58,648 nucleotides of DNA from a virus (lineage: Duplodnaviria; Caudoviricetes), in IMG/VR virus record IMGVR_UViG_3300020287_000001, positions 1-58,648 of that record; one strand, given 5' to 3'. Below the pieces are notes generated by a model that was not told where the DNA came from, did no database searches, and was given only the letters and a program-made list of their open reading frames with translations. Position 1 is the first letter of the stretch; every line of letters begins with the position of its first letter. Below are positions 1 through 58,648 of this stretch, piece after piece. A program made the position numbers and the translations under genes.

Positions 1-77
1 AGTACACTTACAAAGATATAGAATATACCTACAGTCCAGAAAATCCTGTTATTCTTGGCATAGACGATAAAACTGGA
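1..77. repeat. Terminal overlap identical to 58572-58648 (circular assembly overlap)
   Basis: First 77 nt are identical to the last 77 nt; an ORF reads through the junction. Confidence 0.97.
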
Positions 78-344
78 GAAATGAAAATTGGAGATCCTTT
101 AAAAACTGTTTTAGGTATGACACAAAAAGAGGCTGAAGAATGTCATGCAACAGGTTTGTTAAATGAGCTTAGAGCAAAACGTAATGAACTACTTAAAGAA
201 ACAGATTGGGTTGCAGGTACTGATGTGCCACAAAGTTTAAAAGATGTTTGGTTAACATACAGACAAGAGTTAAGGGATATAACTAAAACCTTTAAATCAT
301 TAAACGATAAAGATTTTAAGTTTCCAGATAAGCCGAAGGATTAA
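1..344 (+). CDS. Phage tail fibre assembly chaperone (true start ATG 58565, spans the circular junction, 116 aa)
   Basis: LRAKRNELLKETDW...W.TYRQELRDIT motif; in frame with ATG 58565 preceded by AAGGA; paralog of 57061-57390. Confidence 0.8.
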   Translation, partial: YTYKDIEYTYSPENPVILGIDDKTGEMKIGDPLKTVLGMTQKEAEECHATGLLNELRAKRNELLKETDWVAGTDVPQSLKDVWLTYRQELRDITKTFKSLNDKDFKFPDKPKD

Positions 345-346
345 TA

Positions 347-1474
347 ATGACCAAAGCAGCAGAATTAGCAAAGATGGGTGAAGTCCTAACCAATAACCAG
401 ATTGGGGGTCGCAGAAATATTGTGTATAATGGAGCAATGAATGTTGCAGAGAGAGGCACAAGTGAAACTGGAGTTGGTGCTGCTGATGGATTTTTTACTT
501 GTGACAGATGGGGTGTTTATCAAGGAGGAACAGCAGGTAGATTAACCATGACACAAGATAGTTCAGGACCAAGTGGATTCGCTAATAGCCTTAAACTTGA
601 TTGCACTACAGCAGATACATCTATAGCAGCAGGAGAATATTTTGCGATATACCAAAGATTTGAAGGACAAGATGTACAACAAATTAAAAAAGGCACTAGT
701 GATGCCGAAAATATTACTGTTTCTTTTTATGTCAAAGGCAATGCAAGTGCCACATATGCTGTAGAGTTGTTTGACAATGATAATACAAGACAAGCATCAC
801 AATTATTCAGTGTAACAACAGATTGGACACGAGTAGTAAAGACTTTTACAGCAGATACAACTGGTGCGTTTGATGACGATAATGCACAAAGTCTACAACT
901 TAATTTTTGGATTCACGCAGGTTCAAATCTTACAAGTGGAACATTAAATCAAACTTTTAATTCTAACACTAATGCAAATAGAGCAGTGGGTATATCGTCT
1001 TTCTTTGATAGCACAGACAGAACATTCTTTCTTACTGGAGTCCAACTAGAAGTAGGCTCACAAGCCACACCATTTGAGCATAGGTCATTTGGGGAAGAGC
1101 TAAAATTGTGCGAAAGGTACTTTCAAAAACATTTAGGTACAGCAGATAGTAATATTTATACAACTTATGCAGCACATAGATGGTCAAATAACATTGCATT
1201 TATGAGTTTTCCATTAAGAGGAATAATGAGAGCAGAGCCATCATTAGCATTTAAAGATAAAAATGGCACTGCTTTAGCCAACTCTAGTGGTGTAGGTCTT
1301 GTGTCAGGAGATGGTAATCACGATAATTTCACAGCAGGAAATGTGGCTTTTACATCAGGGCATGATGGAGTAGCAGTGTTTACTATAAATTTGGATTACA
1401 ATCCAGATAATAATCATGCTCATAATGCTTATATTGATAACCTTACACGAATGGATTTTGATGCAGAATTATAG
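347..1474 (+). CDS. Tail fibre / receptor-binding protein with carbohydrate-binding-like domain
   Basis: RNIVYNGAM.VA.RG...DRW...GVQLEVGS.ATPFEHR...EL.LC.RY pattern of marine phage fibres. Confidence 0.75.
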   Translation: MTKAAELAKMGEVLTNNQIGGRRNIVYNGAMNVAERGTSETGVGAADGFFTCDRWGVYQGGTAGRLTMTQDSSGPSGFANSLKLDCTTADTSIAAGEYFAIYQRFEGQDVQQIKKGTSDAENITVSFYVKGNASATYAVELFDNDNTRQASQLFSVTTDWTRVVKTFTADTTGAFDDDNAQSLQLNFWIHAGSNLTSGTLNQTFNSNTNANRAVGISSFFDSTDRTFFLTGVQLEVGSQATPFEHRSFGEELKLCERYFQKHLGTADSNIYTTYAAHRWSNNIAFMSFPLRGIMRAEPSLAFKDKNGTALANSSGVGLVSGDGNHDNFTAGNVAFTSGHDGVAVFTINLDYNPDNNHAHNAYIDNLTRMDFDAEL

Positions 1475-1482
1475 GAAATACT

Positions 1483-1671
1483 ATGGATAACAATATGAAA
1501 ATTACATCAGCAAAGTATACTGTAGGTTTTAATGGTATTGGTACTGCAAGTATTAAGGCAACAATAGATGGTGTTCCTATGTCTGTACCAAAAGACCCTA
1601 ACAACAGACACTATGCAGAAATACTAAAACAAGTTAAAGAGGGTACGCTAACAATAGAGGATGCCGACTAA
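1483..1671 (+). CDS. Small tail-associated hypothetical protein
   Basis: RBS AGGA; VP.DP.NRHY motif often seen after phage fibre genes. Confidence 0.7.
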   Translation: MDNNMKITSAKYTVGFNGIGTASIKATIDGVPMSVPKDPNNRHYAEILKQVKEGTLTIEDAD

Positions 1672-2153
1672 TGTTGGGTCACGCTGCCATAGCAGAAACT
1701 GCTCTTGCTGATGTAGGTGGCGTATTACAAGTAGCCGTAGCAGAGATGAGTGGTATCTCATCTGCAAGTTCTGTAGGTGTAGGAGAGCTTGTTGGCGTTG
1801 CGTCTATGAGTGCCGCCTTCAGTCAAGACACTGAAGTTAGTACAAAAGTAAGTGGTGTTATAGATCTTAGTTCTGTTTTTCTTATTACAGCAGAGAATAT
1901 AAAAGTTGTTAACTTTACCGATGCGACTTTAAGCACAGCGTTTACACAAACTGCGGATGGTATTAAGATAGCATCAGGTGTTGTAACAAAAGATTTGAAT
2001 TTTACAAAAACAACATCTGGAGATATACTGTATGTAGCAGTAACAACAGATGCAACAACAGAGACGTACACAGAAATTACGCCAAGTGGTACAGAAACTT
2101 GGACAGAAATAACACCGAGTGGTACAGAAACTTGGACAGAAATAATACAGTGA
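1671..2153 (+). CDS. Virion structural protein (hypothetical) with C-terminal TEITPSGTETW repeats
   Basis: Coupled ORF in tail cluster; Ser/Thr/Ala rich. Confidence 0.7.
   Translation: MLGHAAIAETALADVGGVLQVAVAEMSGISSASSVGVGELVGVASMSAAFSQDTEVSTKVSGVIDLSSVFLITAENIKVVNFTDATLSTAFTQTADGIKIASGVVTKDLNFTKTTSGDILYVAVTTDATTETYTEITPSGTETWTEITPSGTETWTEIIQ
2070..2144 (+). repeat. 33-bp coding tandem repeat (about 2.3 units)
   Basis: acagaaatWacRccRagtggtacagaaacttgg at 2070 and 2103, partial at 2136. Confidence 0.9.
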
Positions 2154-2161
2154 GGTAAAAA

Positions 2162-2788
2162 ATGGCAAGTACATACACATCAAATACTGGCATAGAAAAA
2201 ATAGGTGCTGGTGAACAAGCAGGTACTTGGGGTAATACCACCAATAACAATCTTGATATAGTAGATAGAACACTGAATGGTGTTATAACCTTAACAATCA
2301 CTGGCAACAAAACATTAACGACAAGCGATGGCACTTTATCAGAAGGACACTATAAAGTTTTAGTTTTATCTGGTTCTCCCTCTGGTGCATTTGATTTAAC
2401 CATAGATCCTAACGATCAACAAAAGTGGTTTTTTATAAAAAACTCAACTAATCAAACTGCCACAGTAAAACAAGGCGGTGGATCAGGAACCACGGTAGCT
2501 TTAGCCACAAACACTTCTGGTATAATCTTTGCTGACGGCACTGGTGCAAATGCAAATGTAGCAGCAGTTCCAACAGATTTAGTAGGAGACACAAGTCCAC
2601 AACTTGGAGGGGACTTGGACACGAATGGCAACGCAATCTTATTTGGTTCTAGTAAATGGGCAATATCATTAGATACTGGTGATAATGAATTACTATTTAA
2701 ATATAATGGCACAACAGTATTTAAGTTAGGGTCTAATGGTGCAGTAACATCAGCAAATAATATAACAGCGTTTGGAACAAGTTTATAA
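2162..2788 (+). CDS. Tail protein (hypothetical)
   Basis: MASTY...GEQAGTWG.TTN.NL N-terminus typical of marine podovirus tail proteins; RBS GAGG. Confidence 0.7.
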   Translation: MASTYTSNTGIEKIGAGEQAGTWGNTTNNNLDIVDRTLNGVITLTITGNKTLTTSDGTLSEGHYKVLVLSGSPSGAFDLTIDPNDQQKWFFIKNSTNQTATVKQGGGSGTTVALATNTSGIIFADGTGANANVAAVPTDLVGDTSPQLGGDLDTNGNAILFGSSKWAISLDTGDNELLFKYNGTTVFKLGSNGAVTSANNITAFGTSL

Positions 2789-4203
2789 TGGCAGCATTAC
2801 AAGCATCTGGAGCCATATCACTTCAAGATATTGAAGAACAATATAATCCCGGAACAAACTTACCAAGTCGAGGATTAAGTGAGTTCTATCTTGGTGGTTC
2901 ATTGGTTCGTGCTAATGCTGGTAATAACTCATCTACAAACATGTCGGCTGGTGTACCTACTTCTGGAACAATTTCATTTAATGATTTTTATAGTAAAGAA
3001 AGAGCTTTTAAAAAGACATTTAGTGATGGCGATACAAACCAAAGTGCAGACACTATTTTTGGTGATGATTTTGAAGTAGATTATCCAAAACAACTTGTAG
3101 TAGGTTCAGGAGATACTGTTGGGTCAACTAGTACATCTAATGCTGCTTTAACAATAGAAAGCAATGGCGTTGGTTCTATAACTGTTACAAACGAGGGTAG
3201 TATCGAGGGTGCTGGTGGTGCGGCAGGAGCAGCAGGTGGTAACGCTCTTGAAGTTGCTGGAAGTGTTGCAGTCACGCTAGTAAATAATGGTACAATTAAA
3301 GCTGGTGGAGGCGGTGGTGGTGCTGGAGGAACTGGTGGTAAAGGTGTTTACACTGCCAATGCTACATTTTCAAGTTTAGTAGATCAAGGTGGTGGTGGAA
3401 CATCTACACCTCAAAACAATTCTCCTAGTTGGTTCACTACTTATGGTTCTTCTGGAAATAATTTAGACGGTCAAGGTGTTGTTGCAGATAGACAATGGGG
3501 TGGTATAGGAGCACAATTTAATCGTGGTATTAATCCAGCACAGTTTGATATAAATTCTTTAGGTGGAGCAGGAACAGGTTTGAGTGGAGCGTGTGCAAAC
3601 AGAGGTCCAATATATTTTTCTGCACAAACAAACACAACTGGCGTATACACTGTTTCAGCTTCGATTAGTTCTTTATATGGAAGTGGATACGGAACACCAC
3701 AAATTTCTGTAAGCACAAGCACATCAAGTTCTGGCACTATTGTATCTAATAGTGGCACAGCAGGTATCACTGCATCAACAACCACATATTTTACTGTTTT
3801 TGGTACAACTGCACACCAAGGAACCACCGCTCCAAACTTTTATTATAACACTTTAAGTGGTTCTGTTTCTGGTACTTGTTTAGCCACACAAGCTGGTGGT
3901 TCTGGAGGAGCAGGTGGTGTAGGACAAGGTTATAATCAATCTGCTGCATCTGGATCTAGTGGTGGTTCTGGGTCTAACAATTCGGGTGCTGGTGGAGCAG
4001 GAGGTGCTGGTGGAGCATTTGGTGCATCGGGATCAACTGGATCAACAGGCAGTAATGGTAGTGGATCATCAGTAAGTTTTCCAGCTACTGCACCAACAAA
4101 TGGATCAAGTGGTAGTGCTGGTGGAGCATCTGGTAAATCAATACAAGGTGTTAGTAATGTAACATCAAGTGGTAGTGGATCTTTGACTGGAGGTACAGCG
4201 TAA
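2788..4203 (+). CDS. Glycine-rich tail fibre protein
   Basis: L.ASGAISL.DI...GTISF.DFY N-terminus; long Gly/Ser/Ala-rich tracts. Confidence 0.7.
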   Translation: MAALQASGAISLQDIEEQYNPGTNLPSRGLSEFYLGGSLVRANAGNNSSTNMSAGVPTSGTISFNDFYSKERAFKKTFSDGDTNQSADTIFGDDFEVDYPKQLVVGSGDTVGSTSTSNAALTIESNGVGSITVTNEGSIEGAGGAAGAAGGNALEVAGSVAVTLVNNGTIKAGGGGGGAGGTGGKGVYTANATFSSLVDQGGGGTSTPQNNSPSWFTTYGSSGNNLDGQGVVADRQWGGIGAQFNRGINPAQFDINSLGGAGTGLSGACANRGPIYFSAQTNTTGVYTVSASISSLYGSGYGTPQISVSTSTSSSGTIVSNSGTAGITASTTTYFTVFGTTAHQGTTAPNFYYNTLSGSVSGTCLATQAGGSGGAGGVGQGYNQSAASGSSGGSGSNNSGAGGAGGAGGAFGASGSTGSTGSNGSGSSVSFPATAPTNGSSGSAGGASGKSIQGVSNVTSSGSGSLTGGTA

Positions 4204-6353
4204 TGCCTATGACAGCGTTAAAATTTAGGCCCGGTATAATATCTGACATCACATCTTACAGTAACGAAGGTGGCTTTGTTGATGGAGACAAAGTAAGATT
4301 TCGTTTTGGCTTTCCAGAAAAGTTTGGTGGTTGGGAGAAATATAGTACTAATCAGTATTTAGGCAGTGCTAGAAGACTACACAACTGGGTGGCTCTTGAT
4401 GGGTCGGACTTTATGGGTATCGGCACACACCTTAAATACTACATAGAAGAAGGTCAGACATTTAATGATATTACACCAATTAGAAATACTACAGGTGCAG
4501 GTGATATAACTTTTGCAGCCACAAACGGCTCTACAACAATAACTGTTACCGATCCAGCACACGGTGCTAATGAAAAGGACTTTGTAACATTCTCTGGTGC
4601 AGCAACTTTAGGTGGTACAATAACTGCCACAATACTTAATGCAGAGTTTCAAATTGCATCTATTATAAGTTCTAATGCTTACACAATCACATCTAGTGTT
4701 GCAGCTAATTCATCTGATACTGGTAACGGTGGATCTAGTGTTGTAGGTGCGTATCAACTAAATGTTGGTTTAGATGTAACAGTCGGTGGAACTGGTTGGG
4801 GTGCTGGTCAATGGAGTGGTACAACATCTGGTGCTTTGGCAACACAATTAGCAGAAGCATTAGACGCAAGTGAAACTGCAATAGATGTGGACAGTGCAAC
4901 AGGGATCACGGCCGGTGATTTGATATTAATAGAAGAAGAGCTAATTACAGTCGGTACAATAAGTTCTAATACTTTAGGAACTGGTGGAGGTCCATCAACC
5001 AGAGGTGCAAGTGGCACAGATGCAGCCACACACGCAGACAACACTCTTGTTAGATTAGCAACTGGCAACGCAGATTCTGCCAATGACTTTGTTGGGTGGG
5101 GTAATGCAGCAAGTGTCACGACCCCCGGAGCACAGATTAGATTGTGGTCCCATGATAATTTTGGTGAAGATATAATTATAAACCCAAGAGACGGTGGTTT
5201 GTTTTACTGGGATAAAACAAATGGTTTAGGCAACAGAGCAGTAGAACTCAGCGCAACAAGCACATATTCTGGAGAAACAAGTGTTCCAACGGTAGCTAAA
5301 CAAGTTCTTGTATCAGACCAAGACCGGCATGTTATCGTGTTTGGTTGTGATGGATTAGGTGCGACGTCTTCTGCTACAATAGGAAATGGAATACAAGATC
5401 CATTGTTGATACGTTTTTCATCACAAGAAAACCCAGTAGATTTCTTTCCGACTGCTACAAATACAGCAGGTGATTTAAGGTTAGGTGGTGGATCTACCTT
5501 CGTACAAGCTGTTGAAACAAAACAACAGATACTCGTCTTCACTAATAAAACACTACACGCTATGAAGTTTATAGGTCCACCATTTACGTTTGGTTTGCAA
5601 GAACTATCGAAGAACATAACTATTATGAGTCCTTTTTCTGCTGTTGCTGTTGAGGATGCTGTGTACTGGATGGGTGTAGATACTTTCTATGTCTACTCTG
5701 GGGGCCAGACAATACAACTGCCCTGCACTGTAAAAGATAAAGTGTTTTTAGACTTTAATTTTGCAGAGCGTGATAAAGTACATGTAGGGGTTAATTCAGA
5801 GTTTAGTGAGCTCTTATGGTTTTATCCATCATCGGCGGGCACACAAATAGATAAATACGTTGCATACAATTATTTAGAAAAAGTTTGGTATTACGGGACA
5901 TTAGCAAGAGACGCGTGGATTGACAGAGGTATAAGAAACTTGCCTCAAGCAACAGGCAATCAATATCTATATAATCACGAAGTTGGATTTGATGATGATG
6001 GCTCTGCTATGACGTCCTTTATTGAGTCCTCCTCTATCGATATAGGAGATGGTGACAAGTTTGTGTTTTTAAAACAAGTAATACCTGACATTACATTTAA
6101 CGGATCTACCAGTGTCAACCCCGATGTAGCGTTTACTATGAAGTCAAGAAACAATCCGGGTGCGAACTTTAATGAAACTACACAGGGCACGGCTCAAAGG
6201 TCAGCTACGAGCCCTGTTGAACAGTTTACAGAAAAATTAAATTATCGTTTACGAGGCAGATCTTTTGCATTAAGAATTGATTCCACATCGCTGGGAACAA
6301 AGTATAAGTTAGGCACTCCCCGTGTGGATATTAGAGAGGATGGTAGACGCTAA
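4203..6353 (+). CDS. Tail nozzle / DNA stabilization protein (P22 gp10-like role)
   Basis: 716 aa, beta-rich; L.IRFS.QE motif; position directly before the ejection proteins. Confidence 0.6.
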   Translation: MPMTALKFRPGIISDITSYSNEGGFVDGDKVRFRFGFPEKFGGWEKYSTNQYLGSARRLHNWVALDGSDFMGIGTHLKYYIEEGQTFNDITPIRNTTGAGDITFAATNGSTTITVTDPAHGANEKDFVTFSGAATLGGTITATILNAEFQIASIISSNAYTITSSVAANSSDTGNGGSSVVGAYQLNVGLDVTVGGTGWGAGQWSGTTSGALATQLAEALDASETAIDVDSATGITAGDLILIEEELITVGTISSNTLGTGGGPSTRGASGTDAATHADNTLVRLATGNADSANDFVGWGNAASVTTPGAQIRLWSHDNFGEDIIINPRDGGLFYWDKTNGLGNRAVELSATSTYSGETSVPTVAKQVLVSDQDRHVIVFGCDGLGATSSATIGNGIQDPLLIRFSSQENPVDFFPTATNTAGDLRLGGGSTFVQAVETKQQILVFTNKTLHAMKFIGPPFTFGLQELSKNITIMSPFSAVAVEDAVYWMGVDTFYVYSGGQTIQLPCTVKDKVFLDFNFAERDKVHVGVNSEFSELLWFYPSSAGTQIDKYVAYNYLEKVWYYGTLARDAWIDRGIRNLPQATGNQYLYNHEVGFDDDGSAMTSFIESSSIDIGDGDKFVFLKQVIPDITFNGSTSVNPDVAFTMKSRNNPGANFNETTQGTAQRSATSPVEQFTEKLNYRLRGRSFALRIDSTSLGTKYKLGTPRVDIREDGRR

Positions 6354-6742
6354 TGTTAATCACTAGTATTCCTCAGTATATTCAAGGTGTTACAAACGCA
6401 AAGTTAGATCTAACTACCACTGATTTAACCACGCTATTTACAGTTCCCAGTGATGCCGACTTTAACGCAGCCGTTGTAAACTCTATATTAGTGTCTGAAG
6501 ATAGTGGCAACGCTGATACAATTACAGTGCAACTTGTAAATGGAAGTGATACATTTAGTTTATTCAAAGTTAAAGCCGTAGGAGCTAATACAACCGTAGA
6601 ATTACTTTCAAAAGATTTGATATTACAAAGTGGAGAGATATTAAAAGTACAAGCTGCAACAGCTAATAGATTGCATGTTGTGGCCAGTATACAGGAGCTG
6701 TCTAAAACTAGGGTTACAACAAGTGCTTTATCAAGGATATAG
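6353..6742 (+). CDS. Hypothetical virion protein (distant paralog of 54744-55100)
   Basis: TL(F/Y)TV...VV..I...L..G.ILK shared pattern. Confidence 0.65.
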   Translation: MLITSIPQYIQGVTNAKLDLTTTDLTTLFTVPSDADFNAAVVNSILVSEDSGNADTITVQLVNGSDTFSLFKVKAVGANTTVELLSKDLILQSGEILKVQAATANRLHVVASIQELSKTRVTTSALSRI

Positions 6743-6780
6743 TATTGAACAAATAAATAAAATAGGGTAGACTTTGGAAC

Positions 6781-8340
6781 ATGGACCAAGCACTTAAACA
6801 AGAAGACATACCATCAGGTGGTATAGCTGACTTCATTTACAGTGATGAAGAGATCAAGCTTCTTGAAGAAAAGGAGCTGCAAGATCTTTATGGCCAGAAC
6901 GGCATAGCTCAATTTAAAGCCATCGGTAAAGAGATGGCTAACTTTGGTCGTTATGGCGATGATACCGTAGCTCATGTGGAGACAGGCGAGCTTATCGTCC
7001 CACGAGCCTTGATAGACAACAATCCAAAATTAAAAGAAAGCATATTTGGTCATTTGCGTGAGCTTGGCGTAGAAGATCCAGAAAGATATGTGGTTGGTAC
7101 AAGCAAGAATAGTTTGAACCCAGACACAGGATTACCAGAGTTTTTTCTAAAAAAGTTATTTAAAGGAGCTAAAAAGGCTGTTAGCTCTGTTGCAAAAGGT
7201 GTTGGCAAAGCATTAAAAGGTGTAGGTAAGGCGCTCAAGAGAGTAGCTCCTGTCATAGTGCCTTTGGCTCTTAACTACTTTTTACCGGGCCTTGGAGCAG
7301 TATACTCAGGTGCACTGGGTGCTGGCATTACAACACTACTGCAAGGCGGTGATGTAAAAGATGCATTAAAGTCAGCTTTTGTCGGTGGCGCTACTGGTGC
7401 AGTAACAGCTGGTTTTTCAGGTAAAGGTGGTTTTGGACAAAACATAGCAACTGATGTAGGCACCGGTACAAGAAATATAGGACAAGCTTTGACACAAGGC
7501 AGCTTTAAGCCGCTCACAAGCACAAGCCTGCCGAGTTTACAAGATGTAACTAAGCAAGATACAAAACTAATAGATACTGATGTTAAAGTTGATAAATTAC
7601 CAGCCTTATCAGAAAAGACTACTTTGGATATTTCACAAGGAAGTAGTTTAGGGCAAAGAGATAAATTAGCTCCACAAACATTTTATGAAAGAGCAAAAGA
7701 ATTTGGTACAAAAACAAGTGATGTTCTTTTTGGAGGCGAAAAAGTAACACCTTTAGAGGTTCTTAAAAAAGAAAACCCAAATTTAACCTTTGAACAACTT
7801 AAAGGTATAGATAAGAACAGCGCTGTATATTTAGATGCTGTAGACAAAGCAGCTGCACAAAGTCCGGGCTTTATTAGAAGATTTGGTCCATCAGCTGCTC
7901 TAGGCATAGCAGGATTGTCAGCAGCCGGAGCTTTTGATACACCAGAAGATACACCTTTACCGCCACTTGAAACAGGGTTTGATTTATATAGAAAAGATCC
8001 TGACAGGTTTAACGTAGCTGATATTAATGTCAGAGGAGCTTTACCTCCTGTAAACACACAGACTAGTTATGGATTTCAATACAACCCATACGCTTTACCT
8101 ACACAACCTTTTCAAACAGTAGCTGAAGGTGGTGAGATATTTCCAAGACGTAATGGTGGTATAAGTCCAAGAGAGGGCACACCGGGTAAAGATAGTGTAC
8201 GAGCTATGTTGATGCCGGGTGAATTTGTTATGACAACAGACGCTGTGCGTGGTTTAGGTGGCGGAAACTTAGACAAAGGCATCAAAAACATGTATAGTGT
8301 GATGAGTAAATTAGAAAAGCGTGGAAAGGCGATGGCATAA
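6781..8340 (+). CDS. Internal virion / DNA ejection protein
   Basis: GRYGDD.VAHV..GE...NPDTGLPEFF and D.V.AML.PGEFVMT.DAV motifs; Gly/Ala hydrophobic segments. Confidence 0.7.
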   Translation: MDQALKQEDIPSGGIADFIYSDEEIKLLEEKELQDLYGQNGIAQFKAIGKEMANFGRYGDDTVAHVETGELIVPRALIDNNPKLKESIFGHLRELGVEDPERYVVGTSKNSLNPDTGLPEFFLKKLFKGAKKAVSSVAKGVGKALKGVGKALKRVAPVIVPLALNYFLPGLGAVYSGALGAGITTLLQGGDVKDALKSAFVGGATGAVTAGFSGKGGFGQNIATDVGTGTRNIGQALTQGSFKPLTSTSLPSLQDVTKQDTKLIDTDVKVDKLPALSEKTTLDISQGSSLGQRDKLAPQTFYERAKEFGTKTSDVLFGGEKVTPLEVLKKENPNLTFEQLKGIDKNSAVYLDAVDKAAAQSPGFIRRFGPSAALGIAGLSAAGAFDTPEDTPLPPLETGFDLYRKDPDRFNVADINVRGALPPVNTQTSYGFQYNPYALPTQPFQTVAEGGEIFPRRNGGISPREGTPGKDSVRAMLMPGEFVMTTDAVRGLGGGNLDKGIKNMYSVMSKLEKRGKAMA

Positions 8341-9248
8341 TGGCACAAGAAGAAGTTATCCAAACCGTTAGAGAAACGCCTGAAATAGAAGCGTATCGAA
8401 TAGGACTACTAGAGTCTGCAAAGAAACTAGCAGATCAGGGCATTACCTTACCAACGCAACAGGTAGCGGGCCTCACGGGTCTTCAAGAAGCAGCTAGACG
8501 TCAGGCAGAAGCCGGTGTTGGCGCATTTATGCCATATGTTGAAGCAGCTGGACAAACACTAGGCGGGGCAGGGCAAACACTAGGCGGTGTTGAATCAGCG
8601 CTTAGAGCTGGTGCTGGACCTATAACAAGTGACATGATCCAAAGCTACATGAACCCTTATCAACAGGCAGTGGCTGATGAGATTAACAGAGCGTATGACA
8701 GGCAGTTAAGATCAAGTGCAGCTGGAGCTGTAGGGGCAGGAGCTTTTGGTGGCTCAAGAGGCGAGATAGCAGCATCAGAAATAGACCGGAACAGAGCAGC
8801 TGCGTTAGCACAGGCGCAGGCACAGAACTTCATGCAGGCACAACAAGCCGCAGAGAGAGATTTAGCTAGACAGACACAATTAGGACAAGGCATCGCGGCC
8901 CTTGCAGGACAGAAAGGTCAACTTGGTTTAAGACAAGCAGCTCTTGGAGAGACTGTACAGGGTCTTGGTCAAAGAGATGTAGAAGGTGCATTTAGAATAG
9001 GACAGTTGTTGCAAGCACAGGATCAGGCTACATTAGATGCACAAAGACAAAGCGATCTAGCACAAATGTATGAGCCTTATCAAAGACTTGGCTTTTTGTC
9101 AGACATATACAGTAAAACACCAACAACGCAACAGACTATAACACAGTCCACTTCACCTAATGTATCACCGTTTCAGCAATATTTAGGCCTCGGTATTGCA
9201 GGATTATCAGCGGCAGCAGGGGCGCAGAAAGCAGGGTTATTCGGATGA
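8340..9248 (+). CDS. Internal virion / DNA ejection protein (Gln/Ala/Gly-rich)
   Basis: YMNPY.Q.V...GAFGGSR motif; hydrophobic C-terminus. Confidence 0.7.
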   Translation: MAQEEVIQTVRETPEIEAYRIGLLESAKKLADQGITLPTQQVAGLTGLQEAARRQAEAGVGAFMPYVEAAGQTLGGAGQTLGGVESALRAGAGPITSDMIQSYMNPYQQAVADEINRAYDRQLRSSAAGAVGAGAFGGSRGEIAASEIDRNRAAALAQAQAQNFMQAQQAAERDLARQTQLGQGIAALAGQKGQLGLRQAALGETVQGLGQRDVEGAFRIGQLLQAQDQATLDAQRQSDLAQMYEPYQRLGFLSDIYSKTPTTQQTITQSTSPNVSPFQQYLGLGIAGLSAAAGAQKAGLFG

Positions 9249-12202
9249 TGAACAGAGCTTTATTACAACGGCAGATGTTTGCCAATGGCGGAGCAGCTGT
9301 GCCTAATCAATTCAAGGGTTTTTCTAAACTGCCTGAAGAAGTGCAAATGAAGATGAACCCAGAATTAGCTAAAAAGTATGAAGAAGGCGGGTCTGTATAT
9401 AATGTAGATCCTTCAAGACAAGAAGCTGTTTCTGATGCTGGTGTTTACGACCCTAACAATGTTGCAAATGTCGCCCGTTTTTTAAGGGACAATCCGGGCA
9501 CGACAGTATCTGAGTATAATGGTTTTTTTGGAACAAACCTTAATCCAGAAGAGTTTGAAATATTTGAAAAGCCTAAGCCCATGCAAGAAGGCGGTGTAGC
9601 GGGTCTTATGACGCAACCAGACATGGCAGCCATGCCTATGGGATCTACACAAGAAGCTGTTGACCCAGCTGTGTTAGAGACTGCACTACAAGGGGCCTCA
9701 GAAGAGGTTGGCGATCTAGAGCAAGCTGGTGATTTTAAAAGCATGATGGATCAGTTCTCTGGTGAAAACAAATCAGAAGAAGAAAGACGAGATGATTTAG
9801 CAAGCATAGTTGGACCAGAAGACGCGGCTCAAACACCCGATAGTGTTTTGGCTCTTGTTACACCAGTTGTACAAATATCTATGTTAGATCAAGGCATCGC
9901 ACCAATGGCTCAGGAAGCGATGGACACACCGGTTGAGGGCGATATGGCTGGCGGAATAATGAGCATGACGGGGGCTGGCAACGAACCACCCGTAAATTTT
10001 AACCAAGGCGGGGAGGTCCTCCGCCGTGGAGACGAGGACCCAGTTCAGTTTTTTAATGTAGGCGGTGCAATAACACCTATGACTGATTACCAGCAGCAGG
10101 TCGGTAAAACAGCGAAAGCTTTACTACCTACCTTTCAACAGTTTATACCTACAACTGATCCTGATGTAGCTAAAAGAAGACTACAATCTGATATTTTGTT
10201 CGATATTGCAAACACGGCTTTAGCTTTTTCTGCTCCTATGGAAGGAGAAAGACCGGGTTTAAGTGCAGCTGAAAGATTAGCTTTGGCTACGCAGAAGACA
10301 CAACTGCTTCCTAAGATACAACAAAGAACAGCTAAAAGTGCCGCTGAACAAAAAGCTCAAGAGACTGCAATAAAGTCAGGTGCTTTGCAAGCTGCTCTAG
10401 GTCTAGAACAAGCTCGATTAAAACAAGTAGGTGCAGAAAGAGGGCAAGTAATTTCAGGCTCATTCACCTTAGCCGATACTGCAAAAAAATTAGCGGCAAA
10501 GAAAGAAGAAGGTGTTCTTGGTAGAGACCATGAAGTTAAAATGCAACAAAATAAGTTTGGTTTACAGGCGCAACTAGATGCTGTGAATAAAAAATTAGAT
10601 TTTGGCTATGACACAAAACTTGCTAAACAAAAAGAAGAGATAGAAGGAAATTTAAAAAAGATACAAGAAGCTATAGATTTAAATAAGATAAATGTGCAAC
10701 AAGAGGATGCATTAGAAAAAATTAACTTACAAAATGCCGGAAAAAAAGATGTTGTAAACCTAAACAACATAGCAAGTTTAGAAAGATTAAAGCTGAATAT
10801 TCAATCCAAGGAAGGGATAGCCGCTGCCAATAATCAAATGAAGAAGGTTATATCTGATGAAAAAAATAGAACTAATCTAATAATAAATAGAAATAATATA
10901 ACTCAACAAAATTTAAGATTAAGGTTTGATAAAGTAAGAGAAGCCAATCTAGTTGCTGACAGACAGGCAAAAAACAAACAAGCAATAGCTGAGTTAGATC
11001 TTAAAAAAGTAACTGAGTCTAGAAAAACACTTGAGGGCTTAAGAGACTTTGAACTTAAAAAAGCTCAAGGTGAGAGAGATGACAAAAAACTAGAGCTAAT
11101 TGAAAAAGAACTTAATGAAGTAAAAATAGCTGAAACACAAATTAAAAGATTTAGTGCTGAAAACAGAGCTGAGAACGATGCTGCCGTTTTAGCTTATAAA
11201 AAAGATGCATTAGCTAAACTTGACGCTAGCAGAACCAGAGCAAATGATCTTAAAGAAGAGTTAAATCAAATAACTAGAACTAACAATATAGTCAATCAAC
11301 AGATTAAAAAAGATGAGTTAGCCTTGAAAACACATAAGGCTCAACTTGAACTATTTGGTAGTGGAGCAACGGGCAAGACATTGAATTTATTATCCAATGC
11401 TAATCGTTATGAAGCTTATAGAGATGGTAAAACAGATAATCAGTTTGAACTAGCTATTCAAAACTATGTTGCCAAAACTACTGGTCCGGGGGGTGAGACC
11501 ATAGAAAAAGAATTACCACCTTACTTAAAAGAAGTATTAGTGGATAGACTTGAACAGGGTTTAAGAATACCTGACATACCTTTATTCAAATTAGGCTTAA
11601 GTCAAAACCAAATAGATAGGCTAAGACCTGTTAGTGATGAGGTTGGTGAAGAGGCAATAAATACTGTGATTGATGAAGGCGTAGACTTGACACAAGGAAC
11701 AGGTGTTATGTCAACTGTTAATACAGCCATGAGGTGGATTGCAGGTCAAATATCAGAATTTGGAATTGGCAAAGGTGATGTATTGACTGACACATCTTCT
11801 GCTAGAAAAATGTTAAACGCTCTTGCCAACGTAACCGAAGGCTTTTTAAGAGAAGCTGTGTCTAATGATAGATTAGATAAAGATACTATAGCAATAGTTA
11901 GAAGAGATATTTTAAGACCGACTGGAGGTATGACTGACGCTAATGCTTATGCTCAACTAAAACAAACACAACAGACTATAAAAGCTAAATTAGATGAAAA
12001 GAGAGTAATCTTAAATAATCCTAGTCAATACACCACATCACAAATAACAAAAACTAGAGAAACAGTAACCATGATGAAAAACTTAATAAACAATTATGGG
12101 ATTGCTTTGAGAAGTTATGAAAAGTTTGGAGGCTTTGGTGAAGGCGGTGGAGGATCCGAACAATTACTGCAAAATATCTTTAAAAAGAGAAAAGTTAATT
12201 AA
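9245..12202 (+). CDS. Large internal virion protein (coiled-coil, five xxGG motifs in N-terminal part)
   Basis: 985 aa ORF in ejection-protein position. Confidence 0.65.
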   Translation: MMNRALLQRQMFANGGAAVPNQFKGFSKLPEEVQMKMNPELAKKYEEGGSVYNVDPSRQEAVSDAGVYDPNNVANVARFLRDNPGTTVSEYNGFFGTNLNPEEFEIFEKPKPMQEGGVAGLMTQPDMAAMPMGSTQEAVDPAVLETALQGASEEVGDLEQAGDFKSMMDQFSGENKSEEERRDDLASIVGPEDAAQTPDSVLALVTPVVQISMLDQGIAPMAQEAMDTPVEGDMAGGIMSMTGAGNEPPVNFNQGGEVLRRGDEDPVQFFNVGGAITPMTDYQQQVGKTAKALLPTFQQFIPTTDPDVAKRRLQSDILFDIANTALAFSAPMEGERPGLSAAERLALATQKTQLLPKIQQRTAKSAAEQKAQETAIKSGALQAALGLEQARLKQVGAERGQVISGSFTLADTAKKLAAKKEEGVLGRDHEVKMQQNKFGLQAQLDAVNKKLDFGYDTKLAKQKEEIEGNLKKIQEAIDLNKINVQQEDALEKINLQNAGKKDVVNLNNIASLERLKLNIQSKEGIAAANNQMKKVISDEKNRTNLIINRNNITQQNLRLRFDKVREANLVADRQAKNKQAIAELDLKKVTESRKTLEGLRDFELKKAQGERDDKKLELIEKELNEVKIAETQIKRFSAENRAENDAAVLAYKKDALAKLDASRTRANDLKEELNQITRTNNIVNQQIKKDELALKTHKAQLELFGSGATGKTLNLLSNANRYEAYRDGKTDNQFELAIQNYVAKTTGPGGETIEKELPPYLKEVLVDRLEQGLRIPDIPLFKLGLSQNQIDRLRPVSDEVGEEAINTVIDEGVDLTQGTGVMSTVNTAMRWIAGQISEFGIGKGDVLTDTSSARKMLNALANVTEGFLREAVSNDRLDKDTIAIVRRDILRPTGGMTDANAYAQLKQTQQTIKAKLDEKRVILNNPSQYTTSQITKTRETVTMMKNLINNYGIALRSYEKFGGFGEGGGGSEQLLQNIFKKRKVN

Positions 12203-15200
12203 TGGCTAATGTAGTAGACATATTTACTCCTGATGGTGTTGTTTCAGTCCCTGAAATAGAGTTTACTTCTGACCAAGTAAGTTTTTTTACAAAAGACAAA
12301 GGGCCCGAAGGAGCTACGTCTTTTCTTGCAGAGAATACAGCCAATGAGATAAGCCAACAGTTTCCAGATCTGTTTAATTATTCATCTCTAAAGGATGGCA
12401 CGGCTAAAATCTTTGATCTTGATCCAAATCTTGCAAGCAAACCAGCTAATGAGCGTGGATTAACTGACGAGGCAATATTAAAACAATTTACAAACTTAGA
12501 AGAAGTTGGCTTTTTTTCTGGATTTGGTCGTGAACTTTTAAAATCAGGCCCAAGTGGAGCTGCTTTTTTTGCAGGAGCTAAGGCCGGTGCCGCGGTAACA
12601 TCAGGTATACCGCCCGTAAATCCACTACTAGTTGGTGTAAAATTTGGTGTGCCTGTAGTAACAGGAACTCTTGCTGCTTTCGCTGGTTATGACGCCGGAG
12701 AGGATTTATCTAACTTTGTATTTGGGGACGAAGCTACTCCAATACCAAGTCACAGAGCAGCCTTTGAGGCTGGAAGAACCACGGCTGGCGGTTTGGCGTG
12801 GTTGCCAATGCCGTTTTTAATATCAAAAAACGTAAGCTTTGGAGCTTCGACATATCTCAAAAATTTAGATGAAATAATTAAAACAGGTGCTCCGCAAACA
12901 GGATTACAGAGAAGTAAGCCACCTTTATCGACTAAGTTAATAGGTGGTGTAGAAACTTTGTTGAATAAAACAGGTCAAGAGTTTAGAGACAAACCAAAAA
13001 GAATGGGTTTTTTAGAAGGTTTAAGTTTATCTGGTGCTACAGGTGGAGCTTATCTTGCAGAAAGCATAGCACCCGAAGAGGGTGTAGTAAGAATACCTCT
13101 TGAAATTGCAGGAGGTATTGCTCCTCAGCTCGCTTTTGGTAGCGTAATCAAAAACTTTGAAACAATTAAAGATGCAATAAAAAAACCTTTTTCTGCTGAA
13201 GGTCGTAAGGAAATAATTGAAGGAGCTGGTCTTGGAACAGAAAAAAGACGATTAGAAGCTGTAAGAAGAGTAAGAGAAATATTAGATGAACAAGGAGATG
13301 ATGTTGAGGCCTTGATCTTAGCTTTGGATGACGACTCTCTTACAAAACAACTAGGAGACCTTAACCTTACAGCGGGTCAGAAAACAGGTAATCCAACTCT
13401 TATGGCTATTGAAGCAAGTTTAGCTTCTGATTCACGAGGTTTGGGCAAGACAAGAAATGAAGCACACCTTAGAGCAAACAAAGCCATAAGAAACTTAATA
13501 AATGCACTAGTGGCTACTGGTGATAAAACAGCTATTCAAGAAGCAGCTAAATTACAAAAGCTTAGGTTTGACGGGTATTTAGCAGAACAATTAGCTCTTA
13601 AATCAGATAGAGTTTTAGATGCTTTTAAAGCTGTTACCAGAGGTGGACCGATAAATAATAAGAAGTTATCTGAAAAATTATTTGAGGTAACAGGATCTGC
13701 TCTAGCAGAAGCACGAAATCAAGAGAAAAGATTATATAGAGATATTGGTAATTTAGAGATTACATCTTTTGTAAATACAGAAGGTAATCCTATCGATACA
13801 CCAAACTTCATAAGATATTTTGAAAGAAATATGCCCACAACTAATGAGGCTTACGCAGAGTTTTTAAAAGATCTAGGCCCTTTAAATAATTTTGTAGCAA
13901 GAAAAAAAATAGAACTTGGTTTGGAAGACGTAACACCCGGACAAACTGCAAATCGTTTAGCTGAGTTTGATAAAATAATTGAACAAATTAAAGCAAGAGG
14001 TGTTCTACCACGACGTAAAGATAATTTAGTGCTAAATGTAGTTGACCAAGCAAGAAAAGATTTAGACTTTGGAGAGCTCGATGAACTCGATTCTGGTCAG
14101 TTAACCACTCTGTTATCAACTATAAGAAACAATCAACCTATACAAGCTACAGATGTATTTAGAGGCGGCACAACTAGACAAGCTTCAGCTGAAAGACAAA
14201 GAGCTTTTAATCAAAGAAAAGCTAACTTTAAAGATGCTCTTGAATTAGTAAACACTCTTAGAAAAAGAAAATTAGAGGAAGCAAATATTCCTGTATCTGA
14301 AGCAACCGATGAATTAAAACCACTAACTGTGAATGAAATTAGAGATATGCGTTCATTGGCTCTTGCAAAGGGAAGAGCATTAACAGCTTCTGGAGAGGCA
14401 AATAAAGCTAGGATTGCATATGGTTTTGCTGAGGCTTTGTTAGACGATCTAAATAGTGCTCCTGAAGGTGTAAACGCAGCTTTCGATACTGCAAGAGCTT
14501 ACTCAAAATCTTTAAATGACACATATACTCGTGCTTTTGCTGGTAACATATTATCCAAAGTTAAAACCGGTGCAGAGAGAATACCACCAGAAATACTTCA
14601 TACAAAACTATTTGTAGGTGGTGCTGATCCAAGTTATTTAAGGATTACACAAATTGAAGAAATAGGTAACTTTGCTAAAAATCAGGGACTGGAAGGGGCT
14701 GATGAAACAATAGCCACGATCCACGGTACACTGGATCAACTAATTAGAAATGCTAGAGCAGAAGCTTTTGATCCTGAAACTGGAACAGTTAATGTTGCTA
14801 AACTAAAAGACTGGAATAGAAAAAATGCAGATCTTTTAGACAACTTTCCCGGTTTAAAAGCAGACTTAGAAGAAGCAGAGAAAGCAAATGTGCTATTAAA
14901 TCAATGGGTTGATAAAGACAAAAGAATACAAAAAGTAATTAACTCGCAAAAAACTTACAGAAACCTAACTGGTTATGAAAACCCTACGAAAGCAGTGGTA
15001 GAAGCTATTAATTCTAAGTTTCCGACTAAGTCTCTAACCTCTATGATAAGAGTAGCTAAAGACAATCCAGAAGCTTTAGCTGGCTTAAAAAGTTCAATGC
15101 TGGATGCAGCTCTTGTAAAAGCTGGTGGTACTAGTGAAACATTTAGTCCCAGAGCTTTGTATGAAACATTATTTTCAAAGATACCAAATGCAATAGACCG

Positions 15201-16863
15201 TAATACAACTTTGATGAATATCATGTTAAAAAATGATGTAATTAAAGAGGGTGAAGCAAATAACTTTAAAAAGTTAATAACTGAAATGGTTAAACTAGAA
15301 GCAGCTGAGAGCGCTGGTAGACTTGGAGAAGTCATAGAGGGCACAGGCGCAATCATGGACTTTTATTTAAGAATTACAGGTTCTGCCATAGGTACAAAAT
15401 TACAAGGCGCTGTTTTTGGTGGGCAAGGACCGGGAGCATTGGTAGCGGCTGGTGCTGGTTCAAAAGCACTTCGTAATTTATTCAACTCTATACCTGAAAG
15501 CATGAAGACAGATGTAATGACTGAGGTTATGGAAAACCCACAGTTATTAGCTACTTTACTTAGAAAAACAAAAGATCAGCAACAAAAACAAAACATCGCA
15601 AGTAAGTTAAAAAAGATATTAGCAAAGGCAGGTTACATCACTATAGGTAAGCCTGTAAAAGAAAGTTTTAGATCAGCTCCTTTTGCTATAAGAGAGATTG
15701 AAGAAGAAGAGATAGACATGACAGACCCAACATTTGAAGGTGTTGGTCAACAGAGTTCGGTAGATTTGCCCAGACAGGGGTTTCCCACCACCCAAAAGGC
15801 AATAGTACCAACCAGCGGAGTGAACAACCGCCTCGCGGCTAATGTGGGCACAGCCCCACAGGCCGCGCCTAACCCTAATCAAAGGCAACAGTTTGCATCT
15901 TTGTTCCCTAATGATCCAATATCTGGTTTGATAAATGCACAACAGCCTGTAAGGTTGATGGCTCAAGGTGGAGCTGCTTATGACATGGGACTAGAAACAG
16001 ATCGCGCGGCTCAAGAAACAATACAGAGTGCCTTAGAAGGTGGGTCTGATGACAATCAAACACAAACGCAGTCTTTTAATTTTCGTAACGTACCCGCTAC
16101 AATTAGCAGAGGTATAGCAAGCCTCATGGACAATATAAAGTATACTCCAGATGTAACAGGCATACAAAGTTTTGTAAGAGACACACCAGTTGGTATGACC
16201 GCACCTGTAAGTTTACAAACAAATATAGGGGGCTTTCCCGTAAGTTTTACCCCCACTTTTCAAAAAGGTGGGCTTGGGGTACTTGCTGAAACAACTTTTG
16301 AAAATGGCGGTGCAGTTGATTACAGTGATTTTGAAGATGCTTTTGGGCCGGCAAGTGAATTTGGTTCAGATATTTCAGAAGAGACAAAAGCAGAAAACAG
16401 GTACGATGATCCTGATGAATCTATAGGTGATATGTATTCTTTAAGTCCGGAACAATTTACGGCTATGAGAGGAGCTACCAGCACAAATCCTTTTCCTAAC
16501 TCTTTACCATCAAGAATAGCTAGATTTTTTGGTACAGATGTTGATTACACTCAACAATATGGTGGAGGAGATGCTGGTTTACAAAGGGTAGCTGAAATAA
16601 ATCAACTTAGACAAGCACAATCTTTATACCCAGAAGATTTTACGAGGAAGGATTTTTATGAAGGACAACCAACAATAAGAGGTCCCGCTGTTGATGTATC
16701 TAATCCAATCACTCAAGGTATTAGAATGTTAGCTCCATACGGTTCTGGTCAAATTATACCGGGTGATTTTTTACCACAAGAAATTGCAAAAGAGAGAGGT
16801 CTAACCGCTCAACAACAAAAGTTGATAGACCTTGGGATGTTTAACAGATTATTTGGAAGATGA
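12202..16863 (+). CDS. Largest internal virion / ejection protein (1553 aa)
   Basis: Size, helical composition, last gene of the ejection cluster. Confidence 0.65.
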   Translation: MANVVDIFTPDGVVSVPEIEFTSDQVSFFTKDKGPEGATSFLAENTANEISQQFPDLFNYSSLKDGTAKIFDLDPNLASKPANERGLTDEAILKQFTNLEEVGFFSGFGRELLKSGPSGAAFFAGAKAGAAVTSGIPPVNPLLVGVKFGVPVVTGTLAAFAGYDAGEDLSNFVFGDEATPIPSHRAAFEAGRTTAGGLAWLPMPFLISKNVSFGASTYLKNLDEIIKTGAPQTGLQRSKPPLSTKLIGGVETLLNKTGQEFRDKPKRMGFLEGLSLSGATGGAYLAESIAPEEGVVRIPLEIAGGIAPQLAFGSVIKNFETIKDAIKKPFSAEGRKEIIEGAGLGTEKRRLEAVRRVREILDEQGDDVEALILALDDDSLTKQLGDLNLTAGQKTGNPTLMAIEASLASDSRGLGKTRNEAHLRANKAIRNLINALVATGDKTAIQEAAKLQKLRFDGYLAEQLALKSDRVLDAFKAVTRGGPINNKKLSEKLFEVTGSALAEARNQEKRLYRDIGNLEITSFVNTEGNPIDTPNFIRYFERNMPTTNEAYAEFLKDLGPLNNFVARKKIELGLEDVTPGQTANRLAEFDKIIEQIKARGVLPRRKDNLVLNVVDQARKDLDFGELDELDSGQLTTLLSTIRNNQPIQATDVFRGGTTRQASAERQRAFNQRKANFKDALELVNTLRKRKLEEANIPVSEATDELKPLTVNEIRDMRSLALAKGRALTASGEANKARIAYGFAEALLDDLNSAPEGVNAAFDTARAYSKSLNDTYTRAFAGNILSKVKTGAERIPPEILHTKLFVGGADPSYLRITQIEEIGNFAKNQGLEGADETIATIHGTLDQLIRNARAEAFDPETGTVNVAKLKDWNRKNADLLDNFPGLKADLEEAEKANVLLNQWVDKDKRIQKVINSQKTYRNLTGYENPTKAVVEAINSKFPTKSLTSMIRVAKDNPEALAGLKSSMLDAALVKAGGTSETFSPRALYETLFSKIPNAIDRNTTLMNIMLKNDVIKEGEANNFKKLITEMVKLEAAESAGRLGEVIEGTGAIMDFYLRITGSAIGTKLQGAVFGGQGPGALVAAGAGSKALRNLFNSIPESMKTDVMTEVMENPQLLATLLRKTKDQQQKQNIASKLKKILAKAGYITIGKPVKESFRSAPFAIREIEEEEIDMTDPTFEGVGQQSSVDLPRQGFPTTQKAIVPTSGVNNRLAANVGTAPQAAPNPNQRQQFASLFPNDPISGLINAQQPVRLMAQGGAAYDMGLETDRAAQETIQSALEGGSDDNQTQTQSFNFRNVPATISRGIASLMDNIKYTPDVTGIQSFVRDTPVGMTAPVSLQTNIGGFPVSFTPTFQKGGLGVLAETTFENGGAVDYSDFEDAFGPASEFGSDISEETKAENRYDDPDESIGDMYSLSPEQFTAMRGATSTNPFPNSLPSRIARFFGTDVDYTQQYGGGDAGLQRVAEINQLRQAQSLYPEDFTRKDFYEGQPTIRGPAVDVSNPITQGIRMLAPYGSGQIIPGDFLPQEIAKERGLTAQQQKLIDLGMFNRLFGR

Positions 16864-16864
16864 T

Positions 16865-17308
16865 ATGCAGCTTAGTAAAAACTTTTCATTACTTGAACTA
16901 ACCAAAAGCCAGACAGCAGAGCGTAAAGGTATAGATAATACACCTAACGCAGATCACATATATAACCTTACTGCACTAGCTGAAAATATCTTGCAGCCAG
17001 TGCGAGATGAATGGGGCTCTTTTATCGTATCAAGCGGCTACAGGTCCATAGCACTGTGCGAAGCCATAGGATCAAAAGCATCAAGCCAACATGCAAACGG
17101 CGAAGCGGCTGACTTTGAGGTAGCTGGTGTAGACAACCACAGACTAGCCTCATGGATAGAAGCAAACCTAAACTTCGATCAGCTTATCTTAGAATGTTAT
17201 ACAGGTGGCAACACAGGCTGGATCCACTGTTCTTATGTACCTCATGGACGTAAAGAAACATTGACCTATGACAGACAAAACGGCTACAGAAAAGGTTTAT
17301 TATCTTAA
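16865..17308 (+). CDS. Endolysin, peptidase M15A family
   Basis: LSKNFSL.E...SSGYR...SQH..GEAAD...WIH.S zinc peptidase motifs; ATG 16865 preferred over the track start. Confidence 0.9.
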   Translation: MQLSKNFSLLELTKSQTAERKGIDNTPNADHIYNLTALAENILQPVRDEWGSFIVSSGYRSIALCEAIGSKASSQHANGEAADFEVAGVDNHRLASWIEANLNFDQLILECYTGGNTGWIHCSYVPHGRKETLTYDRQNGYRKGLLS

Positions 17309-18742
17309 CCAGTTCTTAGTCTCCTCGTTCAACACTTGGTCAGCTAGGTTTATCTTATTACGCAGAGCTTCTACTATCTTCTCGTCTATAGTATCTGGTG
17401 CAATCAAATCGACGTAAGTCACTGATTTCTTTTGACCTATTCTATGCGCCCTGTCTTCGGACTGTAACCGGCTCTCCAAGTCATAGCTGTTACTATAATA
17501 TATAACAGTGCTTGCCTGATTAAGTGTAATACCATAGCCACCAGTTTTTGGATGACCAACAAAAAACCGCAACGGGCTGTCTGGATCTTCAAAGCGCTTT
17601 ACAATATCTTGTCTGTCTTCTTGCTTAGTCGCACCATAATACACGGCTACCGAATCAGCACCATAAACTGCCGTAAGATTTTTTATTATCTCTTGTATGC
17701 CATACACATAGTTACACCATATGATAGCCTTGCCTGAGTTCTCTTCAACGACGTTCATCAGCTCAGTAATTCTGTTGTTATCAAGCACTTGCAGACGGCC
17801 TTCGTCGCTTTCAAGATAGCCACAACATATCTGCTGTAGGCGCATCAGTTGTGTAAGCACACTAGCTGTTGTTGCAAGCTCGCCACGCTCCAGCTGTGCT
17901 AATGCGAATCGCCGCATTTGCTCATAAATCGTAGTCTGCTCACTAGTCAAAGCGACGTTTCTTTTAACATAAATTTTATCAGGTAGATCCAGACAATCTT
18001 TCTTTAGTGTCCTAGCTGAAAACTGTGTCAATATACCGTTCAGCTCATCTAATCGTTTGTAGCCTACTATATCATTAAAGCTACGACTACCAAAGGTTTT
18101 GCGCTGTACAACTGCATATCTGTTCTGAAAAGCAAAGTAACTAGCTTGACCAAGAGCCATAGGATCTAAAAAACCGCACTGAGAAAACAAATCCATAGGC
18201 GACTTGGTTACAGGAGAACCTGTTAATATACGCTTGTATTTAGCATACTTGCTTACATCTATTATGTTCTTGGTTCTGTTAGCTTTTCTGTTCTTGATAG
18301 TCGTGCTTTCATCTATAATCATTATGTTGTCTTCATTCTTACGCAGAAAGTAGTAAGCAGCTTTCTTACCACGCTCTGAGCTAAACGCTTCAATGTTCAT
18401 AATCAGAAACTTAACACCGGCCATCATCTCGAACACAACCTTTTGCATATCGTCCTGAAACTTTTTAGCCTTGCTTGGTTGCCAACGCACCACGAACCTT
18501 TCTATCTCGTCCGGTAAGTGATTCGGTATCTCTTGTTTTACCCAGTTATCATATACACCCTTGGGTGCAATTATCAGTGCAGAATCTATTTCGCCCTCTA
18601 ATTTAAGCTTGCCAATCGTATCAATAATAACTTTTGATTTACCTAAGCCCATCTCCATAAACAAGGCGTAGTATGGTCTTTTCCAACTGTCATCAATGAT
18701 TTCTTCCTGATGCTTAAATGGTTTTGTCTTATATATATACAT
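17300..18742 (-). CDS. SNF2-family (SF2) helicase
   Basis: MGLGKS Walker A, IIDES, LTGSP, QSEDRAHRIGQ motifs. Confidence 0.93.
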   Translation of the reverse strand: MYIYKTKPFKHQEEIIDDSWKRPYYALFMEMGLGKSKVIIDTIGKLKLEGEIDSALIIAPKGVYDNWVKQEIPNHLPDEIERFVVRWQPSKAKKFQDDMQKVVFEMMAGVKFLIMNIEAFSSERGKKAAYYFLRKNEDNIMIIDESTTIKNRKANRTKNIIDVSKYAKYKRILTGSPVTKSPMDLFSQCGFLDPMALGQASYFAFQNRYAVVQRKTFGSRSFNDIVGYKRLDELNGILTQFSARTLKKDCLDLPDKIYVKRNVALTSEQTTIYEQMRRFALAQLERGELATTASVLTQLMRLQQICCGYLESDEGRLQVLDNNRITELMNVVEENSGKAIIWCNYVYGIQEIIKNLTAVYGADSVAVYYGATKQEDRQDIVKRFEDPDSPLRFFVGHPKTGGYGITLNQASTVIYYSNSYDLESRLQSEDRAHRIGQKKSVTYVDLIAPDTIDEKIVEALRNKINLADQVLNEETKNWLR

Positions 18743-18757
18743 TTTTTATCTCCGTGC

Positions 18758-18795
18758 TTGACATATAAGATAAACCTTTTATATTCTTATATCAA
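18758..18795. promoter_or_regulatory. Overlapping divergent sigma70-like promoters with operator half-sites
   Basis: + strand TTGACA(18758)-16-TATATT; - strand TTGATA(18795)-17-TATCTT; TATAAGAT half-site at 18764. Confidence 0.7.
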
Positions 18796-18840
18796 GACAA
18801 TAATAAAAGTCTTTAATCACGAAACACGGAAGGAGATGGT

Positions 18841-19410
18841 ATGAGTGATTTAATGCAACAAGTAGAAGCTGACGCTGATAGCCTCAGCAATCTAAGTGAT
18901 CTTTCTACAGATGCACTTAGTAGCGTAGCTGATCTAGCTGAAAACATTAAGCAAAAAGAAGATGAAGTATTCCAGCTTGAGGAGAAACTCAAACAGGCTA
19001 AGAAAGATCTGCTTAAAATGACAGATGAAGACTTGCCCATGATGATGGAAGAAATCAATCTTGAAAGCTTTACGTTATCAGATGGTTCAAAAATAAATAT
19101 AACCCCAACATATGGGGGAACAATCAAGGTTGACGATAGGCCGCAAGCACATCAATGGCTCAGAGATAATGGTTTTGGAGATCTTATTAAGAACTCTATA
19201 GCCGCTGAGTTTGGAATGGGCGAAGATAATTTGGCTAAAGATTTTTATGAAACAGCTTTAGCTAAAGGTTTTAATGTTAATCAAAAAGAACAGATCCACA
19301 ACATGACACTACGTTCTTGGGTAAAAGAACAGACAGAGGCGGGTAATTCTATCCCGGCTGTGTTTGGTGCATGGACAGGTCGAAGAGCTAAAATCACGAG
19401 GAGTAAATAA
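18841..19410 (+). CDS. Conserved phage replication-module protein (hypothetical)
   Basis: RBS GAAGGAG; WLRDNG.GDLIKN...H..TL..WVKE motif. Confidence 0.75.
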   Translation: MSDLMQQVEADADSLSNLSDLSTDALSSVADLAENIKQKEDEVFQLEEKLKQAKKDLLKMTDEDLPMMMEEINLESFTLSDGSKINITPTYGGTIKVDDRPQAHQWLRDNGFGDLIKNSIAAEFGMGEDNLAKDFYETALAKGFNVNQKEQIHNMTLRSWVKEQTEAGNSIPAVFGAWTGRRAKITRSK

Positions 19411-20240
19411 TGTCGAATGTAGCTAAAAAGAAACCGGCAGAGATTGTTGGTATAGATCACTCAATGCTTGAGTTAGACTCAGGTCTTGGAAATGAAGAAA
19501 TAAATCAGGACGTACTTGGTATTCCTTTTTTAAAAACAAACCTAACGCCTGCTGTGTTAGATGCAAACAGAGGTGCATTAAAAGGCGATATGTTAAACAC
19601 TGTAACTGGTGAAATATATAACGGAACAGAGGGTGTATTGGTAATACCTTGTCACTTTCAAAGACGTTTTATTCACTGGTCAGCTTTAGGTGACGATCAA
19701 AAAGCACCGATTGCTATATATGAAAAAGCCTCTGATTGTCCAAAAACAGATAGAATAAAGAAAGATCAAGGCGATAATAAAGATTATCTACTTGATGGTT
19801 CTGGTCACTATATTGAAGAGACCCACCAACATTATGTGCTTGTTTGCAAGGAAGATGGTTCTACAGATGCTGTCATGATTGCAATGAAAAGCACTTCTTT
19901 AAAAGCTAGTCGTAAATGGAATATGCTAATACAAAGCAGAACAAAGCAAAAAGCTGATGGCACTCCGTTTACGCCGCCAAGGTTTTTGTATCTTTATAAA
20001 CTGACTACAGTTATGGAAAGCAATGCTAAGGCAAGCTATGCTGTATGGGAGGCCAAGTTAGAAAAAGAATTATCTAACATAAATGTTTACAATCAAGCAA
20101 AAGCTTTTCAACATTCCATAAAAAAAGGTGCTGTTGAAGTTAAGCATGAGCAAGAGAAAGAAGATGCTCCCGTAACTACACCGCAAGCTCAAACTAAGCC
20201 ACCGGCTGATGAGCCCTTGCAGAAAGACATACCGTTCTAG
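19410..20240 (+). CDS. Putative single-stranded DNA-binding protein
   Basis: Position before primase; acidic/Pro tail ending DIPF typical of SSBs. Confidence 0.55.
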   Translation: MSNVAKKKPAEIVGIDHSMLELDSGLGNEEINQDVLGIPFLKTNLTPAVLDANRGALKGDMLNTVTGEIYNGTEGVLVIPCHFQRRFIHWSALGDDQKAPIAIYEKASDCPKTDRIKKDQGDNKDYLLDGSGHYIEETHQHYVLVCKEDGSTDAVMIAMKSTSLKASRKWNMLIQSRTKQKADGTPFTPPRFLYLYKLTTVMESNAKASYAVWEAKLEKELSNINVYNQAKAFQHSIKKGAVEVKHEQEKEDAPVTTPQAQTKPPADEPLQKDIPF

Positions 20241-20242
20241 TC

Positions 20243-21775
20243 ATGTGGGAAACTTTTAGTTCCATATTTGATGGACTGGAAGAAGCCTTTGGAACGTATA
20301 AAATAGATAAGACCCAGACCAATGGTAAGAAGTCTGGTAGAGCGTCCCTAGTAAGGGAACCACGGACCAAGGATCATTGGTTGGGTCATCTGTCAGGCAA
20401 AGGCGACTCTCTCGGTATCATCCCGATCAACGCTAACTCACAGTGCAAGTGGGGGTGCATAGATATAGATATGTATCCTTTGGACCACAAAGTGTTAGTG
20501 CAGAAGATCAGAAAGATGAAACTACCTCTGGTTGTGTGTAGATCAAAGAGCGGTGGCGCACATTGCTTCTTGTTCTGCATGGACTGGATTGATGCCAAGG
20601 ATATGCAACAAACTTTGCAACACATATCTGCATCGCTTGGGTACGGCCAAAGCGAGATATTTCCAAAACAGATAAAACTACACCTAGATAGAGGAGATGT
20701 AGGTAATTTTCTAAACCTACCGTATTACGACGCTGAGGGCGGTCTCAGGTACGGTATCAAGGACGATGGCACCTCTGCGACCTTAGAAGAGTTTATAGCG
20801 CTGTACGAGCAATATAAGCAGACTATTGAACAGATTGTATCGCTACAGATAGAAGAAACGCCTGACACAACTATAAAAGACGGACCACCATGCTTACAGA
20901 CGCTATGTGCGGGTAAGATAAGTGAGGGTGGACGCAATAACGGATTATTTAATATCGCAGTGTATCTGCGCAAAGCATACCCAGACAGCTGGGAGACAGA
21001 GATACTTACATACAACATGACATTCTTGGACCCACCGCTTCCTTTATCAGAGGTCAATATAGTGGCTAACCAAGCTAAGAAGAAAGATTACGCCTACAAA
21101 TGCAGTGATGCACCGATTAATGCGCACTGTAACAAAGAGTTGTGCAGAACTAGGATGCACGGCGTAGGATCAGCCGTACAAGGTGCAACCATAGCTAACC
21201 TTAGAAAGTACAACTCTATACCACCTGTGTGGTTCATGGATGTAAGTGGAGAGCCTTTGGAGCTCGATACAGAAGCGCTACTATCACAGCCTACCTTCCA
21301 GAAGGCTTGTCTTGAACAGCTGAACTTCATGCCAAGAACAGTAAGCAAGCAAGTGTGGGAGGCTCGTATTGGTGCGCTAATGACAGAGATGAAAGAAAAT
21401 GAAGCAGCAATTATAGAAGTTGCAGAAGATGCAAGCACCAGTGGTCAGTTCTATGATTACCTAGAAGAGTTCTGTAGTCATCTACAGCAAGCTCAGGAAA
21501 GAGAAGAGATATTATTAAGACGGCCTTGGACAGACGAAGAGGCTAACTTAACTTACTTTAGGCTTCGTGATTTTGAGAACTTCCTCAAGAAGAATAAGTT
21601 CTTTGATTACAAGTCACACAAGATTGCCCAGCGCTTACGGGATATAAATGGGTCCAGTTTGGTTATGAAAATAAGTAACCGTTCCGTTCGCGTTTGGGCA
21701 ATACCATCATATAGTAACATGGATCATCAATTTAATACACCTGATATGGGTCCAAAAGAAAAGGAACCTTTTTAA
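20243..21775 (+). CDS. AEP-superfamily primase with PriCT-like domain
   Basis: WGCIDID, RSKSGGAH catalytic motifs; EGGRNNGLF...PPL...EV PriCT-like segment. Confidence 0.8.
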   Translation: MWETFSSIFDGLEEAFGTYKIDKTQTNGKKSGRASLVREPRTKDHWLGHLSGKGDSLGIIPINANSQCKWGCIDIDMYPLDHKVLVQKIRKMKLPLVVCRSKSGGAHCFLFCMDWIDAKDMQQTLQHISASLGYGQSEIFPKQIKLHLDRGDVGNFLNLPYYDAEGGLRYGIKDDGTSATLEEFIALYEQYKQTIEQIVSLQIEETPDTTIKDGPPCLQTLCAGKISEGGRNNGLFNIAVYLRKAYPDSWETEILTYNMTFLDPPLPLSEVNIVANQAKKKDYAYKCSDAPINAHCNKELCRTRMHGVGSAVQGATIANLRKYNSIPPVWFMDVSGEPLELDTEALLSQPTFQKACLEQLNFMPRTVSKQVWEARIGALMTEMKENEAAIIEVAEDASTSGQFYDYLEEFCSHLQQAQEREEILLRRPWTDEEANLTYFRLRDFENFLKKNKFFDYKSHKIAQRLRDINGSSLVMKISNRSVRVWAIPSYSNMDHQFNTPDMGPKEKEPF

Positions 21776-22005
21776 TGGTTAAGATGTTTGTTTTAATCTG
21801 TGTTGTATGGGTAGAAGGCAGTCGCCATGATGGTGGCGAAACAAAATGTATTATGCACCAAAGTCAAGTGCATTATGCAAACATAGATCAATGTCGTGCC
21901 GATATACCTAAAAGTAGATTTTTAATTGAAAGAGGCATCTTTGATAATTTTGGAGAAGAGCCCGTTGATTATACAATAAGTGCAAGTTGTTTTGAAGGAG
22001 TGTAA
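21775..22005 (+). CDS. Small Cys-containing hypothetical protein
   Basis: Coupled TAATG start; hydrophobic N-terminus. Confidence 0.65.
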   Translation: MVKMFVLICVVWVEGSRHDGGETKCIMHQSQVHYANIDQCRADIPKSRFLIERGIFDNFGEEPVDYTISASCFEGV

Positions 22006-22299
22006 ATGACAGACGAAAGACTAGTTAAGGCTAACGGCCTAGAAGATGCAATCATTGGCGTGGGTAGCCGTATGAATATGCCCGACGTACTGATCTACAG
22101 CTACAACAAATGCGTAAAGATCTTTATGGAAAGAGAAGGATGGACGCACGAAGAAGCCATTGAGTGGATGGATTTTAACGTAGTCGGTGCATGGGTAGGA
22201 GAAACAACACCTATCTTTGTACACGAGATACCGTCTGACCAGAAGATAGATGAGTTCTTAGAGGAGCTTGGCTTCGACCAGCCCGCTAACGACAACTAA
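22006..22299 (+). CDS. Conserved phage hypothetical protein
   Basis: RBS GAAGGAG; EEA.EW.DFN..GAWVG..TP motif. Confidence 0.75.
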   Translation: MTDERLVKANGLEDAIIGVGSRMNMPDVLIYSYNKCVKIFMEREGWTHEEAIEWMDFNVVGAWVGETTPIFVHEIPSDQKIDEFLEELGFDQPANDN

Positions 22300-23810
22300 T
22301 GTTTAGAATCTTTGGACCACCCGGCACGGGCAAGACAACTACGTTACTTAATATGGTAGACGAACAGCTACAAAAGGGCACGAACCCTAACCACATAGCG
22401 TTCCTCGCCTTTACAAAGAAAGCGGCTAACGAGGCAAAAGAAAGAGCCGCCAAGCGTTTCAACCTAGATCCAGACGAAGACCTTTGTTTCTTCAGGACTT
22501 TACACTCACTAGCGCTGTCCATGACTGAGATAAGAACAGAACAAGTCATGTCAGGCATACACTATCAGGAGCTGTCCAAGAAGATTGGTATTAGCCTTAG
22601 TAAATCGCCGTCACTAGATGCAGAGATACAAGATTTACAAAACAACGATCATCCCATACTTAACACAATCAACTTGGCACGGCTCAAGAAGATAGACGTA
22701 AGACAGCTCTACAACGAGACATACATAGAGTATGACTGGAACACAGTTAACTATGTCCACCAGTGCTACAAAGAATACAAGCTCAAAAACAATCTCTATG
22801 ATTTTACAGATATGCTCCAGAGCTTCATTGACAGCGCCGATCAATGCTGTCCCACATTTCAGGTTACATTTCTAGATGAAGCACAGGATCTAAGTCCTTT
22901 GCAGTGGGACATAGCCCACGCCCTTGATAAGAAGTCCAAGTTTATGTTTGCAGCTGGGGACGATGACCAAGCCATATATAGATGGGCCGGAGCTGACGTA
23001 GAGCATTTCATAGCTCTGGACGGCTCAAGCGAAACTCTGTCGCAGTCGTTTCGTGTACCAAGATCAATACACGCCGTAGCAGAACAGATAGTCGGCAGGA
23101 TAAAACACAGATACCCAAAGCGCTACCAACCAAAAGATGAGAACGGTTCTGTCAAGCACATAGCCCGTATAGATGACATTGATCTGTCTGAAGGCCAGTG
23201 GCTTATTATGGCTCAGGCCGGTTACATACTGAACCCAGTCGCTGAGACCCTGAAGTCTCTGGGGTTACTCTATAATCACAAAGGTCACAGATCTATCTCG
23301 GCTAGAATATCTGCGGCAGTGAATGGCTGGGAACAGCTCCGTAAAGGACGATCTATTACATTAGAAGCGGCTCGTGATGTTTACAGCTACATGAGCACCG
23401 GCACACGGGTCAAGCGTGGGTTTAAAAAGCTGTCTGGATTAGATAGCGACGTATTACTGGACATGACGTTCTTGCAAGAGCAGTGCGGTTTGCTAGTCGG
23501 CGATGAGCTGATATGGCACAAGGCGCTCGATAGATTGCCTGAAGAACAGCGTGTCTACATAACAGCTTTGTTAAGACGAGGAGAGAAGTTCAATGCAGAG
23601 CCTCGCATCACAGTGTCCACGATACACGGAGCCAAGGGCGGAGAGGCGGATAATGTGATCTTGTTTACAGATCTATCTCCCGCGGCTGACGAGGCTTTTC
23701 GTATAGGCAACGACGATGTTCACAGAGTGTTTTACGTTGCCGTCACACGAGCTAAACAAAATCTGTATATAATAGAACCAGAAGATAATAACAGGAGCTA
23801 CTATATATGA
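22299..23810 (+). CDS. UvrD/Rep-like SF1 DNA helicase
   Basis: GPPGTGKT, DEAQD, GDDDQAIY, STIHGAKGGE, YVAVTRA motifs. Confidence 0.93.
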   Translation: MFRIFGPPGTGKTTTLLNMVDEQLQKGTNPNHIAFLAFTKKAANEAKERAAKRFNLDPDEDLCFFRTLHSLALSMTEIRTEQVMSGIHYQELSKKIGISLSKSPSLDAEIQDLQNNDHPILNTINLARLKKIDVRQLYNETYIEYDWNTVNYVHQCYKEYKLKNNLYDFTDMLQSFIDSADQCCPTFQVTFLDEAQDLSPLQWDIAHALDKKSKFMFAAGDDDQAIYRWAGADVEHFIALDGSSETLSQSFRVPRSIHAVAEQIVGRIKHRYPKRYQPKDENGSVKHIARIDDIDLSEGQWLIMAQAGYILNPVAETLKSLGLLYNHKGHRSISARISAAVNGWEQLRKGRSITLEAARDVYSYMSTGTRVKRGFKKLSGLDSDVLLDMTFLQEQCGLLVGDELIWHKALDRLPEEQRVYITALLRRGEKFNAEPRITVSTIHGAKGGEADNVILFTDLSPAADEAFRIGNDDVHRVFYVAVTRAKQNLYIIEPEDNNRSYYI

Positions 23811-24121
23811 GACATTTAGAGTATATGAAGATGAAATTGAAGGAGGAAGAGATGAAAGATATGGTAAACAAGCCTGAGCATTATACAAGTAGCTCTATTG
23901 AAACCATAGACATAATTGAATCTATTACGGCTGAGGGCTTTCATTATTATCTTGAAGGTAATATACTCAAATACTTAGCTCGTTATAGACACAAAAACGG
24001 TATCCAAGATTTACAGAAAGCACAGTGGTACCTTAACAAACTTATAGAGGTACAATATGACACTTCAGATGGCGATGTTCACACCGAAGTCAGAATGGAT
24101 TCCACCACACGAACTACCTGA
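23807..24121 (+). CDS. DUF3310 protein (T7 gp1.7-like nucleotide kinase family)
   Basis: VNKPEHY...IETID...GNILKYL.RY..KNG..DL.KA.WYL. Confidence 0.85.
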   Translation: MRHLEYMKMKLKEEEMKDMVNKPEHYTSSSIETIDIIESITAEGFHYYLEGNILKYLARYRHKNGIQDLQKAQWYLNKLIEVQYDTSDGDVHTEVRMDSTTRTT

Positions 24122-26003
24122 CATAACCGGTGCCAACACAATAGCAATAGACGTTGAGACCAGAGACCCTGATATTAAACAGAGCGGCCCCGGATGGCCA
24201 ACTGGCAACGGCGAGATTGTCGGCTATGCCGTGGCTACCGAATATTGGAAAGGTTACCTACCAATCAAGCATATGGGCGGTGGCAATCTTGACGAGCGCA
24301 TAGTCAACAACTGGATGAAGAAAGTCTGTGAGTGCCCAGCTGATAAGATCATGCACAATGCACAGTACGACGCTGGTTGGCTACGGCGCACGGGTTTTAC
24401 AATCAACGGCCGTATCATTGATACTATGGTCATAGCATCGCTACTTGATGAAAACCGATACAGCTTCAGCCTAAACGCTCTAGCCTACGACTATCTTAAT
24501 AAAACCAAGTCTGAAAAGGGACTGACCGAAGCAGCAGTCGAGTTTGGCGTAGATCCCAAGGGCGAGCTCTGGAAACTACCGTCTATGTATGTAGGCCCAT
24601 ATGCAGAAACTGATGCTGTGCTTACTCTTGAATTATGGAATTGTTTCAAGAACCTTATGATCCAAGAAGACATACAAACCGTCGTTGATCTTGAGATGAA
24701 AGTCCTACCCGTGTTGATTGATATGACATGGCGCGGTGTCCGTGTAGATACAGACCGCGTTGAGCGGACCAGAGATTACTTATTAAAAGAAGAAAAGAAT
24801 GTCTACAAGCGGATCAAGGATCTAACTAACGAGAACGTAGAGATATGGGCCGCCGCTTCGCTTGCCAAAGCCTTTGATAGTGTAAGCTTGCCATATCCAA
24901 AGACTGACAAGGGCGCACCAAGCTTTACCAAAGCGTTTCTATCCGAGCATACACACGAGCTACCTAAGCTGATCTTGCGCTGTCGTGAGCTAAACAAGAC
25001 CCACGGGACATTTATCAGCACTATTATGAAGTATACCACGCCTCAAGGACGCATACACGGGCACATAAATCAGATCAGATCTGACGATGGAGGCACGGTA
25101 TCAGGGCGAATCAGCATGAACCACCCTAATCTACAGCAGATACCGGCCCGTGATCCACAGCTCGGTCCGATGATTCGCTCGCTGTTTCTACCTGAAGAAG
25201 GCGAAAAGTGGTGTAGTTTAGACTACTCGCAACAAGAACCACGGATCTTGGTGCATTATGCTAACGCTTACGGCAGATCATTAGGTAACGAGCTCAAGTC
25301 AGTTAACGAATTTGTCCAAGGCTACGTCACAAACCCCGATATGGATTTCCATACGATGGTTGCAGAGATGGCAAGGATACCGAGAAAGCAAGCCAAGACT
25401 ATCAATCTGGGCCTAATTTACGGTATGGGCGTCAATAAACTGTCCGATCAGCTCGATATAGGCGTCGATGAAGCCAAAGATCTTATCAAGCAGTACCATG
25501 AGCGCGTTCCATTCGTTAAGTTTTTGATGAATGGCGTGATGAATAAGCTCAATGGGCGTGAAAGTTCAGGGTCAATACGGTCCATTTTGGGCAGAAAGTG
25601 CAGATTTAACCTATGGGAGCCTGATAGTTTTGCTCTAAACAAGGCGCTACCGTACAAAGAAGCTGTAAATGAATACGGTCCGACTACGAAACTGAAGCGA
25701 GCGTACACATACAAAGCGCTGAACCGGCTGATACAAGCCTCAGCGGCTGATATGACCAAGCAAGCTATGGTCAACATACACGAAAAAGGCATTATTCCGT
25801 TGATACAGATACATGATGAGGTGGCTTTTTCATCAAACAGCCAAGAAAAAATAAAAATGGTTGCATCTATTATGGAAAGTGCCGTACCATTAAGTGTCCC
25901 TAGTAAGGTGGACATAGAAGTGGGGCCTTCGTGGGGCGAAACTAAAAGTAGTTCCTCCTTAGAAGCACCCCCAGTAACTCGCATTGGGGGTGCTGATGAG
26001 TGA
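24057..26003 (+). CDS. polA: DNA polymerase family A with 3'-5' exonuclease
   Basis: DVET exo I, HNAQYD, DYSQQEPR motif A, KTINLGLIYG motif B, QIHDE motif C. Confidence 0.95.
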   Translation: MTLQMAMFTPKSEWIPPHELPDITGANTIAIDVETRDPDIKQSGPGWPTGNGEIVGYAVATEYWKGYLPIKHMGGGNLDERIVNNWMKKVCECPADKIMHNAQYDAGWLRRTGFTINGRIIDTMVIASLLDENRYSFSLNALAYDYLNKTKSEKGLTEAAVEFGVDPKGELWKLPSMYVGPYAETDAVLTLELWNCFKNLMIQEDIQTVVDLEMKVLPVLIDMTWRGVRVDTDRVERTRDYLLKEEKNVYKRIKDLTNENVEIWAAASLAKAFDSVSLPYPKTDKGAPSFTKAFLSEHTHELPKLILRCRELNKTHGTFISTIMKYTTPQGRIHGHINQIRSDDGGTVSGRISMNHPNLQQIPARDPQLGPMIRSLFLPEEGEKWCSLDYSQQEPRILVHYANAYGRSLGNELKSVNEFVQGYVTNPDMDFHTMVAEMARIPRKQAKTINLGLIYGMGVNKLSDQLDIGVDEAKDLIKQYHERVPFVKFLMNGVMNKLNGRESSGSIRSILGRKCRFNLWEPDSFALNKALPYKEAVNEYGPTTKLKRAYTYKALNRLIQASAADMTKQAMVNIHEKGIIPLIQIHDEVAFSSNSQEKIKMVASIMESAVPLSVPSKVDIEVGPSWGETKSSSSLEAPPVTRIGGADE

Positions 26004-26187
26004 AGAACGATTTGAAGACTGTCCAATAGCCGTAAACGAGAAGGATTACGAGCGTCATGTGCCAGTTCCATACTATAATTTTTATGTAAACGCCTTAAAT
26101 TCACACAAACGAAGTGAAATTATCAGTCCGAACGGCGTAGACGCCGAATATGGAGCTTACCGCAAAAGAAAAAAGGCTCAAGAATAA
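25996..26187 (+). CDS. Hypothetical protein
   Basis: Short ORF overlapping polA end, followed by a hairpin. Confidence 0.55.
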   Translation: MSEERFEDCPIAVNEKDYERHVPVPYYNFYVNALNSHKRSEIISPNGVDAEYGAYRKRKKAQE

Positions 26188-26199
26188 CCTTGAGCCTTT
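26172..26199. terminator. Hairpin at end of replication operon
   Basis: AAAGGCTCAAG / CTTGAGCCTTT inverted repeat. Confidence 0.55.
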
Positions 26200-26264
26200 G
26201 TGATGTGTGTAGGAACTAAAATCCTACGAAATAAATCCTTAATATACAAGCTTTTTCTTGAAAT

Positions 26265-26292
26265 ATCATATAAAATCGCATAATATCCTACA
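26265..26292 (+). promoter_or_regulatory. Three tandem operator half-sites at 10-bp spacing upstream of RHH gene
   Basis: ATCATATA (26265), ATCGCATA (26275), ATCCTACA (26285). Confidence 0.6.
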
Positions 26293-26305
26293 AAAGGAGA
26301 TAATT

Positions 26306-26503
26306 ATGGATACAACTAAGTGGAAAAGTGTTCTTGTACCGATAGATGTCTACGAAAAAATCAAGCAATCTGCTAAAAAAGAAGGCCGGACAATAGGCGG
26401 CCAGCTCAGATATATATATTCACAATATAAATCTGAAGAGCAGCAGAGAGTTGAAGAGTTCGTTGAAGCTAATATGAAGCGAATCAACCAAGTTTCTAAG
26501 TGA
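26306..26503 (+). CDS. Ribbon-helix-helix (Arc/CopG-like) DNA-binding protein
   Basis: RBS AAGGAG; KSVLVP beta strand, DVYEKIKQSAKKEGRT.GGQL helix-turn pattern. Confidence 0.7.
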   Translation: MDTTKWKSVLVPIDVYEKIKQSAKKEGRTIGGQLRYIYSQYKSEEQQRVEEFVEANMKRINQVSK

Positions 26504-26708
26504 CACGCTCTTTATTTTGCATGATACTCGATACCTGAACGCCCAAATTATATAAAGCGTCTGCCATGGGCCCGTCAGATGCCTTTTTTCCCCTACTAGA
26601 TACAAATATTTCCACCGCCTCGTTAGTTTCTGGGTGGTATGATACACTAACGGCTAGTCCTTCTCCAACGTCAGTCGTGATGCATGGTCGTCTGTTTGGT
26701 AAATCCAT
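26496..26708 (-). CDS. Stand-alone TSCPD/NrdJb-like mini protein
   Basis: RBS AGGAGG; LPNRR...V.V.Y......VEIF....GK pattern like class II RNR C-terminal domain. Confidence 0.55.
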   Translation of the reverse strand: MDLPNRRPCITTDVGEGLAVSVSYHPETNEAVEIFVSSRGKKASDGPMADALYNLGVQVSSIMQNKERVT

Positions 26709-26912
26709 TTATTTCCTCCTTTTTTTATCGGTCTATGGTTAATTTTGTGACATTTACAGGTTGATGCGTATTTTTTTCCGCCACAAGTACAACATATTGT
26801 CACTGGTCTACCCCTAAATGTTTGATTGGTCATAACTACTAACTATAAATAACTTTTTTTATAATAACAGTCTTGACTTTTATTTTTTTTTAAAAGTGTG
26901 TTACAGTAAAGT

Positions 26913-27674
26913 ATGGACCCGTTGACAATTACCGCAGCTATGAGCGTGGCTAATAGCGCTTTTAATGCAATCAAGCAAGGATTTGCCGCAGCTAAAGATA
27001 TTGAATCAATGGCTTCAGACGTCGGACGTTGGATGGGAGCTGTGTCTGATATAGATAATGCGGAGAAACAAGCCAAAAATCCTCCCCTATTTGGTAAGTT
27101 ATTCAAGGCCGGTTCTATCGAAGAGGCAGCTCTCGCTGCTTACGCAGCAAAGAAGAAGTTGGAAGAACAGCGCTACGAGCTAAAAATATTTCTTAACATG
27201 ACTTACGGGCCACAAGCTTATGATGATTTGCTTAAAATGGAAGGGCAGATTAGAAAACAACGGCAAGAAACTATTTACAAACAACAACAGCTCAGACGTC
27301 AAATAGGCGAAGCTGTAACTTGGTTGATAGTTGTATCAATTATCGGTGGTTTTGCTGTGCTGGTGGCTAGTATCTGGGTAAAAAAAGCAAAAGCTGATGG
27401 CTACACCTTCACGCCTCGTGCTTATACTAAACAACAATTAGAAAATCAGGGTAAGATTGATAAGAAAAAGTACACGACTTGCAGACTTAAAAAGAGAATC
27501 ACATCAAAGTATACAGACAAAAGAGCTTGTATCTATCAAGGCGGCAATAAAACATTTACAATGTTAATTGAAAGCTGGTGCCCGAAAAAGTACAAATGTG
27601 TCTATGATCCAAACGGCACGGAGCCTGATATAGATAAAGTTATGGAGAGTTTGAGAAGTATAGGTAAAAAATAA
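26913..27674 (+). CDS. Membrane-anchored conserved marine phage protein
   Basis: MDP.T...A..AF..IK.G N-terminus, one TM helix, Cys-containing C-terminal domain. Confidence 0.75.
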   Translation: MDPLTITAAMSVANSAFNAIKQGFAAAKDIESMASDVGRWMGAVSDIDNAEKQAKNPPLFGKLFKAGSIEEAALAAYAAKKKLEEQRYELKIFLNMTYGPQAYDDLLKMEGQIRKQRQETIYKQQQLRRQIGEAVTWLIVVSIIGGFAVLVASIWVKKAKADGYTFTPRAYTKQQLENQGKIDKKKYTTCRLKKRITSKYTDKRACIYQGGNKTFTMLIESWCPKKYKCVYDPNGTEPDIDKVMESLRSIGKK

Positions 27675-27711
27675 GTTTGACAGCGTATATAAATATATGC
27701 GATAACAAATC

Positions 27712-27806
27712 TAAGAGTAAGTACCCTTTTCATTTGCTCTTATCCTATATAAAATGTGATAAAGCTCCGAGTTTCGTGTCCTCCATGTTTCCTCGGAGCT
27801 TTTTTT
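27712..27806 (+). ncRNA. Candidate trans-acting antisense small RNA (hairpin - 18-nt linker - terminator hairpin)
   Basis: TTGACA at 27677; stems 27712-22/27732-42 and 27761-71/27792-802; U-tail; linker complementary to RBS leaders. Confidence 0.55.
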
Positions 27807-27807
27807 A

Positions 27808-27837
27808 TTGACAAACGTATAAGATAAATCCTATAAC
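27808..27837 (+). promoter_or_regulatory. Promoter with operator in spacer
   Basis: TTGACA-18-TATAAC; TATAAGATAAATCCTATA at 27818-27835. Confidence 0.75.
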
Positions 27838-27842
27838 TGTAT

Positions 27843-27924
27843 GTGTGGAGTGTTTAGCTCGTTCAGGACTGTGGTAGATCTCAGCATTTATCTTAGTGAC
27901 GTAACCTCAAGGCGCTCCACACCA
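27843..27924 (+). other. Structured leader RNA closed by a 13-bp stem, ending ACCA
   Basis: GTGTGGAGTGTTT pairs with AGGCGCTCCACAC. Confidence 0.45.
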
Positions 27925-27944
27925 AACTTATATAGGAGAAAACT

Positions 27945-28187
27945 ATGAAAAAAGAAAAAGAAGATTGGGAAATAAAGCGAGATAAAGAGATCGCAGAAAA
28001 ACAAAAAGCTATGGGAGCTATGACTGTCGGACAGCTGCAAGCGGTTCACGATGCTTACAACGCTATAAACACCGCTATGATTAGCATAAGAGATATTAAT
28101 GACCTTATGTTATCTGATATCAAAGACCTAGATGAAGCTTGTTATAAGTTATTTGATGAATTTAACATGAGGGGTAGTGATGGCTAG
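27945..28187 (+). CDS. Hypothetical protein
   Basis: TATATAGGAG leader. Confidence 0.75.
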   Translation: MKKEKEDWEIKRDKEIAEKQKAMGAMTVGQLQAVHDAYNAINTAMISIRDINDLMLSDIKDLDEACYKLFDEFNMRGSDG

Positions 28188-28365
28188 AGGATACAATAAA
28201 TTATATATGGATATTACCCTTGAGTTTTTAGGCAACATGGTTGTTGAAAAAAAGAAACAAGTAGAATGTGAGCCTAATGAACCAATGTGGAAAGAAGAAT
28301 TAACTCAGCTAGAAAGGACTATCGGCCTAGTTGAAATGGAAAAGGAGTCGATTGAAAATGATTAG
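28180..28365 (+). CDS. Hypothetical protein
   Basis: Coupled ORF, RBS GAGG. Confidence 0.65.
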   Translation: MARGYNKLYMDITLEFLGNMVVEKKKQVECEPNEPMWKEELTQLERTIGLVEMEKESIEND

Positions 28366-28675
28366 AGAACAAGAAGGTAAGTTTAGTTGTACCGATTGTG
28401 GCTACGTCTACAGCTCCATGCTTGGAGATGACGAAGTTCCTGATACTTGTAGTCAATGTGACGTTTATTACGACGATGGTAAGCCGGTATATAATCACAA
28501 GCCGATTGACGATGATAGCATTGAGCCTAACAAAGAATGTAGTCAATGTGATGTTGAGTATACTTGTTTTGATTGTGAAATAGATCAAATCAGGACAAGA
28601 TACCCTGACGCTCGGTATGTAGATAGTGATGAATGGGTAGTGCCTAATAACAAGGAGGATGCAAATGGAAAATAG
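28358..28675 (+). CDS. Zinc-ribbon protein (four CxxC)
   Basis: CTDC, CSQC, CSQC, CFDC; RBS AAGGAG. Confidence 0.7.
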   Translation: MIREQEGKFSCTDCGYVYSSMLGDDEVPDTCSQCDVYYDDGKPVYNHKPIDDDSIEPNKECSQCDVEYTCFDCEIDQIRTRYPDARYVDSDEWVVPNNKEDANGK

Positions 28676-28817
28676 ATATTACGTTAAACTTTATTGGTCT
28701 CACACGGGTAATCTGTCTAAACAAGAAGTTAGTTTTATGATAGAAGCTGATAGTAAAGATCAAATAAAACAAATGATAGATCCAAAACACGAAATTTTAG
28801 AAATAACTAGGGTCTGA
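28665..28817 (+). CDS. Small hypothetical protein (50 aa, not in ORF track)
   Basis: RBS AGGAGG; MENRYYVKLYW...EITRV; stop overlaps MTase start. Confidence 0.7.
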   Translation: MENRYYVKLYWSHTGNLSKQEVSFMIEADSKDQIKQMIDPKHEILEITRV

Positions 28818-29536
28818 TGACTGAACAAAACAAAACGCACGCGGTTATGTCCCAACGGCACGAGGATCAGGATAGTCTCGATTACTTTCCTACTCCGCCT
28901 TGGGCAACCCGTGCTTTGTTTGAACACATACTAAAGCCAAATTTTATTTACCCCCAACAACCCGACGATGACTTTGTTAAATATACTTGCCTAGAACCAG
29001 CGTGCGGAGCTGGACATATGGCCAAGGTCCTCGAAGAATATTTCCCTGAAGTTATGTCATGTGACATAGCTGATTACGGACAAGATCGTATCGCAGACTT
29101 TCTATCTAGAGACGTCAACGAAGAATACGATTTTATTATTACTAACCCGCCGTTCAACCTAGCTGAAGAATTTGTACTCAAGGCCTTACCCTTGGCTAAA
29201 GAATCTACGGCTATCTTTGCTCGGACACAATTCATAGAAAGCGTAGGTCGATATGAAAGACTATTTAAACAAAACCCGCCAACAATTATCGCTCAATTTA
29301 CAGAACGAGTTCCAATCATTAAAGGTCGTCTGTCAGCAAATGCTTCAACGGCTACAAGCTATGCTTGGTTCATCTGGGAAAGCTCTCAAAGACATGTTCC
29401 AAAATTTAAAACTGAAGTTCAATGGATCCCACCAACAAGAACCAAACTTGAACGAGAGGCCGACTATGAAAAAAGTGTGGCAACTCCACATCCTCGACCC
29501 ACGCGTCACGCCTCGCAAGGAAACCTTTTTGACTGA
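28817..29536 (+). CDS. Amino (N6-adenine/N4-cytosine) DNA methyltransferase
   Basis: DYFPTPPW, LEPACGAGHM motif I, ITNPPF motif IV. Confidence 0.88.
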   Translation: MTEQNKTHAVMSQRHEDQDSLDYFPTPPWATRALFEHILKPNFIYPQQPDDDFVKYTCLEPACGAGHMAKVLEEYFPEVMSCDIADYGQDRIADFLSRDVNEEYDFIITNPPFNLAEEFVLKALPLAKESTAIFARTQFIESVGRYERLFKQNPPTIIAQFTERVPIIKGRLSANASTATSYAWFIWESSQRHVPKFKTEVQWIPPTRTKLEREADYEKSVATPHPRPTRHASQGNLFD

Positions 29537-29581
29537 AGTACAGCGGTTAATAAGGAAAAAATTCAAAAACAATAGATTTTA

Positions 29582-29750
29582 GTTACAAAAGTTACTTTCC
29601 CTTATATATAGAGCTGAAAATAAAAAAATATTTTTTTACTAAATATAGGCGTAACTGGTGTAACTTATGTAACTTTCTTCTGTAACCCTTATGTATCAAC
29701 AGTTTTACTGGTTACATAATTGGTTACACTTGTGTTTTCAAATATGTAAC
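29582..29750. repeat. GTAAC/GTTAC pentamer cluster in AT-rich intergenic DNA (candidate origin or pac region)
   Basis: Nine copies: 29582, 29591, 29651, 29660, 29669, 29682, 29711, 29723, 29746. Confidence 0.7.
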
Positions 29751-29829
29751 CTTCTTAAATCAATTTTGGCCTTAATGGGCCTCAAAAAGTTTTTTGTAAA
29801 AAAATAATTTCTGGTGTATATATAGAGAT

Positions 29830-30390
29830 ATGAATAATTTGAAGCCTATTAAAAAAGGTCGGGGAAGGCCTAAAGTAGATATTCATAGTAAGCTAACTAG
29901 AAAACAAGAGCTGTTTGTAAAAGAACTTGTTAGCAACGATGGAACAATAACCATGAGGGAAGCTGCGATTAATGCTGGCTTTCCAGTTTCTTCTGCTCAC
30001 ACTCGTGCATATGAAATGACTAATCCTGAGATATGTCCTCATGTTTGTAGGGCAATACAGATTTATCGGGACGAGCTGGATGAAAAGTATGGCGTTACTT
30101 ATAAAAGACATTTACGAGATCTACAAAGAATTAGAGATGTTGCATTAGAGAATGGTGCATATTCGGCGGCTGTGCAAGCTGAGTTCAGACGAGGTCAGGC
30201 AAATGGTAATATCTACATTAATAAATCTGAAATCCGTCATGGTACTATTGATAGTATGTCCAAGGATGAAGTGTTGAAAGCTCTCAAAGAAATAAAGGAT
30301 TCATATGAACCGAGATACGCTGAAGAAGCTATTGACCACGAGGCCACCAGTTCAGCCGAAGAAGGAAAGCGGGTTCTTCCAAGAAATTAA
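29830..30390 (+). CDS. terS: Terminase small subunit
   Basis: LT.KQ..FV.E......AAI.AG HTH N-terminus; SAAV.AE..RG. Confidence 0.8.
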   Translation: MNNLKPIKKGRGRPKVDIHSKLTRKQELFVKELVSNDGTITMREAAINAGFPVSSAHTRAYEMTNPEICPHVCRAIQIYRDELDEKYGVTYKRHLRDLQRIRDVALENGAYSAAVQAEFRRGQANGNIYINKSEIRHGTIDSMSKDEVLKALKEIKDSYEPRYAEEAIDHEATSSAEEGKRVLPRN

Positions 30391-30739
30391 AAAAGCCGTA
30401 GGCCGATTACCTAAAGACATTTTGTTAACTAGAATAGAAAACTGGATGACACTTGGTATTCCTGATCTATTAATTTGTGATGATAAAAACCAATTTCATT
30501 TTGTAGAGCTGAAAGTTACTAGTGGTAACGTAGTTAGATTATCTTCACTACAAATCGCTTGGCTTACTAGACACAGTCGAGCTTCTGTATGGGTTCTTGT
30601 TAGGTCACAAGATACAATGTATTTGTATTCAGGTAGTCAGGCGGTAGACCTGAGAATAAAAGGTCTGAAACTCAAACCTATATTCAAAACAGAATACCCT
30701 TTTGATTGGCCAAAAACTTTTTCCTTGATCTTTGATTAA
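30305..30739 (+). CDS. PD-(D/E)xK nuclease, Holliday-junction resolvase / VRR-NUC-like
   Basis: RIEN...G.PDL......FVELK......Q.AW. Confidence 0.8.
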   Translation: MNRDTLKKLLTTRPPVQPKKESGFFQEIKKAVGRLPKDILLTRIENWMTLGIPDLLICDDKNQFHFVELKVTSGNVVRLSSLQIAWLTRHSRASVWVLVRSQDTMYLYSGSQAVDLRIKGLKLKPIFKTEYPFDWPKTFSLIFD

Positions 30740-30744
30740 TAATA

Positions 30745-30762
30745 TATAAGATAAATCCTATA
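30745..30762 (+). promoter_or_regulatory. Operator copy
   Basis: TATAAGATAAATCCTATA, identical to 27818-27835. Confidence 0.75.
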
Positions 30763-30786
30763 ACACATATTTATAGGAGAAATGTT

Positions 30787-31056
30787 ATGAATAAAATTGA
30801 AGACAAACATTGTTATACGCCTGTCAAAGAAGAAGGACAAAGAGGTATATATAGAGTTGCAAAAGTAACTTGGAACCAAGGAGGCTATCAGCCGTTGGGC
30901 AAGGCCGATCCAAATGATCCACATGAGATGGATAAGTTTGTAGGATCTTGGGGACATTGCAGACAAGTTTGCGATAACTTTAATAAGCACATCAATGTCA
31001 GCCTTGAGCAAGAGAACCAAATTGTTTGGAGATCTATGGAGGTGCAGAATGGCTGA
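30787..31056 (+). CDS. Hypothetical accessory protein
   Basis: TTATAGGAG leader. Confidence 0.75.
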   Translation: MNKIEDKHCYTPVKEEGQRGIYRVAKVTWNQGGYQPLGKADPNDPHEMDKFVGSWGHCRQVCDNFNKHINVSLEQENQIVWRSMEVQNG

Positions 31057-31339
31057 AAAAATAATTATTAGAGACGATAAAGGACAAGAACATCAATTTA
31101 CTAAAATTAGTGACTTGGTGGCTTATGCAAATTCTTTTATGACGTCTTGGCTTCCTGATGATTTTACTTGGCGTATACAACCTAGTTGGAACACATCTAC
31201 AAAAGAAACTTTCCATACATGGCTAAACGAATGTCCCGTTGATTGGAATAGAGACAATACAGACGATGACGAAAATAATGAAATCCAAGTCATTGGTTTT
31301 ACAGTTCCAAAGGAGGACAAAGATGAACAATCTATCTAA
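31049..31339 (+). CDS. Hypothetical accessory protein
   Basis: RBS GGAGG before ATG 31049. Confidence 0.7.
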   Translation: MAEKIIIRDDKGQEHQFTKISDLVAYANSFMTSWLPDDFTWRIQPSWNTSTKETFHTWLNECPVDWNRDNTDDDENNEIQVIGFTVPKEDKDEQSI

Positions 31340-31736
31340 AGAAGAGCTAGAGTTGTTGCAAAGCTGTGTGATTGAAATGAGAGCCATATTATCTACGGGT
31401 CTTTCTCAAGGTGTTGATGCAGTAAACTTTAAAACTCAATATGGGTTTAGTTATGAAAACGAGGCCGATCTTAAAAAAGATATTAGGGCGTTGAGAGCTT
31501 TGGAAAAAAAGTTCGAGCCGATAAAAATCCATATAGCTTGGGGTAGTTCTAAAAGGGCAGAAGATATTAAAGAATATACTTTTGATAGCGAAGAAGAATA
31601 CCTAGCTTTTTTGAAAGGCGTCGATGAATCTAATGGTTGGTTGGACTACGATACCATAGGAAACCATCAATGTAATTGGCCTAATATTGAAATGTGGAAA
31701 CGTCAATATTGTCCAGAGGAGAAAAACAATGGCTAA
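31323..31736 (+). CDS. Hypothetical accessory protein
   Basis: RBS AGGAGG; Y.F.S.EE..AFL.GV.E..GW motif. Confidence 0.75.
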   Translation: MNNLSKEELELLQSCVIEMRAILSTGLSQGVDAVNFKTQYGFSYENEADLKKDIRALRALEKKFEPIKIHIAWGSSKRAEDIKEYTFDSEEEYLAFLKGVDESNGWLDYDTIGNHQCNWPNIEMWKRQYCPEEKNNG

Positions 31737-32154
31737 ATATGATTCAGACTATTTAGATGAGGCTTGTAAAAATATGGTTGGCCATACTAACTGGGATTAT
31801 ATGGAAGCTGTAGACGATGACATAGCTTATATAGTTCGTTTTTATAAAAAAGATGAAGACGGAAACAAACCTAGTATGAAATGGTTATTCGATAATAATA
31901 GAGAGTTCAGAACCAAAGCGAGAGAGGCATATCAGGATTATTGTAAAAATCATTTAAACCTTGATAGTGGCGATGATTGGCATAGTTTCTATTTTAGAAA
32001 TGAATATTTTGATATGAACTTTTACATTAACGATGTCACTGATGAAAGAGAGGACGCCATTTATTCAACTAGGCCAAATAAAAATGGAGATCTAGAAACT
32101 GACGGCGATGATTTTTTTCTAGTACCTAAGCATTGGAGAAACATCAATGAATAA
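31729..32154 (+). CDS. Hypothetical acidic accessory protein
   Basis: RBS GAGGAG; coupled start. Confidence 0.75.
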   Translation: MAKYDSDYLDEACKNMVGHTNWDYMEAVDDDIAYIVRFYKKDEDGNKPSMKWLFDNNREFRTKAREAYQDYCKNHLNLDSGDDWHSFYFRNEYFDMNFYINDVTDEREDAIYSTRPNKNGDLETDGDDFFLVPKHWRNINE

Positions 32155-32168
32155 TGAAAGGAGGCAAA

Positions 32169-32267
32169 ATGTTTTTTCTATTTGATTGGATAGGCAAACT
32201 TTTATACGGCGAAGACTACGATAAGTATAAAAAAAGACCACCAAAAACAATTAAGCGTAGACGCTAA
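32169..32267 (+). CDS. Small peptide (32 aa, not in ORF track)
   Basis: RBS AGGAGG; MFFLFDWIGKLLYG...KRRR; ends at terminator. Confidence 0.6.
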   Translation: MFFLFDWIGKLLYGEDYDKYKKRPPKTIKRRR

Positions 32268-32268
32268 C

Positions 32269-32298
32269 AAAGAGGCCGTGATTGACACGGCCTTTTTT
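32269..32298 (+). terminator. Intrinsic terminator overlapping TTGACA -35 box
   Basis: AGGCCGTG-ATTGA-CACGGCCT followed by T run. Confidence 0.75.
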
Positions 32299-32310
32299 AT
32301 TTAGTAAAAG

Positions 32311-32328
32311 TATGGGATAAATCACATA
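32311..32328 (+). promoter_or_regulatory. Operator copy
   Basis: TATGGGATAAATCACATA. Confidence 0.7.
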
Positions 32329-32342
32329 TATAGGAGAAATTA

Positions 32343-32543
32343 ATGTTTCTAAATAAAGACCAACTTAAACACCTAGATAAAAACGGGTGGATACCTATGA
32401 ACACCAAAGACGGAACGGCTTGGTTCGGGGGTAAATCACATTATAGACTTGCAGACTATATCGAAGATCCTGAGAAAGACGATAGATCACTTGAAGATAT
32501 AGACTTTTTAGTTATTGCATATTCAAAAAAGGAGGAGGACTAG
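32343..32543 (+). CDS. Hypothetical accessory protein
   Basis: TATATAGGAG leader. Confidence 0.75.
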   Translation: MFLNKDQLKHLDKNGWIPMNTKDGTAWFGGKSHYRLADYIEDPEKDDRSLEDIDFLVIAYSKKEED

Positions 32544-32544
32544 A

Positions 32545-32769
32545 ATGAGTAAAAGCACAGTAAATAAATTAAAAGATCACATTGCTAAACTTGAAGGCCG
32601 TGATTTAATATGGTTTTTAATAGATGATTGTTTTAATTGCGAACCCGCTAACCCTGAGTTTAAATATTTATTACAAAAAGTAGACGGCGATAACATAACG
32701 GCTTTTTTGGCCGATCATGTTAGTGATTCTGCTATTATGGAATTTTTGGAGGAGTGTATAGATGACTAA
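32545..32769 (+). CDS. Hypothetical accessory protein
   Basis: RBS GGAGG before ATG 32545. Confidence 0.7.
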   Translation: MSKSTVNKLKDHIAKLEGRDLIWFLIDDCFNCEPANPEFKYLLQKVDGDNITAFLADHVSDSAIMEFLEECIDD

Positions 32770-33079
32770 TGATAAAAATGAAATCACATTCGATCAAAAA
32801 TTATGGGATAGCGCCCACGAACAAAACCCAGTTTATAAGTTTATGGTTTTTTATGACTTGTTAAGCGAATGGTTTAAAGATCCAAAGTTAAAAAGATTTT
32901 CATATTATGAAGATATTTTTTATCATGTATCTAAAACTATTGAGCAGTATGAAAAATCTGATTATGCGAAAGACTACACTCAGTCAGAACTAGCTTGTAT
33001 AATAGAATATCTGGAAGACAAATTTGAACACAAAATATCTAAAGTATGGAGGGTGCAAAACAATGTTGAAATTAGTTAA
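32762..33079 (+). CDS. Hypothetical accessory protein
   Basis: RBS GGAGGAG; coupled. Confidence 0.7.
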   Translation: MTNDKNEITFDQKLWDSAHEQNPVYKFMVFYDLLSEWFKDPKLKRFSYYEDIFYHVSKTIEQYEKSDYAKDYTQSELACIIEYLEDKFEHKISKVWRVQNNVEIS

Positions 33080-33761
33080 AAAATCAACTGCGAAAAAAAC
33101 TACAAATTGTGCAGTAACATATAGAGCGGGTGGAGCTGACAAATTCGCAACTTGCCCAATCGATTGTAATTTAAAACCTGACACTTCAGCGGGTGCAACT
33201 GAAATAGATTATAGCTATCTTGATGCAGTATCTGACGCCGTCCCAAAAGGCGGCGTTAGTTTTACTTATTCACATTTTAACCCTAGTTTATGGAAACATA
33301 AATTAAAGATAGGTAAAACTGTTATAAATTATTCAGCTCGAAACTTAGCCGACTTGTTTTTAAATTCATTCGTACCCGCAGTAATAAACGTAAAAGAAAC
33401 ATTTTGGAAAACAAACGGCAAATCAGAAACTATTAACGATCATAAAATAGTTAGATGTCCCGCAGAATATACCAGTACAGATTGTAATACTTGCGGAAAT
33501 GGAAAACCTTTATGTAGTCGTATGGATAGAAACTTTATTGTAGGGTTTACCGATCACGGCGTTTATAAGAAAAAGGCGGGTAGTGAGATAGAAAACGGCG
33601 GTTGTTATGCAACTGGAGGAAATGTTTTATTACATTGGAACGCCACAACTCAGACAGCTGATGAAGATCCTGATGAACTAAAACTTTTAAACTTTGCTCA
33701 GAAACTACCATATGGAACTGTATTAAGGCACCACATAGCGGGAGATTTTGGAAAATGTTAA
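33063..33761 (+). CDS. Cys-rich phage protein, Gp88/DUF7227-like (possible Fe-S protein)
   Basis: TCP..C, FTYSH, INYSA, CPA...C..C...LC, GF..HG, GCYA, RHH.AGD motifs. Confidence 0.6.
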   Translation: MLKLVKKSTAKKTTNCAVTYRAGGADKFATCPIDCNLKPDTSAGATEIDYSYLDAVSDAVPKGGVSFTYSHFNPSLWKHKLKIGKTVINYSARNLADLFLNSFVPAVINVKETFWKTNGKSETINDHKIVRCPAEYTSTDCNTCGNGKPLCSRMDRNFIVGFTDHGVYKKKAGSEIENGGCYATGGNVLLHWNATTQTADEDPDELKLLNFAQKLPYGTVLRHHIAGDFGKC

Positions 33762-33907
33762 GCTTAGTTGAATGTTTAGTTTGTACATATGTTTATGAAG
33801 AAAAAGAAAAATTTATAGAAAAATGTCCAAACTGTAAAAACTCAGATACTGAACAAACTATTTATTTAGCACCTGAGTCAGAGATTTATAAAAACTATAA
33901 AAACTAA
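33755..33907 (+). CDS. Small zinc-ribbon protein (50 aa, not in ORF track)
   Basis: CLVC...CPNC; overlaps the upstream stop. Confidence 0.65.
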   Translation: MLSLVECLVCTYVYEEKEKFIEKCPNCKNSDTEQTIYLAPESEIYKNYKN

Positions 33908-33911
33908 AAAC

Positions 33912-33939
33912 TTTACATATAAGATAAATCGTATACTAT
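33912..33939 (+). promoter_or_regulatory. Promoter with operator in spacer
   Basis: TTTACA-16-TACTAT; TATAAGATAAATCGTATA at 33918-33935. Confidence 0.7.
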
Positions 33940-33941
33940 TT

Positions 33942-33969
33942 AAGCGGGGCATCACACCCCGCTTTTTTT
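33942..33969 (+). terminator. GC-rich hairpin plus T7
   Basis: AAGCGGGG-CATCACA-CCCCGCTT region followed by T run. Confidence 0.7.
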
Positions 33970-33995
33970 AATTGCATTTTATATAGGAGAAAAAT

Positions 33996-35150
33996 ATGCG
34001 ACATTTAGAAAACGAAAATAGAACTTTAGAAGATATGCTTCATGTTATTAAAGAACAGAATGACATGAAACAAGACTACATAGCTCCAACTAATCAGCTT
34101 CAGTTTAGAACCCTTAAAAACGAAGGAGAAACTGCACATAGTCAGATTGTTATGGAAGCGAACCAAGGCGAGCCGACTAAAATACTCAATGTTAATCAAC
34201 ATTGTTTTGACCAAATAGCTCAAAAGGCTGAGATAGCGACGCCAACGGCTAGACGTTTACAGCAGAACTATCCTAGAGAAATGGATAATTTGATTAATGC
34301 TATTTGGCAAAAAGAAAACTCCAAACGTATGATTAGAACTTTTGAAAATTCAAATCATACAAACCCGTTTAATTATGACAATCATACGGGTACGGCTAGA
34401 GCTTTTTTATCTGATAAGTTTAAGACTTTTGATAATTCTGATTTATTGGAATCAGCTTTACCGACACTTGGAGAGTCGGACGCCAGTTGGAAAATTGTTA
34501 ATTACGCCAACACTGATAAAAAACTTTACATACGTCTAAAATCTGAAGTTATACAATCTGATGCAGGATTAAATGATTTAATGGCACATGGAATTGGGAT
34601 TAGTAATTCTGAAACTGGATCAGGATCAGTAGCTGTATTTGGCATAGCTTGGACGTTAGCTTGTTTAAATGGTATGCAAACCGAAAACGTAACCCGTAAG
34701 GCACATATTACTTCTGCGAGGGACGGCGACACTTGGAATGTATTAACCGACGAAACTAAACAAGCCGACAACCATAGTTTAAAACTTCAGCTCAGGGACA
34801 TTGTTAGCTCATATGCTAGTAGAGATGCTTTTGACGAAAACATTGAAAAAATGAAAAGAGCCAAGGAAGACGTAGTTAACGTACCTATGAATGAATCAGT
34901 CGAAAATTTAGGAAAAGTTTTAACTTTATCTAAAAAAGAAACTAGCAATGTACTAGAGGGTTTACTTCAGACTATAGGACAATCAGGGTATGAACAAAAC
35001 CAAAAGATAAACAGGGCAACACTTGTTAACGCTTGTACAGCTGTAGGTAATACTTCCGATCCTGACAATGTTGATTTTTGGCAACGACTAGGAGGAAAAG
35101 TTTTAAACTTAGGTAAAACCGACTGGAATAGGGTAGCAATGGCAAGTTAA
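33996..35150 (+). CDS. DUF932-family phage protein
   Basis: RAFLSD.F...DN, G..ISNSETG.GS......L.C.NG motifs. Confidence 0.8.
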   Translation: MRHLENENRTLEDMLHVIKEQNDMKQDYIAPTNQLQFRTLKNEGETAHSQIVMEANQGEPTKILNVNQHCFDQIAQKAEIATPTARRLQQNYPREMDNLINAIWQKENSKRMIRTFENSNHTNPFNYDNHTGTARAFLSDKFKTFDNSDLLESALPTLGESDASWKIVNYANTDKKLYIRLKSEVIQSDAGLNDLMAHGIGISNSETGSGSVAVFGIAWTLACLNGMQTENVTRKAHITSARDGDTWNVLTDETKQADNHSLKLQLRDIVSSYASRDAFDENIEKMKRAKEDVVNVPMNESVENLGKVLTLSKKETSNVLEGLLQTIGQSGYEQNQKINRATLVNACTAVGNTSDPDNVDFWQRLGGKVLNLGKTDWNRVAMAS

Positions 35151-35177
35151 AAACTACCCACACATTAACGCCGATTT

Positions 35178-35208
35178 AAGCCCCGTCCAGACGGGGCTTT
35201 TCTTTTTT
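35178..35208 (+). terminator. Intrinsic terminator
   Basis: AAGCCCCGTC/GACGGGGCTT plus T tract. Confidence 0.8.
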
Positions 35209-35215
35209 GGTAAAG

Positions 35216-35233
35216 TATGCATAATATCCCATA
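35216..35233 (+). promoter_or_regulatory. Operator copy (degenerate left half)
   Basis: TATGCATAATATCCCATA. Confidence 0.55.
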
Positions 35234-35259
35234 TCACAAACTATATAGGACAAAATAAA

Positions 35260-35649
35260 ATGATTAAACGACAATATAAAACATATGAAAAAAACCCTAC
35301 CCAATGGGAAATTAGTTTAGGTCTAATATTTGTAGACCTCGAAGAAGCTAAAAAAGTAGAAAATTTTGATCGTAAACAATATAAAGATTGGCTACATAAA
35401 TTAGTAGACCGAGATGAGATTGAAATTATTGAAATTTATAATCCTGACATTGATGAACATTTAACTCATTACTTAGAGCAAAATCCAATGGGTTATGGGT
35501 TATATTTAAAATCTGATAAAGGATTTACTCAGGACGGCTTTTATATGACTGAAGAGGACGCCCTCCATTATCAGGAAGAACGAGCTGAAGAAATGCCTGA
35601 CATTAAAACTTTTATATTTAAAACCCACGATAATGAAAACGAAAAATAA
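35260..35649 (+). CDS. Hypothetical accessory protein
   Basis: TATATAGGA leader. Confidence 0.75.
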   Translation: MIKRQYKTYEKNPTQWEISLGLIFVDLEEAKKVENFDRKQYKDWLHKLVDRDEIEIIEIYNPDIDEHLTHYLEQNPMGYGLYLKSDKGFTQDGFYMTEEDALHYQEERAEEMPDIKTFIFKTHDNENEK

Positions 35650-35703
35650 ACTTATCTGGAAAAGCTGACAAAAGACCCGTTAATTGACTTTAACGGGTTT
35701 TTT
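35642..35703 (+). repeat. Intergenic ~62-bp direct repeat copy 1 (stop codon + CAGCTG-type box + terminator/-35 hairpin)
   Basis: Near-identical to 36212-36273. Confidence 0.9.
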
Positions 35704-35747
35704 TTGTACTTATTAAAAATCACATTAACTTTATAGGAGAAAAACCA

Positions 35748-36077
35748 ATGGCATTACATTATAATTTAAAAGAATGTAATCTTGAAGGCGTCCCTGATAA
35801 CATTGTTACAGAAATGATTTATTGTACTATGGTTATTGAAATTGGACACTTTACCGAGAAAAATATTAAGGAAGTTTTTTATAGAATTTCTATAGCTGAA
35901 ATGTTTAATGGATCACCTTATCATTATGAACCAAAAACATTTAAATCAATACTTGCCGATATGGATTTATTGAAAAAGTTTATAGGATTAAAAACAAACG
36001 TAGGTAATACACCGATGAGAAAATGGTTTAGTAAAAAATTTAAACAACAGGAGCAATCAGACAATGCCAAAAGATAA
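35748..36077 (+). CDS. Hypothetical accessory protein
   Basis: TTATAGGAG leader; FIGL.TNV motif. Confidence 0.75.
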   Translation: MALHYNLKECNLEGVPDNIVTEMIYCTMVIEIGHFTEKNIKEVFYRISIAEMFNGSPYHYEPKTFKSILADMDLLKKFIGLKTNVGNTPMRKWFSKKFKQQEQSDNAKR

Positions 36078-36219
36078 ATTAAATTTAGATCAGCTTATGA
36101 ACAATTTAAATCAGGTAGGCTTAAACGTCATAAATTTTGATGAACATTTTCAAGAGCAGTTTTTTAACAAAAAGGAAAACGAAAAAAGCGAAGTTAAAAA
36201 AGATAATTTAAAAAAATAA
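36064..36219 (+). CDS. Small hypothetical protein (51 aa, not in ORF track)
   Basis: RBS AGGAG; stop lies in repeat copy 2. Confidence 0.6.
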   Translation: MPKDKLNLDQLMNNLNQVGLNVINFDEHFQEQFFNKKENEKSEVKKDNLKK

Positions 36220-36273
36220 ACTTATCTGGAAACAGCTGTAGAAAACCCGTTAATTGACTTTAACGGGTTTTTT
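36212..36273 (+). repeat. Intergenic ~62-bp direct repeat copy 2
   Basis: Near-identical to 35642-35703; TTGACT-16-TATTAT promoter. Confidence 0.9.
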
Positions 36274-36280
36274 ATTATTA

Positions 36281-36298
36281 TATGGGATAAATCACATT
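36281..36298 (+). promoter_or_regulatory. Operator copy
   Basis: TATGGGATAAATCACATT. Confidence 0.7.
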
Positions 36299-36321
36299 TT
36301 AACATTATAGGAGTTTTAAAA

Positions 36322-36642
36322 ATGTCTAGGCAATATCCAATATGGAATATAGTGACAGCTTGTATTTATAACAGCTGTAAAAGTTACGGCGTAAAAAATA
36401 CTGGAGAGGTAGAAGTTAGAGTCGGCACCAGTTCAAAAAATAGTCATTTATTTTTGAAACATTGCACAACTCACCGACAATTAGAAAACGGCGACAAAGA
36501 ATTTAGATTTTATATTGACGGGCAATTAATAAAAAGAGCTGTACTCCATAAAGGCGAATCACAACTTCAATTTTATGATGGAGCTTACCCGACCAATTCA
36601 AAATATTTGAATACGCCGATTGAAAACGGAGTCTTAAATTAA
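36322..36642 (+). CDS. Hypothetical accessory protein
   Basis: TTATAGGAG leader; YPIW..V.AC.Y...KSYG. Confidence 0.75.
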   Translation: MSRQYPIWNIVTACIYNSCKSYGVKNTGEVEVRVGTSSKNSHLFLKHCTTHRQLENGDKEFRFYIDGQLIKRAVLHKGESQLQFYDGAYPTNSKYLNTPIENGVLN

Positions 36643-36722
36643 TGATTCATTTATTTATTGAAATACTTTGTTTCTTATCTCTTTTAACATTTGGTTTTTA
36701 TTTATTGATTGCTTTGGTCTAA
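36642..36722 (+). CDS. 26-aa hydrophobic membrane peptide (not in ORF track)
   Basis: TAATG coupling, RBS GGAG; MIHLFIEILCFLSLLTFGFYLLIALV. Confidence 0.55.
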   Translation: MIHLFIEILCFLSLLTFGFYLLIALV

Positions 36723-36747
36723 TTTAATCACGAAATAAAACGAATTA

Positions 36748-36776
36748 AGCGCCGTTATTTTAACGGCGTTTTTTTT
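36748..36776 (+). terminator. Intrinsic terminator closing the accessory region
   Basis: CGCCGTTA-TTT-TAACGGCG plus T8. Confidence 0.8.
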
Positions 36777-37205
36777 ATCCTTACTTTCTTTTTTAACGCT
36801 CTAGAAACAGCTGTAACCAGTTTAAATGATAATTAGTATTAAATAGTTAATTAAGGCGCCATGAGACGCCCAGACATAGCCGAAACATATGGAGCGGGAA
36901 AAACTACCCATTAAAAAACGTCAGCTGTTTCCAGACGCTCAAAACATGATTCGTGAAGCAAGTGCTGCTCTTTTTTATTAATGCGCCGTGATCCGGGCGC
37001 CGGGATCCACGAAACAAGCGCCGAAAAGCATAACACCAGCTGAAGGAGATAAGAACGCCGACGCTTAAAAAATTGCTTAGGATCCTTGGATAATAAAGGT
37101 TAAAAAATAAAATAAGAATCGAGAAAATCAGCGAAAAAATCAGGCGACGCCGTGCGTTGCGTACGCAGGCAAGTGCCAAGTTTTTCACAAACAATTAGAT
37201 AAAAA

Positions 37206-37250
37206 TTGAAATAGCGATTAACTATAGTATAATAAGCCATAAATCGCATA
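37206..37250 (+). promoter_or_regulatory. terL promoter with downstream operator
   Basis: TTGAAA-16-TATAAT; TAAGCCATAAATCGCATA at 37233-37250. Confidence 0.65.
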
Positions 37251-37276
37251 AAATAAGATACGTTAGGGGCCCCTAT

Positions 37277-38731
37277 ATGGAAGTTACATCACACGACGAG
37301 AGACGCTTAAAACTCGAACTACGTTTAGCGCAGTTGGAGAAGAATGAAACTTGTCAAAAACAGTTTTTATCATTTGTCAAAACCATCTGGCCGAGCTTCA
37401 TACAGGGCAGGCACCACGAGATCATAGCTGAGAAGTTAGAACGGGTGGCGCGTGGAGAACTGAAACGTCTAATCATCAACATGGCACCTCGTCATACTAA
37501 ATCAGAGTTCGCATCCTTTTTGTTCCCGGCGTGGATGATGGGCAAAAATCCAAACATGAAGATTATTCAGGCGACACACACGACAGAACTGGCAGTAAAT
37601 TTTGGTCGTAAGGTCAAAAACCTTTTGGACACGGAAGAGTTCCGTGAAGTTTTCCCTGATGTAAAGTTAGCAGCAGACAGTAAAGCGTCTGGAAGATGGG
37701 ACACGAACAAGGGCGGCATGTATTATGCGGTCGGTGTTGGATCAAACTTAGCTGGTCGAGGTGGTGATCTTGTTATTATTGACGATCCGCACTCGGAACA
37801 GACCGCGATGAGTAACAACGGCTTTGAAGATGCGTGGGATTGGTACACTGGGGGCCCCCGACAGAGGCTCCAGCCGGGTGGCAGTATCGTTTTGGTCCAG
37901 ACTAGGTGGTCAGAAAAGGATTTAACGGGTCAGTTGATGCGTTCTATGGCTAAAGATAAGCTTGCAGACCAGTGGGAAGTAGTGGAGCTGCCTGCTATTT
38001 TTGATAGTGGACAGCCCTGTTGGCCAGAATATTGGAGTTTGGACGATTTAACGGCGGTGAAAGCGTCGATACCGCCTAGTAAATGGAACGCGCAGTACCA
38101 ACAACGGCCCACGGGTGAAGAAAATGCTATAATTAAGCGTGAATGGTGGCAAAAATGGGAAAAAACAGCCGTTCCTAACCTACAATACGTCATTCAGAGC
38201 TACGATACGGCCTTCTCGAAACGAGAAACGGCTGACTTCAGTGCGATAACGACATGGGGCGTGTTTTATCCAGAAGAACAGGGCGGACCACCGGCTTTGA
38301 TACTGCTTGATAGTAAAAAAGGACGCTGGGACTTTCCAGAGCTGAAGGAGTTAGCGCTAGATCAGTATAATTATTGGGACCCAGAAACAGTTATCATAGA
38401 AGCGAAGGCTTCTGGTATGCCTTTGACCCACGAATTACGGAACATGGGCATACCGGTGGTTAATTTTACACCGAGTAAAGGCAACGATAAGGTATCACGA
38501 GTACATTCGGTGTCTCCGTTGTTTGAAGCGGGCATGGTTTGGGCCCCCGATGAGGCTTTTGCTGATGAAATGATAGAAGAGGTTGCAGCTTTTCCAAATG
38601 GAGAGTATGATGACCTTGTTGATAGCATGACACAGGCTCTCATGCGGTATCGTCAAGGTAATTTTGTACAGCTACCAAGCGACGATTGGGACGAGAGCGA
38701 TGGGTCAGCACAGGTAAGGGCTTATTATTGA
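37277..38731 (+). CDS. terL: Terminase large subunit
   Basis: APRHTKS Walker A variant, IIDDP Walker B, SYDTA and DD.VDS nuclease motifs. Confidence 0.95.
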   Translation: MEVTSHDERRLKLELRLAQLEKNETCQKQFLSFVKTIWPSFIQGRHHEIIAEKLERVARGELKRLIINMAPRHTKSEFASFLFPAWMMGKNPNMKIIQATHTTELAVNFGRKVKNLLDTEEFREVFPDVKLAADSKASGRWDTNKGGMYYAVGVGSNLAGRGGDLVIIDDPHSEQTAMSNNGFEDAWDWYTGGPRQRLQPGGSIVLVQTRWSEKDLTGQLMRSMAKDKLADQWEVVELPAIFDSGQPCWPEYWSLDDLTAVKASIPPSKWNAQYQQRPTGEENAIIKREWWQKWEKTAVPNLQYVIQSYDTAFSKRETADFSAITTWGVFYPEEQGGPPALILLDSKKGRWDFPELKELALDQYNYWDPETVIIEAKASGMPLTHELRNMGIPVVNFTPSKGNDKVSRVHSVSPLFEAGMVWAPDEAFADEMIEEVAAFPNGEYDDLVDSMTQALMRYRQGNFVQLPSDDWDESDGSAQVRAYY

Positions 38732-38738
38732 GGTGTGA

Positions 38739-40334
38739 ATGGCTGAAGAAGATTTTCAACCTAGCGATGCTTTACCGCCCACAGGGCAAGACAGAAGAGG
38801 TTTAGCTGGTATAGGTGCTTTTTTACCTATGACTGTTCCTAAAACTACTCCTTATGGTGAGGTAAGTTTAAGCGATATTGAAATGGGTATGCCTCCAGCA
38901 TTGAAGGATGCTTACAGTGGTATTATGAAGTTTGGTGCGCTTATGCGTGGAGAACTTACTCCTCAAGATATACAGCAGTTAGCTTTTGATACGTCCATGA
39001 ATGTAACGGGCGGAAGTTTGTTAGGATCTCAATTACTTCCAAAGGCAGTTCCAAAAGGTGCGCTAGGCATGGCAGCTTCAAAAATCCCTGACGACGCAGG
39101 TCTTGGATCAGGCAGCTTGTTTGCACCTGAAACTAAAAAGGGCAGACAGCTTCTTGTTTTATCTTGTAGCTCAACCAAATGTCCTGACGTTGGAGACATG
39201 AAAGCAGTTGACCGTTACTTGGGGCCCGTATTCCAAAGTTTAAAGAAACAGGGTGTGCCGGATAATGTAGACGTAGCTATTTTGTCAGCCAAGCATGGTT
39301 TGATAAGAGCCGATACTAAAATAAAAGATTACGATCAGTTGATGGATACCAACAGAGCAAGTGAATTTAAACAAGACGCAGGCCAAATGGACAGAATAAA
39401 GAACACCTTAGAGGGTTACGACAAGGTTGTGGTTCAGGGCGGAAAAAACTATAAGGACGTAATACGAGCTGCGTCAGGTGATGCGAATGTAACAGAGATA
39501 CCGGGTGGTAGGGGTATCGGAGATCAAAGAAAATCTGTTAAGTCAGCTCTGGCCTTTAGTAAAATAGATACACCTGTATATCATTTTACACGCAACACGG
39601 ATCCCGGTTTTAGTAAGTTTGACCCCGATAAATTATCTTTTTTTGATTTAGGTCCGCATGTTGGTTCCACACCAAGAGCAGCTCAGGATAGGTTTTTAGA
39701 TGAAATTTATGGTGTGGGCACGAGAAAAAAAATCAGAGATACAATGCAAGAGACAGGTCAAAGTAGAGATGAGGTCTTAGCAACACTTAAACTACCACAA
39801 GTAAGCGGGAACGTAGGGTACGATCCTATAACAAACAGACCTATAGCAAGAAAAACTTTAGGTGGCTCCCTGACTTTAAAAGCAGATTTAAGTAAACCTT
39901 TTTTGAACCCAAAAACAGGTAAACCGTTTACAGAGATGGAATTAAACGATTACCAAGCAGAGCAGTATAGTATTCATAAAGGGGAGTATATTTCCTCTAG
40001 TGACATCATGGGAGAGGACCCAAAAATAGACATACAGGATGTAAAAAAGTTTATGAGAGCTCATTCAAAAGGGTTAGCTGAACTTGGTTTTACGCACATA
40101 CCCTATGAAAATGCCGTAGAAGGTGTGGGTGATTTGAGCTACGTCATGCTTGTAAACAGACCAAAAGGCAGCACTAAGGTTTTGCAAAGCCCGTTTGCTA
40201 AGAAAGATCCTGATAAGTTTGACGATCCTGACTTTATGATGGAAGAAGGCGGCGTCGTTAGTATGAAAGACAAAGCAGTGAATATGACCAGAAAACCACA
40301 AGGTATTGAACCTTTTATTAAATTCGTGGTATAG
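38739..40334 (+). CDS. Multidomain protein: DUF6884-like plus ADP-ribosyltransferase (ART-PolyVal)-like domain
   Basis: LSCS..K...Y.G..F...ILSAKHGLI...YD; VYH.T....F..FD...G.H.G....A...YEN.VEG; C-terminal MEEGGVV. Confidence 0.55.
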   Translation: MAEEDFQPSDALPPTGQDRRGLAGIGAFLPMTVPKTTPYGEVSLSDIEMGMPPALKDAYSGIMKFGALMRGELTPQDIQQLAFDTSMNVTGGSLLGSQLLPKAVPKGALGMAASKIPDDAGLGSGSLFAPETKKGRQLLVLSCSSTKCPDVGDMKAVDRYLGPVFQSLKKQGVPDNVDVAILSAKHGLIRADTKIKDYDQLMDTNRASEFKQDAGQMDRIKNTLEGYDKVVVQGGKNYKDVIRAASGDANVTEIPGGRGIGDQRKSVKSALAFSKIDTPVYHFTRNTDPGFSKFDPDKLSFFDLGPHVGSTPRAAQDRFLDEIYGVGTRKKIRDTMQETGQSRDEVLATLKLPQVSGNVGYDPITNRPIARKTLGGSLTLKADLSKPFLNPKTGKPFTEMELNDYQAEQYSIHKGEYISSSDIMGEDPKIDIQDVKKFMRAHSKGLAELGFTHIPYENAVEGVGDLSYVMLVNRPKGSTKVLQSPFAKKDPDKFDDPDFMMEEGGVVSMKDKAVNMTRKPQGIEPFIKFVV

Positions 40335-40353
40335 TTCCTGAAAGGAGATCTAA

Positions 40354-42768
40354 ATGGCAAGAGAACCAATAGCAAGCATAATGGACAAAGTACCATCGCA
40401 GCTGGACCAAAGTGAGTTACAAGCTGAAATAGATATAGAACTGCCAGAGGCTATAAACGACGATATGTTAGAAGCTTCCCCTGAAGTAGAAGTAACACTA
40501 GAAGATGACGGCGGTGTGGTTGTGGACTTTGATCCGAACGTAGGTGGACCAGCAGGTGAGTTTGGCGATAATTTAGCAGAACAGCTATCAGATGCCGAGC
40601 TTGGCAGGATCTCTGGTGAATTAACAGGTGAGTTTGAAGAAAACAAGAGTGGTAGACAGGAGTGGGAAGATGCTTTCGCTAATGGTTTGGAGTTGTTGGG
40701 ATTTAGTTACGAAGAGCGAGCACAGCCCTTCAGAGGAGCAAGCGGTGTTACGCACCCTTTACTCGCTGAATCAGCCACGCAGTTTCAAGCACAAGCCTTC
40801 AATGAGCTGCTGCCACCGGGTGGTCCAGTCAGGACACAGGTCTTAGGGTCCAGCACACCTGAGAAAGAAGATCAGGCACAGCGTGTAAAAGAGTTTATGA
40901 ACTATTACATTTCTTCTGTTATGGAGGAATACACACCAGAATTTGACCAGATGTTGTTCTATTTGCCTCTTGCAGGGTCCACATTTAAGAAAGTTTACTA
41001 TGATGAGAACTTAGGGCGAGCTGTAAGCAAGTTTGTACCAGCAGAGAACTTGATAGTGCCGTACAGCACATCTGACTTAGAGACATGTCCTAACATAACT
41101 CATGTAGTCAAAATGAGTTTGAATGACTTGCGTAAAAGACAACTATCAGGGTTTTACAGGGACATACCTGTAATACCGGCGCAGGGCGACAGTAACTCTG
41201 TGCAAGAAGAATTAGAGCGTATTGATGGTATGTATCCATCAAACGTAGATTATGACTGTACTTTACTTGAGTGTCATGTCGATCTTGACCTTGAAGGTTT
41301 TGAGGAGATGGGCGACGACGGTGAGCCGACAGGCATCAAGGTACCGTATATAGTTACAATATCACAGGATAACGGGCAGATACTGTCAATTCGCAGGAAC
41401 TATGATGAAGATGACGAAGACAAGAAAAAGATACAGTATTTTGTACACTATAAGTTCCTACCGGGCTTCGGGTTCTATGGACTGGGACTAATACATACTA
41501 TTGGTGGTTTATCAAGAACCGCGACTGCTGCACTAAGACAACTGATTGATGCAGGTACGCTATCTAATCTACCAGCTGGCTTCAAGGCCCGCGGCCTACG
41601 GATCAGGGATGACGACGAGCCGCTACAGCCGGGTGAGTTCAGAGACGTTGATGCACCGGGCGGGGACATAAGATCAAGCTTGATGTCATTGCCATTTAAG
41701 GGTCCAGATCAGACTTTGATGGCGTTGTTGGGCTTTGTAGTTGATGCAGGACGGCGATTCGCGACCATTACTGATATGAAGGTGGGCGATGGCAATCAGC
41801 AGGCAGCGGTAGGTACAACTATTGCTATGTTGGAACAGGGCTCACGGGTCATGTCAGCTGTTCATAAGAGACTGCATTATGCGATGAAGTTAGAGTTTAA
41901 GTTGCTATCTAAGGTGATGGCTGACTTTTTACCTGATGAGTATCCATATAGTATTACGGGTGTAGACGGTACGATCAAGAGGCAGGACTTCGACGAGATG
42001 GTTGATGTGGTGCCTGTATCTAATCCTAACATATTTAGTCAGGCGCAGAGAATATCTTTGGCTCAGACCAAGATGCAGCTTGCGACAGCGGCACCTGACA
42101 TGCACAACATGTACGAAGTGTTCAGGGATATGTATGAGGCTTTAGGTGTAAGAGATATTGACAGAATATTGAAAAGAACTCCTGAGCCTGAGCCTACCCC
42201 GAAAGACCCGGCTCAGGAGAACATAGATGCGTTAGACCAGATACAGCTGGTTGCTTTTGAAGGTCAGGAACATGAAGCGCATATTATGTCCCATATGGTT
42301 TTTGGATCAACACCGCTTGTTGCAGGAACACCCCAGATAGCTGTGGCATTACAGAAACATATTATGGAGCATGTAAGGATTGGTGCCAAGGAGCGTGCTA
42401 TGCAGGAAATGATGGCAGCTACAGGCGGTCAGCCTATGCAGGAAATGCAGAGTTTAGAGTTAGAAGCGAGGATTGCACAACTGATAGCCGAAGGCATGGC
42501 ACAACTTAAGCAACTAAGCGGACAGCTCACGGCTCCCGGACCAGATCCGTTGGTACAGCTCAAGGAGAAGGAGCTACAGGTCAGAGCACAGGGTGAGCAG
42601 AACGACGCAGAGATTGACAGAGCTAAACTGGGTCTGGAGCAACAGAAAGTACAACAAAGAGATGAGCAGTTTGATAAGAGGCTTGCAAGTCAGGAGAAGC
42701 AGACTGCTGCAAGGATCAACGCAGCTGAGAGGCGTGAAGTAATGAAACAACAAAAAGGAGGTCAGTGA
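40354..42768 (+). CDS. Portal protein
   Basis: 804 aa after terL; HPLLAES..QFQA, G..FKKVYYD, GFYG.GL...IG motifs. Confidence 0.9.
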   Translation: MAREPIASIMDKVPSQLDQSELQAEIDIELPEAINDDMLEASPEVEVTLEDDGGVVVDFDPNVGGPAGEFGDNLAEQLSDAELGRISGELTGEFEENKSGRQEWEDAFANGLELLGFSYEERAQPFRGASGVTHPLLAESATQFQAQAFNELLPPGGPVRTQVLGSSTPEKEDQAQRVKEFMNYYISSVMEEYTPEFDQMLFYLPLAGSTFKKVYYDENLGRAVSKFVPAENLIVPYSTSDLETCPNITHVVKMSLNDLRKRQLSGFYRDIPVIPAQGDSNSVQEELERIDGMYPSNVDYDCTLLECHVDLDLEGFEEMGDDGEPTGIKVPYIVTISQDNGQILSIRRNYDEDDEDKKKIQYFVHYKFLPGFGFYGLGLIHTIGGLSRTATAALRQLIDAGTLSNLPAGFKARGLRIRDDDEPLQPGEFRDVDAPGGDIRSSLMSLPFKGPDQTLMALLGFVVDAGRRFATITDMKVGDGNQQAAVGTTIAMLEQGSRVMSAVHKRLHYAMKLEFKLLSKVMADFLPDEYPYSITGVDGTIKRQDFDEMVDVVPVSNPNIFSQAQRISLAQTKMQLATAAPDMHNMYEVFRDMYEALGVRDIDRILKRTPEPEPTPKDPAQENIDALDQIQLVAFEGQEHEAHIMSHMVFGSTPLVAGTPQIAVALQKHIMEHVRIGAKERAMQEMMAATGGQPMQEMQSLELEARIAQLIAEGMAQLKQLSGQLTAPGPDPLVQLKEKELQVRAQGEQNDAEIDRAKLGLEQQKVQQRDEQFDKRLASQEKQTAARINAAERREVMKQQKGGQ

Positions 42769-42968
42769 TGGCTAAAAAAGGTGACAAAAGGACTGAGAAA
42801 GAGTTAAGAGAAGAGTTTTTTGACGGTCCGGCTTCTGATACCATGAGTTTTGAGCAGTTCTTAATACAGCAGGGTCATGGTGATAAGGTCAAGCCTATCA
42901 AGATGGCTGGTGGTGGCGCAGTAGAGCTGGTTCGCGGCGATCCTAACTATTACAAAGACTTGGTGTAG
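42768..42968 (+). CDS. Small hypothetical protein with MAGGGAV motif
   Basis: RBS AGGAGG; coupled to portal. Confidence 0.7.
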   Translation: MAKKGDKRTEKELREEFFDGPASDTMSFEQFLIQQGHGDKVKPIKMAGGGAVELVRGDPNYYKDLV

Positions 42969-43168
42969 TGACAGCCTTTATGCTTGCTTGTTACATGAAC
43001 GGAGTAGCTCAAGGTGGCGTGTATTTTAAGTCTGTTAATGATTGTACTTACTACACAAAATTTTTAAGTAAGCAGGAGTACAAGAATGAGGTGGGTCAAA
43101 GTGTTACATACGAGTGTATTTGTAAATTAGTTCCAAGTGTCAATCCTGATAAGGTAAAAGTGTACTGA
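42968..43168 (+). CDS. Small Cys-containing hypothetical protein
   Basis: Coupled GTG start; YF.S...C..Y...C.C pattern. Confidence 0.65.
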   Translation: MTAFMLACYMNGVAQGGVYFKSVNDCTYYTKFLSKQEYKNEVGQSVTYECICKLVPSVNPDKVKVY

Positions 43169-43485
43169 TGCAGAAAAAACTACAAAAACAATCTATATAT
43201 GCGGAATACGACGAAGATGGCGATGGTATTGTCTCTGACGAAGAACTAAGTCATGTAGCAGAGATAAAAAAACTGGAGCATGATTTACGAAAACAAAGGG
43301 CACAGAGACGTATGGCTACTGCTAGTTTGGTTGCTATGGCTTTATTTACTGGTGCGATGTTCTTTGTCGATCTCGAAAGAGTTAAGGCACTTTCCGATAT
43401 TAGTAATCTTTTTTATATCACTGGCGGCGGGATTGTTGCTGCTTACATGGGAGCTTCGGCTTTTATGAACAGAGGAGGTAAGTAA
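43168..43485 (+). CDS. Two-TM membrane protein with EF-hand-like loop
   Basis: DEDGDGIVSDEE; two hydrophobic helices; next to holin. Confidence 0.7.
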   Translation: MQKKLQKQSIYAEYDEDGDGIVSDEELSHVAEIKKLEHDLRKQRAQRRMATASLVAMALFTGAMFFVDLERVKALSDISNLFYITGGGIVAAYMGASAFMNRGGK

Positions 43486-43880
43486 TGTTACAAGCGTTAA
43501 TAGGTCCAGTAACAGGACTGCTAGATAAATTTATACCTGATGCAGATCAAAAGGCGAAGCTCGCACACGAGATAGCCACCATGTCTGAAAAACATGCGCA
43601 GGAGGCTCTGCTTGCTCAGTTAGAGATAAACAAAGCAGAAGCGGCAAGTGGCTCTATATTCAAGGGCGGCTGGCGTCCAGCAGTTGGGTGGGTCTGCGCG
43701 ATTGCTTTTGCCTATCATTTTATCGTAAAAGATTTAATAATATTCGGTGCTAGTTTTGCAGGTGCAGAACTACCAGAGCTTCCTGAATTTGATATGGGTA
43801 CACTTTTAACGGTTCTCGGCGGCATGCTTGGGATCGGGGGACTCAGGACATATGAAAAGCAAAAAGGGCTTACGAAATAA
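43485..43880 (+). CDS. Holin (3TM, GTA-holin-like)
   Basis: GWRP.VGWVC...LLTVL.GMLG.GG.RT.EK.KG. Confidence 0.85.
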   Translation: MLQALIGPVTGLLDKFIPDADQKAKLAHEIATMSEKHAQEALLAQLEINKAEAASGSIFKGGWRPAVGWVCAIAFAYHFIVKDLIIFGASFAGAELPELPEFDMGTLLTVLGGMLGIGGLRTYEKQKGLTK

Positions 43881-43915
43881 CACAAGACTTATTTAGACAT
43901 TTAAGGATACATGCC

Positions 43916-44056
43916 ATGAGTTTATATGCAAACATACATAAGAAAAGAAAAAGAATAGCAGCTGGCAGCGGCGAGAAGATGAGAAAAAAAGGAGCTAAAG
44001 GTGCACCCACAGCAAAAAACTTTAGACAAGCAAAACGAACAACAAGAAAAGTCTAA
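43916..44056 (+). CDS. Small basic protein (46 aa, not in ORF track)
   Basis: RBS AAGGA; MSLYANIHKKRKRIAAGSGEKMRKKGAKGAPT. Confidence 0.75.
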   Translation: MSLYANIHKKRKRIAAGSGEKMRKKGAKGAPTAKNFRQAKRTTRKV

Positions 44057-44195
44057 AGTAGAAATCTGTTACATACACAAGATGGCTTTTGTGCCAAGAG
44101 AGGTAGAAGAGCCAATACCGTTCGTAGGCATGATGAAATTTGTTGATTATGTCTGCCCAATGTGCGAAAGTATGAGAGATTATAAGACAGAATAA
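44001..44195 (+). CDS. Possible overlapping small zinc-binding protein
   Basis: GGAG before GTG; CYIH...CPMC. Confidence 0.45.
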   Translation: MHPQQKTLDKQNEQQEKSKVEICYIHKMAFVPREVEEPIPFVGMMKFVDYVCPMCESMRDYKTE

Positions 44196-44208
44196 GAGTA
44201 TATGAGGT
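44171..44208 (+). promoter_or_regulatory. Four tandem operator-like half-sites at 10-bp spacing
   Basis: TATGAGAG, TATAAGAC, AATAAGAG, TATGAGGT at 44171/81/91/201. Confidence 0.45.
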
Positions 44209-44212
44209 TTTT

Positions 44213-44416
44213 ATGGCAAAAAGTGAGATTTATCTTGCAGAAGCTGTTTTTCGCGTTATAAATGAAAGAAGAAACATTGTCGAAAATGTTTTGAGACATA
44301 ACTCGATCAAAAGTATGGAGCATTACAGACAGATGATGGGCGAGATGGAAGCATTAGAATACGTTGAAAACGAAATAAAAGATTTATTAAATAGACAAGA
44401 GGTAGATGATGACTGA
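44213..44416 (+). CDS. Conserved hypothetical protein preceding GroES
   Basis: RBS GAGG; E.Y..M.GE..AL helix. Confidence 0.75.
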   Translation: MAKSEIYLAEAVFRVINERRNIVENVLRHNSIKSMEHYRQMMGEMEALEYVENEIKDLLNRQEVDDD

Positions 44417-44822
44417 GAATGGTTTGGAAGAAACCTATGTAGATCCCAAGGATCGCGTCCTAGACCCCTCTTTAATTAGCAGTACATTATTAGACCGTAT
44501 GCCCTCTCCAACGGGCTGGAGGCTTCTTATACTGCCATACAGGGGTAAAGGTAAGACAGAGGGTGGTATATTACTGCCGGACAAGTTAGTTGAAGAAGGT
44601 CAGGTGTCTACACAAGTTGGTTATGTGTTGAAAGCTGGGCCTTTGGCTTACAAAGATGAAACAAAGTTTCCGTCAGGACCGTGGTGCGGGGAAAAAGATT
44701 GGGTTATGTTTGCCAGATATTCTGGTTCTCGTTTTAGGATTGATGGCGGAGAAGTAAGAATTTTGAACGATGATGAGATTTTAGCCAAGATATTGGACCC
44801 GGAAGACGTTTTACACTACTAG
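44409..44822 (+). CDS. groES: Co-chaperonin GroES-like protein
   Basis: P.G.RLLI, KTEGGILLP mobile loop, V.F..YSG, LNDDEILA. Confidence 0.9.
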   Translation: MTENGLEETYVDPKDRVLDPSLISSTLLDRMPSPTGWRLLILPYRGKGKTEGGILLPDKLVEEGQVSTQVGYVLKAGPLAYKDETKFPSGPWCGEKDWVMFARYSGSRFRIDGGEVRILNDDEILAKILDPEDVLHY

Positions 44823-44831
44823 AGGATAAAA

Positions 44832-45749
44832 ATGGCAGAAGCAAAAGAAAAACAAGAAGAATTAGATTTACAACTAGAAGACGAGGGACAAGATGTTGAA
44901 GTTACTGTCGAAGATAAAGCTGAAACTGAAGATGTTCAAGTTGAGCCTGTTACAGAGGATCAGCAAACTGAAGACGAGTTTAAAAAAGCAGAAAACCAAA
45001 CTACAAAAAGAATCAACCGTCTCACCAAAAAAATGCGGGAGGCCGAGAAAAACGCAGAAGAAGCGCTCCGTTTCGCAAAACAAAAAGAAGAAGAAAACAA
45101 ACAGTTAGCTCAAAAACTTAACCAAATGGATACAAACTACGTTGACCAATATTCAGGTCGCGTAGAGTCCCAGTTGGCACAAACGGAACAAAACCTTAGA
45201 GCTGCTATGGAAGTAGGCGATACAGAAGCTGCTGTAGCTGCACAGAAAGAAATGACAAGGCTTGCAGTAGAGGCTGACAGAGCTGCACAGGCAAAAGCAG
45301 CCAATGAGCAGCGAAATAAGGCTGCTGAGGCACAAACAGCTGCTCCAGCACCTCAACCTACTCGTCAGCCGGTACAGCCCCCACCGGAGCCTGATGCGAA
45401 GGCACAGGCATGGGCACAGAAAAATGAATGGTTTGGCAACGATAGTGCCATGACATATGCAGCTTTTGGGATACATAAAGATCTTGTTGAGCAAGAAGGT
45501 ATTGACCCTAAGAGTGATGAATACTATACTGAATTAGACAAACGTATGGGAGAAGAGTTCCCTCATAAGTTTGCTAACGGAGCGCAGAGCAAAAAAGTCG
45601 TCCAAAATGTTGCTTCTGCATCACGCTCCACGAATGCAACTGGACGCAGTAGTGGGAAGAGGCAAGTAAAACTTACCAATAGGCAGGTTGCACTTGCGAA
45701 AAAACTTGGCGTTCCTCTCGAAGAGTACGCAAAATATGTGAAGGAGTAA
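44832..45749 (+). CDS. Capsid scaffolding protein (putative)
   Basis: Acidic N-terminus, coiled coil, W...N.WFG, AKKLGV..EEYAK C-terminus; precedes capsid genes. Confidence 0.7.
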   Translation: MAEAKEKQEELDLQLEDEGQDVEVTVEDKAETEDVQVEPVTEDQQTEDEFKKAENQTTKRINRLTKKMREAEKNAEEALRFAKQKEEENKQLAQKLNQMDTNYVDQYSGRVESQLAQTEQNLRAAMEVGDTEAAVAAQKEMTRLAVEADRAAQAKAANEQRNKAAEAQTAAPAPQPTRQPVQPPPEPDAKAQAWAQKNEWFGNDSAMTYAAFGIHKDLVEQEGIDPKSDEYYTELDKRMGEEFPHKFANGAQSKKVVQNVASASRSTNATGRSSGKRQVKLTNRQVALAKKLGVPLEEYAKYVKE

Positions 45750-45754
45750 TTGAT

Positions 45755-46240
45755 ATGGAAAACCAAAAGGAAATGTTTGATAAGACTATTTCGAGATCTC
45801 CTAGATCATCAAACACAAGAGAAAAGACAGCTGCAAGAAAACCGTGGGCTCCACCGTCTATGTTAGACGCACCACCAGCCCCTGATGGCTACAAGCATCG
45901 CTGGATAAGAGCAGAAACAAGAGGTTTCAATGATACCAAGAATGTTTCAGCTAAATTACGAGAAGGTTGGGAACTCGTAAGAAAAGATGAATATCCAGAT
46001 TTTGAAGCACCTGTAGTCGATCAAGGTAAATATGAAGGAGTTTTTGGAGTCGGTGGATTAGTTCTCGCTCGTATACCTGAAGAAACAGTAGCCGAAAGAA
46101 CTGCATACTTCGCTGCTAGAAGTGCAGATCAAATGGAAGCCGTGGATCAGGATATGATGAGAGAAAATGCTCACTCTACTATGACAATTAGTAGACCAGA
46201 TCGTCAGTCTCGCGTAAGTTTCGGAGGGAAAAAATCTTAA
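45755..46240 (+). CDS. Conserved head-module hypothetical protein
   Basis: W.PPS.L.AP..P.G..HRWIR...REGWE.V. Confidence 0.75.
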   Translation: MENQKEMFDKTISRSPRSSNTREKTAARKPWAPPSMLDAPPAPDGYKHRWIRAETRGFNDTKNVSAKLREGWELVRKDEYPDFEAPVVDQGKYEGVFGVGGLVLARIPEETVAERTAYFAARSADQMEAVDQDMMRENAHSTMTISRPDRQSRVSFGGKKS

Positions 46241-46265
46241 CTTTTAATCTTAATCGGAGACTTAA

Positions 46266-46898
46266 ATGGCTAATAATTTATCAGGTGGCTATGGTTTACG
46301 TCCAATAGGTTTAACAGGTAATGCCGCTAACACTACTGGTGCAACACAGTATGAAATTGCGTCAAACAATACAAATGCTATTTATCAAGGTGGCATCGTT
46401 ATACCTACTGCGGCGGGTGTCATAGACATAACCGACCAAGCGGTCAGCCCGTTAGGAGTTTTTTACGGTGTTGAATATGTCGACTCAGGCACAAAGAAGA
46501 CAACATTTAAAAACTTTTGGCCGGGATCCAACAATGTCAGTGTTGATACAAACTTCCCTATTAAGGCGTTTGTATATGACAATCCAATGCAACTCTTCAC
46601 TGTTGTTGCAGATGGAACAAACACAAATAGAGCGACAGCCTTAGCAGACGTTTTTGCAAATGCTAGTATGGCAAGCGTGAACAATGGAAGCACCAATACT
46701 GGTCAATCCACCGATATGCTTGACATTTCAACAGCTGCAACGACAGGTACTTTGGATGTCAGAATCGTAGGGTTGTACGAGGATGAAGGTAACACAGATT
46801 ACTCAGCATTGGGTCATCAGTATATTGTTCGTCTTCTAGGACACTTTAACTCAGGCTTTGCAGCTGCTGTTAACACAGCAGACAATGCTGGTATATAA
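46266..46898 (+). CDS. Capsid-associated (decoration/minor capsid) protein
   Basis: MAN....GLRP N-terminus; immediately upstream of MCP. Confidence 0.6.
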   Translation: MANNLSGGYGLRPIGLTGNAANTTGATQYEIASNNTNAIYQGGIVIPTAAGVIDITDQAVSPLGVFYGVEYVDSGTKKTTFKNFWPGSNNVSVDTNFPIKAFVYDNPMQLFTVVADGTNTNRATALADVFANASMASVNNGSTNTGQSTDMLDISTAATTGTLDVRIVGLYEDEGNTDYSALGHQYIVRLLGHFNSGFAAAVNTADNAGI

Positions 46899-46910
46899 GG
46901 AGAGTAGAGT

Positions 46911-47816
46911 ATGGCTATATCAAGAGCACAACTAGCGAAAGAGCTAGAGCCCGGTCTAAACGCCTTATTTGGGCTTGAATACGACAGGTATGAAAACGAA
47001 CATGCTGAGATTTTTGAAGAAGAATCATCAGATAGAGCGTTTGAAGAAGAAGTGATGTTAGCAGGCTTCTCAACTGCACCAACTAAATCAGAAGGTGGAG
47101 CTGTGAGCTTTGACGATGCACAAGAAACATTTACCGCAAGATACACACATGAGACTATTGCCTTAGCTTTCTCAATCACAGAAGAAGCTATCGAAGATAA
47201 TCTTTATGACAGACTTGCGAGTAGATATACAAAAGCGTTAGCTAGATCAATGGCACAAACAAAGCAAATCAAAGCTGCTGCCATTTTGAATAATGCTTTC
47301 AGTACATCAAGTGCTATCGGCGATGGTGCTGCATTAGCGTCTGCTTCACACCCAACTATCAATGGTAACCAGAGCAACATCTTATCTGTGGCTTCTGACT
47401 TGAATGAGACATCATTAGAGCAGGCATTGATTGATATTGCAGGTTTCAAGGATGAAAGAGGCTTGAAGATCGCTGTAAGAGGCATGAAGTTAATAATTCC
47501 AAAAGAATTACAGTTTACTGCTGAAAGAGTGTTAAACAGTAATTTAAGAGTTGGAACTTCTGACAATGATGCGAACGCAATTAAGAACATGGGTATGCTA
47601 CCTGAAGGGGCAGTTGTAAACCATTTCTTAACTGACACAGATGCGTTCTTCATTAAGACAGATGCTCCAAACGGTTTTAAATACTTCAACCGTTCACCTA
47701 TCAAGACCGCGATGGAAGGCGACTTTGACACAGGTAACATGAGATTCAAAGCTAGAGAGAGATACAGCTTTGGTGTTTCAGACTGGAGATGTATATTTGC
47801 AACTCCGGGTGCATAA
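46911..47816 (+). CDS. Major capsid protein (Mu gpT-like, HK97 fold)
   Basis: MAISRAQL.KELEPGLNALFG...S.RAFEE...DFDTGN.RFKARERYSFG..DWR. Confidence 0.9.
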   Translation: MAISRAQLAKELEPGLNALFGLEYDRYENEHAEIFEEESSDRAFEEEVMLAGFSTAPTKSEGGAVSFDDAQETFTARYTHETIALAFSITEEAIEDNLYDRLASRYTKALARSMAQTKQIKAAAILNNAFSTSSAIGDGAALASASHPTINGNQSNILSVASDLNETSLEQALIDIAGFKDERGLKIAVRGMKLIIPKELQFTAERVLNSNLRVGTSDNDANAIKNMGMLPEGAVVNHFLTDTDAFFIKTDAPNGFKYFNRSPIKTAMEGDFDTGNMRFKARERYSFGVSDWRCIFATPGA

Positions 47817-47835
47817 ACAACTTTGCATTTAGCAT

Positions 47836-47871
47836 AAAACGAGGACAGTGCTTGCTGTCCTCGTTTTTTTT
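47836..47871 (+). terminator. Intrinsic terminator after MCP, overlapping TTGCTG-17-TATACT promoter
   Basis: AAAACGAGGACAG / CTGTCCTCGTTTT plus T tract. Confidence 0.85.
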
Positions 47872-47935
47872 ATGTATACTAAAACCACCTTGACAGAGAA
47901 TTAACTCTGACATTTGCCAAGACAAGGAGATTGAT

Positions 47936-48442
47936 ATGGCTAATACAACTTTTTCAGGTCCTATAAGATCAGAAAGCACCATTAAAACTATAAGTAAAAA
48001 CGCATCCACTGGAGCAATTACAGAAGTTATTACTATGGGTGATGCACCCGTTGCATTAGGTGATGAGGATAAAACTCTTGATAACGCAACACATAGCGGA
48101 AGAGTACTTGCAGTTCCAGCACTAGCGTCTAATAGAACAATAACATTGCCAGCGCCAGTTGCAGGAGCTTCTTTTAAATTTATCTACGCAGGTGCAGCGG
48201 AGGAAGCAGAAAATTTAATTATTGTTACTCCGGGCAACTCTAATTTTTTCTTAGGTAACGTACAGCATTTAGACACAAACGCAGACAATGTGAGTGTTTA
48301 TGCAAATGGAAGTAGTAATTCAAAATTAACCTTAACTGATTTTGGTAGCATGGAAATAAATATAGTAGGTAAAGATAGCACAAACTACTACATTTGGGGT
48401 AACGTAGTTTCTGAAGACGCTCCAGCTTTTGCTGACCAATAA
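47936..48442 (+). CDS. Virion structural protein (hypothetical)
   Basis: MANTTFSGP.RS N-terminus; RBS AAGGAG. Confidence 0.75.
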   Translation: MANTTFSGPIRSESTIKTISKNASTGAITEVITMGDAPVALGDEDKTLDNATHSGRVLAVPALASNRTITLPAPVAGASFKFIYAGAAEEAENLIIVTPGNSNFFLGNVQHLDTNADNVSVYANGSSNSKLTLTDFGSMEINIVGKDSTNYYIWGNVVSEDAPAFADQ

Positions 48443-48454
48443 TAGGAGGCTTAA

Positions 48455-48727
48455 ATGGCAGGTTCTGACGTAAGAACGAAACGGATTACTGGCACGGGTT
48501 CGCTCGCTGTTGGTCCCGCCCGTATTAGACAGATACAGCTCAAAACGGCATCAGGCACTCCAAGACTAACCGTTACAGATGGTAGCGGAGGTGCTACGGT
48601 CTTAGATTTAGATTTTAATGCTTCTGATACACACTCTGTTAACATCCCTGCTGAAGGGATTAAAGTTAGCGATATATTTGTTGGAACATTAACAAATATA
48701 ACAGCTGTAACTTTTTTCTTTAACTAG
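48455..48727 (+). CDS. Small virion protein (hypothetical)
   Basis: RBS AGGAGG; IP.EGI motif. Confidence 0.75.
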   Translation: MAGSDVRTKRITGTGSLAVGPARIRQIQLKTASGTPRLTVTDGSGGATVLDLDFNASDTHSVNIPAEGIKVSDIFVGTLTNITAVTFFFN

Positions 48728-48734
48728 GTGATCC

Positions 48735-49019
48735 GTGTCTAGGCGTAAATCAAAAATGCCGCCGCGCAACAAAAAAAACTTCCGCCCTACTAAATCTGGG
48801 GCGGGAATGACTGAAGCTGGAGTTAAAGCATATCGTCGTGCTAACCCCGGTAGTAAACTTAAAACTGCTGTTACAGGCAAAGTTAAAAAAGGCAGTAAAG
48901 ATGCCAAGAGAAGAAAGTCTTTTTGTGCTAGGAGTGCCGGTCAAATGAAAAAGTTTCCAAAGGCCGCCGCTAATCCTAATAGTAGACTAAGACAGGCTAG
49001 AAAAAGGTGGAAGTGTTGA
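48735..49019 (+). CDS. Basic protein, DUF6321-like
   Basis: GMT.AGV.AYRR.NPGSKL...RRKSFCAR...SRL..AR.RW.C. Confidence 0.75.
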   Translation: MSRRKSKMPPRNKKNFRPTKSGAGMTEAGVKAYRRANPGSKLKTAVTGKVKKGSKDAKRRKSFCARSAGQMKKFPKAAANPNSRLRQARKRWKC

Positions 49020-49228
49020 TGGCTACTAAGAAAGAAAAAGACCTTTTGCATGAATTAGATAAGAGATTAGCTGTTTTAGAAGACACTATGGATCGTCTTG
49101 AAACTAATCATTTAAGTCATTTACAAAAACAGATAGACAAAATTGATGCTCGCATATGGGCTATAATATTAGGAGCTGTATTACAGCTTGTTGGTATAAT
49201 TTCAATATTTATAGGGATCAGTGATTAA
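49019..49228 (+). CDS. Coiled-coil plus C-terminal TM protein (XhlA-like)
   Basis: LAVLE......NHL.HLQ..I..ID..IW then hydrophobic helix. Confidence 0.65.
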   Translation: MATKKEKDLLHELDKRLAVLEDTMDRLETNHLSHLQKQIDKIDARIWAIILGAVLQLVGIISIFIGISD

Positions 49229-49380
49229 TGTCAGCACTTGGACTTAAAGCAAAACGCAAAATTAAAACAGTTGCAAATAAATTAAAAAAAGCATCTAAGG
49301 CTCACGCAGGTCAATCTAAAATATTATCAGGGTTGTTAAAAAATGGGAAACGGAAAAGATCCAAAAAAAGGAACGGGTAA
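49228..49380 (+). CDS. Small basic protein (50 aa, not in ORF track)
   Basis: TAATG coupling; LKKASKAHAGQSK. Confidence 0.65.
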   Translation: MSALGLKAKRKIKTVANKLKKASKAHAGQSKILSGLLKNGKRKRSKKRNG

Positions 49381-49630
49381 AAAGCCAAAGGGTTCTGGTA
49401 GACGTTTATATACGGATGAGAACCCTAAAGACACGGTGAGTATAAAGTTTGCAACTCCGGCAGATGCTAGGGCAACGGTAGCTAAAGTTAAAAAAATTAA
49501 AAAACCTTTTGCAAGAAAAATCCAAATCTTGACAGTTGGTGAACAAAGAGCCAAAGTTATGGGTAAAACAGAGGTTGCCAGTATATTTAAAAAAGGTAAA
49601 GAACAAATAAGGAAAGCGAGGCAAGCATGA
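49343..49630 (+). CDS. Basic hypothetical protein
   Basis: LYTDENPKDTV..KF.T..DA..T...QI.TV.EQRA. Confidence 0.75.
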   Translation: MGNGKDPKKGTGKKPKGSGRRLYTDENPKDTVSIKFATPADARATVAKVKKIKKPFARKIQILTVGEQRAKVMGKTEVASIFKKGKEQIRKARQA

Positions 49631-49848
49631 GATCAGCAGTTAGAACTGGACCCAAACCATCTAAGCCAAAGGTCACATACTTTAAAAAAGGTGGAGCGGC
49701 TAAAAGTAAGGGCAGTAAGATTTGTCCAGCAGGTAAAGCTTGGGCTAAAAGGACTTTTGATACATATCCATCAGCTTATGCAAACATGGCAGCATCAAAA
49801 TATTGTAAAGATCCAAACTATGCTAAAGGTGCAAAAGGTAAAAAATAA
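49627..49848 (+). CDS. Basic protein, DUF5872-like N-part
   Basis: AK..F..YPSAYAN....K; FKKGGAA. Confidence 0.7.
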   Translation: MRSAVRTGPKPSKPKVTYFKKGGAAKSKGSKICPAGKAWAKRTFDTYPSAYANMAASKYCKDPNYAKGAKGKK

Positions 49849-50228
49849 TGGGCGCTCTTAAAGACTGGGTAAAACAAGATTGGGTTCGTATAGGAACTGA
49901 TGGGAAAATCAAGGGAAAATGTGGGACATCAAAGGATAAAAAGAATCCTGACAGATGTTTACCTAGAGCAAAAGCAAATAGTTTAACACAATCACAGCGA
50001 GCCTCTACTGCTAGGAAAAAGAAAAAAGCAGGTGCAAAAGGCAAGACTGTGGTCGGAAACACACCAGCCGCAAAGGTCACAAAGATGAGCAGTGGTGGTC
50101 GTGTTCCAGAGACAAAGGCTAAACGTCCTTTTAAAGGTAAAACAGGCTCAGGGACAGTTGTAGCAAGAGGTTGTGGCGTTGTCATGGCAAATAGAAGAAA
50201 GAAAACAAAAGGCGCAGTTAGTGCATAA
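49848..50228 (+). CDS. Basic protein, DUF5872-like
   Basis: L..W....WV.I......CG......CLP; MSSGGRV. Confidence 0.7.
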   Translation: MGALKDWVKQDWVRIGTDGKIKGKCGTSKDKKNPDRCLPRAKANSLTQSQRASTARKKKKAGAKGKTVVGNTPAAKVTKMSSGGRVPETKAKRPFKGKTGSGTVVARGCGVVMANRRKKTKGAVSA

Positions 50229-50240
50229 AAGGAGAAAAAA

Positions 50241-50444
50241 ATGGCTATGAAGAAAAAAGGTTTTGCAAAAAAGAAACCAGTTAAAAAAATGAGGGCTGGT
50301 GGCGCAGCTGGCATGAAAAAGAAGGGTTATGCTAAGGGAGGTGCCGTTAAAAAGATGATGGGCGGCGGCGCAGCTGGCATGAAGAAAAAAGGTTTTGCTA
50401 AAGGCGGAGCTATCAAAAAAATGAGAAGAGGTGGTAGAGCTTAA
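50241..50444 (+). CDS. Lys/Gly/Met-rich protein built of xxGG repeats
   Basis: RBS AAGGAG; MRAGGAA, YAKGGAV, MMGGGAA, FAKGGAI, MRRGGRA. Confidence 0.8.
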   Translation: MAMKKKGFAKKKPVKKMRAGGAAGMKKKGYAKGGAVKKMMGGGAAGMKKKGFAKGGAIKKMRRGGRA

Positions 50445-50447
50445 TCT

Positions 50448-51116
50448 ATGCCTTACTTACAAAGCAACATCCCGCATTTTAAATGCTGGGTGCGAAGAGA
50501 ATATACTCACAACCATGAAAAACATCATGGTGACTACTTACATGCGATGGCTATTGCAGTGACGACTGTTCCTGACAGATGTTTAAGTTTTCAAATGATA
50601 TTTACTGGTTGTGAGTCAGACTTTGATGAAAGTCAAAACATCAACGGGGGCGCCATGTGGGCAAGGATGCCTATTACAGCTCTTGTTGCGGACACACCCT
50701 TGGAAGAGTGGCCAGAACCCATGCCTGTTCATTTAGTTCAACCTTGGGACTGTAGTTCACATCATCATTCTGTTATTAAGTATGATAGGACCAGTTCAAG
50801 TCCTTGGAAATGCAAGATAGACGGAGAGTTTTACACTGGGAAATATTTATTTACAGTTGATTACACGGAGTCAGACATAGCCGATGATCCGGCTCAACAT
50901 AAACAAAGTCATGTCATAGAATTAACTGATGCTGGTAAATGGACTGGAAATATAGTAGCATTACCTAATAACAGGGTTCGTGCAACAAGCCCTGCGTTAT
51001 GGGAAACAGGAGAAGGAGCCCCTGATTTTAAACCAAGTCAGTGGATTCATAACGCAGAATGTGATAATAGTTATATGGACCCAAAGGTGACGTTTAATAA
51101 TTTATACAAGGATTAG
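50448..51116 (+). CDS. Conserved hypothetical protein (His/Cys/Trp-rich)
   Basis: 222-aa globular-looking ORF; WDC, YLFT.D, HK..H, PNNR motifs. Confidence 0.75.
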   Translation: MPYLQSNIPHFKCWVRREYTHNHEKHHGDYLHAMAIAVTTVPDRCLSFQMIFTGCESDFDESQNINGGAMWARMPITALVADTPLEEWPEPMPVHLVQPWDCSSHHHSVIKYDRTSSSPWKCKIDGEFYTGKYLFTVDYTESDIADDPAQHKQSHVIELTDAGKWTGNIVALPNNRVRATSPALWETGEGAPDFKPSQWIHNAECDNSYMDPKVTFNNLYKD

Positions 51117-51118
51117 AT

Positions 51119-51787
51119 ATGGCAACTTCCTCATCAACCGATTTTGAATTAGACGTAGCAGAATATATTGAGGAAGCTTTTGAGAGGTGCGGCCTTGAAG
51201 TAAGAACAGGCTATGATCTGACAAGTGCCAGAAGATCTTTAAATATCATGTTAGCTGAGTGGGCTAACCGTGGTTTAAATCAATGGACTATTGAACAAAG
51301 AACTCAAACAGTTACAGCGGCAGACACAGAATATTCTTTAGGCACAGATGTCATAGATATATTGTCGGCGGTTGTTCGCAGAGACGGTACAGACTTTGCT
51401 ATCAGTAGAATAAGTCGTGATAGTTATCTTGCAATACCAAACAAAACAAGTACGGGAAGAACCACACAGTTTTTCCTAGACAGACAAATTACACCAAATT
51501 TAAAGATATGGCCTGCACCTGAAAACAGCACAGACGTTATACGATATGATGCGCTCACAAGAATACAAGATGCAGATGCTCCTGTTAATACTTTAGAAAT
51601 ACCTTTTAGGTTTTATCCATGTTTGACGGCTGGTTTAGCTTATTATTTATCTATGAAAAAAAATCCACAACTTACACAAATGTTAAAGGTTGTGTATGAA
51701 GAAGAGTTTGAAAGAGCAATGGGTGAGGACAGAGATAGATCCAGCTTTACGGTTACACCAGAATATCAGTATTTTAGGAGTAATTGA
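51119..51787 (+). CDS. Head-tail adaptor protein (putative)
   Basis: I.EAFER.G...ARRSLN....EWANRG.N.W; position after head module. Confidence 0.65.
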   Translation: MATSSSTDFELDVAEYIEEAFERCGLEVRTGYDLTSARRSLNIMLAEWANRGLNQWTIEQRTQTVTAADTEYSLGTDVIDILSAVVRRDGTDFAISRISRDSYLAIPNKTSTGRTTQFFLDRQITPNLKIWPAPENSTDVIRYDALTRIQDADAPVNTLEIPFRFYPCLTAGLAYYLSMKKNPQLTQMLKVVYEEEFERAMGEDRDRSSFTVTPEYQYFRSN

Positions 51788-52290
51788 TGGGTAGGTTTGC
51801 TACAGGTAAATTTGCAAAAGGCATATCAGATAGGTCTGGTATGGAATATAGACTTAGAGAAATGAAACTTGAATGGAATGGATCATTAGTTGGTCCAGAT
51901 GAATTTGAGAGAAAACACCCTCAGCTTGGTCCTTTTAATGTGCCTGTCGATGGACAAGCTGTAAGAAATGCAAGACCTGCAAGAACAGAGAACCCTGTTG
52001 AAAGACTTCTAAAACCAAATGCTTTTTTATCAGGATCTTCTGGATCAGCTGTAATAACAGTTACAGAAGCTAGTCATGGTAGAAGCACAAGTGATACTGT
52101 AAGGTTTAAGAAGGCAAAAGGTTTTGACGGATTTACTTCAGATGTTTTGAATAAAAATGACGGTTACTCAATAACAGTTGCTACCACAGATACATATACT
52201 TTTTCTGCATCAAGTGGTACAGCTACAACAGGAGGCGTGTCTGGAGGTGGCAATGATGCTACAGCTGGACCCGTTACGGTGACACCATGA
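51787..52290 (+). CDS. Hypothetical virion protein
   Basis: ISDRSG..Y...E..G..V...E.E.KHPQL. Confidence 0.7.
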   Translation: MGRFATGKFAKGISDRSGMEYRLREMKLEWNGSLVGPDEFERKHPQLGPFNVPVDGQAVRNARPARTENPVERLLKPNAFLSGSSGSAVITVTEASHGRSTSDTVRFKKAKGFDGFTSDVLNKNDGYSITVATTDTYTFSASSGTATTGGVSGGGNDATAGPVTVTP

Positions 52291-52934
52291 GCTTTACACT
52301 TGCTACCTTAAAAACAGCTATACAAGACTATACAGACAATAATGAAACTGTATTTGTTAATAACTTGAATAACTTTATAAAAGCAGCAGAAGAAAAAATA
52401 TTTAAAAGCGTAGATCTTGACCTTTTTAGAAAGAATGTGACGAGTGCATTTACATCGTCTGATGCTTTTTTATCAGTGCCCAGTGATTATCTGGCATCCT
52501 TTTCTTTACAAATAACCACAGCAGGTTCAGAAAGTTTTTTACTACAAAAAGATGTAAATTATTTAAGAGAGTATACACCAGCTGCTTCAACAACTGGATT
52601 ACCAAAATATTATGCTAGGTTTGATACAGATAATTTTATTGTAGCCCCTACACCAAACAGTAATTATGCTATTGAGCTTCATTATTATTACCGTCCGACT
52701 AGTTTGACGGCTGGATCTGATAGTGGTACTACTTGGATAAGTAATAACGCGCCTTTTGCTTTACTTTACGGATGTCTTGTAGAGGCTTATACTTTTATGA
52801 AAGGTGAACAAGATGTAGTACAAAACTACAATAATTTGTATCTACAGTACATGGAGCGACTAAAAGATCTAGGAGAGGCTAGAGAGAATACAGATGGGTA
52901 TAGAGTTGGTCTACCGTCAAGGCCGCGAACATAG
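52287..52934 (+). CDS. Head-tail connector / tail adaptor protein (putative)
   Basis: L.TAI.DY.....FI..AE..I; G.PKYYA; LLYG.L.EA..F.KG. Confidence 0.65.
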   Translation: MSFTLATLKTAIQDYTDNNETVFVNNLNNFIKAAEEKIFKSVDLDLFRKNVTSAFTSSDAFLSVPSDYLASFSLQITTAGSESFLLQKDVNYLREYTPAASTTGLPKYYARFDTDNFIVAPTPNSNYAIELHYYYRPTSLTAGSDSGTTWISNNAPFALLYGCLVEAYTFMKGEQDVVQNYNNLYLQYMERLKDLGEARENTDGYRVGLPSRPRT

Positions 52935-52943
52935 GAGTAAAAA

Positions 52944-53375
52944 ATGGCAACAGCAAACGCAGCAACCAATTATTTAGAAAGACGATTATTACATTTTATA
53001 TTTAAAAATAATTCCCTTAGTTTTTCTAGTCCGGGAGACAGTATTTATGTAGGGCTTGCAACCGCAGTAAGCGCAGCAGAAACTGGCTCTTTAACAGAAG
53101 CAACCTTTACAAACTATGCAAGACAGCAAGTAGGTGCTTCCAGTTGGACAACTATAGGATCTGATTCTACAGACACACAGACAGCAATAAACGCATCTAA
53201 TATTGAGTTTCCAGCCTCTGGCGGAACAAACAATACAATAACACATGTATTTATCGCAGACGCAGCTAGTAGTGGTAACATATTATTTGTTGGTGCATTA
53301 GATGCAAGTAAAGCGATAGCAAGTGGTGATATATTTAGAATTAATGCAGGTAACTTAACAATAGAGCTAAAATAA
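52944..53375 (+). CDS. Tail protein
   Basis: YLE..LL....Y.GL.T...E....YARQ...ITH..I.DA...GN.LF. Confidence 0.7.
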   Translation: MATANAATNYLERRLLHFIFKNNSLSFSSPGDSIYVGLATAVSAAETGSLTEATFTNYARQQVGASSWTTIGSDSTDTQTAINASNIEFPASGGTNNTITHVFIADAASSGNILFVGALDASKAIASGDIFRINAGNLTIELK

Positions 53376-54739
53376 TGGCATTAGTATTAAACGACAGAGT
53401 AAAAGAAACTACAACCACAACTGGTACTGGCACATTTACTTTAGCTGGTGCAGTCACAGGGTTTGAAACTTTTGGTGCTGGTGTTGGTAATTCTAATACA
53501 ACATACTATGCGGTTACTCTTCCGGGATCAGCAGAGTTTGAAGTTGGTTTAGGAACACTTAATAGTGACTCTTCAACACTAGCCAGAACAACAGTTATAA
53601 GCAGTTCAAATAGTGATAATGCAGTTAACTTTAGTTCTGGTACAAAAACAATATTTTGTACAATACCTGCATCTAAGTCAGTGTTTTTAGATGCCAATGG
53701 CAGTACACCGGGTGATTTATCTATCGGAGATGACTTAACAGTTTTAGGTGGTGTAATAGATTTTAAATCTAATAGTGGATCACCAGCATCTTTAAGAATG
53801 TATTGTGAGGTTTCAAATGCTCATTATCAAACATTACAACCACAACCACACTCTGCGGCTGCAGCAAACACATTAAGGTTACCTGATAGTGGAGATAGTG
53901 GCACTCAAGATTTGGTTGCTGTAGATATTACACAAACATTAACAAATAAAACTTTAACCACTCCTACAATTAACGGTGCGACCCTTGGGTCTGCTAATAT
54001 AGCTACAGCAAGTAATGGCGACATTAATCTTGCACCTAATGGAACTGGTAAAGTAGTTATCAAAGGTAATACTAATCAAGGTAAAATAGTATTAAATTGT
54101 GAAGCAAATAGTCATGGTCAAACTATTATAGCGGCACCACATTCGGAGAGTGCAAACAATGTTCTTACATTACCAAGCACTGGTGGTGATGCCAGACTAG
54201 TATCAACATCATCAACAGCTACTCTTACAAACAAAACGCTAACATCACCAAAGATTAATGAAGATGTAGCAGTAACATCAACTGCAACAGAAATAAATAT
54301 ACTTGATGGCGTAACTGCAACTACAGCAGAAATAAACTATAATGATACAGGAGCGGCAGTAGGAACAGTTGTGGCAAGCAAAGTTGTTACTGTAGATGCA
54401 AACAAAGATGTATCGTCTTTTAGAAATATTACATTAACAGGTGAGCTTGATGCAGGGTCGCTAGATATATCTGGAGATGCAGATATAGATGGCACATTAG
54501 AAGCAGATGCAATGACCCTGAATGGTACAGCAATAACAACAACTGCCACATTATCAACTGGTATATCTAATGGTAATGTATTAGTTGCAACAAGTGGTAT
54601 AGCAGATAATGATTTTTTAAGAGTTGATGGTACAAGTATAGAAGGCAGAAGTGCCTCTGAAGTATTGTCTGATTTAGGTGCAACAACTGCTTCGGCAGCA
54701 GCAGATGAGGCTACAGCTTTAGCAATAGCGTTAGGATAA
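53375..54739 (+). CDS. Tail fibre protein
   Basis: DRVKET.TT.GTG...EVG.GT; TLTNKTLT.P repeats; ALAIALG end. Confidence 0.8.
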   Translation: MALVLNDRVKETTTTTGTGTFTLAGAVTGFETFGAGVGNSNTTYYAVTLPGSAEFEVGLGTLNSDSSTLARTTVISSSNSDNAVNFSSGTKTIFCTIPASKSVFLDANGSTPGDLSIGDDLTVLGGVIDFKSNSGSPASLRMYCEVSNAHYQTLQPQPHSAAAANTLRLPDSGDSGTQDLVAVDITQTLTNKTLTTPTINGATLGSANIATASNGDINLAPNGTGKVVIKGNTNQGKIVLNCEANSHGQTIIAAPHSESANNVLTLPSTGGDARLVSTSSTATLTNKTLTSPKINEDVAVTSTATEINILDGVTATTAEINYNDTGAAVGTVVASKVVTVDANKDVSSFRNITLTGELDAGSLDISGDADIDGTLEADAMTLNGTAITTTATLSTGISNGNVLVATSGIADNDFLRVDGTSIEGRSASEVLSDLGATTASAAADEATALAIALG

Positions 54740-54743
54740 TAAC

Positions 54744-55100
54744 ATGGCAAATACATTCAAAGTAATTACAAGAGATGTTGCTCCAGCCACTGCTGGAGTG
54801 CCAGAAACTCTTTATACAGTTCAAACTGGTAGCACAATTATTGTATTAGGATTGACACTGGCTAATGTACATACAGCACAAGTTACTGGAACAGTGCAAC
54901 TTGTAAGTACAACAACACAGACATCTCAAACACAAAATACCACGGCTCACATAGTGAAGGACATACCAGTGCCAGTTGGGTCATCAGTAGAGATCATGTC
55001 GGGAAATAAGATAGTTTTGAATGTAGGAGATATAGTAAAGATAGATTGTTCTGTTGCAGATAAACTATCAGTGACCATGAGTTACATGGAGATCACATAA
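54744..55100 (+). CDS. Tail-associated hypothetical protein
   Basis: MANTFK...YTV...GL.LAN...GNKIVL. Confidence 0.7.
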   Translation: MANTFKVITRDVAPATAGVPETLYTVQTGSTIIVLGLTLANVHTAQVTGTVQLVSTTTQTSQTQNTTAHIVKDIPVPVGSSVEIMSGNKIVLNVGDIVKIDCSVADKLSVTMSYMEIT

Positions 55101-56152
55101 TGCCCTATCTAGGTAATACAGCAGGTAATAGGTTTGTAGCAAGTAAAGCAGCCACACAGTTCTCTGGTGATGGTTCTACAACTGAATTTACACTAGAACA
55201 CTCAGTAGGGTCTGATGAAGACATACTTGTATCTGTGGATGGCGTTATACAAGAGCCTTCTGTAGCATACGCAGTAAGCAATGGAACTACACTTACATTT
55301 ACTGCTGCACCATCAAATAACTCTGGTAACAACATCTTTGTGTATTATTTGTTTAGAACAGTGGGTACAGTAAGTCATCCAAATAATGGTGCGTTAAGTG
55401 CATCAACAGGTACGTTTACTGGTGATGTAACTGTAGATACAGATACATTAAAAGTAGATACTGCCAATGACAGTGTTGGAATTAATACTGCTACCCCTAG
55501 TGGATATTATGCCACAGACTTAGTCGTAGGAGCAGGAGATAATGGTGGAGTTACCATAGCAAACACAAACACCACTCATGCAAGTGGTATATTTTTTGCT
55601 GATGGCACTGGAACTTCTGCTTATAGAGGTCAAATGGTTTATGACCACAATGATGATTCATTTGGTATATGGACTGCCGCAACTAATGCTATGAAAATTG
55701 ACTCTAGTGGTCGCATGACTAAACCACTTCAACCTCATTTTCAAGTTAGAAGTAGTGCTGGAAACCAAACTAATACATGGGAGGCTGGGCAAGTTATAAA
55801 ATTTCAAACAGTAGGTGTAAATCAAGGTAGTCATTACAGCACTACTACTGGTAGATTTACTGCCCCAGTAGCTGGATTTTATCAATTTAATTTTGTTGGT
55901 TTTGGATATGTACAAGCGACAGGTGCTGTAGGTACTACTACTGCATCAGTAAACCTTAATGTAAATGGATCAAATTATATAATGGTTGCGTATGAAAATA
56001 ATGCAAATGGTAATACTTATCCACATCTTTCTGGTTCTTCTGCTATTTATCTTAATGCAAATGATTACGCTCAAATTTATGTGCAAAGTGGGGGAGTGTA
56101 TGCAGATACCTCAAATCTTTATACGGCTTTTTCAGGGTTTTTAGTAGCTTAA
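55100..56152 (+). CDS. Tail fibre with C-terminal C1q/TNF-like domain
   Basis: MPYLG..F.GDGSTT.FTL N-module; TGRFTAPVAG.Y.F...FSGFLV C1q pattern. Confidence 0.8.
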   Translation: MPYLGNTAGNRFVASKAATQFSGDGSTTEFTLEHSVGSDEDILVSVDGVIQEPSVAYAVSNGTTLTFTAAPSNNSGNNIFVYYLFRTVGTVSHPNNGALSASTGTFTGDVTVDTDTLKVDTANDSVGINTATPSGYYATDLVVGAGDNGGVTIANTNTTHASGIFFADGTGTSAYRGQMVYDHNDDSFGIWTAATNAMKIDSSGRMTKPLQPHFQVRSSAGNQTNTWEAGQVIKFQTVGVNQGSHYSTTTGRFTAPVAGFYQFNFVGFGYVQATGAVGTTTASVNLNVNGSNYIMVAYENNANGNTYPHLSGSSAIYLNANDYAQIYVQSGGVYADTSNLYTAFSGFLVA

Positions 56153-56167
56153 TTAGGAGAAAAATGA

Positions 56168-56440
56168 ATGGCAGATATTACAATTAAATTAACAGACACT
56201 CAAAAAAAATGTCTAGAGTATTCAGCTTATTCAGTTCAAGATTGGTGTGATAATGCAATACACAATCGAGCTAGAGTAGCTCAAGAAGAAATTATTGCAA
56301 AATTAGTTGCACATTGTAATGAAAATTCTATTGCATTAGCTGTTGGTACTGATGCACAAGTAACACAAGCATACACTTTAAAAGTTGTGGATACTGCAAA
56401 AAATGTTGAAGATAATAGATCTAAAGGTATCGGAGAGTAA
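56168..56440 (+). CDS. Small tail-associated hypothetical protein
   Basis: RBS AGGAG; follows C1q fibre. Confidence 0.7.
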   Translation: MADITIKLTDTQKKCLEYSAYSVQDWCDNAIHNRARVAQEEIIAKLVAHCNENSIALAVGTDAQVTQAYTLKVVDTAKNVEDNRSKGIGE

Positions 56441-56443
56441 ATA

Positions 56444-57064
56444 ATGGCATTAACAAAAGTACAAGCAGAGGGAATAAACTTAGCAGATACATTTGCTTTT
56501 ACTGGAACTGTAAGTGGTACACCTGAAACAAGAGTTTTGATAAAAACCATTACACCATCAAATGCAGCTTCCGTTGAGTTTATTGATGGTTCAAGTGGTG
56601 TTGTTTTTGACAATACTTATAAGAGATATGAATTTACTATTGATACTGCTATTCCTGCTACAAATCAAACATATATGGATATGAAACTAACTTCTGATGG
56701 TGGAAGTTCGTATCATGGCAATAGTTCTTATAATTTAGTAAGTTGGAGATGGTATTCTAATGGAAGCTCAACAAGTACACAAGTTCAATATTTTAATGAT
56801 TTTGCAGGTAATGCAGACCAACAAATAAGTAGTAGTGCAGCATCAGGTGGTCTTCATGCGTTTGTTACTGTTTCTAATATAGGTGCAGCATCAAGAACTA
56901 CTTTTAAATCAACATATTATGCTTTCGGAGCTAATAGTTATTATATACAGACAGAAACTGTGGGTGCAAGAGAGGATAGCAGTATTACTGTAGATGGCGT
57001 TAAGTTTAACTTTAGAAGTGGTAATATTACAAGTGGCACATTTAAATTGTTTGGAGTTAAATGA
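56444..57064 (+). CDS. Tail fibre-like protein
   Basis: MALTKV N-terminus; FD.TY..Y...GNI.SGTF.L.GVK end. Confidence 0.7.
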   Translation: MALTKVQAEGINLADTFAFTGTVSGTPETRVLIKTITPSNAASVEFIDGSSGVVFDNTYKRYEFTIDTAIPATNQTYMDMKLTSDGGSSYHGNSSYNLVSWRWYSNGSSTSTQVQYFNDFAGNADQQISSSAASGGLHAFVTVSNIGAASRTTFKSTYYAFGANSYYIQTETVGAREDSSITVDGVKFNFRSGNITSGTFKLFGVK

Positions 57065-57390
57065 TGGCTAATAGAATGAAAAATGTTAATGGTATTGAAG
57101 TTGAACTTACTGACGCAGAAGAAGCTGAAAGAGATGCAGAAGAAAAGGCATGGGCAGATGGAGCATTGGATAGAGAGCTTAATTGGTTAAGACAAATAAG
57201 AAATGATATGTTAGTTGAAACAGATTATATGGGTAACTCAGATGTAACAATGAGTGATGCTTGGAAAACTTATAGACAAGAATTAAGAGATATTACAAAA
57301 GGCTTGGATTCTGTAGAAAAAGTGCAAGAAAAAATGAAGTTTGATACAAAAACTAAAACTCATGTAAATTTTCCTAAAAAGCCGAGTTAA
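57064..57390 (+). CDS. Tail fibre assembly chaperone
   Basis: LR..RN..L.ETD.....D......W.TYRQELRDIT. Confidence 0.8.
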   Translation: MANRMKNVNGIEVELTDAEEAERDAEEKAWADGALDRELNWLRQIRNDMLVETDYMGNSDVTMSDAWKTYRQELRDITKGLDSVEKVQEKMKFDTKTKTHVNFPKKPS

Positions 57391-57401
57391 GGAGATAATT
57401 T

Positions 57402-58556
57402 ATGCCGTACATAGGAGTCAGCCCACAATTTGGAGTTAGAAGAAAGCACACTTACACTGCCACTGCTGGGCAAACAAGTTTTAGTGGTGCAGGATCAGAG
57501 GGTGCAACATTAAGTTACACAGATAGTAACTTTGTTGATGTATATCAAAATGGTGTAAAGTTAGGTGATGCAGACTATACATCTACAAGTGGCACAGCTA
57601 TTGTTTTAGCTCAAGGAGCGTCAGTTGATGATCTCGTAGAAATAATAGTTTTTGATGCTTTTAGTATTTCAGACACTGTAAGTAAAGCAGATGGTGGTTC
57701 ATTTGAGGGTGCAATCACTGCAAATGCTGGTGTAAAGGTTGACAATATAACTATAGATGGTACAGAGATTGATTTATCTAGTGGTGATCTTACACTTGAT
57801 GTAGCAGGGGATATAATTCTTGATGCTGATGGTGGAGATGTAAAAATAAATGATGGTGGCACAGCAAGATTTCATATTCTTACAAGCCCTACAGATACAG
57901 AACTTTTTAATCAAACACAAGATGCAGATATTGTTTTCAAAGGAGATGATGGAGGCGCTACTGTAGAAGCCATGAGAATTGATATGTCACAAGGTGGACT
58001 TATTCGTATTGGAGGATCAAGCGCTAGTAACTTACCAAGCGCTCAGTTAGATGTAAAAGGTCATTTTCGTGCTTCTGAGGATGCTCAAACTGCACATCCC
58101 GGTTCAGCAAGTTCTACACAAAATGCAATAACTCAAAAATCTAGTATTAGTTCAATATTTGATATACCCTTTCGTGTTCAATTTCCTAATGGCACTAGCA
58201 ATCTTGCAGTCAGGTTGTACTTAGCTCAAACTTCTTTGTGGGCAGCAGGACAATGTATTCTTAGCTCTACTTATTCTAATGCTAATGCTAGTGGCTTTAG
58301 GCTTTATAGATGGTCACATTCTTACAATAGTAGCACTCAGTATCAAAATGTTTTAAGTAATACAGAAAATCAAGGAAGCACTAGCAGTCATTTCGAGTTT
58401 AACAGTCATGGTTGGGATTCAAGCGAATCTGCTCATTATTTTGAATTTAGACACATAGCAAGTACAGGCAACATTATGTATGTGAATTTTCAGTTATTTG
58501 GCAGTTCATCTTCATATCAACCTGCCGATTGGTATTACAAACACACGACTTATTAA
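57402..58556 (+). CDS. Tail fibre protein
   Basis: MPYIG...YTATAGQT.F...VDVY.NGVKL...DYT..SGT..VL; LD.AGDI.LDADG. Confidence 0.8.
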   Translation: MPYIGVSPQFGVRRKHTYTATAGQTSFSGAGSEGATLSYTDSNFVDVYQNGVKLGDADYTSTSGTAIVLAQGASVDDLVEIIVFDAFSISDTVSKADGGSFEGAITANAGVKVDNITIDGTEIDLSSGDLTLDVAGDIILDADGGDVKINDGGTARFHILTSPTDTELFNQTQDADIVFKGDDGGATVEAMRIDMSQGGLIRIGGSSASNLPSAQLDVKGHFRASEDAQTAHPGSASSTQNAITQKSSISSIFDIPFRVQFPNGTSNLAVRLYLAQTSLWAAGQCILSSTYSNANASGFRLYRWSHSYNSSTQYQNVLSNTENQGSTSSHFEFNSHGWDSSESAHYFEFRHIASTGNIMYVNFQLFGSSSSYQPADWYYKHTTY

Positions 58557-58571
58557 GGATAAAAATGTACA

Positions 58572-58648
58572 AGTACACTTACAAAGATATAGAATATACC
58601 TACAGTCCAGAAAATCCTGTTATTCTTGGCATAGACGATAAAACTGGA
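58572..58648. repeat. Terminal overlap identical to 1-77
   Basis: Exact 77-nt match to window start. Confidence 0.97.

What the first reader, a model, noticed from the sequence alone, without database searches (positions are those of the whole stretch)
27712..27806. Candidate phage sRNA that could silence a family of its own ribosome-binding sites
Seen: an ORF-free unit downstream of TTGACA (27677) folds into hairpin 1 (27712-22/27732-42, with G-U pairs that only work on the + strand), a single-stranded linker 27743-27760 (UCCUAUAUAAAAUGUGAU) and a terminator hairpin with U-tail. The linker pairs over all 18 nt (14 Watson-Crick, then 2 G-U, then 2 Watson-Crick) with the leader/Shine-Dalgarno of the DUF932 gene (33971-33988). 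It pairs partially with the shared TATAGGA leaders of the genes starting at 27945, 30787, 32343, 35260, 35748 and 36322 (also ATCACATTTT at 36291). Inference: a trans-acting RNA switch shutting off translation of the first gene of each accessory operon, which would explain why those leaders are conserved beyond a normal SD.
Basis: partly seen in the sequence, partly recalled or inferred. Interest (0 to 1): 0.9.

Follow-up and report, generated by a model that had tools for sequence, protein, structure and literature searches.

The report
Phage small RNA against own leaders
An uncultured marine phage appears to encode a roughly 95-base regulatory RNA whose exposed middle is the mirror image of the shared start region of its swappable accessory-gene cassettes, so one RNA could dampen them all; no expression data exist yet.

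Summary
Positions 27677-27806 hold a promoter, a 5' hairpin, an 18-nt open linker and a terminator (z -4.95). The linker pairs over 18 nt with 33971-33988.

Among 80 candidate + strand starts, the seven flagged leaders rank 1-7 for duplex energy. None of 200 shuffled linkers matches this. Five of the seven survive whole-molecule cofolding.

The minus-strand 43-codon ORF is broken in 6 of 9 variants. The unit is 96-100% identical in 8 of 9 comparisons, against 66-81% at third codon positions of the upstream gene. Every stem substitution is a G-U wobble that works only on the + strand.

A sister clade (DNA polymerase 86% identical) has a diverged unit at the same place. It keeps the promoter, hairpins and CUCC-loop terminator but has a changed linker, which again ranks that clade's own leaders on top.

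Caveats:
- The leaders are PeSL-like promoter/terminator cassettes, which may be conserved as cassettes whether or not the RNA acts on them.
- Expression is untested.
- The "DUF932" label is below Pfam's threshold.

Best reading: a trans-acting anti-leader sRNA, confidence about 0.58. It is a new variant of a known kind.

The parts
27677..27682 (+). -35 hexamer TTGACA of the sRNA promoter, 2 nt after the stop codon of the upstream 253-aa gene
   Evidence: Invariant in 15 of 15 distinct promoter+unit sequences, while the spacer varies at 5 of 15 sites. The same hexamer heads the sister-clade unit.
27698..27706 (+). TGcGATAAC, an extended -10-like element 18 nt after the -35; predicted start about 27712-27714 (inferred)
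   Evidence: 1 of 9 sites varies. An identical TGCGATAAC is kept in the sister-clade unit, and there too the first hairpin begins 5 nt later.
27712..27742 (+). 5' hairpin: 11 pairs (27712-22 with 27732-42) and a 9-nt loop
   Evidence: 3 of 11 pairs change only between G-U and A-U or U-A. One terminal pair is unpaired in 1 of 7 variants. The loop carries 1-nt and 10-nt indels.
27743..27760 (+). Single-stranded linker (seed) UCCUAUAUAAAAUGUGAU, antisense to the cassette leaders
   Evidence: Unpaired probability 0.73 on average, 0.89 or more for 27743-52. 3 of 18 sites vary: an A-run indel and the 3' end. Target ranking.
27761..27806 (+). Intrinsic terminator: stem 27761-71/27792-802, inner stem 27775-78/27784-87, loop with CCUCC, and a U7 tail at 27800-06
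   Evidence: The T-run lies on the + strand side only. A CUCC-containing loop recurs in the sister-clade terminator although the stem sequence differs.
33971..33988 (+). Best predicted target: leader and SD of the 384-aa gene (33996-35150)
   Evidence: 18 pairs, duplex -20.4 kcal/mol. Cofold gain -14.1, rank 2 of 80. The leader is identical in 5 of 5 relatives whose gene DNA is 83-95% identical.
36291..36312 (+). Predicted target: leader and SD of gene 36322-36642
   Evidence: -17.9; cofold -12.5. Between relatives, changes fall mainly in the bulged AACAT part.
35233..35250 (+). Predicted target: leader and SD of gene 35260-35649
   Evidence: -16.0; cofold -14.0; 3 mismatches to the exact complement.
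32321..32335 (+). Predicted target: leader and SD of gene 32343-32543
   Evidence: -15.6; cofold -12.2.
35719..35738 (+). Predicted target: leader and SD of gene 35748-36077
   Evidence: -15.1; cofold -14.9, rank 1 of 80.
27928..27937 (+). Weak predicted target: SD region of gene 27945-28187 (10 bp)
   Evidence: -12.8. Not among the best 12 of 80 once structure is counted.
30758..30778 (+). Weak predicted target: SD region of gene 30787-31056
   Evidence: -12.8. Not among the best 12 of 80 once structure is counted.

Best explanation
The unit at 27677-27806 is a gene for a + strand small RNA of about 95 nt. It is transcribed by host RNA polymerase from its own sigma-70-type promoter and ended by its own intrinsic terminator. 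The RNA has three parts:
- a 5' hairpin that starts at or next to the first transcribed base;
- an A/U-rich single-stranded seed of about 18 nt;
- a terminator hairpin with a U tail.

The seed is antisense to the 5' untranslated leader (an ATCACA-type box through the TATAGGA Shine-Dalgarno region) that heads the phage's accessory-gene cassettes between 27.9 and 36.6 kb. By pairing there it would cover the ribosome-binding site, lower translation of the first gene of each cassette, and probably expose the mRNA to decay.

Because the leader travels with the promoter/terminator cassette and not with the gene, whatever gene is shuffled in behind a cassette would fall under the same RNA.

Shown:
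- the anatomy;
- conservation and strand-specific substitution pattern;
- loss of the ORFs;
- target ranking;
- a diverged homologue with the same logic in a sister clade.

Inferred:
- that the RNA is made, and where it starts;
- that the ATCACA box lies inside the mRNAs;
- repression rather than activation;
- timing and any chaperone.
For: 1. A complete transcription unit on the + strand.
- Consensus -35, TGnGATAAC, then the hairpin 5 nt later, and a strong terminator with its T-run on the + side.
- Across 15 distinct sequences, variable sites are: -35 0 of 6, spacer 5 of 15, -10 element 1 of 9. That is the pattern expected of a working promoter.
- No sigma-70-like site on the minus strand near 27760-27830 in the scan.

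2. Not coding.
- The minus ORF keeps 43 codons in 3 of 9 variants. It is cut to 7 codons in 3 and to 26 in 1, and runs in another frame in 2.
- 1-nt indels at 27726 and 27751 also break the plus ORF.

3. Selection on the unit.
- It is 95.6-100% identical in 8 of 9 comparisons. The ninth is 89%, because of a 10-nt loop insertion.
- Third codon positions of the upstream gene are only 66-81% identical (8 comparisons).
- In 6 of 9 comparisons the downstream DNA aligns at only about 65-68%; the gene behind the first cassette belongs to four unrelated families across six genomes.

4. An RNA-level, strand-specific pattern.
- W type: 26 pairs, 99.5% of cells paired, and 4 pairs vary, all by G-U wobble.
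- S type: 31 pairs, 98% paired, 6 one-sided wobble changes and 2 double changes; 6 of 500 shuffles reach this.
- On the minus strand these would be A-C mismatches.

5. Targets.
- The seven leaders are the seven best peaks on the + strand.
- They rank 1-7 of 80 starts (next -10.4, median -6.4). 0 of 200 shuffles reach this, and 1 of 200 when UCCUAUA is held fixed.
- Five rank 1-5 in cofolding.
- All 41 cassette leaders in 6 genomes of the clade score -12.4 to -20.4.

6. Independent replicate.
- Sister clade G011/G014/G015: DNA polymerase 86% identical, TerL 92%.
- At the same place, just after the homologue of the 253-aa gene, it carries the same promoter, a remodelled 5' hairpin, an extra hairpin, the linker AACUAUAUAAUGUGUGAU, and a terminator with a different stem but again a CUCC loop.
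- Its linker again puts cassette leaders on top: the best 3 of 94 starts in G015 and the best 4 of 91 in G011. 0 of 200 shuffles reach the fourth-best value in either genome.
- Its minus strand has no SD-like GGA, read from the sequences.

7. Seed and leaders shift together.
- Cores were matched in register and differ at 2 positions.
- 12 of 13 S-clade leaders prefer the S core (mean +3.2 kcal/mol).
- The four strongest W-clade leader variants prefer the W core by 3.1.
- Mann-Whitney one-sided p = 0.003, but the leaders are not independent.

8. Co-occurrence.
- 9 of 9 genomes with a unit have 3-7 such leaders.
- 4 of 4 relatives without leaders have no unit.
Against: - No transcript evidence. 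The one RNA library that holds relatives is available only as contigs, which show neither ends nor strand.
- There is no both-sided covariation in the W type (0 of 26 pairs; shuffles equal the observed value). Structural support rests on a few wobble changes among close relatives.
- Some invariance is by construction. Part of the sequences were fetched with exact patterns lying in 27736-27750 or 27770-27795.
- High identity of the unit next to diverged flanks could also come from recent recombination of cassettes rather than purifying selection.
- The leaders may be conserved as promoter/terminator cassettes whether or not the RNA acts on them. One complete contig, G012, has 3 leaders and no unit; its expected place lies beyond the contig start.
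- Seed-leader covariation is not clean. 15 of 23 W-clade leaders do not prefer the W core. The leader that matches the W seed perfectly (20 of 20) sits in an S-clade genome.
- Two of the seven targets are weak.
- Whether ATCACA is transcribed depends on promoter assignments that I could not settle from sequence.
- The minus strand of the W unit also carries an ATG at the right distance from the SD. That fits an origin as an inverted leader copy and says nothing about present function.
Confidence: 0.58

Rival explanations
1. The + strand RNA is real, but its job is local or aimed elsewhere. It may be the terminator and 3'-end stabiliser (insulator) of the upstream replication operon, or an sRNA aimed at host mRNAs. 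On this reading the match to the phage's own leaders is left over from its origin as an inverted leader copy.
For: - The terminator also ends the upstream operon, and the unit starts 2 nt after that gene's stop.
- The minus strand of the unit resembles a whole leader, including an ATG at the right spacing. This suggests birth by inverted duplication.
- The CCUCC loop is a generic anti-SD that could bind many mRNAs.
- The host is unknown, so host targets cannot be ranked.
Against: - The seed stays intact: 15 of 18 sites never vary.
- In the sister clade the seed is altered, yet it still matches that clade's leaders best. The SD and ATG relic has gone there.
- A mere insulator needs neither its own promoter nor a single-stranded seed.
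Confidence: 0.2
2. The signal is at the DNA level. The ATCACA...TATAGGA box is part of a mobile promoter/terminator cassette, or an operator for a phage DNA-binding protein. The unit simply holds one copy in inverted orientation, as a recombination product or a binding site. No RNA-RNA pairing is involved.
For: - The leaders have the anatomy of PeSL cassettes: -35 hexamers inside terminator loops, then -10, SD and ATG (PMC2839356, section 14).
- They sit in front of unrelated genes in different genomes.
- Cassette recombination could also homogenise the unit.
Against: - The complementarity covers only the part predicted to be transcribed (ATCACA to SD), not the -35/-10 parts.
- The terminator's T-run is on the + side, so this is not an inverted whole cassette.
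- The orientation is antisense in both clades (25 W-type loci, many of them the same contig fetched by different routes; 9 distinct S-type variants). It is sense in all 41 + 13 leaders.
- Stem substitutions follow RNA wobble rules on the + strand.
Confidence: 0.12
3. The locus encodes a small protein on the minus strand (27602-27733, 43 aa), for instance a type I toxin. The box serves as its ribosome-binding site and the + strand RNA as its antitoxin.
For: - The minus strand reads TATAGGA-N9-ATG followed by a partly hydrophobic 43-codon ORF.
Against: - The ORF is cut to 7 codons in 3 of 9 variants and to 26 in 1, and is frame-shifted in 2.
- It overlaps the end of the conserved 253-aa gene by 73 nt.
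- No Pfam family at E 0.01 or better.
- No minus-strand promoter in the scan.
- The sister-clade unit has no SD on that strand.
Confidence: 0.02

Closest known systems
Trans-encoded base-pairing sRNAs of phages and prophages, such as VpdS of vibriophage VP882 and PreS of lambda (review PMC12197685: abstract and section 2 read)
   Same: A short RNA with its own promoter and intrinsic terminator. It has a single-stranded seed and a U-tailed terminator preceded by an A/U-rich stretch. It is predicted to pair with the 5' regions of several mRNAs.
   Different: In the passages I read, PreS is described only with a host target (dnaN) and VpdS as acting on both phage and host mRNA levels; both bind Hfq. 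Here the ranked targets are a repeated leader family in the phage's own genome. There is no sequence or Rfam relationship. Host and chaperone are unknown, and nothing has been tested.
C4 antisense RNA of phage P1 (immI operon). Passages of PMC8198154 were read. The details of its repeated target sites covering the icd ribosome-binding site are recalled, not read here.
   Same: A phage RNA that acts in trans on the phage's own mRNA at a translation start region, through short complementary boxes present more than once.
   Different: C4 is made from the same operon it controls and serves lysogenic immunity. The RNA here has its own promoter and its targets head separate operons. No lysogeny genes were looked for. 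The phage has terminal repeats, and its nearest cultured relatives by DNA polymerase include pelagiphages HTVC023P and HTVC027P.
PeSL cassettes (promoter-early stem-loops) of T4-type phages (PMC2839356: abstract and section 14 read; PMC4122927: listing only)
   Same: This applies to the targets. They are intergenic composites of a stop codon, a stem-loop terminator overlapping a sigma-70-like promoter, an SD and a start codon. They are repeated in a region of small ORFan genes and flank genes that differ between close relatives.
   Different: This is not a T4-type phage. In what I read, PeSLs are not described as having a dedicated antisense RNA. Here the cassette leaders share a box that one RNA can read.
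T4 RegB endoribonuclease (PMC3014915: passages read)
   Same: It works alike in outcome. A phage-made factor inactivates a set of early mRNAs at their GGAG Shine-Dalgarno regions, which are followed by A-rich sequence. The leaders here read GGAGAAA.
   Different: RegB is a protein nuclease that recognises GGAG. Here recognition would be by base pairing over 10-18 nt. No RegB homologue was looked for.

Membership tests
Trans-encoded base-pairing sRNA (bacterial or phage type) | Own promoter and intrinsic terminator bounding a short unit | tested here: met
   TTGACA-18-GATAAC with TG, and a terminator with U7. Conservation follows a promoter-like pattern. This rests on sequence only.
Trans-encoded base-pairing sRNA (bacterial or phage type) | No conserved reading frame | tested here: met
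   The minus ORF is intact in 3 of 9 variants. 1-nt indels break the plus ORF.
Trans-encoded base-pairing sRNA (bacterial or phage type) | Accessible seed complementary to target mRNAs above background | tested here: met
   Unpaired probability 0.73. Targets rank 1-7 of 80, and 0 of 200 shuffles reach this. 5 of 7 survive cofolding.
Trans-encoded base-pairing sRNA (bacterial or phage type) | Detected as a discrete transcript | tested here: inconclusive
   Only contigs of one RNA library were available, from relatives and without ends or strand.
Trans-encoded base-pairing sRNA (bacterial or phage type) | Seed-dependent change in target expression; chaperone (Hfq or ProQ) binding | not testable with these tools
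   This needs reporters with compensatory mutations. The host is unknown.
Any curated Rfam family | Score at or above the family's gathering threshold | tested here: not met
   Whole window: only Mu-gpT-DE at 47888-47938. Around the unit the best is GibS, 23 bits against 115. Around the S-type unit the best is STnc50, 21 bits against 55.
P1 C4-type or P4 CI-type immunity RNA | Processed from the leader of the operon it controls | tested here: not met
   It has its own promoter right after the stop codon of the upstream gene. Its targets head 5-7 separate cassettes 0.2-8.6 kb downstream.
P1 C4-type or P4 CI-type immunity RNA | Repeated complementary boxes that overlap a ribosome-binding site | tested here: met
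   (prediction only).
PeSL-type regulatory cassette (for the targets) | Sigma-70-like promoter combined with a stem-loop terminator, then SD and ATG, repeated in intergenic regions | tested here: met
   TTGACT or TTGACA lies inside the terminator loops at 32269-97, 35670-703 and 36238-75. Compared with PMC2839356, section 14.
PeSL-type regulatory cassette (for the targets) | Flanks genes that are swapped between close relatives | tested here: met
   The same leader heads up to 4 unrelated gene families across 6 genomes.
PeSL-type regulatory cassette (for the targets) | Promoter and terminator activity shown; T4-type phage | not testable with these tools
By DNA polymerase, the phage's nearest cultured relatives are marine phages including HTVC023P and HTVC027P, at 48-55% identity.
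Type I toxin-antitoxin | Conserved small hydrophobic ORF opposite or overlapping the RNA | tested here: not met

The most novel reading that the evidence does not exclude
A 'plug-and-play' post-transcriptional regulon. The phage's mobile promoter/terminator cassettes carry a common leader that serves as an address tag for one master anti-leader sRNA. Any accessory gene that recombination drops behind a cassette is then at once under the same RNA control. Seed and tags drift together between clades (W and S types). An extension follows from one observation: the W seed matches one S-clade leader perfectly, 20 of 20. The RNA could therefore also silence cassette genes of co-infecting sister phages.
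Probability: 0.3. Interest if true: 0.78.

Novelty: new variant of a known kind. Interest (0 to 1): 0.62.

Why it matters
Regulatory RNAs of lytic marine phages are almost unexplored. Two full-text searches turned up no description of one in this phage group, though these were not exhaustive.

If the reading holds, three things follow:
- It shows how a phage keeps a fast-shuffling pool of strongly transcribed ORFan genes under common control, by tagging the cassette rather than the gene.
- It links two known ideas, modular PeSL-like cassettes and base-pairing sRNAs.
- It offers two natural seed/leader variants (W and S) that can be tested directly in a reporter system by swapping two seed bases.

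Tried and rejected
- **Expression.** One run search and one read-laying run gave only contigs. The single RNA library holds diverged relatives, and its contigs show no ends or strand. No verdict.
- **Minus-strand 43-aa gene or type I toxin.** Rejected. The plus-strand 44-codon TTG ORF is rejected because of 1-nt indels.
- **TATAGGAG as a T7-like phage-polymerase promoter.** Dropped. The distance from ATCACA to TATAGGA varies from 2 to 9 nt. No polymerase family appeared among the 10 proteins scanned, although the 985-aa and 1553-aa proteins had no family at all. This reading is not excluded.
- **Rfam.** Nothing.
- **Cultured phages.** Neither the W unit nor the S unit has a match.
- **Unit in more distant relatives.** G001-G005 gave only chance-level 14-19-nt matches. 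A k-mer scan for analogous anti-leader windows there was uninformative.
- **A third unit type.** A regex over all loci held found none.
- **Nucleotide-level covariation between linker variants and leaders.** The contigs with the one-A-shorter linker (L009 type) or the L019 linker are too short to hold the best target. The target leader is invariant in the 5 relatives that hold it.
- **Technical failures.** One search found nothing because I set the wrong spacing; one search repeated it with a variable gap.
- **Exact transcription starts of the cassettes** could not be settled from sequence. Competing -10 candidates are GATAAA, TATTAT and TATAAC.

Full report
**What the window is.** The window is a complete 58,648-bp viral genome with direct terminal repeats, from a marine source. 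Almost every gene of 150 aa or more is on the + strand. It encodes a family A DNA polymerase, a primase, helicases, a terminase and a portal protein. By DNA polymerase, its nearest cultured relatives are Phage DSL-LC04 (55% identity) and Pelagibacter phages HTVC023P and HTVC027P (48-51%). The host is unknown.

**The observation.**
- The upstream 253-aa gene ends at 27674.
- TTGACA follows at 27677, and TGcGATAAC lies 15 nt after the hexamer (18 nt to GATAAC).
- Five nt later comes an 11-pair hairpin (27712-22/27732-42).
- Then comes an 18-nt A/U-rich linker (27743-60).
- A terminator hairpin with seven U follows, at 27761-27806.
- The next promoter, TTGACA at 27808, comes directly after.

The fold is far better than shuffles (z -4.95, 0 of 200). 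The linker is predicted to be open, with mean unpaired probability 0.73 and 0.89 or more for 27743-52. The 18-nt pairing with 33971-88 (14 Watson-Crick, 2 G-U, 2 Watson-Crick) is exact.

**Is it coding?** No.
- In 9 distinct versions of the unit, the minus ORF keeps 43 codons in 3. It stops after 7 codons in 3 and after 26 in 1, and changes frame in 2.
- The cause is length variation in the T-run of the hairpin loop, plus a 10-nt loop insertion.
- The same 1-nt indels rule out the plus-strand TTG ORF.

**Is it conserved as an RNA?**
- A search with the upstream protein found 266 relatives. In 11 of the 80 loci kept, the unit lies directly downstream. Pattern scans added more.
- In 8 of 9 comparisons the unit is 95.6-100% identical. 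The ninth is 89%, because of the loop insertion. Third codon positions of the upstream gene are 66-81% identical.
- In 6 of 9 comparisons the downstream DNA is unrelated.
- Over 15 distinct sequences, variable sites are distributed as follows:

| Segment | Variable sites |
|---|---|
| -35 | 0 of 6 |
| Promoter spacer | 5 of 15 |
| -10 element | 1 of 9 |
| Hairpin 5' arm | 3 of 11 |
| Hairpin loop | 4 of 9, plus indels |
| Hairpin 3' arm | 1 of 11 |
| Linker | 3 of 18 |
| Terminator | 1 of 43 |

- All 4 stem pairs that vary do so through G-U wobble, which works only on the + strand. There is no double compensatory change, so this is weak structural evidence.
- Caveats: part of the set was fetched with exact patterns inside the unit. 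Cassette recombination could mimic purifying selection.

**Targets.**
- A duplex scan of the whole + strand puts the seven flagged leaders in places 1-7. Values run from -20.4 to -12.8, and the next peak is -12.1.
- Among 80 candidate starts they rank 1-7 (next -10.4, median -6.4). 0 of 200 shuffled linkers reach this.
- Holding the anti-SD heptamer fixed and shuffling the rest, 1 of 200 reaches it. The match therefore goes beyond a generic anti-SD.
- With whole-molecule cofolding, five leaders (35748, 33996, 35260, 36322, 32343) rank 1-5, with gains of -12.2 to -14.9. Leaders 27945 and 30787 fall out of the best 12.
- In five further genomes of the clade, every cassette leader scores -12.4 or better, making 41 leaders in all.

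**What the targets are.**
- The leaders belong to composite cassettes. Each has a terminator stem-loop that often holds the -35 hexamer in its loop, then a -10, an ATCACA-type box, TATAGGAG and ATG.
- This is the anatomy described for PeSL cassettes of T4-type phages (PMC2839356, abstract and section 14).
- The genes behind them have no family with a known function (33996 matches only phrog_1362). The same leader heads unrelated genes in different genomes. For example, four gene families follow the first cassette.
- The conservation of the leaders 'beyond a normal SD' therefore has an explanation that does not need the sRNA.
- The gene at 33996 is not a confirmed DUF932 (14.9 bits against a cut-off of 23).

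**The sister clade.** This is the strongest new evidence.
- A scan for the leader motif led to genomes G011, G014 and G015. G011 and G015 are 100% complete. They are close in core genes: DNA polymerase 86%, TerL 92%, portal 84% identical. blastn with the W unit found nothing there.
- Yet at the same syntenic place, right after the homologue of the 253-aa gene, there is a unit with the same plan:
 - TTGACA-N14-TGCGATAAC;
 - a hairpin starting 5 nt later, with different arm sequences;
 - an extra hairpin;
 - the linker AACUAUAUAAUGUGUGAU;
 - a terminator with a different stem but again a CUCC-containing loop;
 - then the next cassette promoter.
- Nine distinct variants keep the structure: 31 pairs, 98% of cells paired, 6 wobble-only changes and 2 double changes (6 of 500 shuffles reach this).
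- Its seed again ranks that clade's leaders on top: the best 3 of 94 starts in G015 and the best 4 of 91 in G011. 0 of 200 shuffles reach the fourth-best value in either genome.
- On its minus strand there is no SD-like GGA. The 'inverted leader gene' reading cannot apply there.
- Cores were matched in register and differ at two bases. 12 of 13 S-clade leaders prefer the S core. The four strongest W-clade leader variants prefer the W core (p = 0.003, leaders not independent).
- The pattern is not clean. 15 of 23 W-clade leaders do not prefer the W core. One S-clade leader is a perfect 20-nt complement of the W seed.

**Co-occurrence.**
- 9 of 9 genomes with a unit hold 3-7 such leaders.
- 4 of 4 more distant relatives (72-92% complete) have neither.
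- G012 holds 3 leaders and no unit. The expected place lies beyond the start of that contig.

**Mechanism.**
- I commit to a trans-acting anti-leader sRNA that covers the 5' leader and SD of the first gene of each cassette, lowering its translation.
- Its promoter is of the same kind as a cassette promoter. The best S-clade target shares TTGACA-N14-TGCGAYAAC. The RNA is therefore probably made together with its targets.
- It would then either damp strongly transcribed and possibly harmful ORFan genes, or outlast them and close the early phase. In outcome that resembles T4 RegB (PMC3014915, passages).
- Direction, timing and chaperone use are inferred.

**Comparison with known systems.**
- No Rfam family fits.
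- It works like known phage sRNAs (VpdS, PreS; PMC12197685, section 2). By my recollection it also works like P1 C4 RNA, which targets repeated boxes at a ribosome-binding site of its own operon (PMC8198154, passages).
- It differs in having its own promoter, and in addressing a family of mobile cassette leaders in separate operons.

**Verdict.** No expression or functional data exist. Confidence in the anti-leader sRNA reading is about 0.58. It is a new variant of a known kind, with interest 0.62.

Noticed in passing
window 27808-27944: Directly after the unit comes a conserved promoter (TTGACA-18-TATAAC) and a structured 5' leader of about 85 nt, a long stem GUGUGGAGUG...CGCUCCACAC. In one variant (L010) a G-C pair becomes C-G and an A-U pair becomes G-U. 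The leader is kept in front of four unrelated first genes in six genomes. No Rfam match. It may be a cis-regulatory RNA in its own right.
   Followed up: partly
window 30757-30779: TCCTATAA-N7-TTATAGGA is an inverted repeat. Its left arm is the -10 region of the cassette promoter and its right arm is the SD of gene 30787. Transcripts reading through from upstream could hide the SD, while transcripts started at this promoter would not. TCCTATA also occurs in the promoter at 27829.
   Followed up: no
window 33912-33966: A promoter-like site (TTTACA-16-TACTAT) is followed at once by a terminator hairpin (33942-33964, with ATCACA in its loop), before the best target leader. A transcript from this promoter would begin at or inside the hairpin. 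This may be attenuation, or the promoter may be nested so that its transcripts escape the terminator.
   Followed up: no
window about 35640-35705 and 36208-36275: A direct repeat of about 65 nt includes near-identical terminator hairpins (ACCCGTTAATTGACTTTAACGGGT) with the -35 hexamer TTGACT in the loop. These are repeated cassettes of the kind said to drive modular shuffling.
   Followed up: partly
window 27779-27784; L212 about 12345-12352: The terminator loop carries CCUCC, identical to the core of the 16S anti-SD as I recall it. A CUCC-containing loop is kept in the sister-clade terminator, whose stem sequence is different. It could be a second, generic SD-binding site of the RNA.
   Followed up: partly
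G015 (locus L207), leader ending at the start codon of a 68-aa gene, contig position about 38843-38869: A sister-clade leader is a perfect 20-nt complement of the W-type seed (duplex -23.5), better than any leader in the window's own genome. That genome's own sRNA is S-type (-16.0 on the same leader). Cross-clade silencing during co-infection is conceivable.
   Followed up: partly
window 47888-47938: The only Rfam hit at gathering level is Mu-gpT-DE RNA (RF03012, 52 bits against 49). It lies just downstream of the 301-aa gene 46911-47816.
   Followed up: no
window 9245-16863: Two very large adjacent proteins (985 and 1553 aa) have no PHROG family at E 0.001 or better.
   Followed up: no
window 17300-18742: This helicase gene (phrog_62) is the only large gene on the minus strand in an otherwise one-directional genome.
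   Followed up: no
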